Source: Methanomassiliicoccales archaeon (GTDB lineage: Archaea; Thermoplasmatota; Thermoplasmata; SG8-5). Taken from it: a stretch of DNA of 51,370 bases. Under the pieces are notes generated by a model that was not told the origin of the DNA, did no database searches, and worked only from the letters and a program-made list of their open reading frames with translations. Below, piece by piece: positions 1 to 51,370 of this stretch. Where the stretch lies: contig JAUWNU010000003.1 of the NCBI GenBank assembly GCA_030612505.1, positions 1 through 51,370 on the forward strand. Direction: 5' to 3'. The first letter of the stretch is position 1. The number at the start of each line of letters is the position of its first letter. A program made the translations under genes and the position numbers.

Positions 1-1
1 A

Positions 2-3842
<3,841 letters not shown>

Positions 3843-3856
3843 GCAAAAGAAAATAA

Positions 3857-3893
3857 TGAGCTGGTCAATTGGGCCAGCTCACCTTTTCATTTT
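3857..3893 (+). terminator. Stem-loop plus T-rich tract after icd
   Basis: TGAGCTGGTC-AATTG-GGCCAGCTCA (one G-T pair) followed by CCTTTTCATTTT. Confidence 0.6.
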
Positions 3894-3920
3894 AATAATC
3901 TTGTTAATTGTATTTGTCTT

Positions 3921-3971
3921 ATTTCGAGAACTGTACAACAAATCCTTATATACATTTCGAGAAGTGTACAA
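3921..3971. promoter_or_regulatory. Direct repeat ATTTCGAGAA(C/G)TGTACAA, two copies 33 bp apart; putative operator
   Basis: Copies at 3921 and 3954 are 17/18 identical and lie ~100-150 bp upstream of the 1899-aa gene. Confidence 0.45.
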
Positions 3972-4072
3972 ATCTTTACTTATAACCTCTTTTATATTTA
4001 GTTCAATTAGCAGAGAACTTTCCCTTGTTATAAAAATGAGGAGGCAGTGGGTGCGGAAGCTTCTCTGTTGAG

Positions 4073-7000
4073 GTGAAGATGATGGATAGGAATCAAGGGA
4101 AGAAAATCTTTGAAATGAAAAGTGTGATATGGATTGTCGCAGGAATGCTGATTATTTTACCCTTTTTTGGAATTATTGGAGCTAATGAGATAGGTCAATC
4201 AACTGTCAATACTATGCCTATAATAGATGTCACAAAGACAGCTCCTGCAACTGCCAACCCCGGCGAGACCATAACCTATACTATTAATTATCAAAATATA
4301 GGGAATGACACTGCGTTTAATGTGACTGTAAATGAATTTTATCCATCTGATATCACATTCGTGGATGCAAATCCTGTCCCTGATGTGGGAATTGATACCT
4401 GGTTCATCGGAACATTGGCATCTGGCGAGTGGGGGGTTATATACATCAATGTCACGATTAACGTAAATGCCATTGGCGTATTGAACAATACGGTCTCTGT
4501 TGATTACACCAACGATACAATGACTCCCTTTGGTCCCGAATACCATAGCGCATTCACGACTATTATAGAATCAGAAATAACTCTCAATGTTACAGTGAAT
4601 AATCCAAATCCGAACCAGGGAGATACAATCACAAAAACGATCACATACGAAAACGTCGGAACAGACATAGCAGACAATGTGGTGATAACAGAAACATACC
4701 CGCCGAATCTGACCTTTATCGGCGCAGTTCCCCCTCCGAGTGCGGGTAATAATGTCTGGATAATTAGCTCTATAGCTCCTGGCGGTAGCGGAATGATTCA
4801 AATCACACTTCAGGTAGGCATGGCTATTCCAAACGGTACTGTACTCACCAACTATGTGACATGCGATTATGACCCCGGTGCCAAGCAGAGCAATGACTCG
4901 GTGGAGATAATTGTTGGAAATGCGACTGGCTCAGTCCACAATATCGACACCGGCGAATACTTCTCCACAATTCAGGAGGCTATTGATGATGCAGACACTC
5001 TGAATGGGCATACAATTGAGGTTGATGCTGGAACTTATTATGAAAACGTGTTTGTGAATAAATCACTGACACTAATTGGTGAAAATAGGGATACGACGAT
5101 TATTGATGGTGGAGGGAGTGGTGATACAATTAATATCACTACGGATTGGGTAAATGTGAGCAGATTTACAATAATTGGTAGTGGCCCTCTTTCATTTGAT
5201 ACCTTCGACTCAGGTCTAGAATCAAAAGGGAACTATACTAGCATATCTGATTGTAAGTTCTCTGAGAACGCTATTGGGATACATTTTACTACCTCTAATC
5301 ATTCGGATGTTGCCAACTGCGAATTATCCCCCGATCATTCAACAGCAATCCGTTTAAATTCCAGTTCTAATATCCTCATAGTAAATTGTAATATTTCTGA
5401 CAACTGGTATGGGGTGGTCTTGGACAATACAAACGCTAGCACAATTGAGAAATGCACCTTACTAAATAACACATATAGTATCTACTTCAAATTTTCGAAT
5501 TACAATACTATCTCCGATTGTCGCCTTCTGGATCAGACTTATGGACTTTATTTTATTTTTTCATCGGGTAATAATATAGTTACTATATGCAACATTTCTG
5601 ATTCTGAGAGGGCTGTGAGCTTTGAGGTAGATAGTTATCAAAACCTCATCTTGAACTCTAGCATCTCAAATGCTTCTTTATATGATTTTCGCATCGGGAC
5701 CGGAGGAGTACTTTTATTGAATACGACATTTAACTCTTCAAAAGTACAAATAACTTCATTATATTCAAATTTGACAGTTCAGTGGTATTTACACATATAT
5801 GTAAACGATTCCTTTGACACTTTAGTTTCTGGGGGCCAGGTAGAGGTGGAGGATATAAATGAAAACCAAGTATTCACAGGAGTAACGGACATATCTGGAT
5901 ACTGTCGTTGGGTAATCTGTACTGAATATACCCAGAATTCTACTACTAAGAAATACTACACCCCTCACAAAGCTCATGTATGGAACACTACGCACCAGGG
6001 ATATGCCTATCCAAACATGGATATTTCAAAGAGGGTCACAGTTACTATCACTCCTTTACCAAAACCCGTCCGTAACATTGACACAGACGAATACTTCAAT
6101 GAAATCCAGGAAGCCATTGATGATTCTGATACTTTGAATGGCCACACAATCGAGGTCAGTGCCGGAACCTATAGTGAGAATGTTTTTGTGAATAAACAGC
6201 TGACTCTTGTTGGTGAAGACAGAAATACAACAACCATAGACGGTGGCGGAGTCGGTGATGTTGTACATGTCTTTGTGGATGGAGTAATTATTTCCGGTTT
6301 TACTATAACAAACAGTGGAAACCCAGGAGATTCAGGCATTTATGTTAACCAAGCTAGTAATTGTCAGTTTTTATACAACAATTTGTGGGACAATTATTAC
6401 GGAATATTAATCGAGTACTGCTCAAATAATACAGTATCTTATTCTAATTTCATTTCAAACGAACACGGCCTAAAATTTGTTGGCACTGTTATGGGCGGCA
6501 TACCTAAATTCAACACAATATCACACAATATATTTGAGAACATTGGCTATGGCTTGTGGTTGTCCCCCTCACAAAACAGTACAATAATTAATAACACCTG
6601 TACCGGCAATAATGTGGGCGTACTATTTCAGGCAGGGTCTAATTACAACACATTTTCAAATAACATTATCTCCTCAAATAGCCAGAATGGTATTTATTTG
6701 GGAGGAGACGCCAATAATACATTTACTAACAATAACATTTCATATAACAACATAGGCGTTAACTTGGAGAACCTGTTTTCAATGTGTAATACTTTTTATC
6801 ACAATAATTTCATAGGCAACACTGTTCACGCACTGGACAATACCGTAAATTATTGGGATAATGGCTACCCCTCTGGCGGAAATTACTGGAGTGATTACAC
6901 TGGCTCGGATGTTTATTCTGGCCCCGGACAGGATATTCCGGGCAGCGATGGCATAGGTGACACGCCTTATCTCGGAATAACTGGTGTTGCAGGAAACCTG

Positions 7001-9772
7001 GACAATTATCCATTATGGCAACCCACGGCAGAGGAAAGGCCAGTGGCAGTGGCAGAACCCAATAGCCAGACAACTTATGTTAGCTTAAGCGTCGGCTTTT
7101 CAGGCAACCTGTCCTTTGATTCTGATGGTTCCATTGTTTCGTACCTATGGAATTTTGGTGATGGAACAACCGGTGCAGGCAGCACCGCCACCCATGTATA
7201 CAATATATCTGGAAACTACACGGTAACCTTGACAGTGATTGACAATGACGGGCTGACAGACACTGACACTTGCATGGTTACTGTATATGGCTTCCAGGCT
7301 CCGGTAGCCATTGCCAGCCCGGATTATCAGATGATACTTAATGGAGAACTCCCTCTTGATGCGGCGATTTTTAATGCTAGCCTGTCCTATGACCCCGACG
7401 GAACCTTAGTCTCTTATCTATGGAATTTCGGTGATGGTCACACCGGTTCAGGAGAATTCACATCCCATGTTTACACGACAACCGGAAATTATACTGTGAC
7501 TTTGACTGTAACGGACAATGATGGCCTCACCGACACCGATACCTGCATTGTAAGCGTAGTCGGAGTGCAGCCGCCAGTCTCCATTGTGAAACCTGCATAC
7601 CAGGAAGTTGGAATCGGAGAAAATGCCACATTCTATTGCAAGGACTCCTATGACCCGGACGGCGTAATCCTGACATTTGAGTGGGCTTTCGGGGATGGTG
7701 AAATCTTTACCTCCACTTTATTCAGCAACGTGAACCATTCCTACAATGTCTCTGGAAATTACTCAGTAACATTAATGGTCTATGACAATGACGGGTTCAA
7801 TGACACCGATACTTGTACAGTGCGTGTAATTGGTATTCAGGTTCCAGTGGCAGTTGCGGCTCCTGATGCCCAGGAAATAATGGTCGATGAAAACGCATAT
7901 TTCTTCGCTAATCAATCCTTTGATATGGATGGCATAATCACAGGCTATTACTGGAACTACGGTGACGGCCACACTGGAACTGGCATCGCAGTGAATCACA
8001 GCTATTCGACATCCGGCTTTTACACAGTCATACTAACCGTGATGGACAATGACGGTCTCACTGGCACCACAATATGTTATGTGAATGTAACTGGCCTGAG
8101 CATACCTGTGGCCATAATAGAGCCAAGCTATCAAGAATGGCAGATAGGCGAAGTAGCGATATTTGATGGAAATCTTTCCTATGACCCTGACGGTGTGATA
8201 GTGACATATGAGTGGGACTTCGGGGATGGTCAGACCGGGATTGGTCCGATACAGGCCCACATTTACTCTTTACCTGGAAATTATACGGTGACCCTTACGG
8301 TTACTGACAATGATGGACAGACAGATACTGACACCAGCATAGTAATAATCATAGATTCCGCTCCGCCGGCGATATATGATGTCATGGTGGCACCGTCCGA
8401 ACCTAATAACAGGGCCAGAATTACGATACTATGCAGGGTCACTGACAATGTGGATATTGCCTCGGTCACACTTTCCTATCTCCACAATGGCACAGACTGG
8501 GTAACACTTCCAATGGCCAATGATGTATCCCAAGTATATCATGTGATATTCGGCCCGGTGAATCAGAATTTCACTTTCTATATCAATGTCACGGACACCA
8601 GTGGAAATGTGGCCTCCTATTCGGATGATGTGGTGGTCAGAACAGTTACGATAGAAACTACAGGGGAAGTTCCAGATGATGTAGGAAGTGGCTCAGAGGT
8701 TCATATCACAGGAACTGTATACGTGGATGGCGAGCTTAATGGAACTGGCTTCACAATTGTCATTCTCATTGACGGCGAAATTGTTGATAGTTGTGTTGTA
8801 CAGGAGGATGGAAGTTATAGCCTAGCCTTCATCCTACCTTCAGGAGGTTCTGCTGATTCTGTCCTTGAGATACAGTTACTGGACACTATCAGTGGGGAGG
8901 TGCTGCCCATAAGTTCATTTATCATTCCGGGAGAACAGCCGTTCCCATGGTTTATGATAATGATCGGTTCGATAATCTGTGCCTCTGCGGCTCTTGGTCT
9001 GGCCACCGAAGTTGGGAAGTTCAGTATATTGCTCTTTTTCCTGCCATTGTACACGAAGCTGAAGAAGGACGAGGTACTGGACACTTACACCAGGGGAAAG
9101 ATTCACGGTTACATCATGGCAAATCCCGGAGAACATTACAATGCTATAAAGAGGGCTCTTGGAATGAATAATGGCTCTCTGGCCTATCATCTTAATGTTC
9201 TCGAGAAAGAGGATTTAGTCAAGTCCAAAACTAATGGAATGTACAAGAGATTCTATCCCAAGGACATGATTCTCCCCAATGGGGGTCCCATATATCTCAC
9301 TGAAGCTCAGAAACTCATAATCAAGAACATCGAAGAAACACCTGGCATATCTCAGAAGGACATTGCCGCATTGCTGGGCATCAGTGCTTCCACTGTCAAC
9401 TATCACATAACCAGATTGGTTGAGATGAACGCGGTGAGAACCGAGAGAAAAGGAATTGGTGTGAAATATTACAAAACCCCCATGTCCCTTGACCATTTTG
9501 TGGCAGTAACATCTGCCCCGTCTCACCCTCCTGCGCAGCCAATGCCAGAAGAGCCACAATCGAAAGCAGTGGAGAGTATTGACTGCCCAAACTGTGAAAT
9601 GTTAATAGAGCCAGACATGAAGAATTGTCCATTTTGCGACCATACTCTGGAATCAGAGGACCCGGAAACCCAGAAAAAAAGGGAATTCCTTGAAAGGTTG
9701 GATAAGGCCTACAAGGAAGGAAGGATATCCGAATCTGCATATCAGAAAAACAGGGAAAAGTTTGGAAGTTGA
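4073..9772 (+). CDS. Giant membrane-anchored protein: signal peptide, 2x DUF11-like, 2x NosD/pectin-lyase beta-helix, 5x PKD, Ig-like, TM helix, cytoplasmic tandem winged-HTH, zinc ribbon, SHOCT-like tail
   Basis: PGETITYTINYQNIG; two VxNIDTxEYFxxIQEAIDD units; GGNYWSDY..DGIGDTPY; five SYDxDG..WxFGDG..YTVTLTVxDNDG-like repeats; TM FPWFMIMIGSIICASAALGLA; wHTH RGKIHGYIMANPG..LAYHLNVLEK and ISQKDIAALLGISASTVNYHI; CPNC..CPFC. Confidence 0.85.
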   Translation: MKMMDRNQGKKIFEMKSVIWIVAGMLIILPFFGIIGANEIGQSTVNTMPIIDVTKTAPATANPGETITYTINYQNIGNDTAFNVTVNEFYPSDITFVDANPVPDVGIDTWFIGTLASGEWGVIYINVTINVNAIGVLNNTVSVDYTNDTMTPFGPEYHSAFTTIIESEITLNVTVNNPNPNQGDTITKTITYENVGTDIADNVVITETYPPNLTFIGAVPPPSAGNNVWIISSIAPGGSGMIQITLQVGMAIPNGTVLTNYVTCDYDPGAKQSNDSVEIIVGNATGSVHNIDTGEYFSTIQEAIDDADTLNGHTIEVDAGTYYENVFVNKSLTLIGENRDTTIIDGGGSGDTINITTDWVNVSRFTIIGSGPLSFDTFDSGLESKGNYTSISDCKFSENAIGIHFTTSNHSDVANCELSPDHSTAIRLNSSSNILIVNCNISDNWYGVVLDNTNASTIEKCTLLNNTYSIYFKFSNYNTISDCRLLDQTYGLYFIFSSGNNIVTICNISDSERAVSFEVDSYQNLILNSSISNASLYDFRIGTGGVLLLNTTFNSSKVQITSLYSNLTVQWYLHIYVNDSFDTLVSGGQVEVEDINENQVFTGVTDISGYCRWVICTEYTQNSTTKKYYTPHKAHVWNTTHQGYAYPNMDISKRVTVTITPLPKPVRNIDTDEYFNEIQEAIDDSDTLNGHTIEVSAGTYSENVFVNKQLTLVGEDRNTTTIDGGGVGDVVHVFVDGVIISGFTITNSGNPGDSGIYVNQASNCQFLYNNLWDNYYGILIEYCSNNTVSYSNFISNEHGLKFVGTVMGGIPKFNTISHNIFENIGYGLWLSPSQNSTIINNTCTGNNVGVLFQAGSNYNTFSNNIISSNSQNGIYLGGDANNTFTNNNISYNNIGVNLENLFSMCNTFYHNNFIGNTVHALDNTVNYWDNGYPSGGNYWSDYTGSDVYSGPGQDIPGSDGIGDTPYLGITGVAGNLDNYPLWQPTAEERPVAVAEPNSQTTYVSLSVGFSGNLSFDSDGSIVSYLWNFGDGTTGAGSTATHVYNISGNYTVTLTVIDNDGLTDTDTCMVTVYGFQAPVAIASPDYQMILNGELPLDAAIFNASLSYDPDGTLVSYLWNFGDGHTGSGEFTSHVYTTTGNYTVTLTVTDNDGLTDTDTCIVSVVGVQPPVSIVKPAYQEVGIGENATFYCKDSYDPDGVILTFEWAFGDGEIFTSTLFSNVNHSYNVSGNYSVTLMVYDNDGFNDTDTCTVRVIGIQVPVAVAAPDAQEIMVDENAYFFANQSFDMDGIITGYYWNYGDGHTGTGIAVNHSYSTSGFYTVILTVMDNDGLTGTTICYVNVTGLSIPVAIIEPSYQEWQIGEVAIFDGNLSYDPDGVIVTYEWDFGDGQTGIGPIQAHIYSLPGNYTVTLTVTDNDGQTDTDTSIVIIIDSAPPAIYDVMVAPSEPNNRARITILCRVTDNVDIASVTLSYLHNGTDWVTLPMANDVSQVYHVIFGPVNQNFTFYINVTDTSGNVASYSDDVVVRTVTIETTGEVPDDVGSGSEVHITGTVYVDGELNGTGFTIVILIDGEIVDSCVVQEDGSYSLAFILPSGGSADSVLEIQLLDTISGEVLPISSFIIPGEQPFPWFMIMIGSIICASAALGLATEVGKFSILLFFLPLYTKLKKDEVLDTYTRGKIHGYIMANPGEHYNAIKRALGMNNGSLAYHLNVLEKEDLVKSKTNGMYKRFYPKDMILPNGGPIYLTEAQKLIIKNIEETPGISQKDIAALLGISASTVNYHITRLVEMNAVRTERKGIGVKYYKTPMSLDHFVAVTSAPSHPPAQPMPEEPQSKAVESIDCPNCEMLIEPDMKNCPFCDHTLESEDPETQKKREFLERLDKAYKEGRISESAYQKNREKFGS

Positions 9773-9821
9773 ACGTGATTTCGGGAAAACCATTAATATT
9801 ACTGCCAGCCATATCTGGTTC

Positions 9822-10856
9822 GTGACCAGCAAAGGCCTTGAGAAGAAAGCCAAGCTTCTGGAAATAGGGGAGATTTATATTCCCAGGGAGGTAAACATGC
9901 CTTGTTTTGCAAGCCGTTCCACTGCAGGTCCGGATGCTGGCGCCTCTTCCTATGCTTTCATTTTTGAGGATATGCGAATAAAGCTTGAGACAACAAAGAA
10001 CCATGACGCAGCTTTGAGGCTGGTTCAGAACAATGATAATTTCAGCATATTTCTGGACACTGATAAATACATCGAGGATGTGAAGGTCTTACCTCTACTG
10101 GCCCATGCTCCCAATCAGACTTTTATGAACTTAAGCAGCAAATGCATAATGAACTGCGCTTTCTGCACAACTGTGGAACTCCTTAGAGGCAATGGCGGAG
10201 ATATGACCACTGAACGTGTGCTAAAAATAATCCGCATAAATGCCAAGCACCCAAGTTTCGAAGCTATTGCCCTGACCAGCGGCATTCCAGACTCAGTTGC
10301 CGAAACAAATATGCGAATGGTGGATATGATTAAAGCAATAAGAGCTGAATTCCCTAATGTCCCAATAGGTGCAGAGGCCTATTTCGAAGATGTCCAGTGC
10401 ATACAGCGAATGAAGGATGCCGGTGCCGATGAGATAAAGATAAACATAGAGACATGGCCCCTGGACCTGTTCAAGAAAATATGCCCCAATAGAGACCGCG
10501 ATAAAACACTGGCAGCCCTGGAAGAAGCCGTCAAAATATTCGGAAGAAACAAGGTTCAGACCAATTTCATCATCGGTCTGGGGGAAACAGATGATGACAT
10601 AATCGATGCCCTGAAAAAGCTCAGCCACATGGGCGTGGTGGTGAATATCAGAGGCATAAGGCTTGGAAATCTTAATCGGGAAAGGCTGGAAAAGGCACTT
10701 GGCAAGGTTCCCCAGAGAGTTTCAGCAGAGCGATTGATAAAGCTGGCCAAGGTCCATAGAAATATTCTGGAAATGAACCATCTGACAACTGATAGTTTCA
10801 AAACAATGTGCTTTTCCTGTGAATGCTGTGATATAATGCCTATGCAGGATTTATAA
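9822..10856 (+). CDS. Radical SAM protein (biotin-synthase-like fold, function unknown)
   Basis: CxxxCxxC (CIMNCAFC), LTSG, NIET, IIGLGET and C-terminal CFSCECC. GTG at 9822 preferred over the ORF start 9690, which overlaps the previous gene. Confidence 0.85.
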   Translation: MTSKGLEKKAKLLEIGEIYIPREVNMPCFASRSTAGPDAGASSYAFIFEDMRIKLETTKNHDAALRLVQNNDNFSIFLDTDKYIEDVKVLPLLAHAPNQTFMNLSSKCIMNCAFCTTVELLRGNGGDMTTERVLKIIRINAKHPSFEAIALTSGIPDSVAETNMRMVDMIKAIRAEFPNVPIGAEAYFEDVQCIQRMKDAGADEIKINIETWPLDLFKKICPNRDRDKTLAALEEAVKIFGRNKVQTNFIIGLGETDDDIIDALKKLSHMGVVVNIRGIRLGNLNRERLEKALGKVPQRVSAERLIKLAKVHRNILEMNHLTTDSFKTMCFSCECCDIMPMQDL

Positions 10857-10920
10857 GTGCTTTTTCTTTGAGGCTCAGAACTGCGCTGGCTTACCCTCCG
10901 CAATCGTTTATTTTACGCAA

Positions 10921-11125
10921 GTGTGATTGCGGGCCTATGATATTCTACTAGCATATTGCTTTCAGTCATACCAGGTAGGGTTCTACATTAGTTTTTATTT
11001 AGACATCGAACCCAACAATTGTTTTCAGGTTGTTTCGAGCAGTATGGCATTAGATTTAAGTTGAATATGTTGCCATGCCATTGTCGAATTCTCTGTTTGG
11101 ACTATTATGTAAGGCGAATTCAACT
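10921..11125. repeat. Dispersed non-coding repeat, copy A (partner at 36706-36910)
   Basis: Manual alignment gives ~138/180 identities with one gap; shared core AGCAGTATGGCATTRGATTTAA...ATATGTTGCCATGCCATTGTCGAAT. Confidence 0.85.
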
Positions 11126-13074
11126 TACCAGTCTATTATCCATATCGTGTCTGCCGGCACGTGAACCCAATACCCTTCACCAGGCTTCATAATATAGGTT
11201 GCTTCAACCTCATCAATCAGATACGGTGAGCTTGCATTGAAAACCTCTACACGGTCTGCACCAGTGCCCCACAAAGCGTTTCCTACAGTTTCTGTGTTCA
11301 GTGAGGGATAACTAACAAGATTCCAACCAGCATGTAGATTGATAGTAGTGGAGGATGGTAAAACACCGCTTACTGTTAAGGTCACATTCGGCTCGGTGAT
11401 GTTAATCCAGAAGCCCATAGTGTTATCGATGTCAGCCAAGTCATTGGTTGAAGCACCTACACGATAGGTCTTCCAGGGGTCGGCACTATCAGTATTGTCA
11501 TGATATTTCACAACATTCCATTTGCCAGTAATGTTCTCCAGAACTTTATCTATTGATTCGTCTCTTTGAATCAATGGTGTTGAAATCAAGTTCCAGCCAG
11601 GGGATAAAGGTATACTGAATATCTGAGGTGGCATCCAGGGTTTTATAAATGGATAATTGTCTTGGCTATCTCCGTCAATTATGTATGGCGTATCTCCAAT
11701 TCCATCTGATGGGGGTACATCTTGGGTTGCTGTGCTATTGAAGTCCACGCCATTGTAATCAGACCAGTAGTTCCCACCATCTGGATAGCCGTTGTCCCAA
11801 AAATTGACATTATCGTCAAATGCCTGGATTGTATTATTGATTATATTGTTAAAGAAGATAAGATTGTTGACTGAGGTCATGAGGTGGAAGCCAATGACGT
11901 TCGAAAATATTGTGTTGTTGGTGATAGTGTTGTTAAGGGAAGCATAGAGACCAAGCCCATAATTGTTGTTTGATGCGGAATTGTTGATTATCGTATTGTT
12001 ATTTGACCATCCGATATCAATGCCATTTCCCGTGTTCGGAACATCGTTATTTGCGATTCTATTATTATTTGAATACCCAAGAGAAATGCCGACCTCATTA
12101 TTCCACGATACCGTATTATTACTGAGAATATTGTTATCAGAAAATGTCATACGTATGCCAACGTCGCCGTCAGATATGGTATTATTAGCAATAATATTAC
12201 CATCCGAAATATCAAGGCTGAAGACAATGGATGTATTTCCAGACATTCCACCTGAAACAGTGTTGGTGATGATAGAATTGTTATTGGATGAGGAAAGAAA
12301 AATCCCAGATTTATTGACAAAATTATTCATAATAATATTATCATTTGCAGATGAAAGGTAAATGCCAATATTAACATTCGAGAAAGCTGAGTTGTTTGTC
12401 AGCGTATTGTTGCTGGATTGGATAAGAAAAATGCCCCTGCCGTTCAAGGAAACGTTGTTATTGGATATGGTATTGTAGTTGGAGCGTCCGATGCTGCTGA
12501 TGGCAAATCCAAGATAAATGCCTTCAAAGTTATTCAAGGCGGTATTGTTGGTAATTGTAATATTGAGAGATGAGGCAAGGGCTATTCCACTATGGTCGTT
12601 AAATGATGCAGTGTTGTTGTTGATATTATTGTCATGACATTCGTAAATGTATATTCCATAACCATTATTCGAGGCGATGTTATTCCATAAAGTGCCATTC
12701 ATGACATTATTCATAGCAAATCCAGAGTTAGGGTGGTATGGTGCAAGACCAAATCCTCTGGCATTGTAGAGAGAGCAGTTTCTTATCACGAAATGCTCGG
12801 TCGTATTTCCAACGTAGATACAATAACCATATCCAGTTCCATTAATTTCGTAATTCTCAATTATCCAAGGGCTGATGAGACTTCCATCCCCGGAAGTTGC
12901 AATACCAGGGAAATCAGCATTGGAATCAATTCTGATTGGTGCATGGGGGGTGTAGTTTATTCTATTGGTATCTTCTGGTATTTCGCCAGTAGTCAAAGAT
13001 AAAGGCATAACCAAGCTTAAAAATACAAAAAATGCGACTGCACCCACAACCTTGGAACTGTGCTTGCTTCCCAT
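11125..13074 (-). CDS. Secreted NosD/right-handed beta-helix repeat protein with C-terminal GWNLIS-type surface domain
   Basis: Signal peptide, HAPIRID, many GIxLxxSxNNxIxNN repeats, GGNYWSDY..DGIGDTPY, two GWNL(I/V)S repeats, PGEGYWVH. Confidence 0.85.
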   Translation of the reverse strand: MGSKHSSKVVGAVAFFVFLSLVMPLSLTTGEIPEDTNRINYTPHAPIRIDSNADFPGIATSGDGSLISPWIIENYEINGTGYGYCIYVGNTTEHFVIRNCSLYNARGFGLAPYHPNSGFAMNNVMNGTLWNNIASNNGYGIYIYECHDNNINNNTASFNDHSGIALASSLNITITNNTALNNFEGIYLGFAISSIGRSNYNTISNNNVSLNGRGIFLIQSSNNTLTNNSAFSNVNIGIYLSSANDNIIMNNFVNKSGIFLSSSNNNSIITNTVSGGMSGNTSIVFSLDISDGNIIANNTISDGDVGIRMTFSDNNILSNNTVSWNNEVGISLGYSNNNRIANNDVPNTGNGIDIGWSNNNTIINNSASNNNYGLGLYASLNNTITNNTIFSNVIGFHLMTSVNNLIFFNNIINNTIQAFDDNVNFWDNGYPDGGNYWSDYNGVDFNSTATQDVPPSDGIGDTPYIIDGDSQDNYPFIKPWMPPQIFSIPLSPGWNLISTPLIQRDESIDKVLENITGKWNVVKYHDNTDSADPWKTYRVGASTNDLADIDNTMGFWINITEPNVTLTVSGVLPSSTTINLHAGWNLVSYPSLNTETVGNALWGTGADRVEVFNASSPYLIDEVEATYIMKPGEGYWVHVPADTIWIIDW

Positions 13075-13106
13075 TATCCAATCTCCATAGAAAAGATTCT
13101 CATGAT

Positions 13107-13135
13107 ACTATATAAATCTATAGTGGTTATAACCA
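13107..13135 (-). promoter_or_regulatory. TATA-like box with overlapping palindromes upstream of the beta-helix gene
   Basis: Minus-strand TTTATATA ~35-40 bp before the ATG, inside ACTATA-N6-TATAGT and next to the perfect palindrome TGGTTATAACCA (13124-13135); GGAG RBS. Confidence 0.4.
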
Positions 13136-13388
13136 TTAAATAATCAACATGGGCATTACTAACAATAATGCTATTATGATTGAAGCCCACAGTTTTTCTC
13201 TCATCAATAGTGAAATGAAGTTACTGGCGTTTAATTGTTTTGGTTATGGTACTAATTAATCCTTTCATTCCAAAAATGATCGTCGTGCACCGTCATTTTT
13301 CGTTAAGCTGGCGTAATAACGACAGCTTTGGAAAAATAGGTCGTACGACTGCCTCACAGTTGAAGTATTCTGGCACAGCCAGATAACT

Positions 13389-13688
13389 TCAATTTTCTCT
13401 CCACTTATGTTTACATTTTACACACTGATATATACGGGTCTCGGGTTCATCGGCCGCCCTCATCTGCCTCAGCACCCAGAATGCCATATTATGCCCGCAT
13501 TTGGGGCATTCGGCCTTTGTTTTAGGTAGCGTCTCGGTGTTCTCGTCAATGACTAAAATTTCCTTGTCCTCATTCCTCTTTGTAACTATGCATTCTTTGC
13601 CAGTGGCATCACACAGATACCCGCATTTCTTGCATATCCACTTACCTTCCGAGGGTGTCATCATTGACTTACATTTTTTGCAGAACAT
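13389..13688 (-). CDS. tfs: Archaeal transcription factor S (TFS/RpoM family)
   Basis: MFCKKC..CKKC N-terminal Zn ribbon; C-terminal CPKC..QMRAADEPETRIYQCVKC with the acidic DE hairpin; 99 aa from ATG 13688. Confidence 0.93.
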   Translation of the reverse strand: MFCKKCKSMMTPSEGKWICKKCGYLCDATGKECIVTKRNEDKEILVIDENTETLPKTKAECPKCGHNMAFWVLRQMRAADEPETRIYQCVKCKHKWREN

Positions 13689-13749
13689 GTTTGCACCTAC
13701 AATTACCCTATTACTGTCTTGGATAAAAAGATTGCTGGTTATTATTGCT

Positions 13750-15057
13750 CTATGACCTGCCGTCTCCGAGATACCTGAAGTCCCAGCCAGCTTTGGCCCA
13801 CGAGTCCCGGTCCAGCACCCTTCTGGTATCAAGTATGGAATTGCCCTTTGCCTTTTCCAGCATCTCTGCTCCATTGATATTTTTAAAGTCGCTGTGGCCG
13901 GTGGTTACCAGCACGGCGTCAGCATCTTCCATTGCCTCTGCAAGCTCATATAATTCAAATCCAGCATTCTTCACATATGGGTCATGGACCTTGCATTTTG
14001 CTCCACCGGATTCTAAAATTTTCATTATCTCCAGTGCCGGACTTTCCCTGCAATCCCCAACATCTGCCTTGTATGCCAGTCCCAGAATTGCTATGTTTTT
14101 GCCCTGAAGGCCGCCAAGCATATCACTCAATATTTTTACGACCAGCCCTGGCATTTCCGTGTTAACAATTCTGGCAAGTGCCAGCATTCTGGCGGTTTCC
14201 GGTGCGCCGTCGATTATGAAGTAGGGGTCTACAGCAATGTAGTGTCCGCCTACCCCTGGTCCTGGCTGGAGAATGTTCACCCTTGGGTGACGGTTGGCAA
14301 TCTGGATTGCGTCCCTAACATCAATTCCAAAATCATATGATAATTGAGCAAGCTCATTGGCAAATGCTATATTTACATCTCGATATGAATTTTCCACCAG
14401 CTTCACAAACTCGGCAGTTGTGGAATCTGTGATCACTATCTCGCCTGTCACAAAGCATGAGTATAATTCTTTGGCACGGCTGGCTGCCTTTGGAGTTAGG
14501 CCGCCTATTACCCGGTCAAGGGTGGAAAGCTCCAGAAGGATATCTCCTGGTATCACCCGCTCAGGTGCAAATGCCAGGTCAACATCATTCTCCGGGTCAA
14601 GGCCAATTTCCTTAACCAGGCCTGCCACAAGGTCTGAGGTCGTGCGCGGCGGCACTGTGGACTCAAGTATCACCATATTGCCCTTTTGAAGTAAAGGAAG
14701 TATTGATCTGACTCCTTTTTCCACATAGGACATATCTGCCTTCTTGTTTGGCAGTATTGGAGTTGGTAAACAGATGATGAAAACGTCTGCTGCTTCCGGT
14801 TTATCCGAGAGTGTGAAACGTCCTGACTCCAGCTCTCCAAGGACAAGCTGCGCCAGTCCTGGCTCCTCCGGGGTCGCGCCCTGCTTTCGTATATCATCCA
14901 GGACCTGTGGAATAACATCCATGCCTGCCACATTGTGTCCTTTACTGGCCAGTATGGCTGCAGTTGGCAGTCCAATGTATCCCAGTCCTATAACACATAT
15001 CGAGAAACGAGAATTTGTTTCGAGCAAGGGGGAAACTTGTTTTCCTCGCAGTTTCAT
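13750..15057 (-). CDS. wecC: UDP-N-acetyl-D-mannosamine dehydrogenase family; catalytic Cys replaced by Tyr
   Basis: VIGLGYIGLP, LESTVPP, PERVIPG, KLVENSYRDVNIAFANEL, GLAYKADVGDCRESP; GGHYI where the family has GGHCI. Confidence 0.88.
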   Translation of the reverse strand: MKLRGKQVSPLLETNSRFSICVIGLGYIGLPTAAILASKGHNVAGMDVIPQVLDDIRKQGATPEEPGLAQLVLGELESGRFTLSDKPEAADVFIICLPTPILPNKKADMSYVEKGVRSILPLLQKGNMVILESTVPPRTTSDLVAGLVKEIGLDPENDVDLAFAPERVIPGDILLELSTLDRVIGGLTPKAASRAKELYSCFVTGEIVITDSTTAEFVKLVENSYRDVNIAFANELAQLSYDFGIDVRDAIQIANRHPRVNILQPGPGVGGHYIAVDPYFIIDGAPETARMLALARIVNTEMPGLVVKILSDMLGGLQGKNIAILGLAYKADVGDCRESPALEIMKILESGGAKCKVHDPYVKNAGFELYELAEAMEDADAVLVTTGHSDFKNINGAEMLEKAKGNSILDTRRVLDRDSWAKAGWDFRYLGDGRS

Positions 15058-16139
15058 TACAAGGCCTCCACAATTATTCTGGCAATGTTCTTTCCTGCAT
15101 TTCCATCACCGTAGGGCGATGGGACTGAAGGGGCCTGGCCAGCCGAGACTTCATTCTCAATGGCCCTGGCAATATCTCCGGCATCTGTGCCAACCATTGT
15201 GGCGTAGCCAGTATCAATGGCTTCTGGTCTTTCGGTGCTCTTGCGGAATACCAGCACACGTTTTCGAATAGACGGGGACGTAGCTTCCTCCTGAATGCCT
15301 CCTGAATCTGAAAATATAAAACGACATTTTCTCATCATTGCCAGGAAGTCGAAATATCCTGCCGGCGGTATAAGATGAACATTATCAGAGCTAGCTAGTT
15401 TATCATATAATCCAAATTGACCAAGCATTTTCTTGGTTCTTGGGTGAAGTGGATACACAACTGGTAGCGGGGCCTTGTCAAGAACATCCACCAGTCCTGA
15501 AAGTACTGACTGGTCATCAACATTCTCTGCCCTGTGAGCAGTCACCAGGATATAATCATCAAAAGGTATTTCTTTGGCAACCTGGCTTTTTTCTTCTGCA
15601 AGCTTGACATATCTCTCGCATGCGTCAATAACCGTATTGCCGGTCATGTGAATATCGCCCCATACTTTCTCATCCTCCAGAATACTGGCGGAGTCCGGTG
15701 TCGGGGCAAATAGATAATGTGAGATGTGGTCAGCGATTCTTCGATTGTATTCTTCAGGCATGCGCCTGTCATTGCTTCTTAATCCTGCCTCAACATGCCC
15801 AACCTTGATGCCCATTTTAACCGCAGTAAGCGCGCCAGCTAGGACCGTATTTGTATCTCCCTGGACAAGTACGCTGTCAGGCCTTTTATCCTCAAGTACC
15901 TTTTCCAATTTGTACATGCAGTCAGCAGTTTGTGCTGCCTGGGTCCCAGAACCTACCTTGAGATAATGATCAGGAGTTCTCATTCCAAGGTCCCTGATGA
16001 AACTTTCTGAAAGCGCATCATCATAATGCTACCCACTGTGAATCAATATCACTTCCTCGCCCATCCCCTCCAGGGCAAAGAGTACAGGAGCCATCTTGAT
16101 AAGTTCAGGGCGTGTGCCGAGTACTATCGCAGTTGTCAC
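15057..16139 (-). pseudogene. wecB: UDP-N-acetylglucosamine 2-epimerase (non-hydrolysing) with in-frame TAG at codon 37
   Basis: GTG at 16139 gives MTTAIVLGTRPELIKMAPV..IHSG*HYD in frame with the downstream ORF (VQGDTNT, GHVEAGLRS, SDSGGIQEEA, TERPE, PYGDG). The TAG at 16029-16031 sits at the Q of HTGQHYD. Confidence 0.88.
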
Positions 16140-16229
16140 GCTGGGGGTATCAACCGACCTATAATAAAAAACTTTCACTTGTTATATTATTACGATACCT
16201 TTATAATATATTAGAAATTGCATATAAAC

Positions 16230-17357
16230 ATGAGAGTACTCATGCTTCTCTCGAACCCATTCACTCATGACGCCAGGGTCTACAATGAGGCCATATCGCT
16301 TCACAAGGCAGGCCATGAGGTCACGGTCATTGGGTGGGACAGGGGCTCCCAGCATCCTGGAAGGGAAATAATAGACGGTATCAATGTAGTCAGAACAAGA
16401 AATACTGGCTACATGAACATATTGCCCTATGACATATTCAGATTGAGGCCATGGTGGCGGCAGCTCTACAAAATAGGAAAAATGCTCCATGATAAATCTC
16501 ATTTTGACGCTGTTCACTGTCATGATTTTGATACACTTCCAGCAGGTATCCAGCTAAAGAAGAAATTGGGTATCAACCTGATATATGACGCCCATGAGAT
16601 ATGGGGCTACATGGTTGCCAGGGACATTCCACAATGGTGGGCCAATCATTTTCTCAGAAAGGAAAGTAAACTGGCACCCCAGGCAGATCACATTATCACT
16701 GTTGCTGAACCTCATGAGTCCTATTTCAAGAAGATGGGCTGTAAGAACGTGACCCTGATAAGAAGTAGCAAGCCACTGGTCAGCACTGAATATCAGGCTC
16801 CATCAAATCAAGTATTCACATTAATTTACATAGGCGGATTGAACAATAGCCGATTCCTTCTTGAGGCCATTGATATATGCAAGGGTCTTGAAAACGTACA
16901 TTTCACCATAGCTGGCTATGGTTCAATTGAATCAGAAATTAAGGAGCTAGCCAACAAGATTTCCAATGTAAAATTCCTGGGCAAGTTACCCATGTCAGAG
17001 GTATTGCCGCTTACCCTGAAGGCAGATGCAGTTCACTGTGTTTTCAATCCCTCAAACAAGAACAATCAGGTGGGTCCACCGAATAAGGTATTTGAGGCAA
17101 TGGCAACAGGAAGGCCCGTACTGGCCACCAAGGGTATTTATAGTGGGGATTTGATTGATAAATACCAGATGGGCCAGACTATTGGATTTAATAGTGAAGA
17201 ATACACCAAGGCCCTGATAAAGCTCCGGGATGATCCTCAGCTTCGTGAAAAGCTTGGAAGAAATGCTCTGGAAGCAGCCAAGGGAGAGTTTAACTGGGGG
17301 GTTCAGGAAGCGAGACTTCTTGATATCTACAAAAATCTGGAGGTGCAGAATGCATAG
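16230..17357 (+). CDS. GT4 (GT-B) glycosyltransferase
   Basis: DARVYNEA, VHCHDFDTL, IYDAHE, PNKVFEAMATGRPV, FNW. Confidence 0.9.
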   Translation: MRVLMLLSNPFTHDARVYNEAISLHKAGHEVTVIGWDRGSQHPGREIIDGINVVRTRNTGYMNILPYDIFRLRPWWRQLYKIGKMLHDKSHFDAVHCHDFDTLPAGIQLKKKLGINLIYDAHEIWGYMVARDIPQWWANHFLRKESKLAPQADHIITVAEPHESYFKKMGCKNVTLIRSSKPLVSTEYQAPSNQVFTLIYIGGLNNSRFLLEAIDICKGLENVHFTIAGYGSIESEIKELANKISNVKFLGKLPMSEVLPLTLKADAVHCVFNPSNKNNQVGPPNKVFEAMATGRPVLATKGIYSGDLIDKYQMGQTIGFNSEEYTKALIKLRDDPQLREKLGRNALEAAKGEFNWGVQEARLLDIYKNLEVQNA

Positions 17358-18519
17358 GAAATCTCTAGAAAAATTGGATAGCTGGATAAGGCAGAACGGC
17401 TGGGCTGGCTATGATCCATATGACATAAAGGGAAAACCGCCATTTCTTCTTTTTTCCAAATCAAAATACACTGCTTTTGCGGCTCACAATGTTCTCAGAC
17501 GATTCCCCATGGTTACGCGCAAGTTGTTCCGTGTAAAAAAAGAGGTGAACGCAAAGGCAATGGCCCTCATGGCCAGGGCCTATCTTAGGATGTTCAAAAC
17601 TTCTGGTGACGAGTCCTACAAGAAGCTGGCCATGGAATGTCTGGAATGGTTGAATGCCAATTTCAGTCCGAACTACTCCGGTAAATGTTGGGGCTATCCC
17701 TTTGACTGGCAGGGCAGGACATTTATTCCCAAGGGCACGCCTTCAATAGTTGTTTCATCCATTGCAGCCCACACATTTCTGTATGCCTATGAGATATTAG
17801 GTGAAAAGAAATATTTGGATGTGGCAAGAAGTACATGTGATTTTATCATGAACGACCTGAACAGAGATGAAAATGAAAATACACTATGTTTCAGCTACAC
17901 CCCAGCTGACAATTGGCATGTTCATAATGCCAATCTATTCGGTGCATCTGTCCTTGCTAGGGTCGGAGCATTTACCAGAGAAGATGAATTAAAAAAACTG
18001 GCAATCAAGAGCATCAACTTCACAATGAACCATCAGAATGATGACGGCTCATTCTATTACTGGGCACCACCGACACCAGTGGACAAACTTTTCAAGCTCA
18101 TTGACAATTATCATACTGGTTTTGTACTTGAAAGCCTGAATGTTTGCCGAAGGGCATTGGGCTCTGACTTCAAATGTGATAAGGAATTGAAGAAAGGTCT
18201 TGATTTCTATGCCAGGGAACTTTTCACAGAGACAGGAGAGGCATTAATCTCCACCAAGGACAGGTATCCCATAAACATTCACAGCTGCGCCCAGGGTATT
18301 ATCACATTCATAGAACTGGCCGATTTTGATGCAACCCACAAGATGATATCCAAAAAGGTGGCAGACTGGACAATAGAGAATATGCAGGATTCTTCCGGAT
18401 ACTTCTATCATTTGATAGATGGAAAAGGTTATGTAGATAAAATGCCGTACATCAGATGGGGCCAGGCCTGGATGCTTCTGGCATTATCTTACCTTGTAAA
18501 AGTGGAGGCTGAAAAATGA
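17350..18519 (+). CDS. (alpha/alpha)6-barrel protein typical of polysaccharide loci (glycosidase/epimerase-like)
   Basis: GYDPYD, CWGYPFDWQ, FSYTP..VHNAN, IDNYHTGF, YIRWGQAW; ATG at 17350 overlaps the GT stop. Confidence 0.7.
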   Translation: MHRKSLEKLDSWIRQNGWAGYDPYDIKGKPPFLLFSKSKYTAFAAHNVLRRFPMVTRKLFRVKKEVNAKAMALMARAYLRMFKTSGDESYKKLAMECLEWLNANFSPNYSGKCWGYPFDWQGRTFIPKGTPSIVVSSIAAHTFLYAYEILGEKKYLDVARSTCDFIMNDLNRDENENTLCFSYTPADNWHVHNANLFGASVLARVGAFTREDELKKLAIKSINFTMNHQNDDGSFYYWAPPTPVDKLFKLIDNYHTGFVLESLNVCRRALGSDFKCDKELKKGLDFYARELFTETGEALISTKDRYPINIHSCAQGIITFIELADFDATHKMISKKVADWTIENMQDSSGYFYHLIDGKGYVDKMPYIRWGQAWMLLALSYLVKVEAEK

Positions 18520-20648
18520 AGCAAGTTTTCAATAAGAGCGGAGAAGTCATAATAGATGAAGTTCCTGCTCCTACTGTAAGGCCAGGCAGAATTCTTGTAG
18601 CCAATCTTTATTCTGTAATAAGCTTGGGCACAGAATCCCAAAATCTGGAAAATGTTTCTGGAAGTGTTATATCCAAAGCCATAAAGAATCCTGAACTTGT
18701 TAAGACTGTCATTGAAAAGGTTAAGCAGGATGGCCTGAAAAAGACCCTGGGCATGGTGAAGGACGAAGGTCAGAAGCTTCTTCCAATGGGCTATTCCAGT
18801 TCTGGAATCATCATAGCCAAAGGGGACAATGTTCACGGTTTTGAAGTTGGAGATTTAGTTGCCTGCGCAGGTGATGCATATCACGCTGAAATCGTAAGCA
18901 TTCCAGTTAATCTGGCCGTTAAAATTCCAGAGAATGTTTCGCCGGAGCAGGCGGCCTTCATGACAATAGGTTCCATAGCACTCCAGGGCGTTCGGCGTTC
19001 GGAAGCTCATCTGGGAAGCATTGTAGCTGTCATTGGCTTAGGCCTTATCGGACAACTAGCTGTGCAGATTTTGAAATCCGCCGGATGCCAGGTTATTGCA
19101 GTGGACATTGATGATTCCCGTGTACAACTGGCTAAAGATACTGGCGCACATCTAGCCCTCAAGGTCGAAGAGGGCTATGTTGACAAGATTAAGCATTTCT
19201 CAGATAATCATGGAGTTGATGCTGTTCTGATATGCGCAGCAACCAGCAGCCAGGCACCTGTGGATGATGCCTTGAAAATGACTCGCCGAAAAGGAAGAAT
19301 TGTTGTTGTTGGGGCAGTTCCAATGAACATAGACAGAAAATTGTTCTACCAGAAAGAACTGGACTTCCTAATTTCCACTTCATATGGCCCTGGCAGGTAT
19401 GACCCATCATACGAGGAAAATGGTCTGGATTATCCAATTGGCTATGTCAGATGGACCCAGAATCGGAACATGGCCGAATTTCTGCGGCTAATTTCACATG
19501 GCCAGGTAAATTTAAAATTATTAATTTCAAAGATTTTTCCAATGGAGAAGGCATCAGAGGCCTATGCCTATGCCAGAAGCCCGGAACAGAAGCCAATAGG
19601 CATTCTTTTCAAGTATCAGAATGCCGAGAAACTGAAGCCAGTTTCTGAGGTTGTGAAAATAACCGACTCTGGAAAAAAGATAGGCCTGAATGTTGGTCTT
19701 CTGGGAGCCGGAAACTTCGCCAAATCATATCACTTACCTAATCTAGCTTCAATGCCAGATGTCAATATCAGGGCAATAGCCAGCAATAAAGGGTTCAATT
19801 CAAAACAACTGGGCCAGAAGTATGGTGCAACATATTGCACAACTGATTATGACAAACTAATTGCTGACAAGGATATTGACATGATTGTAATTGCCACCCG
19901 ACATGATCTCCATGCACCATTGGCTGTCAAGGCCATCCAATCAGGCAAAGCGGTTTTCACCGAAAAACCAATGGCCATGAACCAGGAGGAATGCGACTCA
20001 ATCATCAAAGCACTGGAATTAAACAAAGTTCCCTTTGCAGTTGGATTTAACCGTAGATTTTCCCCACTGGCCGTTAAATTGAAAAGCCATTTGACCAAGG
20101 GGAAGCCAATAATAATCAATTACACAGTGAATGCTGGCAAGCTGCCAAAAGACCACTGGGTCCATGATCCGGTCCAGGGTGGAGGGCGACTCATAGGCGA
20201 GGCCTGCCATTTCTTTGATTTCTTCTGCTGGCTTACAGGAAGCAAGCCAGTTTCTGTTTTCACCCACGCAGTATCCGGAGGTCCAGAGGACATTTCAGAT
20301 AACAATTTTGTCTCCACAGTGAAGTTCCAAAATGGTTCTGTTGGCAACCTGACTTATTCCAGTGAGGGCCATTCATCTCATCCCAAGGAAACAATAACTG
20401 TTTTCTCCGGCGGTAAGGTCATGCTATTGAGAGATTTCATTTCTCTGGATGTTTCTGGTTCAAAGTCTGAGAACCACAAGCTCAAGAAAATGGACAAGGG
20501 ATTCCGCGCCTGTCTGGAAGATTTTATTCTGTCGGTGAACGGAAAGAAATCACCTTCTGGTTATGAAACATATCTATGGCCGACCATGTGTTCATTCAAG
20601 GCGATAGAGAGTATGAGAACGGGTAACCCAGTTAAATTTGAGGAATGA
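18516..20648 (+). CDS. Bi-domain oxidoreductase (Zn-ADH-like + Gfo/Idh/MocA)
   Basis: ISLGTE, PMGYSSSG, GLGLIGQL, SYGPGRYD..YPIGYVRWT, GAGNFA, EKPMA, GFNRRF, GEACHF. Confidence 0.9.
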   Translation: MKQVFNKSGEVIIDEVPAPTVRPGRILVANLYSVISLGTESQNLENVSGSVISKAIKNPELVKTVIEKVKQDGLKKTLGMVKDEGQKLLPMGYSSSGIIIAKGDNVHGFEVGDLVACAGDAYHAEIVSIPVNLAVKIPENVSPEQAAFMTIGSIALQGVRRSEAHLGSIVAVIGLGLIGQLAVQILKSAGCQVIAVDIDDSRVQLAKDTGAHLALKVEEGYVDKIKHFSDNHGVDAVLICAATSSQAPVDDALKMTRRKGRIVVVGAVPMNIDRKLFYQKELDFLISTSYGPGRYDPSYEENGLDYPIGYVRWTQNRNMAEFLRLISHGQVNLKLLISKIFPMEKASEAYAYARSPEQKPIGILFKYQNAEKLKPVSEVVKITDSGKKIGLNVGLLGAGNFAKSYHLPNLASMPDVNIRAIASNKGFNSKQLGQKYGATYCTTDYDKLIADKDIDMIVIATRHDLHAPLAVKAIQSGKAVFTEKPMAMNQEECDSIIKALELNKVPFAVGFNRRFSPLAVKLKSHLTKGKPIIINYTVNAGKLPKDHWVHDPVQGGGRLIGEACHFFDFFCWLTGSKPVSVFTHAVSGGPEDISDNNFVSTVKFQNGSVGNLTYSSEGHSSHPKETITVFSGGKVMLLRDFISLDVSGSKSENHKLKKMDKGFRACLEDFILSVNGKKSPSGYETYLWPTMCSFKAIESMRTGNPVKFEE

Positions 20649-20652
20649 TAAA

Positions 20653-21135
20653 ATGAGCCAGGTAGATGAAGCAAAAATGAAGTCTCTGGAGGTTTTCTAC
20701 GAGAACCTGGCAAAGAAAACCGAACATAGCGGCGGATACTATGGCAATCCTCTTGGCCTAACCAGAAAGTCCATGGTTCTTGAACTACTGGCTGCAAAAT
20801 CCAGCCACAAAATTTGTGATATTGGTTGCGGGTACGGCGACCTTTCAATGGGTCTGGTTGACCAGACAGCGGAGGTCCATGGAATTGACATTTCACCCAC
20901 AAGGGTTGAAAGGGCAAAACTACGAGGCATAAAAGCAGTATCTGGAGATGCTTCAAAAACCCCATTTGAATCTGACTTTTTTGATGGCGTAATATGTTCG
21001 GAGGTAATCGAGCATATTGTTGATCCGCTGGCCCTCATGATTGAAATTCATAGAATCCTGAAGAAGGATGGAACCGCGGTTTTAACAGTTCTATTTAGTC
21101 CGGAGATTGAGAAGACGCTTCTTGATACCTTATAG
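20653..21135 (+). pseudogene. Class I SAM methyltransferase, apparently 3'-truncated
   Basis: DIGCGYG, SEVIEHI, LKKDG; ends abruptly ~15 aa after LTV where a GNAT fragment begins in another frame. Confidence 0.65.
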
Positions 21136-21520
21136 TAGGGAGCTTGTAAAGCACTTGGATACTGCCTGTGCAGGACATAATGCCCGAAAAATATTATTTG
21201 CAGTGGATAGAGAGAAAAGAATCCACGCAGCGATTTACATAATATGGGATAAAAATTCTGCTTACTATTTAATGGGGGGTAGCGATCCAGATCTCCGTCA
21301 CAGCGGTGCAACATCATTGCTAGTGTGGGAGACTATAAAATATGCCGCAACAGTGACCAAGAGGTTCGATTTTGAAGGATCTATGATAGAACCAATTGAG
21401 CGATTCTTTCGAGCCTTTGGTGCACAACAGAGCCCTTACTTTCATATAACAAAAACCACTTCTGTTTTACTAAATATTGTTCTAAGCATCAGACTCGCGT
21501 TTCAAAACTTCAGGAAATAG
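21128..21520 (+). pseudogene. C-terminal half of a GNAT/FemAB-like acyltransferase
   Basis: PYSRELV..IHAAIYIIWD..AYYLMGGSDP..SGATSLLVWETI..FDFEGSM..IERFFRAFGA; no N-terminal half and no credible start. Confidence 0.7.
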
Positions 21521-21529
21521 GTTAAACTA

Positions 21530-22453
21530 CTATTGAGAACGTTTTCCAAAAAGACGACGAATATCACCAAACATGTTGTATCCATACTGTACAAAAACAG
21601 CAGGAATTACTGTAACAATCAAGGCAATTTTTTCTTTGAAGGGAATGGGGCTTCTACGGATAACAATAAGATATTCATATGGAATTCGCCAATGAGAAAG
21701 CTTGGCCTTAGCATATTTCCCTGATGGAAGAAGTGTTCTTTGGTATCGCTCTAATCTTTGGTCTGTTGTTTCATCTTCTCGGGCTTTTCTTCTATACCAT
21801 GTCGCCTCTAGAACATGGGCAAATGCCCCAACTAGGGAAAGTCCACCTAACATTACAAGAAAAGTTCCAATATATTGTGGTCTAGGCCAACTTATTTTTT
21901 TCAAAGCGTCAGAACGAATAACTCCATAAATTGCATGGTGATTTTCCTTGAGTGAGAGAATTAATCTGGAAACATTTCCACATCCACGCGTGTCGATGAA
22001 GCTATCTTTGATGTCCAGTTCTTTATTATTTTCATCGATCCATACTGTTCGTGGAGTAGCGATTACAACAGATAAATCCTTCTCCATGATTTCAAGGCAA
22101 CTTCGAATATAATTATCGCTCCATAAATCATGACCTCCAGCAAACATAAAATATGGTGTCTTGACATATTGCATAATTTTAATAAAGTTAGCCAATGCAT
22201 AGATATTACGTTCATTTCGGTAATATTTAATCCTGTTATCCTTTTCTAAATACAGTTTACAAATTTCAGGGGTGCGATCTGTAGATGCATTATCGGAGAT
22301 AATAAGTTCAAAATCTTTGAAATTTTGTGCCAACAGAGACTCGAGTGCTTGTTCCAAATATTTTTCTTCGTTAAAAATCGGCATACAGATACTCACTAGT
22401 GGTGCTTTGCTCTTCATTTTTCTTTTTTCCTCAGAAAACGATTGATTATTCAT
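21530..22453 (-). CDS. GT2 glycosyltransferase
   Basis: PLVSICMPIFNEE, ELIISDNASTDRT, GGHDLW. Confidence 0.9.
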   Translation of the reverse strand: MNNQSFSEEKRKMKSKAPLVSICMPIFNEEKYLEQALESLLAQNFKDFELIISDNASTDRTPEICKLYLEKDNRIKYYRNERNIYALANFIKIMQYVKTPYFMFAGGHDLWSDNYIRSCLEIMEKDLSVVIATPRTVWIDENNKELDIKDSFIDTRGCGNVSRLILSLKENHHAIYGVIRSDALKKISWPRPQYIGTFLVMLGGLSLVGAFAHVLEATWYRRKAREDETTDQRLERYQRTLLPSGKYAKAKLSHWRIPYEYLIVIRRSPIPFKEKIALIVTVIPAVFVQYGYNMFGDIRRLFGKRSQ

Positions 22454-22634
22454 TATCCACCTCCAAGATTATTATATGTTTTTAAATCATGTAATGAAAG
22501 TATTTTTCTACAGGTACAATAGTTCCCTAAATGACACAATGCAAGTTTAGATGCAGTGAATTGTATAGGAAATTCAATTCCACAAATTTCATTTTCAACT
22601 TCACCGATGCCAATATGTTTTGGTATTATCATCT

Positions 22635-23375
22635 TTATACCTTCTTAATACATTTCAGATAACCGTCTGGAGCCACAGTAATCAGCAATTTATCTTGAAT
22701 GTTTTGATCTATTTCAAAACGATCATTGGTCTTTAGGAATTCCCAAACAGCAGTTTTTGGATTGTTGCCTTTACCCCATGGGCGGTCTGTGAAAGAATTC
22801 TCCGGCAGATCCTCAATAATAGTGTCAAAGACAACGAGATAGCTATCCTTGGTTACCAATGGAGAGTAAAGCTCTAGCTCTTTCAAAACATGTTCATGTG
22901 TATGATTGGAATCCAATATTACCATAACCCTTTTTTTGTCTTTGGCAAGATCATATGCCTTTTGCACAACTTCTTCAGCATCCGATGATCCAAGGATCAT
23001 TTCGATCCTATCGAACATCCTGTGATTTTCAATTTTTTTCCGATTGTGTTCTCTTATGTCGATATCAATACCCAGTACTTTTCCATCTCCCCCTATTAGT
23101 TCTAACAAGGATGCATAAAATATTATCGAGCCTCCGTGAGCGATTCCTATTTCAATTATCAGATCTGGCTTGATATCCCAGATAATCTCCTGCATAGCCA
23201 CAATATCTTGAGGGTATTGGATAATAGGTATTCCCATCCAAGAAAAGTTGTAGGAGTATTGACTTTTTATTGTTTCCTCCAAAAATCCCTGTGATACACT
23301 CTGAAGTGAGGCATTCGTGGCATGGTTTTCAATGCGTTCTTTCCTTTCTTTTTTAAAGCTCTCTATTTCGTTCAT
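22635..23375 (-). CDS. CmcI/cephalosporin-hydroxylase family (SAM-dependent sugar O-methyltransferase-like)
   Basis: YSYNFSWMGIPIIQYPQD, IEIGIAHGGS, ILDSNHTHEHVL, RPWGKGNNPKTAV. Confidence 0.88.
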   Translation of the reverse strand: MNEIESFKKERKERIENHATNASLQSVSQGFLEETIKSQYSYNFSWMGIPIIQYPQDIVAMQEIIWDIKPDLIIEIGIAHGGSIIFYASLLELIGGDGKVLGIDIDIREHNRKKIENHRMFDRIEMILGSSDAEEVVQKAYDLAKDKKRVMVILDSNHTHEHVLKELELYSPLVTKDSYLVVFDTIIEDLPENSFTDRPWGKGNNPKTAVWEFLKTNDRFEIDQNIQDKLLITVAPDGYLKCIKKV

Positions 23376-24481
23376 TGTAATTCTCCCATTGTCCTAAAAC
23401 TGACGGTGTTATTTACCTGCTCTTTGATCTCATCAGCATAATTTTCATTCATGATCCAAATCGTTGTCTCGCCCGATAACTGGTCGAAATTAATAGAATC
23501 GGGCGAAATGATAGGGTGTCCCGTACGGGCTATATATTTGGATTGTTTATTCGGATTAATATCGATGACCTTTGACACGTACCGGCGTTCAGGGTCAAGT
23601 ATGTTCACAAAAGTACTGCCTTTTGCCCCGGCCCCCCATACCAGATTATGTTGAGATTTTTTCAGATATGCTTTATGATCATCATACATTTTTTCAAAAA
23701 GGACTTTGTATTGTTTAACTTCCGATCCTTCAATATCTCTTTTAATATCTTTCAAATCAGCCAACAAATAAATATACTGGCCATTAAAAAGTTTACCACC
23801 GCCGGATTTCTCAAACATAGATGCTAAGAGTTCTTCTGTAAAGTAATTACAATGTTCATAGAATACATCCCAAAAAGCATTTTTTGAGACGATCCAATCA
23901 AAACACGGCACTTCAATAAAGATCTTACCCTCGTAATTTGCGGCTTTTGCAATTGTTTTCAGAAAATCAAATGGATGTGCAATATGTTCAAGTGTATGTC
24001 GCAAAATAATCAGTTCCGCTCGAACATCACTGTATTTTTCTGAGAAATAATCTTTAATAATCTTAGGATTGTCACCCTCATAAGCAGGATCGAATCCAGT
24101 AACAATTAACCCTGCATCATCTATCATTTCCAGGAAGTATCCTTTTCCACACCCCACCTCTAGAACTAGATCATGTTCAGTCGATTCTTCCTTTATAATA
24201 TTCAGGATCTCATGAAGATAATCAATGAAATAATTGGAATAATTCTGCTCATTTTGATAATTATCATCATAGTTCATCAAATTAGTATCAAAATTTTTGT
24301 TAAATACAAATCCACAATGAAGACATTGGGTGAGTGTGACTGTTGCGGTATTTGCCTTTAAAGCCTCTTCCTGAGAAGGAAAAACCTTATTTTGAAAAAT
24401 GGGGATATTTTCAACATGATAAATTTTATTGAGGTCACTTCGCTTACACAAAGAACATACCCCTACTCCTTCACCCATCAT
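23372..24481 (-). CDS. Class I SAM methyltransferase, NDP-sugar C-methyltransferase-like
   Basis: N-terminal CxxC/CxxC, EVGCGKG, RHTLEHI, FYEHCNYF, WGAGAKG, DINPNKQ. Confidence 0.82.
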   Translation of the reverse strand: MMGEGVGVCSLCKRSDLNKIYHVENIPIFQNKVFPSQEEALKANTATVTLTQCLHCGFVFNKNFDTNLMNYDDNYQNEQNYSNYFIDYLHEILNIIKEESTEHDLVLEVGCGKGYFLEMIDDAGLIVTGFDPAYEGDNPKIIKDYFSEKYSDVRAELIILRHTLEHIAHPFDFLKTIAKAANYEGKIFIEVPCFDWIVSKNAFWDVFYEHCNYFTEELLASMFEKSGGGKLFNGQYIYLLADLKDIKRDIEGSEVKQYKVLFEKMYDDHKAYLKKSQHNLVWGAGAKGSTFVNILDPERRYVSKVIDINPNKQSKYIARTGHPIISPDSINFDQLSGETTIWIMNENYADEIKEQVNNTVSFRTMGELQ

Positions 24482-25319
24482 TCAACACCATCTTCAATTT
24501 CGTATTATCTCCCCAAAAGGCCATAGGCTCATAATCTGGATACGGATAATAACCTAAATTCAATTTTATGTGTTCATTCTTTTCTTCTAAATATGTTTCT
24601 ACTAACTCACGAATGGAAAGAGGTTCTCCGCTACAACAATTAATAATACCAGTTACTTTATTTTGAAGAGCTATTTTTACAATATGCTCGGCAACTTTTT
24701 CAACAGGTAAAAAATCACGTAATTGTTCACCTCCAGACATATTAAACACTTTGCCATTGTTATTCAGGGCAATATTCAATTGTGGCAAAAGCGATTGCTC
24801 ATTTTGTCCCTCTCCATACATATAAAATAAACGTACCCACTTAAATTTAAAATCCCACTGTTCGGTAAGTATTTCGATGAATTTTCTATAACAATCTTTA
24901 GCAAGTCCATACGGGTTAGATGGATTTGATATCATATCTTCACTCAAGCAACCCTCTCGCATTCCATATTCAAAACAAGTTCCGATGATCGTAACATCCT
25001 TCAATCCTTGTTTTACCATATTTTTTACAAAGAAATAATTATGATATAAATTTCTCTCAATGTGAAATAGGTCATTATAATTGGGAAGTCCTTCCCAAGC
25101 TAAATGAATAAGTAGATCCGGTTTTCCAAAAAATTCATAACTGTTCTCTGGGAGACCATTCAAATCTGCAGATATGTATTCTACTTTATGATGCCAATTG
25201 AAGGTTTTTGCTTTCTTCTCATTACGGGAAGTTGCTATTACCTCATGATTATCTTTTAAAAGCATTTCAACAACATACCGGCCAATAAAGCCAGAGGCAC
25301 CAGTAACAAGAACCTTCAT
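24471..25319 (-). CDS. NAD-dependent epimerase/dehydratase (NDP-4-keto-sugar reductase-like)
   Basis: VLVTGASGFIG, HLAW, GTCFEYG, YGLAK (YxxxK), RLFYMYGEGQ. Confidence 0.88.
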   Translation of the reverse strand: MKVLVTGASGFIGRYVVEMLLKDNHEVIATSRNEKKAKTFNWHHKVEYISADLNGLPENSYEFFGKPDLLIHLAWEGLPNYNDLFHIERNLYHNYFFVKNMVKQGLKDVTIIGTCFEYGMREGCLSEDMISNPSNPYGLAKDCYRKFIEILTEQWDFKFKWVRLFYMYGEGQNEQSLLPQLNIALNNNGKVFNMSGGEQLRDFLPVEKVAEHIVKIALQNKVTGIINCCSGEPLSIRELVETYLEEKNEHIKLNLGYYPYPDYEPMAFWGDNTKLKMVLNDG

Positions 25320-25368
25320 AGAGCCTCCGTTTTGCACATTGCTGCTAATATCTTGATATTGTATAACC

Positions 25369-26598
25369 TCATTTAATTTTCACTTCCGGAACTGGTATAA
25401 TGAACTTTCCCCCCATCTCTTTGAATTTTACCTGTTGTTTCATGATCTCATCAGCAAAATTCCATGCGAGGATCAACATGTAATCTGCTTTGACCTCATA
25501 GATCCTTTCAGGGCTGTGTACGGGAATGTGGATCCCTGGAGTGAATTTATTGTGTTTCATTGGGTTTAAATCTGCAATAAAATCAATCAGATCAGGTCCG
25601 ATATTATAATAATTTAATAGAGTATTGCCTTTCGCAGCGGCCCCATATCCAATAATTATTTTGTTTTGGCTTTTTAATTTTTGTAGAAGCTGAACCAGAT
25701 CCTTTTTAAGTTTCTCAACCCGCTCAGCAAATTGTTCATAAGCCACGATTTTATCTAGGCCCATCTCTTCTTCTAATGATATCAATTTGTTTACATTTTC
25801 ATTAATGGTATATTTTGATCCTTTCTTACTCACAAAGATCCTGATCGTGCCCCCATGTATGCTAACTCTTTTAACATCTATCATATTCAGATTATGTTTT
25901 TCAAAAAATTTGATCAATGGGCAAACAGCAAAATAGGAAAGGTGTTCATGGTATATCGTATCAAATTCTGTTTTCTCCAATAGGTCCACCAGGTATGGAA
26001 CTTCGATCACAAAGACCCCGTCATCCTTCAAAATGATAGATACACCTTTCAGCAGATCGTCTAGATCGTTGATATGAGCAACCACATTCGTGGCAGTTAT
26101 CGCATCTGCTTGCCCAATTTCTTTTACCACCCTCTCTCCAACATCTTCAGAGAAGAAATCATTTACAGTTTTAATACCATTCTCTTCGGCTATCTTGGCA
26201 ATATTGGTCGCGGGTTCTATGCCTAAAACTTTGGTGTTTAACTTTTTAAATTCTTTTAACAGAGTTCCATCATTACTGGCTATATCGATAACTAGTGAAT
26301 CATCATTTAGTTTGTAATTATTTATTACATCTGTTGCTAGCTCTTCAAAATGCTTTCTTAACACCTCTGATGTTCCTGATACATACAAATAATCTTTAAA
26401 GAGAATCTCAGGGGCAACCACTTCATCGATTTGTAGCAAATTGCAAGAATCACACCAGACCAATCTTAGCGGGAAAAAGTTTTCTTCTTGATCTAGTTGG
26501 TTTTCATCTAAAAATGCATTTGCTAAAGGCATTTCACCTAGATCTAATATCTTTTTAAGTTTATTGTTCTTACAAATCCTACAGCCTTCGAGTTTCAT
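25369..26598 (-). CDS. NDP-hexose C-methyltransferase (EryBIII/TylCIII-like)
   Basis: CRIC, LDLGEMPLAN, IDIASNDG, FDTIYHEHLSYF, HGGTIR, YGAAAKGNTLLNY, ILAWNFADEI. Confidence 0.88.
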   Translation of the reverse strand: MKLEGCRICKNNKLKKILDLGEMPLANAFLDENQLDQEENFFPLRLVWCDSCNLLQIDEVVAPEILFKDYLYVSGTSEVLRKHFEELATDVINNYKLNDDSLVIDIASNDGTLLKEFKKLNTKVLGIEPATNIAKIAEENGIKTVNDFFSEDVGERVVKEIGQADAITATNVVAHINDLDDLLKGVSIILKDDGVFVIEVPYLVDLLEKTEFDTIYHEHLSYFAVCPLIKFFEKHNLNMIDVKRVSIHGGTIRIFVSKKGSKYTINENVNKLISLEEEMGLDKIVAYEQFAERVEKLKKDLVQLLQKLKSQNKIIIGYGAAAKGNTLLNYYNIGPDLIDFIADLNPMKHNKFTPGIHIPVHSPERIYEVKADYMLILAWNFADEIMKQQVKFKEMGGKFIIPVPEVKIK

Positions 26599-26642
26599 GA
26601 TCTTTACCCCTTGAACGGTTTTTCTGTAACGATATTATTCTT

Positions 26643-27212
26643 TTAAACATCTAATCCACCATATTCTTCAACAAAATCCTTGAATTCATTTGCTTTTGAA
26701 TCATTTTCAGATAGTATCGGATCCTTTATCGGCCAGTCTATCCCTAGATCTGGGTCATCCCATTGTAGAGTGTATGCACTATCTGGTGCATAATAATTGT
26801 CCATTTTATAAAGGAGCTCACAATTATCGGTCAGCGTACAAAAGCCATGTGCAAAACCTCTTGGAATGTAGATCATTTTCTTGTTTTCTGCACTTAATTC
26901 AACACTATCCCATTTTCCAAAGGTCGGTGAACCCTTTCTCAGATCTATAAAAATATCGATTATTTTTCCATTTAGTACTCTTATCAATTTTGTTTCAGCA
27001 TAAGGCGGAAATTGAAAATGCATGCCCCTGATCACCCCTTTATCTAAAGACAATGAATGGCTTTCTTGAACCCAGTTCACATTCATTCCATGTTCATTGA
27101 AGAGTTTGTCATCATAAACTCTCATGAAGAATCCTCTACTATCTTCGTGTGGTTCAAGTTGAATTTCAAATACCCCTTCGAACTTCCCCTTATTGATTAA
27201 CATTTCATTCAC
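26643..27212 (-). CDS. rfbC: NDP-4-keto-6-deoxyglucose 3,5-epimerase (RmlC family)
   Basis: DSRGFF, GVIRGMHFQ, DLRKGSPTFGKW, IPRGFAHGF, WDDPDLGIDWP. Confidence 0.92.
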   Translation of the reverse strand: MNEMLINKGKFEGVFEIQLEPHEDSRGFFMRVYDDKLFNEHGMNVNWVQESHSLSLDKGVIRGMHFQFPPYAETKLIRVLNGKIIDIFIDLRKGSPTFGKWDSVELSAENKKMIYIPRGFAHGFCTLTDNCELLYKMDNYYAPDSAYTLQWDDPDLGIDWPIKDPILSENDSKANEFKDFVEEYGGLDV

Positions 27213-28191
27213 TCTTCTCGAAATAGTTGTAATACCAATTCACTGTTTCAGACAAACCTTTCCTCAGGTCAAATTTTGGATGCCAATCGAGGATCTTGTG
27301 TGCTTTCTTAGCAGATAGTGATTGTTCTGGTATCTCTTTCAATTTCATATTGAGTATCTCTGGCTTGATATTCTCTTTTCCCATGATAGATATTATCTCA
27401 TTAACTATCTCAATCACTGTAGTTCTTGACTCATTGCTGAAGTTAAAGGATTCTCCTGCTGTTTTATTCATCAATAGAGAGGCAGCCTGTAAAGAATAGG
27501 CCGCGACTACATCTTTGACATATATATAGTCACGGATATGGTTTCCATCACTTCGTAGGACTGGTCTCTGATCATCGAGAAGGGAGCGAATGGTCCCTGG
27601 CACGATTCGGCTCCAATTCAGGTCTCCACCACCATAGACATTACCACATCTGGAAATGCTGACTGGTAATCCATATGAATGATAGTAGGATTGAGATATC
27701 AGATCTGCACAACTTTTGGAAACATCATAGGGGTGGGTACCCTCTAGCCTATGATCCTCATTATAAGGGAGCTCTTTGGCTATTCCATATGCCTTATCAC
27801 TTGAGGCCACTATAACTCCTTTAACAAGCTCGGAATGTTTCCTGCTAGCTTCCAGAATATGATATGTTCCCCGGATATTGCTTTCAAAGGTCTGTAATGG
27901 TTCTCTCTGTGCTGCTCCTACAATGGTCTGGGCACCTAGATGAAATATCAGCTCGATCTCATATTCATTGACCGCCCTCTCTATTGTATCCATGTCTTCC
28001 AGAGCACCGTTGACTATTGTTGTTTTCAGGTAATCTTTGCTACGGTAAAATTCAGTCTGATAATCAATGTCACGTATCAGGCAGACGACCTTCGCACCCT
28101 TGTTCAATAAATCCTTTACAAGCCATGAACCAATAAGGCCTGTGGCTCCAGTCACTAGAACTCTTTTCTCAGTCCAATTGAATTCAGTCAA
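27205..28191 (-). CDS. rfbG: CDP-glucose 4,6-dehydratase-like SDR
   Basis: VLVTGATGLIGSWL, FHLGAQ, ASSDKAYG, PYDVSKS, RCGNVYGGGD; directly downstream of rfbF; TTG start. Confidence 0.75.
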   Translation of the reverse strand: MTEFNWTEKRVLVTGATGLIGSWLVKDLLNKGAKVVCLIRDIDYQTEFYRSKDYLKTTIVNGALEDMDTIERAVNEYEIELIFHLGAQTIVGAAQREPLQTFESNIRGTYHILEASRKHSELVKGVIVASSDKAYGIAKELPYNEDHRLEGTHPYDVSKSCADLISQSYYHSYGLPVSISRCGNVYGGGDLNWSRIVPGTIRSLLDDQRPVLRSDGNHIRDYIYVKDVVAAYSLQAASLLMNKTAGESFNFSNESRTTVIEIVNEIISIMGKENIKPEILNMKLKEIPEQSLSAKKAHKILDWHPKFDLRKGLSETVNWYYNYFEKSE

Positions 28192-28965
28192 TTAATCCCC
28201 CCATACTTCCCATTCAGCCTTGCCTGTTGACCAGAGGTCGCGTAGATATCTGAGATCACGTACATTGTCTATGCAACGCCAGAATCCTTCATGCTTATAA
28301 GCCATCAATTGGCCTTCCTTGGCCAATGCCTCGAGGGGTTCGACCTCTAAATGTGTACTATCATCTTTAATGTAATTTAGGACCTCTGGCTCAAAAACAA
28401 AAAAGCCTCCATTGATCCATCCCTCTCCAATTTGAGGCTTCTCCGTAAATTCTACGACCTTATCGCCTTCGAATTTCAATCCACCGAATCTTGCTGGTGG
28501 TCTAATAGCAGTCACGGTGGCAAGTTTACCATGGGCGCGATGGAAATCTATCAGATCCTTGATATTAACATCGGAAACACCATCACCATAGGTCATCATG
28601 AATGGACCATCTTTCAGCCAATCATCCAGTCTTTTAAGCCGGCCTCCGGTCATGGTCTCTAGGCCTGTATCAATAAGATGAACCGACCAATCATCACACA
28701 TCAATTCATGTTCTTTAATCGTGCCATCTTTTGTTTTAACAGTAAAATTATTACTCAATATATGGTAGTTAATGAAGAAATCTTTAATCATTTCACCTTT
28801 ATAACCTAAAGGAATAATAAATTCATTGAAGCCATGATGTGCGAAATGCTTCATGATGTGCCAGAGTATCGGTTTATCACCTATTACAACCATCGGCTTT
28901 GGGATATTGTCTGTTTCCTCTGCAAGTCTAGTACCAAAACCCCCTGCAAGAATTACAACCTTCAT
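28192..28965 (-). CDS. rfbF: Glucose-1-phosphate cytidylyltransferase
   Basis: VILAGGFGTRLAEET..PKPMV, DTGLETMTGGRLKR, TYGDG, WINGGFFV. Confidence 0.95.
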   Translation of the reverse strand: MKVVILAGGFGTRLAEETDNIPKPMVVIGDKPILWHIMKHFAHHGFNEFIIPLGYKGEMIKDFFINYHILSNNFTVKTKDGTIKEHELMCDDWSVHLIDTGLETMTGGRLKRLDDWLKDGPFMMTYGDGVSDVNIKDLIDFHRAHGKLATVTAIRPPARFGGLKFEGDKVVEFTEKPQIGEGWINGGFFVFEPEVLNYIKDDSTHLEVEPLEALAKEGQLMAYKHEGFWRCIDNVRDLRYLRDLWSTGKAEWEVWGD

Positions 28966-29173
28966 ATTTTCTCACTTTATCCCCGATTCTGTTTCTAATA
29001 TATATATCTTTTTGAATGCCAGTATTTTTGCGCCTACAGTAAACCATCTTTACGATTGTAGTGAGTCCATCTGAGTAAATCCGGTGTGAAATATCTCATT
29101 TTCTTTGTTGCGTGTTCGGACTCTGTTTTGATATTTCTTGTGTTCGAAGAAGATATATGCCTATTTTTCTTTT

Positions 29174-29281
29174 CTATACCTTTCCTTTTAGTTCAGATTT
29201 GAAATAATGTAAGATATCCTTTGGGTTAACTGTATCCATAAACATTCTAATATCATCCATTGTCAATTCCTTAATAAACAT
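29174..29281 (-). pseudogene. Probable 3' remnant of a second flippase gene cut at the IS left end
   Basis: MFIKELTMDDIRMFMDTVNPKDILHYFKSELKGKV* aligns with the tail of the neighbouring flippase (VLKELKREDVLLVLDSL). Confidence 0.45.
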
Positions 29282-29285
29282 ATCT

Positions 29286-29969
29286 AGCCCTAATTCCGCG
29301 ACCTTTAGGTCTGCGGATACAGGGCTTTGAGCATCTGTCCAGGCACAACACTTATTGTTTTGAAATAAAATAAAGGGTTGGCGGCGCGCCCCGCTGGAGC
29401 GGGGTGCATTAGGAACCGCCAGGAGTCAATATAGATGAAATCTGAGTGGTCATATAGCCATGGCTTTGGACAAAGCTAGTATCATGTGGTGCTTGTTCCC
29501 TACAAGCGATTTAAGATGTTTGGTAGGGCAGACATAAGAATGCAGTTGAACCGTATATTCTTTGTGATTGCGGAGCGGCATAATTTTGAATTGAAAGCGG
29601 TGGAAATAATGGAAAATCATGTTCATTTGTTCATCAACATCCGCCCTTCCCAGTCTATTGCAAAGGTTATGCAATATCTGAAGGGCGGCAGTTCTTATGA
29701 GCTTCGAAAGATTTTCCCTATACTGGATGCCTATCACAGATGCCGCTTATGGTCGAAAGGCAAGTTTTTTCGCCAGATTGGAGAAGTTAACGAGGAAACA
29801 ATCAAACATTATATTGATGATTCACAATCGAAGCACCACAAAGAAATCAGGATGCTAGGTGCATGGCTCCTGAGAGATTCGGAGTCCAAAAGAACTCCTC
29901 AAACTACACTGCTTTCCTTCACCAGTTAACTGTAGGGATACCCCGCCCTTTAGGGTGGGGAGCCCTCAT
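29286..29969 (+). mobile_element. IS200-type element (tnpA only) with subterminal hairpins
   Basis: Left hairpin AGCCCT..TCCGC-GACC-TTTA-GGTC..GCGGA..AGGGCT (29286-29326); right hairpin CCCCGCCC-TTTA-GGGTGGGG (29941-29960) followed by TCAT; no TIRs or TSD seen. Confidence 0.85.
29435..29929 (+). pseudogene. tnpA: Y1 HUH transposase with in-frame TAG at codon 15
   Basis: ATG 29435 gives MKSEWSYSHGFGQS*YHVVLVPYKR; HUH ENHVHL, LKGGSS, LWSKG, catalytic Tyr in IKHYI; TAG at 29477-29479. Confidence 0.82.
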
Positions 29970-30030
29970 TTCCTTATTTAACTTAAGAATTGCTGAATGA
30001 TGCCAGTTCATTTATGCCCTTTTTTTAGCA

Positions 30031-31641
30031 TTAATCACCCGCTTGTTTCTTTGAAAATACTTTCAAAGAATCCAGAACCAATAAAACATCCTCCCTTTTC
30101 AATTCTTTGAGTACCCAGAGAATAAGAGAATATATTCCAAGACCAATCAAACCCAATATTGCCAGATAATACCATCTCATTGTAAAATCCAAGGAGGCTA
30201 AAAGATATAGGGCTATTCCCATCACTGTGGCTGCGAGCACGTGCAATAATATTCTTGGTTGAAATCTTCTGATTTTAATGATTTTCTTGGATGCCGTTCT
30301 GAACATGATACTCGTAAGTACAACCGAAATCAAAGTAGCCAATGCAGCACCATTATGACTCATTATTTCATATTTGCTCAATAGGCCGTTTTCCGGAATC
30401 AAAAGTAAGTTCAATGTGATGTTAACAATGCAACCGATTACTACTATTTTGGCATAATGTTTAGGCTTATTCATGCCAAGAATCAAATACATGTATGGTA
30501 CATTTAGAGACCAAATAAAGGCATAGACAGTAAGTATACGTAAAGTTTCGGTTGCTGGTTCGAAAGAATTGCTCAATACTATCCTGATTATATCACGACT
30601 AAAAATAATTATAAAAACGACTACGGGCAGCAAGAAAAGGGACAGATATCTATCTGCTTTGATTGTTATTTTTCTGATCTCCTTGAATTTTTTTCTTGTA
30701 TGTAAAGAGGATATAGTCGGAAACAATAGCACACCTACAGCAGTGGAAAACATCAATAGGCTTGAAGAAATTCTCTGAACAGCAAAGTAAAATCCCACCT
30801 CCTTAGCTGCCCAGAAATATCCTAATATCAATTTGTCAATATTTATGGTTATTATTCCAATAATGGACACAACCATCATTGGCAGTGCAAAAGCAAGATA
30901 ACTCTTAGCATATTCCATACTGGGTTTCTTTATTGGATATCCTCGGAACATTATTAGTGCAATAATGAAGGCAGCTAAATTTCCCAATAGGTATGTGGTG
31001 GCCAGTGTTCCTATTGCATTGTTCGCCAGAAATATTTGAAACGATTGAAGAAATTCTGGCCAAGCATATTTGGGGGCTATGAATGTTACATTGGCAATTC
31101 CACTTATGCCCACATAGGCCCCAGTAACTCCTGCCAATGCCACAGCAATCATGAGTGGGACACGGATTATTGTTTCTGTCAGGGATGATATTTGACTCTT
31201 TCCAATTTCTTTTTTTGCATTGAAGGTAAAAATGAGAATCTGAGACAAACTGAGAATCACATAAAATGCCAAAAATATGTATATAATGCTCTCTTTTGTA
31301 GAATCATAAAATCCCTGGTTCATGACATTTTTCCAAATGAAAATGCTGCCGACCACCACCACAATCATTATTCCAGTAAGGATTAATTTAATAGTCAGAT
31401 AGGTTCCGATGCAAGTACCCAGGTCCTTACCTTCAGATATCTTTTTAATATGTGCATTTCCAAATCCGAGGTCTGAAATAAAGGAGAACATGCCCACAAA
31501 GGCCATGCTAAAGCTAATCACCCCAAGAGCTTCTGTTGCAAAGTCACCCCATAACCTTGCTATTATGGAAAGCACTACTAAACCTAGAACTGCGCACACC
31601 ACATTTGATGCCATTATTACAAATGATTTCTTGGCAATCAT
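30031..31641 (-). CDS. Oligosaccharide flippase (Wzx/RfbX, MOP superfamily)
   Basis: Many TM helices, SDLGFG, IDKLILG..VGFY, LFPTIS, LNLLLIP..GAALAT. Confidence 0.9.
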   Translation of the reverse strand: MIAKKSFVIMASNVVCAVLGLVVLSIIARLWGDFATEALGVISFSMAFVGMFSFISDLGFGNAHIKKISEGKDLGTCIGTYLTIKLILTGIMIVVVVGSIFIWKNVMNQGFYDSTKESIIYIFLAFYVILSLSQILIFTFNAKKEIGKSQISSLTETIIRVPLMIAVALAGVTGAYVGISGIANVTFIAPKYAWPEFLQSFQIFLANNAIGTLATTYLLGNLAAFIIALIMFRGYPIKKPSMEYAKSYLAFALPMMVVSIIGIITINIDKLILGYFWAAKEVGFYFAVQRISSSLLMFSTAVGVLLFPTISSLHTRKKFKEIRKITIKADRYLSLFLLPVVVFIIIFSRDIIRIVLSNSFEPATETLRILTVYAFIWSLNVPYMYLILGMNKPKHYAKIVVIGCIVNITLNLLLIPENGLLSKYEIMSHNGAALATLISVVLTSIMFRTASKKIIKIRRFQPRILLHVLAATVMGIALYLLASLDFTMRWYYLAILGLIGLGIYSLILWVLKELKREDVLLVLDSLKVFSKKQAGD

Positions 31642-31698
31642 TGATTATTCCCCTTGGGATGTTAATCTATTTTGTATAAATAGATGTTTATCTGAATT

Positions 31699-33234
31699 TC
31701 ACTCCTTTTCCATATGCACAACATGCTGCGGGAACGGAATCTCAATATTTGCTTCATTGAACTTCTCAAGGATTGCTTCTCTAATCTCGGCACCGACGCG
31801 CCACTGGTCATCCAGATGATGCACCCATGTGTACACCTTGAGCCCCAGAGAGGAATCTCCGAAGTCCACCAGCCTGACGAATGGTGATTGACCTTCATCC
31901 TGTATGACGTCGGGGTGATTTAGTGCCACATCCAGCATGATGCCTTTTGCCTGTTTAATGTCTGTATCATAGGCCACGCCCACTGTAATTTTCACCTTCA
32001 TCTTGTTATCTGGCTCAGTGAGATTAATAACCTTCTCATTGGCAATCTTGCTGTTTGGCAGAATTATCATGTCATGGTCAAATGTGTTGTATAGCTTCGT
32101 GCTCCTCATGCCTATCTGTTCCACACGGCAGTAATCGCCGTTCTCCATGAGCACCAGGTCGCCGACTTTAAAGGGACGGTCGGTGAGCAAGAACATGCCG
32201 CTGATGAAATTACCCAGTGTATCCTGGGCAGCGAAAGCGATAACCAATCCAATAACGCCCATTCCTGCCAGAAGCATGGTAACATCTACACCGAAAAGAT
32301 TCAGTATCATGATGAAGGCTATCAGACTGATGACAACCATGCCCATCTTCTCGAACAGTGGTAACATGATGTCGTCCAGCGTGGTTTCGGTCTTCTCGGC
32401 GTATGTCTTGCCCCAGATGAGCAGAACGTCCTTGAGAATTTTGAGGGCCATCCAGGCGATCAGAACAATCACAATTAGAGAATATGTTATCTCAATTGCA
32501 TGAATAACGCTCCATGAGAAATTGAGAACTTCAAGTGATGAGACTGCTCCGTAAAGAACAATCATGTAGAACACTGGTCCCTTGACAATGGCCAGTACCT
32601 GATCGTCTATTTCGGTCTCTGTGGACTTTGTGAAATGCTTGACAACAGGGTCCAGAACAAGATATATCGCTGCACCTATGAGTATCCAGATGCCCAGTGT
32701 TGTTAGGAAAACGCCGTATTCACTGTCCAGGGAATCATGAACATCAGCCAGTGGATTGTCGAACCACCCTAGGACTTGCGTTGGCGGCACATATGCTCCA
32801 CCGGTGATTGTGGTAGTTACCGAACCCATATCTCTCTGCCACTGTTCTTCAGTAACCAGATCTCGAACTGTGCAGGTCATGAATATTGATATGTCCGGGT
32901 AATCCCTTGAATTGGGAGCAGTAACTGTCAATTCAACTACCTTGAATTCACCTGGAGCTATTTCAAAATAGGAGCCATCGTCTGCAACTTCGGCTATCCA
33001 TCCATCATCGGCGCCAGCAATATCAATCAAAACAACATGGGAATTGACTCCATTGTTATAAATTCCCCATTTGTAAGCAATTGAAGTATCCATGTCCACA
33101 TCTTGATTGGTGTAGGTTGGATTGAATATATTCAAGTCTCCTTCAGATGCCTGGGCCACCGGAGCAAATGCTCCAAGTGCCAGCGACATCACCGAAATGG
33201 CAATCAGTATCATACCTAGTCTTTTGATTATCAT
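31699..33234 (-). CDS. mscS: MscS-family mechanosensitive channel with exported N-terminal Ig-like domain
   Basis: AAQDTLGNFISG..DRPFKVGD, IGMRSTK, IILPNS, GVAYDTD, IEIPFPQ; signal peptide followed by a ~120-aa beta-rich domain. Confidence 0.9.
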   Translation of the reverse strand: MIIKRLGMILIAISVMSLALGAFAPVAQASEGDLNIFNPTYTNQDVDMDTSIAYKWGIYNNGVNSHVVLIDIAGADDGWIAEVADDGSYFEIAPGEFKVVELTVTAPNSRDYPDISIFMTCTVRDLVTEEQWQRDMGSVTTTITGGAYVPPTQVLGWFDNPLADVHDSLDSEYGVFLTTLGIWILIGAAIYLVLDPVVKHFTKSTETEIDDQVLAIVKGPVFYMIVLYGAVSSLEVLNFSWSVIHAIEITYSLIVIVLIAWMALKILKDVLLIWGKTYAEKTETTLDDIMLPLFEKMGMVVISLIAFIMILNLFGVDVTMLLAGMGVIGLVIAFAAQDTLGNFISGMFLLTDRPFKVGDLVLMENGDYCRVEQIGMRSTKLYNTFDHDMIILPNSKIANEKVINLTEPDNKMKVKITVGVAYDTDIKQAKGIMLDVALNHPDVIQDEGQSPFVRLVDFGDSSLGLKVYTWVHHLDDQWRVGAEIREAILEKFNEANIEIPFPQHVVHMEKE

Positions 33235-33321
33235 GCAAATGACCTTCCTGAAGCGGCAAATACCCATTTTGCTTATAAATATTACGTAAGTATTAATATT
33301 TGAAAGGCATTATAAAGGTCA

Positions 33322-34236
33322 ATGGAAGAAATGCTTTCTCTGATAAGGCTGGCTATTGCTTTGGCCCTGATGTCCTATGCCGCAGTTCTCGATTGGCGCA
33401 CCCGCCGGGTTGCAAACTGGGTCTGGATGCTCATGGGGGCCCTGGGAATGGCAATACTGGCATTTGAGATGCTGCATTCGGATAATACGCTTGGACTAAC
33501 TAGCGATATCTGGCCATATTTTTTGATATTCATTCCAATTCTGGTTATGTTTATTGAACCTTTCCGGGAATGGGGATACGAGGTAAGAGGCATTGACATG
33601 GTCTCGATTATTCTTGGATTGATTGGCCTCATGGGAGCACTGGCTCTTTTATATTTGGAAGGAGCAACAAGACCAGTTATAGTTCTGCTTACCATCCCTA
33701 TCATGATGTTAATTTTCATGTTGTTCTATTATGCTCACTTGATCCACGGTGGGGCAGATGCAAAGGCCTTCATTGTCCTGACAATCCTGTTTCCAGTTTA
33801 CCCAGTGATTCAAAACCTGCCTTTAATAGAATATCCAGTGAACATAATTGAAAATATCCAGCTCACTTATCCATTTACTTTTCTAATACTCATGAACGCC
33901 GCAATTATCTCGGTGGTTGTGGTTTCATTATATCTATTTTTTAAGAACCTGGCCAGGGGGGATAAAGGGTTTCCGGAAATGTTCATGGGCTACAAGATGG
34001 ATATAGATGACATACCGAAAAGCTTTGTCTGGCCAATGGAGAAGTTCATAGATGGAGAACATGTTTTGGTGCTGAAACCAAGAAGAAGCGATGATATCAA
34101 AGCGGAGCTAAATGTCCTGAAAGAGCATGGGCTGACAAGGATCTGGGTTAATCCAAAAATACCATTCATAATCCCAATGTTACTGGGAATAATTTTTAGC
34201 GTTGTGATTGGGAACCTGATTGTACTGTTCTTCTAG
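33322..34236 (+). CDS. A24 family prepilin/pre-archaellin peptidase (FlaK/PibD-like)
   Basis: AVLDWRTRRV (first Asp), GGADAKA (GxGD-type), C-terminal WVNPKIPFIIP. Confidence 0.85.
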   Translation: MEEMLSLIRLAIALALMSYAAVLDWRTRRVANWVWMLMGALGMAILAFEMLHSDNTLGLTSDIWPYFLIFIPILVMFIEPFREWGYEVRGIDMVSIILGLIGLMGALALLYLEGATRPVIVLLTIPIMMLIFMLFYYAHLIHGGADAKAFIVLTILFPVYPVIQNLPLIEYPVNIIENIQLTYPFTFLILMNAAIISVVVVSLYLFFKNLARGDKGFPEMFMGYKMDIDDIPKSFVWPMEKFIDGEHVLVLKPRRSDDIKAELNVLKEHGLTRIWVNPKIPFIIPMLLGIIFSVVIGNLIVLFF

Positions 34237-34873
34237 GATACTGGCATCCATTATTGACAGGGCAATTTTCACACTTTGGGTTGCTGGATGTGCAATGGTT
34301 CTTTCCAAGCTCAACTAAAAGAGCATGAAACTCATTGTACACCTGAGCATCTAGCTTCACTTTCTCCTCGAAGAATGCCTTGACCTCGTCATATTTCTTT
34401 GAATCGAACATTCCGGTGCGCTGGCATATGCGTATTGTGTAGGCATCCACAACAAAGGTTGGATAATTGCCAGCATAAAGAAGAATGGAATCTGCTGTTT
34501 CCGGCCCAATCCCCCTGAATGCCAGCAATTCTTTTCTGACAGACTGAAGCTCGCCGCCCAGCAATTTTTCTATGCTGCCGTCATGATTATCAATAATCTG
34601 TTGGCAGAAATTCTTCAGATAACCTGCCTTTTGCCTGAAGAAACCAGAAGGCCGAATAAGTTCCTCCAGGTATTTTAGATCTGAACTGGCAATTTTTTCC
34701 GTGTCAAGCATTTTGGCATTTTTCAGATTCTCAATGGCCATCTCAACATTTGTCCAGGCAGTTTGCTGGGTAAGGATGGCCCCCACTGCAATTTCAAATG
34801 ATGAGTTGCCGGGCCACCAGTGCTGGAGGCCAAAATGGTCAAAAAGCTTCTTGTACAAAATCATTGGCTGCAT
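34196..34873 (-). CDS. Endonuclease III-related HhH-GPD DNA glycosylase with FeS cluster
   Basis: WWP, GAILTQQTAW, IRPSGFFRQKA, GIGPETADSILLYA, VVDAY, CxxxxxxCxxCxxxxxC. Confidence 0.9.
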   Translation of the reverse strand: MQPMILYKKLFDHFGLQHWWPGNSSFEIAVGAILTQQTAWTNVEMAIENLKNAKMLDTEKIASSDLKYLEELIRPSGFFRQKAGYLKNFCQQIIDNHDGSIEKLLGGELQSVRKELLAFRGIGPETADSILLYAGNYPTFVVDAYTIRICQRTGMFDSKKYDEVKAFFEEKVKLDAQVYNEFHALLVELGKNHCTSSNPKCENCPVNNGCQYPRRTVQSGSQSQR

Positions 34874-34970
34874 CAGAACCTATTATTGACTCTTTATAAA
34901 TAATTTGTAGTCAAAAATAGGTATATCTAACTTTGACAAATATAATTTTCATTCAACTGTCAAACTTAGA

Positions 34971-35723
34971 TCAGAACCACACTGGCTTACCTGCCGCATC
35001 CCTCTTCCACTTGCCGAAATCCTCAATTTCCGCAAGCTGCTGGCCGCTGAAAACCGGACCGTCCTTGCACACAGTATATTTTCCGCACTGGCATGAGCCG
35101 CAGATACCGAAACCGCATTTCATGTACCGCTCCAGGGAGCATTGAATTGAAATATCTCCAGCAAGTCCAACAACCGCAACCATCATTGGCTCCGGCCCGC
35201 AGGCCAGTATCATATCAGGCTTTTTCTCGGCAATGAGCTTTTCGACTACCTGGGTAACAAACCCATGATGGCCACTACTACCATCATCAGTTGCCACATG
35301 AACTTCTCCAAAAGCTTTCATCCGCTCCTGAAAGAGTAAATCAGAAGCAGTTCTCGCACCAATGGCTATCCGAAGATTTTTTCCTGACTGGCTGAGCTTT
35401 TCCGCCGCCTGAGCCAGTGCCGCAATTCCTGTTCCTCCACCTACCAGTAGAAAGTTATTCTCAGATAAATCAAAGCCGTTCCCATAGGGCCCTTTTATAC
35501 CTATCTGGCTGCCTATCTCAAGAGCATGAATGGCCTGGGTTGCCTCACCAACATTGTCCACAGTTATGCCATCAGAATAAGAAAGCGACATTGGAATCTC
35601 ATCAATTCCCGGAATCCAGACCATGATGAATTGGCCGGGTTTTGATTCCACAGGCAATTTAAATTTAATAGTTTTTATATTATTAGTTTCATTTATTACT
35701 TCGCTGACCTGGACAATTTGCAT
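34971..35723 (-). CDS. pyrK: Dihydroorotate dehydrogenase electron-transfer subunit
   Basis: PGQFIMVW, GPYGNGF, GGGTGIA, ACGPEPM, CGFGICGSC..VCKDGPVF. Confidence 0.93.
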   Translation of the reverse strand: MQIVQVSEVINETNNIKTIKFKLPVESKPGQFIMVWIPGIDEIPMSLSYSDGITVDNVGEATQAIHALEIGSQIGIKGPYGNGFDLSENNFLLVGGGTGIAALAQAAEKLSQSGKNLRIAIGARTASDLLFQERMKAFGEVHVATDDGSSGHHGFVTQVVEKLIAEKKPDMILACGPEPMMVAVVGLAGDISIQCSLERYMKCGFGICGSCQCGKYTVCKDGPVFSGQQLAEIEDFGKWKRDAAGKPVWF

Positions 35724-36640
35724 TAAATCCCCTTCCTGGCCATCCCGATAATCTCGTCTAATTTTGAGTAATTCTTTCGGTCCATGAACTCTGAAATTTC
35801 CTGATTTACCTTGCTGAAAACATCAATTCCCTGATAATGAACACCAGAGCCGATCTGAACCGCACTTGCGCCTGCCATGATGTACTCAAGCGCATCCATG
35901 CCAGTGTTTATTCCACCAACACCAATAACCGGAATCTCAACCGTGCCAGAGATCTCGTAAACTGCACGAACTCCGGCAGGCTTGATTGCAGGTCCGCTGA
36001 TTCCTCCAACTTTATTCTTCAGCACTGGCATACCAAGTTCCGGCTCGATCTTCATGGCCTTGATTGTGTTAATAGCAACCACGCCGTCGCCGCCGGCCTC
36101 CTGCACTGCCAGGGCTATCTGGCCAATGTCCGGAACCATTGGACTTAGCTTGGCAAAGACCGGTATTTTCACAGAATTCTTCACTTGACCAACAATCTCT
36201 CGAACTTTCTCAGGGTCCGAGCCCATGTCCAGGCCGTATTTATCAGCATGGGGGCAGCTTAAATTCAATTCCACAGCACTTGCGCCAAATTCTTCCATTT
36301 TTCCAGCCAGTATTGAAAATTTTTCTCCGGTATCAGCAAAAATGCTGCCTATTACAGGAGCATCGCCTTTCAGTGCAATTTTTAACTCGGTTTCAAAAGC
36401 ATCAATTCCCGGGTTTGGCAAACCCATGGCATTCAGCAACCCACCATCCAGTTCCAGTGCGCAGGGACTTCCATGCCCTTCTCTTGGCTCCATGCCAATT
36501 GACTTGGTAACAACGGCTCCTGCTCCGCCCTCATTAATAATTTTTAAAAGTGATTCTCCAGTTTGGCCAAGAATTCCCGAGGCCAGCATGGTGGGATTCT
36601 CCAACTTCAGCCCTGCAATTTCCGTCCTGATGTCTGCCAT
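35723..36640 (-). CDS. pyrD: Dihydroorotate dehydrogenase, family 1B catalytic subunit
   Basis: LENPTMLASG, VTKS, NAMGLPNPG, ELNLSCPH, KLSP, GGISGPAIKP, GVGGI; start taken at ATG 36640. Confidence 0.95.
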   Translation of the reverse strand: MADIRTEIAGLKLENPTMLASGILGQTGESLLKIINEGGAGAVVTKSIGMEPREGHGSPCALELDGGLLNAMGLPNPGIDAFETELKIALKGDAPVIGSIFADTGEKFSILAGKMEEFGASAVELNLSCPHADKYGLDMGSDPEKVREIVGQVKNSVKIPVFAKLSPMVPDIGQIALAVQEAGGDGVVAINTIKAMKIEPELGMPVLKNKVGGISGPAIKPAGVRAVYEISGTVEIPVIGVGGINTGMDALEYIMAGASAVQIGSGVHYQGIDVFSKVNQEISEFMDRKNYSKLDEIIGMARKGI

Positions 36641-36705
36641 CAGGTGATGTGGAGATTGTGGAGGCCTAATAAATGTTTCCATCCGCAATAGTTTCTTTCA
36701 CTCGT

Positions 36706-36910
36706 GTGTTATTGCGGGCTTTTTGATATTATGCCTGTGAGTTGTTTTAAGCCATATCAAGTCGGATTCTACATTAACTTTGATTTAATTTTTGAATCCA
36801 ACAATCGCTTTCAGATTAATGTAAGCAGTATGGCATTGGATTTAAATTAGATATGTTGCCATGCCATTGTCGAATGCTCTGTTTAAATAAGTTTTGAGTT
36901 GCATTCAACT
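36706..36910. repeat. Dispersed non-coding repeat, copy B (partner at 10921-11125)
   Basis: Same orientation as copy A; ~77% identical over 180 bp by manual alignment; both end in ATTCAACT. Confidence 0.85.
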
Positions 36911-37184
36911 ATTTATGGGACTTGACCTCAACAAATTCATTCAAAAACACCCCTACTTCCTGGGTATCCGGGGCACAGATACCAACTATATCGCGAGTAA
37001 TTTTCTCACCAGTTTAGAGGGAGAAATTTACATTAATCCTCAGAGTCCTGGCTAACACTATCTAATCAGCTTACATTCAACAGTCAAATTAACTAATCAA
37101 CTAAACGAAAGCTTCAAGATGTCAGTTCTGCGTTGGAAATTCGGTCAGCAGAATTGCTCTTGATGGTTTGCCCAATAAAAAGCA

Positions 37185-40100
37185 TTAATCTTCTAAGAAA
37201 GAAGTTCCACAGTGAGAACATTCTTCAGCATCTGCAGCAACAAAATTACCACAATCTTCACAATAGGTATCACACTCAGGGCACCTATACATTCCATTGA
37301 AGATTTCATACATGTGGCCACATAATTTACAATGATTAATCTTAGGTATCTGTAATTGACCATTAGGTAATTTTTCAAGGCGATTTTTTTGTTGTAAAGT
37401 AGTAACAACACTGCCCACTCTCTTTCGAACCATTTCTCCAGTTCTGTTAAAACCAAATAATCTTGCTGTCTGAGCTATAATATCTTCTCTGGTTAGGCTG
37501 AAAGCATTCTCCACTACAAGACAAGCGGCCTCACCAATCTCTTCTTTTGCTATCAAATTTATTGTTCTGGGCTTATGCCCTGGTGCAGGAATTCTAACCT
37601 TTGGAGTGGTCATTGATGTTTTCCATACAAATTCGTCTTTTAAGGACAAATTATCCGAACAATTGATTCTGTAAATGATATTGTTTATAATTTTAGAACC
37701 GGCTTTATTCATACACCAGAATTGAGCGACCCTTCGAGAGGCCTCCCTTATGTGAATTGGGCCTTCAACTTGAACAACACGATATAATATATTACCCACC
37801 TGGTAGCTTCCATAAAATTCTTTTGGTTCACCAAATATTTGAACATTTGTTTTACTATAATATTTGACATTAGAAGGCAATTTAAAGTTATCATTTTCCT
37901 CATCAACTTCTTCGGATTCTTCAAAAGATTCATCTCGTTCTTCTTCAATTTCTGGCTCAATCTTCAAAGGTTGTTTTTTTTTGACTGGAGTGGTAAGAGC
38001 TTTCTTAATCTTTTCAATCTCCCCTTTGGGATTGTCAATCCAGTCTCTAGACCATATTCTGTGGATTCTCCATCCGAGGTTTTCAAGAACTTGTTGTCTC
38101 AATCTATCCCTGTCTCGAGCAGTCTTACCTGAATGATAACTGGCTCCGTCACATTCTATTCCCAGTAGATACAGACCAGGCTTATCAGAGTCAACTATAG
38201 CTAAATCTATTTTATAGCCTGAGCAACCAACTTGCTTCTGCACTTTGAAACCTTCAGCAACAAGGGCATTCCACACTTCTTCTTCAAATGGAGAATCAAA
38301 GTCACTTTCAATTTCTTCTGCACTGTGGGCAAACATTGCTGAAGGTCCATCTTGAGCATATTCCATGTAGTTTTTGAGGAGTTTAACACCTCTGCTCTGT
38401 GTCTTAGAAACATCCATATCATAAGGTAAAATTGATGATACCAATTTAACATGCGATCGAGCTCTTGTGATGGCCACATTCAATCTTCGTTCTCCACCCT
38501 TCTGATTCAGTGGGCCAAAACTCATGGACATTCTTCCCAGAGCGTCTTTGCCATACCCAACACTGAAGAACATAACTTCACGCTCATCGCCTTGTACATT
38601 CTCCAGGTTTCGCACGAAGAAGTTTTCCTCTAAATCCTCATTGAAGAAGGGTTCAAGTGAGGTGTCCTCTCGCCTCTTCCGCTCCAACTCATCGTTGATA
38701 GCCAGCATTTGTGCTTCACTGAAGGCAACCACACCAAGGGTTTTATCTGGGTGTGTTCTGAAATGTTCAAACACTAAGTCTGCAACCTTTCTTGCCTCAT
38801 CAACATTCCTTCGGCTTTTTCCCCTGTCATAGACCCCTCCTTCAACATATACATGCTCTACTCCAGCGTAGTCGTCTTTTGCTGTAATACTTGGGAATGT
38901 GTTGAGTCTGTTCATATAGAAATTAAAATTGGAAAATGCAATTAGATTTTCATGCTTACTTCTATAGTGCCACATCAACAGTTTAGACGGGAGCCCAATG
39001 CTATCACACTCATCCAGTATGCTCTCAAATTCATCCATTTCTTCATAGGACTCATCATCAAAGTCATCAACTCCCGATGAAACAAAGAACTTGGTTGGTG
39101 GAAGCTGCTTATTATCTCCAACAACAATAACTTCACGTCCGCGCATAATTGCACCTATGGCATCTTCAGGGCATATCTGTGAGGCTTCATCAAACACAAC
39201 TACATCAAATTTATAGATATCTGGGTCAATGAACTGGCTCACAGACAAAGGACTCATAAGTATACAAGGTTTGATTGTTAGCAATAAGTTTGATATCTCG
39301 GAAAATAAAACTCTAATTGGCTTATGTCTCCTCTTCTTATTTGCTTCTCTTTTTATTATGCTTTGTTCTGAACTTGGAGCATCAACCCATTGGTTGTGTG
39401 GTTTTTTATTAGCAAGTTTCAAGACTAATCTCTTCTCTGAAATATTAATGAGTTCGGTATCTAACTTGACAAAACGTTCAATATATGCTTCATGTTGTTT
39501 GCTACTGAAGTTGATTAGAACTTCATCTTCGGAATAAACATAATCTATCCAATGCCGGTAAAATCCTTTATAAAATGCACTTTTCAGACTCTTAGAATCT
39601 AATTCTTTTTCAAATGAATTATCTATGAAATCTTGTAGTTTATGGATCTTAAATTTCTTAATAATTCCATAATACGAAATCCAATCTTTTAGTTGTTGAA
39701 TGTTCTCAATCTTCTGCTCTATCCATTGATATAACTTTAGATACTCACATTTATTAAAAGGGACTTCAGAAAACAAGTCTGGCTCCTCATCAAAGTAGCT
39801 CATGATTTTATCATGTCTTTGAGCAAGTCCTTTGTTGATATATTCTCTTATCTTATCTGGTTTCATGCCGGACAATTTGGATCTTGTTTCAATATCATTT
39901 GAGGCAATTTTAACAACCTTATCTGGAACCGTATTATTTGAGAAGATATTCTGCAATTTGCTTGTCCATTCGAGGGCATTGGATATTTGAGACCAATCTG
40001 TTTTCTCTCCAATATAATAATGTCTAAACGTTTTCTTGAAATTTATTTCATGGCCTTCTAATTGTCTCTTTAACTTCGTTACATCAATCATCTTTTTTAG

Positions 40101-42032
40101 GTCTTTAAGTGCATCATTGTATTTCAATTTTGAATTTTTGGAGTATTGGGACAACTTGTTCATATCCTGTTTATAACTCCCCTTAAATATCCTGAAAAAT
40201 GAAGTGTAGTCATTGAGGAATCGAGAGTATAGGGATTGGATATCTAAGCTGAAAATCTCTTTATCATACCTATTAGAAATAGCATTTATTTCCGTTAAGT
40301 ATTTTGAGGTTATGCTTTCCCCTTCCAAAGCCAAATCTCCAATTTCTGTGAGGTCTGAATCATTTATCCAGGCCTCTGGTGGAGATGGAGACACGGTCAA
40401 ATGTTCAGCGCATTTACAGAGCCATTCAGCGACACCCACATTTTTTGGAGGGGAGTATGACAAAATACTTGCTAAGTTATTTCCTCTTTGTTGAACATTG
40501 GTTATTGTATTTTTATATGATTCAAAATCCTCTTGAACTGTATTTTGAACTTCAAAAGAATATTGCCCTATATTACATCCTTTCCAAGGATGGCTTAAAT
40601 GATTATCATAAATATGACCCATAGAGGTAAGGCGATCCAGTAGTGTATCATACTCTTCAAAAGACTGGTCATTCACATCAGAGATATTTGGAACCTTGAA
40701 TCGTAAATCTGGGGCGTCATCTAACGCCGCGAGTTCTCCATGCACTTGGTAAGCAGAGAGATTCAACTTAGTTCTTTTCTTATGTAGTGCCATCACATAG
40801 CTGTTCAACCGTCCCCTTAATTTTTGTAATTCGTTGAGCTTTTGAAGTTGTTTACTATTAACTTTCGGCCTATTATTTTCGGCATCAAGTGTGTTTCCAA
40901 GTTCTGTAATTACTTGTTTTTTATTGGCTTTGTGACTGTGCAACTCAAGGCAGAACTCACCTAAGCTATGTTGATCCAGTCTCTTTTTGACAACTTCTAA
41001 TGCAGCCATTTTCTCACTAACAAAAAGAACTGTTTTATCTGCTTCTAAACATTCTGCAATAATATTGGCTATGGTTTGACTTTTTCCTGTTCCAGGAGGC
41101 CCTTGAATTATGAAGCTAACTCCCCTCTTTGCAGCTATAATAGCTTCCTGTTGGCTTGAATCCGCATCTAATATCTGAAATGTTTCTTCGGGTTTGATTT
41201 CATAATCTAACTTCTCTGCAGTTGGCAAATCTCTTGGCACTTTAGGCAGCTTAGAGCTGTCCCCTGCCAGAGCACAAACAATAGGATGATCACCGAGGAC
41301 TTTGCTGTAAGTTTCAAGGTCTTTGAACATTATAAATTTCTTAAATGAAAATAGGCCTAGATGAACTTCATTTGTAATATTCCAGCCAGGAAGTTTGTTA
41401 ATTTTAGTCTCTATTTTTCTATATTCAGTACTCAAATCAAAATCATCTAAATCTGGCAATTCTTGGAATGTCAGGTTAAAATCATTTAATAATTTTTGAA
41501 GAAGTGTTGGATTAAATATTATTTCTTCTTCTAATAACTTAATCTTAAATGGTTCGGTAATTGATTCCCTTTTTATTTTAACAGGCGCAAGGAACAGTGG
41601 TGATCTAATAATCTTATCACTTGCATCAGCCTCTGTCCAGTTAAGCATGCCAAAAGCCACATAAAGTATGTTAACCCCTTGTTCTAAAAAGGCAGTATTA
41701 GATCTGAGCCGGATTGTATTCAAAATTCTATTCTGGTCTCCCTCATTCTTAGCTGTAATCAAATCTTTTTGATTGAGTTTATAATTGCCAAATGAAATTT
41801 CAGATAATGACATCTCTTGAATGTCATTGAAAATTCTTCCTTGCCACTTAAAAATCATCTCACGACCTTTCTTTACTAAAGTGTCGAAAGCATCCTCTGG
41901 CTGAGGATATAAAATATTGACTGAACCGGTTTTAGTTTCCCGGAAGTTAAGAAGCCTATTTCTTTTGCTGAGGTCAATTAGGTTAGCCTTCCATTGTTCA
42001 ATTTTTTGATTCAATTCTGGGTTACTGGTCAT
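37185..42032 (-). CDS. DUF4011 + SF1 (UPF1/DNA2-like) helicase + Vsr-like/MTES_1575 nuclease + DUF3320-like domain + double Zn ribbon (Hhe-like defence protein)
   Basis: W..NLIDLSKRNRLLNF, DADSSQQEAI, QGPPGTGKSQTI, MSPLSV, FDEASQ, GDNKQLPP, HYRS, ENVQGDER, RRLNVAITRAR, DSPFEEEV..GIECDG..YHS..ARDRDRLRQ..GWRIHRIWS. Confidence 0.9.
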   Translation of the reverse strand: MTSNPELNQKIEQWKANLIDLSKRNRLLNFRETKTGSVNILYPQPEDAFDTLVKKGREMIFKWQGRIFNDIQEMSLSEISFGNYKLNQKDLITAKNEGDQNRILNTIRLRSNTAFLEQGVNILYVAFGMLNWTEADASDKIIRSPLFLAPVKIKRESITEPFKIKLLEEEIIFNPTLLQKLLNDFNLTFQELPDLDDFDLSTEYRKIETKINKLPGWNITNEVHLGLFSFKKFIMFKDLETYSKVLGDHPIVCALAGDSSKLPKVPRDLPTAEKLDYEIKPEETFQILDADSSQQEAIIAAKRGVSFIIQGPPGTGKSQTIANIIAECLEADKTVLFVSEKMAALEVVKKRLDQHSLGEFCLELHSHKANKKQVITELGNTLDAENNRPKVNSKQLQKLNELQKLRGRLNSYVMALHKKRTKLNLSAYQVHGELAALDDAPDLRFKVPNISDVNDQSFEEYDTLLDRLTSMGHIYDNHLSHPWKGCNIGQYSFEVQNTVQEDFESYKNTITNVQQRGNNLASILSYSPPKNVGVAEWLCKCAEHLTVSPSPPEAWINDSDLTEIGDLALEGESITSKYLTEINAISNRYDKEIFSLDIQSLYSRFLNDYTSFFRIFKGSYKQDMNKLSQYSKNSKLKYNDALKDLKKMIDVTKLKRQLEGHEINFKKTFRHYYIGEKTDWSQISNALEWTSKLQNIFSNNTVPDKVVKIASNDIETRSKLSGMKPDKIREYINKGLAQRHDKIMSYFDEEPDLFSEVPFNKCEYLKLYQWIEQKIENIQQLKDWISYYGIIKKFKIHKLQDFIDNSFEKELDSKSLKSAFYKGFYRHWIDYVYSEDEVLINFSSKQHEAYIERFVKLDTELINISEKRLVLKLANKKPHNQWVDAPSSEQSIIKREANKKRRHKPIRVLFSEISNLLLTIKPCILMSPLSVSQFIDPDIYKFDVVVFDEASQICPEDAIGAIMRGREVIVVGDNKQLPPTKFFVSSGVDDFDDESYEEMDEFESILDECDSIGLPSKLLMWHYRSKHENLIAFSNFNFYMNRLNTFPSITAKDDYAGVEHVYVEGGVYDRGKSRRNVDEARKVADLVFEHFRTHPDKTLGVVAFSEAQMLAINDELERKRREDTSLEPFFNEDLEENFFVRNLENVQGDEREVMFFSVGYGKDALGRMSMSFGPLNQKGGERRLNVAITRARSHVKLVSSILPYDMDVSKTQSRGVKLLKNYMEYAQDGPSAMFAHSAEEIESDFDSPFEEEVWNALVAEGFKVQKQVGCSGYKIDLAIVDSDKPGLYLLGIECDGASYHSGKTARDRDRLRQQVLENLGWRIHRIWSRDWIDNPKGEIEKIKKALTTPVKKKQPLKIEPEIEEERDESFEESEEVDEENDNFKLPSNVKYYSKTNVQIFGEPKEFYGSYQVGNILYRVVQVEGPIHIREASRRVAQFWCMNKAGSKIINNIIYRINCSDNLSLKDEFVWKTSMTTPKVRIPAPGHKPRTINLIAKEEIGEAACLVVENAFSLTREDIIAQTARLFGFNRTGEMVRKRVGSVVTTLQQKNRLEKLPNGQLQIPKINHCKLCGHMYEIFNGMYRCPECDTYCEDCGNFVAADAEECSHCGTSFLED

Positions 42033-42098
42033 ATTGTGCCTCTTCCTACTGGGTAAGAGAGTTGTGATTTAACTTCTTTTCCTATTCCTACTTTAGTC

Positions 42099-42578
42099 TC
42101 AAAGTTCTAATGTCATAACAAAACCTTGCCGCATTTCTGGATGTCCTCTAAAATGCTCGTCTATTCTTGTTTCACATTTCTTTAGCTGTAATATATGTTC
42201 AATGTATAGCAATAAATCGTATCCCTCTTCATCATATGCCTTGAGTTCATCTTTGAATGCTCGATATTCTTTTTTATTGAACTTATGGTGCTGGAGTGAT
42301 TGGAGAAAATTATCAAGTTCATTAATCAGATAACGGTAATGGGAAATTAAGGCCTGGGCACTTGCTTGAACCTCAGGTTCGTCTGTAATTGAATCTAAAT
42401 ACCCAATCCAATTTTGAATTACATTCTTGTATAATTCAAATTCTACTAAAGCGACAGGGCCACCCATTACACTATGCTCTGGGCAAATCTGGGTTAAGTT
42501 GTTTGTATCCCTATCTACTCTTGCTAACATCCTATCAACATAATCGTATAATTTGTCTGAAATTTCATCTTCAGTCAT
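42099..42578 (-). CDS. Hypothetical helical protein (159 aa)
   Basis: ATG ORF, co-oriented 66 bp upstream of the helicase; no recognised motif. Confidence 0.6.
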   Translation of the reverse strand: MTEDEISDKLYDYVDRMLARVDRDTNNLTQICPEHSVMGGPVALVEFELYKNVIQNWIGYLDSITDEPEVQASAQALISHYRYLINELDNFLQSLQHHKFNKKEYRAFKDELKAYDEEGYDLLLYIEHILQLKKCETRIDEHFRGHPEMRQGFVMTLEL

Positions 42579-42722
42579 ATTCTCACAACCTGCTCTATTA
42601 GAAGCTCTAATACAATAAATTGATTTCCTAGGTGAACATCATTTAAAAAGAGGAACGATTTATCCGCAACCGAGATTGCTAATTTTTTCTGAACTAAGAA
42701 TGAGTCAGTGGGTTCTATTTTA

Positions 42723-42837
42723 AATCGGGAGGGCTGACACCCGGAAGCCCGAACGATATCACTCTAAGAGTGAGACGTGGTCGTAGGACCTGGCCACGAG
42801 TGGAGTGCCCGGCAATCTCACTGCTCGGGACGCCTGG
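42723..42837. repeat. Structured intergenic repeat, copy 1 of 3
   Basis: AATCGGGAGGGCTGACACCCGGAAGCCCGAACGATATCACTCTAAGAGTGAGACGTGGTCGTAGGACCTGGCCACG... Confidence 0.9.
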
Positions 42838-42839
42838 AA

Positions 42840-43268
42840 TTATCCAAATATGCCAATGCCTAATGTTAAAAGAACTGAGATTATTGCAATATAAAGTGCT
42901 AAAATTGCTAACATGTATGAATATTTTCGGTCAAGTACCGCACCAAGTTCAAACCAAGCATTCTGTAATTTCATTATTGCAGAACTACCTTTAGCAGTTG
43001 ACCAAGATTGGAAGAAGCCCATTGAGATACCCGGGCCACTAACTGGCTCAATAAGAAGTGAGTAGCAATCCTCAATTTTTTTCTCATATATTAATTGCAG
43101 TTTTTTCTTCTGGGTATTAATTCTCTGTAATTTTACAACATTCAAAGGATTTAGAAAATTAATTGAATCCACTTTGCGATACAATTTTCGTATTGAATTA
43201 TATACTGGCTCTATAGTTTTTTCGATATTTAATGTAGGTATTAGAATAGTTCCCATATTTTTAACCAT
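42840..43268 (-). CDS. Hypothetical protein (142 aa) with a C-terminal TM helix
   Basis: ATG 43268 preceded by AGGAG; hydrophobic tail YMLAILALYIAIISVLLTLGIGIFG; low GC; lies between repeat copies 1 and 2. Confidence 0.65.
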   Translation of the reverse strand: MVKNMGTILIPTLNIEKTIEPVYNSIRKLYRKVDSINFLNPLNVVKLQRINTQKKKLQLIYEKKIEDCYSLLIEPVSGPGISMGFFQSWSTAKGSSAIMKLQNAWFELGAVLDRKYSYMLAILALYIAIISVLLTLGIGIFG

Positions 43269-43371
43269 ATAATTTTCTCCTAACTGGCACATCTCCTTCC
43301 CTGCGTAGAACTCCGCTCGCCCAAGTGAATGCCCAAAAGCGGATAAAAGCCTTTCTACGGCTCCAGTATTC

Positions 43372-43485
43372 AATCGGGAGGGCTGACACCCGGAAGCCCG
43401 AACGATATCACTATAAGAGTGAGATGCGGTCGAAGACCTGGCCATGACTAACATGCCAGTTCTGTTTTCATCATCTTGCCACCGG
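43372..43485. repeat. Structured intergenic repeat, copy 2 of 3
   Basis: First 41 bp identical to copy 1; right part CCAGTTCTnnTTTCATCATCTTG shared with copy 3. Confidence 0.9.
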
Positions 43486-43520
43486 AACAGACGATTTTAA
43501 ATTGTAGCCTATATTCTGCC

Positions 43521-43554
43521 AATCCCTCAATCTAAAATCCCTCAATCTAAAATC
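43521..43554. repeat. 15-bp tandem duplication AATCCCTCAATCTAA x2 (+AATC)
   Basis: Exact copies at 43521 and 43536, abutting the stop codon of the AlbA_2 gene. Confidence 0.85.
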
Positions 43555-44983
43555 ACTCATCCGCCGCCTCCAGAAACTTCCTTCCCTTTTCGGTGAGAAT
43601 GTATCGGCCAGTCTTTGGTGCGCCTTCGAACAGTATAAGTTCGGCTTCCTTCAAGAGTGCTATGTCTCTTTCTGCCGTTGCCGTGGAGATTCCGAAGGTC
43701 TTCTCCATCATATTGCGGGTGATGGACTTCTCCCGGTATATTGTTACCAACTCTCTGGCCAACCTTTGTTTTACGCCCTCATTTACTCCCTCACGTACCC
43801 CCTCATTTACTCCCTCATATGCTATGGCCAGCATCTTCCTGATTTGTGGGGTGACTTGCGGGGTGACTTCCTCGATTTCCTCTCTGTGGAATACCACCAG
43901 AAACCCAGTCTTGAGTTTCTTGAATTCGACTCGCACACCCTCGGACTCGCATTCATCGTATATTCTCTTGAGGCCGGACCCCCATCTCTCGATGTCTTTG
44001 CTCAGAAACAGGGTGCTGGCAAGCAGGGGATTTCTTAGAATGGAGCGTTCCTCGCCCTTTATGAAGTCCTCCGGTTCGAACTCGTCCGGGAACTGGCCTG
44101 GATTGTAGATTTCTATACGATCCTTGAAAATCGCAATTTCATTTCCCTTGGGATTAACATAATCCCTGTGGCAGAGCGAGTTTACAATAGCTTCCCTGAG
44201 TGCTTTCACCGGAATTTCGGGTATTTCCTCGCGCTCAAGTTTTCCGAATTTAACACTCCATTTCATATGATTCTTGACATAAAGCTCGGATTCCTTCAAA
44301 ACATGAAAGAGATCTCCTTTCAGTTGGTTAATGTCAAGGAAAGTCAGCTTGTCGGTTCCGGCAAATATTGCGGTCTGGACCTCAAGCTGGTTATTATCAC
44401 AGAAAAGAACCTCCGCGGCTCTGGACAGTTTTCCGTCAAAGAGAAGGCCTAATTTATTCAAGGTCGGAACCAGACCCAGGTACTCGAAATCTATCCTGCC
44501 AGCTTCGTTTGCCTTTTTTGTGAAATCTATCAGCAGTTCCTCGTTCACATCATTCGGTTCAGCATTGGATGGCTGGCTGTCCCAGGGGAATAATTTCTCG
44601 CCCTTCTTTAATATCTGTTTCTCTATTTGACCGGGACTCATCTGTCTGTCCTCGTCACCAACTCTCATGTATGCTTTTCCATAGGCATAATAAAGGTTTT
44701 CTGAACCCTCGAATTCGACAATTATGCAGTCATTACCCTCTAGTTGAACAGTCTCGACTCTGGGAAATATCATGGGTTTTATATGATTGGAAATTGCCTG
44801 GGATATGTCTCTGATGGTGTCCTGACCAATTTGCTGGCCTATAACCGTGCCGTTGTTCTTGATTCCGAAATACAACTGCCCCATTTTATGCTTGTTCAAT
44901 ATTGAAGCAATTGATATGATACCCTCCTTCAATTCGGAAGTGGATTTCTTCAATTCCAGGGTTTCGGATTCTTTAAATTTCAT
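43553..44983 (-). CDS. Schlafen/AlbA_2 domain + HATPase_c_4 ('RecG C-terminal') + winged-HTH protein
   Basis: ESETLELKKS..SILN..GQLYFGIKNNG, ALREAIVNSLCHRDY, DRIEIYNPG, RNPLLA, IERWGSG, C-terminal GISTATAERDI..L..EG..KTGRY. Confidence 0.88.
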   Translation of the reverse strand: MKFKESETLELKKSTSELKEGIISIASILNKHKMGQLYFGIKNNGTVIGQQIGQDTIRDISQAISNHIKPMIFPRVETVQLEGNDCIIVEFEGSENLYYAYGKAYMRVGDEDRQMSPGQIEKQILKKGEKLFPWDSQPSNAEPNDVNEELLIDFTKKANEAGRIDFEYLGLVPTLNKLGLLFDGKLSRAAEVLFCDNNQLEVQTAIFAGTDKLTFLDINQLKGDLFHVLKESELYVKNHMKWSVKFGKLEREEIPEIPVKALREAIVNSLCHRDYVNPKGNEIAIFKDRIEIYNPGQFPDEFEPEDFIKGEERSILRNPLLASTLFLSKDIERWGSGLKRIYDECESEGVRVEFKKLKTGFLVVFHREEIEEVTPQVTPQIRKMLAIAYEGVNEGVREGVNEGVKQRLARELVTIYREKSITRNMMEKTFGISTATAERDIALLKEAELILFEGAPKTGRYILTEKGRKFLEAADE

Positions 44984-45080
44984 GTCCAAACTCCTTCAAA
45001 TTTTCCTTAATCTGCTCTTCCAGTTTCCGGCTTTCCTCGAATTGCTTCGTGAGTTTCTTCATTTTTTGCCAAAATGTCAT
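44973..45080 (-). pseudogene. hsdM: C-terminal remnant of a type I R-M methyltransferase
   Basis: MTFWQKMKKLTKQFEESRKLEEQIKENLKEFGHEI* resembles the HsdM terminal helix (FEEKMxRLT..QFxESxxLExxIxxNLxxLGY); its stop overlaps the AlbA_2 start. Confidence 0.65.
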
Positions 45081-45149
45081 CCCCTGTGGAAGTTATCTAA
45101 GAGGGGAATACCATATGAGAATATTACCTTTGGGATACTAAAAAGTACT

Positions 45150-45255
45150 ATCGCAAGGGCCGCCGAAACAATCCCCGAACGATATCACTTTAAGAGTGAG
45201 ACGCGGTCATGGACCTGGCCATGGGCGCTATACCAGTTCTTATTTCATCATCTTG
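45150..45255. repeat. Structured intergenic repeat, copy 3 of 3 (diverged left arm)
   Basis: CCCGAACGATATCACTTTAAGAGTGAGACGCGGTCATGGACCTGGCCATG..CCAGTTCTTATTTCATCATCTTG; upstream ATCGnnAGGGC at the same spacing as in copies 1 and 2. Confidence 0.88.
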
Positions 45256-45324
45256 ACTCAACACCAATGATAACCTCATAAGAACATTTTTAACCCGCCC
45301 CCTCATCCACAAGCCAGGGAAATC

Positions 45325-46602
45325 ATGATAACCTTACTGACAATCATAATGCTGGCCTGCTTCATCGTAGCCCTGGGGCTGTTCATATTCATGATGCGGT
45401 TCGCTGTGAAGACCGAGGTTGTTGTCACCACTGCCTTGCTTACCTTGCTTGCGGCTGCTGGCTTATTCTCCTGGGCTATTCTTTCGGCTGCCGAAACTGC
45501 CCTTCCCCAGTGGTCGGATATTGCCTATCTTTGCGCGATTTTGATGTTTCCGCTTCTGATAATTCTGTTCATCCAGCGTTCCACCGCCCAGTCGCTTATT
45601 ATTACCAGCATGAAAGGCCGGATTATGGTATTTGGTCCCTTGCTTGGTCAGCTTGTCACCCACTTTTTGCTCCCTGAGGATGTCTCGAGATTTACTGACT
45701 TCATGTTCTTTATATTCTGGCTTGCACTTTCATTCATTGTCTGGAACATGCTTTTCAAGAGAATGCAGGAAACAGCCTCCGATATTAGAAAAAAACAATT
45801 GGAATTCATGCTGGCCTCATTTTTTGTGGTTATTTTATATAATATTCCCATTATATTTAGTTTATTTGTGCCAGACCTTGGAGAGTTCAGCATTTTCTTC
45901 AGCATGGGAATTGTTGTCTCGCTCCTGGTGACTGTTCGAGGTCTTGTTCAGTACCAGATGGTCATTGGTACAGAACTTCTGGTTCGGAATTCTCTTATTG
46001 TCTTATTGACATCCATAATCTGTGTTACTGGCTTCATCGTTACCCAGCTTGCGGTTCTATCCTCGGTTGGCAGTTTCGGCCCCAGTACCCAGATATTGAT
46101 TAGCACGGTGATGCTGATTGTTATTGTGCTGAGCATCAATCTTATTGGCAATATGGCAACCAACCTTGTTGAGCGTATTTCTCCCCAGCTCAAGTGGCAA
46201 GAGTCTAAAGTTCAAGAAATATTCATCCTTCACACAAACAGCCTGGTAATCGCCCATGCTGGCACCCATGAGGAAACTGGCATTGACAGGGATATGGTTG
46301 GGGGCATGCTTACTGCCATCCAGAACTTCGTCCAGGAAGCTTTTAATGCCTCTGAGATGGACAGTTTAAAGTCATTATCCATGGGAAATCTGAGGGTATT
46401 AATTGAGGCAAGGGGCTGTGTGGTTGTTGCTGTTCTGTTCACTGGTCACGAGGCCAGGGAGCTTCGCAAGGGTGTAATGCGGCTCATGGACGAGCTGGAT
46501 GAAAATTATGGGCCAGTGCTTCGTGAATGGCGAGGCGATAAACGCAGCGTCTTGGGTGTCCAGGAATGGCTTGAGGGCGTTCTTGAAAAAATGGCTAGTT
46601 AA
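45325..46602 (+). CDS. Polytopic membrane protein (~9 TM, HisKA_7TM-like sensor) fused to a C-terminal roadblock/longin-like domain
   Basis: Nine hydrophobic segments; IRKKQLEFM loop; C-terminal VQEIFILHTNSLVIAH..DMVGGMLTAIQNFVQEAF..LRVLIE..VVVAVL..WRGD. Confidence 0.7.
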   Translation: MITLLTIIMLACFIVALGLFIFMMRFAVKTEVVVTTALLTLLAAAGLFSWAILSAAETALPQWSDIAYLCAILMFPLLIILFIQRSTAQSLIITSMKGRIMVFGPLLGQLVTHFLLPEDVSRFTDFMFFIFWLALSFIVWNMLFKRMQETASDIRKKQLEFMLASFFVVILYNIPIIFSLFVPDLGEFSIFFSMGIVVSLLVTVRGLVQYQMVIGTELLVRNSLIVLLTSIICVTGFIVTQLAVLSSVGSFGPSTQILISTVMLIVIVLSINLIGNMATNLVERISPQLKWQESKVQEIFILHTNSLVIAHAGTHEETGIDRDMVGGMLTAIQNFVQEAFNASEMDSLKSLSMGNLRVLIEARGCVVVAVLFTGHEARELRKGVMRLMDELDENYGPVLREWRGDKRSVLGVQEWLEGVLEKMAS

Positions 46603-46800
46603 GGGTATGTGTATGGTTATCGTTAACAGAGGGTCTACACTTAATTACCGCTAATAAAGGGTCTATGTTTAGTTATCGTTAATGAGGGTCTTTGCTTAAT
46701 TATCGTTAGTGAGGGTCTATGTTTGGTTATTGTTACTGAGGGTCTGTGTTTGGTTATCGTTAGTGAGGGTCTGTGTTTGGTTATTGTTAGTAAGGGTCTA
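46601..46800 (+). repeat. Tandem array of ~7.3 units of 27-28 bp (consensus GAGGGTCTRTGTTTGGTTATYGTTAGT)
   Basis: Unit starts at 46601, 46629, 46657, 46684, 46711, 46738, 46765 and 46792. Confidence 0.93.
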
Positions 46801-46883
46801 GGGTTTTTTGACTGGATACCCTAGGCAATAAATGAGCTGGGTTTTGGTTCACTGGCCTCATTAATTTTCCCTAGGCCCTGAAC

Positions 46884-46991
46884 CCTTCTGCTATCAGATT
46901 GAGTCTGATAGCTGTAGACCCTGATTTTGATACTCCAGCCTCATTAATTTATCCTTCTGCTATCAGATTAGGTCTGATAGCGGTAGACCCT
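46884..46991. repeat. Duplicated 38-bp unit containing the hairpin GCTATCAGA-N5-TCTGATAGC followed by TAGACCC
   Basis: CCTTCTGCTATCAGATTGAGTCTGATAGCTGTAGACCC (46884) and CCTTCTGCTATCAGATTAGGTCTGATAGCGGTAGACCC (46953); GCCTCATTAATTT precedes both. Confidence 0.9.
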
Positions 46992-47059
46992 TTGTACATG
47001 AATATAAACATAGACCCTATCACTTTTGTATAGAAACTTAGACCCTAGCCCCTAGACCC
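46984..47059 (-). repeat. Inverted GGGTCTA boxes (TAGACCC on +) with the same 27-28-bp phasing
   Basis: TAGACCC at 46984, 47011 and 47039 (also 46915 and 47053); AAACATAGACCCT at 47006 is the exact reverse complement of AGGGTCTATGTTT in left-array units. Confidence 0.8.
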
Positions 47060-47131
47060 AAACATAATGTAAGCAATCTATGCTCCTCACCAAAAATGTA
47101 AATATACAATCACCAATCCTGCCACGATACC

Positions 47132-48022
47132 ATGGAAGAAGTGCTGAAGAAAGTTGTACTGCTGGGGGATTCGGCTGTTGGCAAGACCAGTCTAATGAAT
47201 CGTTTTATTAAGAATGCATTTGATGATAGCTATATCAGCACAGTAGGTGCCAAGGTTTCCAAGAAGGTTGTGAACGTTTCATTTGATAATGTGGATTATG
47301 CAGTTTCATTCATGCTCTGGGATATTATTGGTAGTGAAGGATATAAATCCACCCAGTCAAGGCATATTGCAGGTCTCAATGGCGCAATAATCGTTGCTGA
47401 CCTCTCCAGGCCCGAGACCATTCAAAAGTTGGAAGAATACTGGATCCCGCTTCTTAATGAAACAACTGCTGGAGTAATGCCGCCTATCCTGTTTGTTGGA
47501 AATAAACTGGACCTGGTTGATGCGGAAGCATCCTTCAAAGCATTAACAGAATTTACAGAGATGGACAGCAGAGTACGCCAGGAAGATATTGTTGATAAGT
47601 TCAAAGCTCTCCAACCCTATGTAGTGACAAGTGCCAAGACCGGCCATGGAGTTGAGGAAGGTTTCTCTACCCTTGGAACAATGATGGTCATGGAACATGA
47701 GAGTTATGAGCCAATGACCAGGCAGATGGATGAAATTGTGGCAGACTCAATTTATGAGACCGATGAAAGAAAAACTGCCAGGTCTGTATTAGACATGGTC
47801 ATTGCTGACTTTCCCTTTGTGGTTATGTCATCTGGCGTTTCCAGGGACATTCTCCAGGAATGCTTCGGCAAGTCAAATGTATCCAAGGACAAGCCAACTC
47901 CCAAGGGCATAAAAGAACTTATTGATACCTTGCTGGCAAGGGCATTGGAAGAAGGTGCCGATGAAGATATTGTGGAACAACATCGCAAAAAATGGCTGGA
48001 TAAACTGGGAAGGTTCGGGTAG
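47132..48022 (+). CDS. Rab/Ras-like small GTPase with ~100-aa C-terminal helical extension
   Basis: G1 GDSAVGKTS, G2 YISTVG, G3 LWDIIGS, G4 GNKLD, G5 TSAKTG; no C-terminal prenylation Cys. Confidence 0.9.
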   Translation: MEEVLKKVVLLGDSAVGKTSLMNRFIKNAFDDSYISTVGAKVSKKVVNVSFDNVDYAVSFMLWDIIGSEGYKSTQSRHIAGLNGAIIVADLSRPETIQKLEEYWIPLLNETTAGVMPPILFVGNKLDLVDAEASFKALTEFTEMDSRVRQEDIVDKFKALQPYVVTSAKTGHGVEEGFSTLGTMMVMEHESYEPMTRQMDEIVADSIYETDERKTARSVLDMVIADFPFVVMSSGVSRDILQECFGKSNVSKDKPTPKGIKELIDTLLARALEEGADEDIVEQHRKKWLDKLGRFG

Positions 48023-48260
48023 CCCCCGTATCCGCAAACATTAATTCAAATTTTCCGAATTTGAATATGCAGGCATACGGCCAATACTGGAAAACATTCA
48101 TCCTTGATGCCTGGCGATATAAAACGTCAGTTCAAGGAGGGTCGTTTTCTTCAATAATTGTTGAACAAGCCATTATAAGCTTTATAGATTAAGTGGATAC
48201 TAGTTTCCACTCTGTTTAAATAATCTGCACATCTAATTAGGTGTAAGTTCGGGCGATGAT

Positions 48261-49706
48261 ATGAGCGACGAGAAAAAAGGCAAAAAAGGTATGGCAATCT
48301 TCGGTGTGATATGCTTTGGCCAGATGATTTCCATCTTTGGCTCGGCAATGACTCAATTTGGTTTGATGATATGGGCCTGGCAGCAGACCGGCCAGGCAAC
48401 CTCTCTTGCCCTTATTGGGTTCTTTGCATTTGCACCAGCACTTATCATGGCACCCATTGCCGGAGCTCTTGTTGATCGCTGGAACCGCAAGATTACCATT
48501 ATCCTCAGTGACCTTGGAGCCGGTCTCGGGACAGTTATTGGTCTGATTTTATTCACATCTGGTATGCTGGAGATATGGCATCTCTATGTCATTGCTGCCA
48601 TGGTGGGTGCATTCGGTTCATTCCATTTTCCTGCTTACTCCGCTGCCATCACCATGCTGGTTGAGAAGGAGAACTATGAACGGGCTACTGCCATATGGGG
48701 GCTGGCCGGTGCAATAGGCGGTGGAATTCTCGGGCCTGCAATGGCTGTGCTTCTCCTGGCCTTGGTTGGCTTGTCTGGCGTACTCACATTTGACATCCTT
48801 ACATTCACATTTGCAATCGGCCTGATACTGCTCATTAAGATTCCTGAGCCCAAGCGAGCAAAGGACATTGGCAAAGGAATTAAAGGTCTTTTCAAGGATG
48901 CTGGCTATGGTTTCAAATACATATTCAAGCGCAAATCGCTACTTGGGCTTCAGCTCACTTATTTTACTTCTAACTTCTTTGGCAATATGGGCATGATATT
49001 ACTTGCTCCAATGATCCTAGCCATAACTGCCAGTAATGAACTATCACTGGCCACGGTCATGGCTGGTATGGGCGCTGGAAGTATCGTAGGCGGCATTATT
49101 CTGACATTCTGGGGCGGTTCAAAGACCAATAAGATACTCGTAATAATGACTGGCATAGTGATAGAAGGTGTTTGTCAAATTTTCTTCGGTCTCAGCACAA
49201 GTGTCATAATGTGGACCACTATTGGATTCATTCTTGCAATGTCCGGGCCATTCGTGTTCGGTTCCAGCCAGGCAATCTGGCAGAGGAAAGTACCTGCTAA
49301 TCGTCAGGGCCGGGTATTTGCTGCCAGGGGAGTCATCGCAATGTCTGCCGGCGCAATTGGCATGGTTCTGGCTGGCCCACTGGCTGATTTAATATTCGAG
49401 CCTGGAATGATGGAAGGCGGCAATATGGCAATGACATTCGGTTGGCTTCTGGGCACCGGGCCTGGAACTGGAATAAAGCTCATAATGGTTATATGTGGTA
49501 TAGCTTCTGCAATGACCGCTCTTGTGGCACTTAGCATCCCCAGAATAAGAAATGTTGAAACACTGGTGCTGGATGCCGACGATCCAAAAGCAATTCTTGA
49601 AGTATTCAAGGATGATTTAATGGTGGCCTACAAAGCCAGGAAAATTTCAAAGGATAAACTTCAATCTCTATACGAGAAAAAGAAGTTAAAACTTTTACCA
49701 AAATGA
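48261..49706 (+). CDS. MFS transporter (MFS_3/macrolide-efflux-like)
   Basis: GQMISIFGSAMT, AGALVDRWNRK (motif A), QRKVPANRQGRVF, ~12 TM. Confidence 0.9.
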   Translation: MSDEKKGKKGMAIFGVICFGQMISIFGSAMTQFGLMIWAWQQTGQATSLALIGFFAFAPALIMAPIAGALVDRWNRKITIILSDLGAGLGTVIGLILFTSGMLEIWHLYVIAAMVGAFGSFHFPAYSAAITMLVEKENYERATAIWGLAGAIGGGILGPAMAVLLLALVGLSGVLTFDILTFTFAIGLILLIKIPEPKRAKDIGKGIKGLFKDAGYGFKYIFKRKSLLGLQLTYFTSNFFGNMGMILLAPMILAITASNELSLATVMAGMGAGSIVGGIILTFWGGSKTNKILVIMTGIVIEGVCQIFFGLSTSVIMWTTIGFILAMSGPFVFGSSQAIWQRKVPANRQGRVFAARGVIAMSAGAIGMVLAGPLADLIFEPGMMEGGNMAMTFGWLLGTGPGTGIKLIMVICGIASAMTALVALSIPRIRNVETLVLDADDPKAILEVFKDDLMVAYKARKISKDKLQSLYEKKKLKLLPK

Positions 49707-49742
49707 TTTTTACCTTGAAGTTAATCTATATGTGGTGAGAAA

Positions 49743-50225
49743 GTGGAACTTAAAACAGTCAAGATTAATAATCCAGATAATTTGAACATAATAATAGGCC
49801 AGTCGCATTTTGTAAAGACTGCCGAAGATATTTATGAGGCAATGATGAATTCCCTGCCTGATGCCAAGTTTGCAGTGGCATTCTGCGAGGCCAGCATGAA
49901 CCGCCTGGTCCGGATTGAAGGAACCGACGAAGAACTCAAGAAACTTGCTGGAGAAAATGCGTATGCCCTGTCTGCTGGACACTGTTTTTTCGTCATCATG
50001 AGGGATGCTTTTCCAATAAATGTTCTCGGGGCAATCAAGAATGTGCCAGAGGTATGCGGCATATTCTGTGCAACTGCAAATCAGGTGGAGGTTATTATCG
50101 TGGAAAATGAGAATGGCCGTGGAATTCTTGGAGTAATCGACGGTGAGCCGCCGGTTGGCATTGAAGGGCCAGAGGATGCCCAGAAGCGGAAAGAGCTTCT
50201 CAGGAACTTCGGATACAAGAGATGA
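49743..50225 (+). CDS. Adenosine-specific kinase / DUF355 family
   Basis: NIIIGQSHFVKTAED, AFCEAS, GHCF, FPINVL..VPEVC.IFCATAN, GRGILGVIDG, GYKR. Confidence 0.88.
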   Translation: MELKTVKINNPDNLNIIIGQSHFVKTAEDIYEAMMNSLPDAKFAVAFCEASMNRLVRIEGTDEELKKLAGENAYALSAGHCFFVIMRDAFPINVLGAIKNVPEVCGIFCATANQVEVIIVENENGRGILGVIDGEPPVGIEGPEDAQKRKELLRNFGYKR

Positions 50226-50238
50226 GCCAGTGAAATAA

Positions 50239-51369
50239 TCACAGGTCATTCAGGTGCTCATTCACCTTTTCCAGGTATTTCTTGGCCCCTATCTCTTCGA
50301 ATATATTAGCAGCCTTTTGCAGAAGTTTTTCTGCATTTGTTTTTTCACCTTTTTCAGCATACATGATGCCCCATTCCATGTCCAGATGTGCCGAATTGAA
50401 TGGTGAATTTATCTTGTCCAGCCGTGTTTCCGCTTCCCTGAAACTCTCCTCTGCACTGGTCCATTGCTCCTTGAATTTGTAGGCAACACCCAGATTTCTA
50501 TATGCTGCTGAAACTCCAACATGGTCATGCAGCTTGTCCAGGATTTCTATTGCTTCATTGCATTTCACAATTGCCTCATCTGGATTTCCTGACATAGCCA
50601 GTGCCTCAGCGCTATTGAAAAGGCTCCAGCCGATCATGCTAATGTGATTGATCTTTGTGGCAGATTGTTTGCACAAATCGAAATATTTTATGGCCTCTTC
50701 CCATTGCTGCAACTGGAGGAAAGTATCTCCAAGATTGTTGTAGGCCCTTGATAGTTGCTGCCATTCTCTGGCATCCTCCAATAATTTGATGCTTTCAAGA
50801 TAATGACCTATGGCCTCTTCCAGTTCACCCCTATCACTATTCACCAATCCCATTTCTATATTGACCATGCCTATCATTGCCTTGTCTCCTGACTTATTGG
50901 CATTCTCCATTGCAACCTTGAAATTTGATTTAGCATTGTCATAATCACCTTTGCGCCAGTAAACATATCCCAGGCCCCGGTGAGCATCAGCAGTTCCTGC
51001 GGCACTGTTTATGTTTTCAAGGGTTTCCAGGCTAGCCATGAAGGACTTGATTGCATTATCCCATTCGCTCTGGCGCTTGAATATGTGACCAGTGTTTCTC
51101 TGTGCCTCTGCCAATTTGAATTTATCATCCAGTTTCTGGCTGATTCTTATGACTCGCTTGTAATAGCCCAATGCATCGTCCCAGTCACCAATGGTGTAAG
51201 ATATGTTAGCAAGTTTGAGATAGGCATCCAGTTCTCTGCGCTCTGTTAAAGGATCTGACTGGTTGGATTTAATATCCTTGAGCTCGCTTAGTATTTTGAA
51301 TTTCTGAATTTCCTTGCCAATCCTCTGGGCCTTGTCATTGCCCATCATTGGCCTCAAAGCTCGCATCCT
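50239..51369 (-). CDS. Tetratricopeptide-repeat protein (probably the C-terminal part of a longer protein beyond the window)
   Basis: Repeated AxxNLG..Y..G.W..A...Y TPR units of ~40 aa; frame is open to the window edge. Confidence 0.85.
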   Translation of the reverse strand, partial: RMRALRPMMGNDKAQRIGKEIQKFKILSELKDIKSNQSDPLTERRELDAYLKLANISYTIGDWDDALGYYKRVIRISQKLDDKFKLAEAQRNTGHIFKRQSEWDNAIKSFMASLETLENINSAAGTADAHRGLGYVYWRKGDYDNAKSNFKVAMENANKSGDKAMIGMVNIEMGLVNSDRGELEEAIGHYLESIKLLEDAREWQQLSRAYNNLGDTFLQLQQWEEAIKYFDLCKQSATKINHISMIGWSLFNSAEALAMSGNPDEAIVKCNEAIEILDKLHDHVGVSAAYRNLGVAYKFKEQWTSAEESFREAETRLDKINSPFNSAHLDMEWGIMYAEKGEKTNAEKLLQKAANIFEEIGAKKYLEKVNEHLNDL

Positions 51370-51370
51370 T

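Follow-up and report, generated by a model that had tools for sequence, protein, structure and literature searches.

The three direct repeats found in an 8.6-kb island of the window (the whole 51,370-nt stretch of Methanomassiliicoccales DNA that was analyzed) belong to a new family of elements, here called E, which on balance is probably a lineage-specific, non-coding, non-autonomous interspersed mosaic repeat of one Methanomassiliicoccales genus, situated at the junctions of separately acquired modules. The element is about 95–120 nt long, and its three copies in the window are co-oriented, with a single gene separating each successive pair. In the portions of the literature on Methanomassiliicoccales repeats or mobile elements and on archaeal MITEs that were consulted, no such element in this order was found.

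The three window copies and the island that contains them

The preliminary description of this DNA had claimed three direct repeats, and their core, CCCGAACGATATCACTNTAAGAGTGAGA, has exact matches on the plus strand at 42748, 43397 and 45174; these three matches compare with none in 100 dinucleotide shuffles. A repeat search within the window returned a 67-nt family of three copies, two of which are 93% and 72% identical to the one taken as reference, as well as an 82-nt pair with 83% identity. By the strand convention of this analysis the copies are annotated on the minus strand. The type-I copy E1 (42716..42837, minus strand) was detected by nhmmer with an E value of 3.5e-30 and has a CM core at 42719-42814, scoring 94.6 bits. 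Its 5′ extension begins at the upstream gene's stop codon, and E1 has 90% identity, over 103 nt, to a copy located on contig C110. E2 (43366..43486, minus strand; nhmmer E value 1.6e-32; CM core 43368-43462; repeat families D2 and D4) is a chimeric copy, the 5′ part of which resembles E3 (45/60 for E2–E3 versus 38/57 for E2–E1), while its 3′ part resembles E1 and the C110 copy (26/28 for E2–E1 versus 18/26 for E2–E3). The type-II copy E3 (45142-45261, and 45142..45265 up to the insertion edge, minus strand; nhmmer E value 4.1e-30; CM core 45145-45239, 80.7 bits) has a 5′ extension reaching as far as the right edge of the insertion, with 60 nt remaining to the start of a 425-aa gene, and a 3′ flank, TACTTTTTAGTATC..AAAGGT, which is common to the best copy in the congeneric genome G001. 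The downstream start codons are 140–160 nt past E, and the intervening DNA is AT-rich and promoter-like. The clustering of three of the nine copies of the genome within 2.5 kb was reproduced in 601 of 2,000,000 random placements; it is not due to chance, and therefore a local process acted.

All three copies are contained in a strain-specific 8.6-kb insertion (36681..45265, edges ± about 10 nt), which was defined by flank homology with relatives. The insertion site is located between the core promoters of the divergent pyrD gene and the conserved 425-aa membrane-protein gene, the orthologues of which are adjacent in relatives, 100 nt apart in G001, of the same genus, and 46 nt apart in G003, of the same family. 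The homology to G001 stops on the left after ...AATGTTTCC and restarts on the right at AATGATAACC.... Besides the E copies, the island contains a ProA-like helicase gene and three further genes. At its left edge there is a different dispersed repeat of ~230 nt (36676..36915), which in a blastn search against the own genome matched window positions 10891-11098 and more than 25 other contigs with 69–84% identity; the depth is elevated across 36703-37103 in the contigs of run X1. Structured intergenic repeats of at least four unrelated families occur in the genome, and E is the family that most often marks the junction of strain-specific genes, including anti-phage ones, with the conserved backbone.

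The helicase gene of the island (37185..42032, minus strand) encodes a 1615-aa helicase-nuclease resembling the anti-phage proteins ProA, PDC-S37 and Hhe, with Pfam matches to DUF4011, AAA_11, AAA_12 and MTES_1575. The PADLOC model PDC-S37 scored 1573 bits over residues 5-1560, and the NCBIfam model ProA scored 1461 bits, with a cut-off of 1500; no orthologue was found in the four relatives searched. The 159-aa ORF (42099..42578, minus strand), which is 141 nt downstream of E1, had no Pfam match above the cut-off and no PADLOC or NCBIfam match, with a best atlas score of 0.78. The genes between successive copies are, as had been described, single and co-oriented, at 42840-43268 and 43553-44983, both on the minus strand, and they indeed differ in GC content (31.7% and 45.8%, respectively, versus 43.3% for the genome). 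The former, recognized as an ORF and from its translation, encodes a 142-aa protein with a C-terminal hydrophobic helix, for which Pfam, PADLOC and NCBIfam gave no match, and whose atlas look-alikes, with a score of 0.95, are bacterial hypothetical proteins of 131–143 aa. A 204-aa ORF (to 43454), which reads through E2, is probably a spurious extension of this gene. The latter encodes a 476-aa protein with the Pfam domains Schlafen AlbA_2 and HATPase_c_4 and a C-terminal wHTH-like end, and it had weak PADLOC hits to pAgo-associated models (2e-14). The name of defence island, given to this region earlier, is right only in part: the 1615-aa neighbor is PDC-S37/ProA/Hhe-like, and the two intervening genes have only weak PADLOC hits or none. 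An origin of E as an integration-site repeat from a fragment of a tRNA or tmRNA was rejected, as ARAGORN found neither of these in the window.

Distribution of E copies in the genome and in relatives

Within the incomplete MAGs that were compared throughout (85%, 77% and 61% complete), an nhmmer profile search of the whole own genome (G000) detected nine E copies at seven loci; the CM search gave 10 hits, of which the end of contig C167 and the start of C17 represent one copy. In the CM search of the family, 2 of 13 genomes had a match, with four copies in the congener G001, and E was absent from the other 11. Three further copies were found in one metagenome, being the true members among five metagenome pattern hits. 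A pattern scan over 185,579 species genomes found nothing further, and the matches in genome_contigs were to only four loci, all in one MAG. A phage or plasmid origin was rejected, as the pattern scan of viral_contigs returned zero hits and blastn against the "phages" and "plasmids" collections gave no match.

The data showed that all 16 copies are extragenic, being located between ORFs or overlapping ORF ends by a few bases, as does one copy on C94, which overlaps the end of a 61-aa ORF. There is no reading frame in E, because one- and two-base indels occur within its conserved core, and coding sequence was thus rejected as an explanation. Only 1 of the 14 loci has more than one copy. The neighbors are housekeeping, surface and defence genes alike, so that E is not specific to the window locus or to defence: on C36 it is placed between the convergent 3′ ends of KaiC and DUF835 genes, elsewhere it is found divergently upstream of alaS, and it also adjoins ribosomal, eIF6 and surface-protein genes. 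These positions, together with the 140–160 nt before the start codons and the absence of a promoter at a fixed distance, lend no support to the earlier proposal of a leader RNA or operator heading each gene. Among the 15 copies with a known upstream gene, 11 are co-oriented with it and start 0–230 nt past its stop codon, and the remaining four point away from it (one-sided p = 0.059 for the bias). The GC content of E is 50–60% versus 33–39% in the AT-rich spacers. Between the two species, paralogous E copies occupying non-orthologous sites have 81–87% identity, and orthologous genes are 75–83% identical at the DNA level.

The comparison of orthologous sites showed that the presence of E, and the gene content which flanks it, differ among relatives, the latter being a point on which the preliminary description had suggested a check. 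On C36, E together with a 3′ module, M2, forms a clean solo insertion of ~176 nt at the KaiC stop codon, where G001 has 6 nt; the flanks are ~20% divergent from G001, and at most the 2-nt AG could be duplicated as a target site. C94 has a 2.25-kb insertion containing E versus 40 nt in G001. Conversely, in G001 E with an 891-aa gene, and E with three genes, are found where other DNA stands in G000. A segment unlike that of G001 has the C110 copy at its edge toward alaS, and the copies on C108 and C150 are inside G000-specific regions. The distance of E from the edges of inserted DNA is not fixed, being about 15, 30 and 35 nt, and hence E is not a precise element terminus. At the C167/C17 site, a degenerate remainder of the 5′ half of E may be present in G001, in which case this copy would be old and vertically inherited. 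No joint between E copies, indicative of excision or reordering, was found over 35500-47500 in the contigs of three runs from one study, in which rare variants are dropped, and the window may itself derive from one of these runs.

Structure of E and its comparison with known systems

The 5′ half of E is variable and contains two covarying hairpins, while the 3′ core of ~50 nt is conserved, with the consensus CYCRCTCTTA..TGAY..TCG.YNGRGC..GCCCTCYCGAT, and ends in a GC hairpin. The element has a mosaic build, in which 5′ halves of types I and II occur with two 3′ types and optional 3′ add-on modules. Module M2 follows E at four loci, which make up 5/6 of its matches in the genome, and a second 3′ module is common to E3 and one G001 copy. 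The stems proposed from the window sequence are present there, namely TCACT..AGTGA, GGTC/GACC with loops GTAG, GAA and ATG, and CTGG..CCAG with differing inner pairs. In E1, helix 1 corresponds to 42809-42792, helix 2 to 42790-42779, helix 3 to 42772-42760, and the 3′ hairpin, consisting of helices 4 and 5, to 42757-42724. Among 16 family members, changes on both sides were observed in five of six pairs of helix 1 (CTGG..CCAG) and in three of four pairs of helix 2 (GGTC/GACC), while in helix 3 (TCACT/AGTGA) three inner positions are unpaired in 6 or 7 of the 16 members and one double change was seen, at one pair. Helices 1, 2, 4 and 5 are kept in 74–100% of cells. The covariation score of helices 1, 2 and 5 was 0.230 versus 0.137 for shuffles, and it was reached by none of 500 shuffles; the check for covariation that had been called for showed that it is present and modest in these 16 members. 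Two further features of the preliminary description, the pseudoknot-like pairing of CGGG with CCCG and the long stem that closes the first copy, exist only in type-I copies (E1, E2 and the C110 copy) and are not kept in the family, as the loop sequences differ in the family alignment. The evidence for the strand is mixed, as G-U pairs are found on the E strand in helices 1–4, while one helix-5 pair is A-C in 5 of 16 members, which corresponds to G-U on the opposite strand. Single-sequence folds of E2 and E3 were no better than those of shuffles (z = −0.58 and +0.16, respectively).

Signatures of known systems were searched for in the window and around the other copies. As had been stated, no integrase is present in the window, where a Pfam scan of 37 ORFs of at least 70 aa found no Phage_integrase, and canonical attC boxes are lacking, since the nearest strings, GCCCGAAC and GTTCGGG, fit neither RYYYAAC nor GTTRRRY. 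Four PF00589 tyrosine recombinase hits are encoded in G000, on contigs C29, C14, C117 and C150, none of them adjoining E; one is 8 kb from the C150 copy. No E copy has an adjacent transposase or recombinase gene. A shared neighbor protein, such as a hidden recombinase, was rejected, as 88 ORFs around the 14 loci share none, the only neighbor families in common being surface-protein repeats and KaiC paralogues. Three Y1_Tnp (IS200-like) transposase genes are present in G000, one of them in the window (29486-29929); they have no DNA-level similarity to each other and no E beside them, and an IS200/605 end was rejected on account of their flanks, which have no similarity to E. No autonomous parent element with E ends was found, as nhmmer and CM searches of the whole genome gave only short copies. 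Terminal inverted repeats were found in none of the 16 copies, in which the 5′ end and the reverse-complemented 3′ end gave chance-level matches of 6–33 nt at differing positions, and a MITE with such repeats was thus rejected. E matches no known end of an IS or MITE; such a match had been named beforehand as evidence against the proposals made for the repeat. Rfam 15 gave no match at gathering score over the window and none at E ≤ 1 over 42600-45400, and around the C110 copy only two chance-level hits, outside the element (E value about 7), so that a known RNA family or ribozyme was rejected. A C/D-box sRNA was rejected as well, since the ATGATGA that E2 and E3 contain in their 5′ extension is not accompanied by a correctly placed D box. 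As a possible small-RNA promoter, an AT-rich box was looked for upstream of the 16 copies, and none is conserved at a constant distance; the DNA directly upstream of several of them is coding or GC-rich.

Enterobacterial ERIC/IRU and related 100–170-bp intergenic units, BIME/REP mosaics and pneumococcal BOX elements are small, non-coding, extragenic, modular imperfect palindromes, which are restricted to narrow lineages, present or absent between close relatives, and without an enzyme of their own. E is like them in its small size (about 100–180 nt for all of them), its non-coding, extragenic and enzyme-less nature, palindromic modules, lineage restriction and presence/absence pattern (cf. PMC2759123, PMC2229807, PMC3184786). 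E differs from them in having nine copies per genome, an archaeal host, a strongly conserved non-palindromic 3′ core and a preference for the edges or interior of strain-specific segments, and no RAYT-like partner was found. MITEs, such as Correia elements and the Sulfolobus SM MITEs, are similar to E in size, multiple non-coding copies, solo insertions of the C36 type and lineage restriction, whereas E has no terminal inverted repeats, no clear target-site duplication and no matching parent IS in the genome. The IS200/IS605-derived PATEs and REP/RAYT systems are, like E, based on hairpins, lack inverted terminal repeats and leave no obvious duplication of the target, and G000 carries the three Y1 genes; E differs in that it has no similarity to the Y1-gene flanks and adjoins no Y1 gene. 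Integron attC sites and CALIN arrays are similar to E only as it appears in the window, where folded repeats of one orientation alternate with single co-oriented genes, a stop codon is followed directly by one of the repeats, and one repeat is a hybrid. Unlike attC sites, E has no R″/R′ boxes and no integron integrase, is conserved in sequence and is single at 13 of 14 loci, and every downstream gene retains 140–160 nt of its own upstream DNA.

Possible origins of the E copies and of the island

It is rather unlikely that E acts at the level of RNA or transcription, either as a structured 3′-UTR, terminator or insulator similar to REP, BIME or ERIC, selected where foreign genes stand behind a resident gene, or as a small RNA. 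The predominant co-orientation with upstream genes, the GC-rich sequence within AT-rich spacers, the covariation of helices 1, 2 and 5, the T-runs that follow several copies, and a conservation between species which is at least that of coding DNA are consistent with this role. On the other hand, the orientation bias is weak, helix 3 fails at its inner positions, the strand evidence is mixed, the folds of E2 and E3 do not exceed those of shuffles, and neither an Rfam match nor an upstream promoter at a fixed distance was found; by itself such a role would also leave the presence/absence pattern unexplained. The capture of gene cassettes, which the preliminary description had put forward, appears improbable. 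In this case E would be the recombination site of a system in which a recombinase encoded elsewhere crosses in the core, and modules of a gene with E are stacked like integron cassettes. The proposal is consistent with the three co-oriented copies, which fall exactly on the boundaries of three modules unlike in GC content within one clean insertion, with the covarying stems, with E1 abutting the upstream stop codon in the manner of attC, and with the make-up of E2, whose 5′ half is of the E3 type and whose 3′ half is of the E1 type, the outcome expected from a crossover in the shared core. Several other loci have E at the edge of strain-specific DNA, the solo copy on C36 could be an empty cassette, and one of the four tyrosine recombinase hits is 8 kb from the C150 copy. 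The proposal agrees poorly with the array being present at only 1 of 14 loci, with the insertion-free sites of relatives, which hold no E, with the solo ~176-nt insertion, with the lack of RYYYAAC/GTTRRRY boxes, and with the absence of a recombinase from the window and from the positions next to every copy. In addition, E is conserved in sequence and not in structure alone, unlike attC, its distance from insertion edges varies, no cargo gene recurs in a second E context, the contigs examined showed neither circle joints nor deletion joints, and a chimera can also arise by ordinary homologous recombination.

The more specific proposal, that E copies are the joining sites of an undescribed cassette-stacking system of Methanomassiliicoccales without an integron integrase, with the core crossover made by a recombinase from elsewhere or by an HUH enzyme acting on folded ssDNA, is very doubtful. 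Such a system would string separately acquired defence and accessory modules at permissive intergenic sites, and E2 would be the footprint of one such event. It is equally doubtful that the triplet is a local by-product, in which unequal recombination within the island duplicated a single E, and E would have had no role in the building of the island. The tight clustering, the co-orientation and the chimeric E2 would fit unequal crossing-over or gene conversion, but the copies are separated by DNA that is not duplicated, the two genes in it are unrelated and 14 GC points apart, E1 is nearer to the C110 copy than to E3 (72% identity over 67 nt), and the 3′ flank module of E3 is shared with a G001 copy.

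The explanation of E as an interspersed mosaic repeat at module junctions, to which we lean, would imply that its copies reach new intergenic sites alone or along with accessory DNA, that their mobility depends on a putative function supplied in trans, and that they persist chiefly at the edges of, or within, strain-specific segments. The window copies would then mark the junctions of a composite island of at least three modules of different origin, namely E3 with the Schlafen-like gene, E2 with the 142-aa gene, and E1 with the 159-aa gene and the ProA-like helicase gene. Recombination of E copies among themselves would have generated the E2 chimera, and E may offer portable points of homology or joining. 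As counterpoints to this explanation, the copy number of E is low for a mobile repeat, and its conservation across species together with the covarying stems could reflect a cellular function. The missing terminal inverted repeats, the want of a clear target duplication and of an adjacent transposase or recombinase gene, the dissimilar Y1-gene flanks, the variable distance to insertion edges and the possible remnant at C167/C17 also speak against it.

To our knowledge, small interspersed repeats have been well studied in bacteria and hardly in archaea beyond Sulfolobus and haloarchaea. If E helps to join DNA, it would provide a handle on the assembly of archaeal defence islands, and if it is only a passenger, it would still be useful for recognizing DNA acquired recently by these uncultured relatives of methanogens.

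Distribution of the element and of other repeats

The three direct repeats reported in the preliminary description lie where it had placed them. A search of the window for the quoted core gave exactly three matches, at 42748, 43397 and 45174 of the plus strand, and 100 dinucleotide shuffles yielded none. A repeat search of the window returned three copies of a 67-nt family, two of them 93% and 72% identical to the reference copy, as well as a pair of 82-nt sequences that are 83% identical. Using a profile search, the bounds of the copies of this element (E) were set at 42716-42837 (E1), 43366-43486 (E2) and 45142-45261 (E3). By convention only, E is described in the orientation of the minus-strand genes of the window.

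The element is not confined to this locus. In the window's own genome (G000; 2.25 Mb in 168 contigs, 85% complete and, like all genomes compared, an incomplete MAG) further copies were found on contigs C110, C150, C94, C108, C36 and C167; the copy on C167 is also the one found at the beginning of C17, as these contigs share an overlap of 141 identical bases, and the total is nine copies at seven loci. With 13 copies, a covariance model was built that recovered the G000 copies and four copies in G001, a genome of the same genus. It detected no E in G002 (61% complete), which also belongs to this genus, or in the 10 genomes searched from two further genera of this family; 2 of the 13 genomes thus had a match. 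In a BLASTN comparison with 61 relatives, only G000 and G001 had matches of more than 45 nt; four other genomes had 24-29-nt matches alone. A degenerate pattern fitting all known copies was also scanned against three collections. It matched four loci in genome_contigs, all in one MAG, which share scores and coordinates with the G001 matches and were counted once, and five loci in metagenome_contigs, three of which are true members (50-62 bits, E-value <= 1e-9), while the two others, weak, GC-rich and partial, were dropped. The pattern had no match in viral_contigs, and blastn of E had none in phage and plasmid collections. Overall, 16 copies at 14 loci are known, from one narrow lineage.

Other repeat families are present in the genome. 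One, a genome-wide family, is represented in the window (46594-46805 and 46884-47050) by a tandem array of 27-nt units (about AGGGTCTATGTTTAGTTATCGTTAATG) flanked by 39-nt palindromic units; it has blastn matches on more than 50 G000 contigs, and the depth of run contigs over it climbs to 184-476. Some 230 nt beyond the C110 copy of E, on its 3' side, there is a similar array, and another occupies the site on C105 at which G001 has E and a gene. A dispersed repeat of about 230 nt (window 36676-36915 and 10891-11098) has further copies, 69-84% identical, on over 25 other contigs. The third family consists of GC-rich two-part hairpin elements of about 170 nt, built on ATGCCCCGYCYGTGAGGGCGGGG ... 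AGGTGGTCGCCACCGGCA and located on C7, C12, C16, C31, C37, C55, C109, C113, C134 and many other contigs; a regular expression gave 86 matches, mostly this element, with some false positives in coding sequence. At three of four sampled loci it had sub-threshold similarity to Rfam HgcC (25.9, 17.3 and 16.9 bits versus a gathering score of 50). One such element adjoins E on C108 (30818-30770, minus strand), and the same kind is found at the eIF6 site of G003, a genome from the taxonomic family of G000.

Structure and mosaic build

The alignment of the 16 copies showed that the 5' half of E is variable and the 3' half conserved. Two-sided changes occur in five of six pairs of helix 1 (GGCATG..CATGGCC) and in three of four pairs of helix 2 (GGTC..GACC). 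Helix 3 (CACTC..GAGTG), noticed earlier as TCACT/AGTGA, has its inner three pairs open in 6 or 7 of 16 copies and a double change at one pair only, helix 4 (ATCG..CGAT) is paired in 100% of cells with almost no variation, and helix 5 (GGGCY..RGCCC) has one covarying pair, U-A in eight copies and C-G in five. Across the helices 81.6% of cells are paired, versus 29-47% when the 3' partners were slid. The covariation score of 0.230, versus 0.137 for shuffles, was reached by none of 500 shuffles, a difference that kinship of the sequences alone can produce without structure, and the 16 known members give little covariation power. Single-sequence folds of the gene strand were unremarkable (z = -1.45 for E1, -0.58 for E2 and +0.16 for E3). 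The pseudoknot-like pairing and long closing stem proposed from the window do exist in the type-I copies, and only there; they are not retained across the family alignment. The best-kept part of E is conserved in sequence more than in structure, over about 50 nt (CYCRCTCTTA..TGAY(0-2 nt)TCG.YNGRGC..GCCCTCYCGAT), and one- and two-base indels within it exclude a reading frame, which rules out E as coding sequence. The evidence on the functional strand is mixed: G-U pairs on the E strand occur in helices 1-4, while at one pair of helix 5 five of the 16 copies have A-C, which would read G-U on the opposite strand.

The element is a mosaic. There are two 5' types, that of E1 and the C110 copy versus that of E2 and E3, and the loops of the 3' hairpin differ between copies. 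A 25-nt module (M2; TGTCCATKAAAAGGGGTTCACTCCA) lies 3' of E on C94, C108 and C36, and twice on C167, five of the six M2 matches in G000 being at sites that follow E; a second 3' module is common to E3 and the best G001 copy. The 5' part of E2 is nearer to E3 (45/60) than to E1 (38/57), its 3' part is nearer to E1 (26/28) than to E3 (18/26), and the C110 copy is 90% identical to E1 over 103 nt. This chimerism and likeness indicate that copies of E have exchanged sequence. As to the clustering in the window, three of nine copies fell within 2.5 kb in 601 of 2,000,000 random placements.

Insertions associated with E

The gene of a 425-aa membrane protein (window 45325-46602) and pyrD have orthologues in the genomes G001 and G003 that stand directly side by side and diverge, spaced by 100 and 46 nt, respectively, and flank homology bounds the G000-specific DNA at about 36681-45265. 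Hence, the three E copies, a ProA/PDC-S37-like helicase gene and three other genes form one 8.6-kb insertion, which sits between two core promoters. E3 is at its right edge, with a 5' extension that stops where homology restarts, and a copy of the unrelated ~230-nt dispersed repeat is at the left edge. The genes, all on the minus strand, encode the helicase (1615 aa; 37185-42032; GC 36.7%), proteins of 159 aa (42099-42578; 35.2%) and 142 aa (42840-43268; 31.7%), and a Schlafen-like protein of 476 aa (43553-44983; 45.8%), so that the genes between copies do differ in GC, as first noticed; the whole genome has 43.3%. A listed 204-aa ORF, which runs through E2 and over the 142-aa gene, is probably an artefact. 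The Schlafen-like gene is overlapped at its start by a 35-aa ORF of uncertain reality (MTFWQKMKKLTKQFEESRKLEEQIKENLKEFGHEI; 44973-45080, minus strand), which has no family match, and it contains a 12-nt tandem repeat (43772-43817) that encodes a repeated EGVNEGV-type peptide preceding the C-terminal HTH-like end. Just past the 3' end of the helicase gene, a 69-nt non-coding stretch (36930-36998) is 97% identical to C150:26350-26418, within another G000-specific defence region that likewise holds an E copy.

At other loci, E also accompanies differences between the genomes. On C36, E and M2 form a clean insertion of ~176 nt at the KaiC stop codon, where G001 has 6 nt. On C94 (L023), 2.25 kb stand against 40 nt in G001 and comprise a 61-aa ORF (MTSSELMEEL...; 3820-4005) that ends inside E and takes the place of its 5' half, followed by E, by M2 and by a 472-aa gene (4189-5607) made up of some seven repeats of ~60 aa that carry a W..KENRI.A..WL motif; this gene has no family match. 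On C110, the stretch homologous to G001 stops some 60 nt short of E, after which 2.1 kb are unlike the corresponding 4.1 kb of G001. Conversely, G001 carries E with an 891-aa gene, and E with three genes, where G000 has other DNA, and the C108 and C150 copies lie within regions without a G001 counterpart. At all these sites, including the window, no recognisable E was found in the other genome; at the C167/C17 site, G001 may still have a degenerate vestige of the element's 5' half. Where readable, the insertion edge is about 15, 30 or 35 nt from helix 1; this variation places E near the edge, not at a precise terminus.

Nature of the element

All copies are intergenic or extend a few bases over ORF ends. 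The neighbouring genes, typed with Pfam and PADLOC, are alaS and a PDC-S01-like AAA_14/DUF4143 gene on C110; eIF6, ribosomal protein genes and the 472-aa repeat protein on C94; the convergent 3' ends of KaiC and DUF835 on C36; a NosD-like surface protein on C167/C17; a CARDB protein on C108; and ArsR and an Avs4-like NACHT protein on C150. Neighbours of such diverse kinds show that E is not bound to defence genes. A search for known identities gave no tRNA, tmRNA or Rfam match, and a TIR-type MITE was rejected by the lack of terminal inverted repeats in all 16 copies. G000 has three IS200-like Y1 transposase genes, whose flanks have no similarity to E. These genes are mutually dissimilar at the DNA level, and one stands alone within a sugar-biosynthesis cluster (window 29486-29929).

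A role at the transcript level, as a 3'-UTR, terminator or small RNA, appears unlikely. The upstream gene is known for 15 copies, of which 11 point the same way as that gene, beginning 0-230 nt past its stop, and four face away (one-sided p = 0.059). The downstream gene is co-oriented in ten cases, convergent in five and unknown in one. The proposal that E is a leader RNA heading each gene is not supported: where a gene follows, its start codon is 140-160 nt off, with AT-rich, promoter-like DNA in between. Upstream of E, no promoter-like box recurs at a constant spacing. These observations argue against both a downstream-gene leader and a self-contained RNA gene. That E is a true cassette-recombination site is improbable. 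The exchange among copies would fit homologous and site-specific recombination alike. E does not match the definition of an attC site: the repeats have no canonical attC boxes and the window no integrase, as was already recognized, no integrase or recombinase lies beside any copy, and 13 of the 14 loci have a single copy, unlike cassette arrays. No joints between copies were found in contigs of three runs from one study, in which rare forms are invisible and of which one run may itself be the window's source. A purely local duplication in the window is slightly less probable still.

The simplest account for all the loci, towards which we lean, regards E as a new interspersed mosaic repeat that is lineage-specific and non-autonomous. 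Its build and behavior may be compared to those of the ERIC/IRU, BIME and BOX elements, which are bacterial repeat families. We infer that E is mobile, that an enzyme is responsible and, possibly, that E has a joining role. The element would move alone, as on C36, or together with accessory DNA, and would come to rest at junctions of strain-specific segments, so that the window may represent three such junctions within a composite island.
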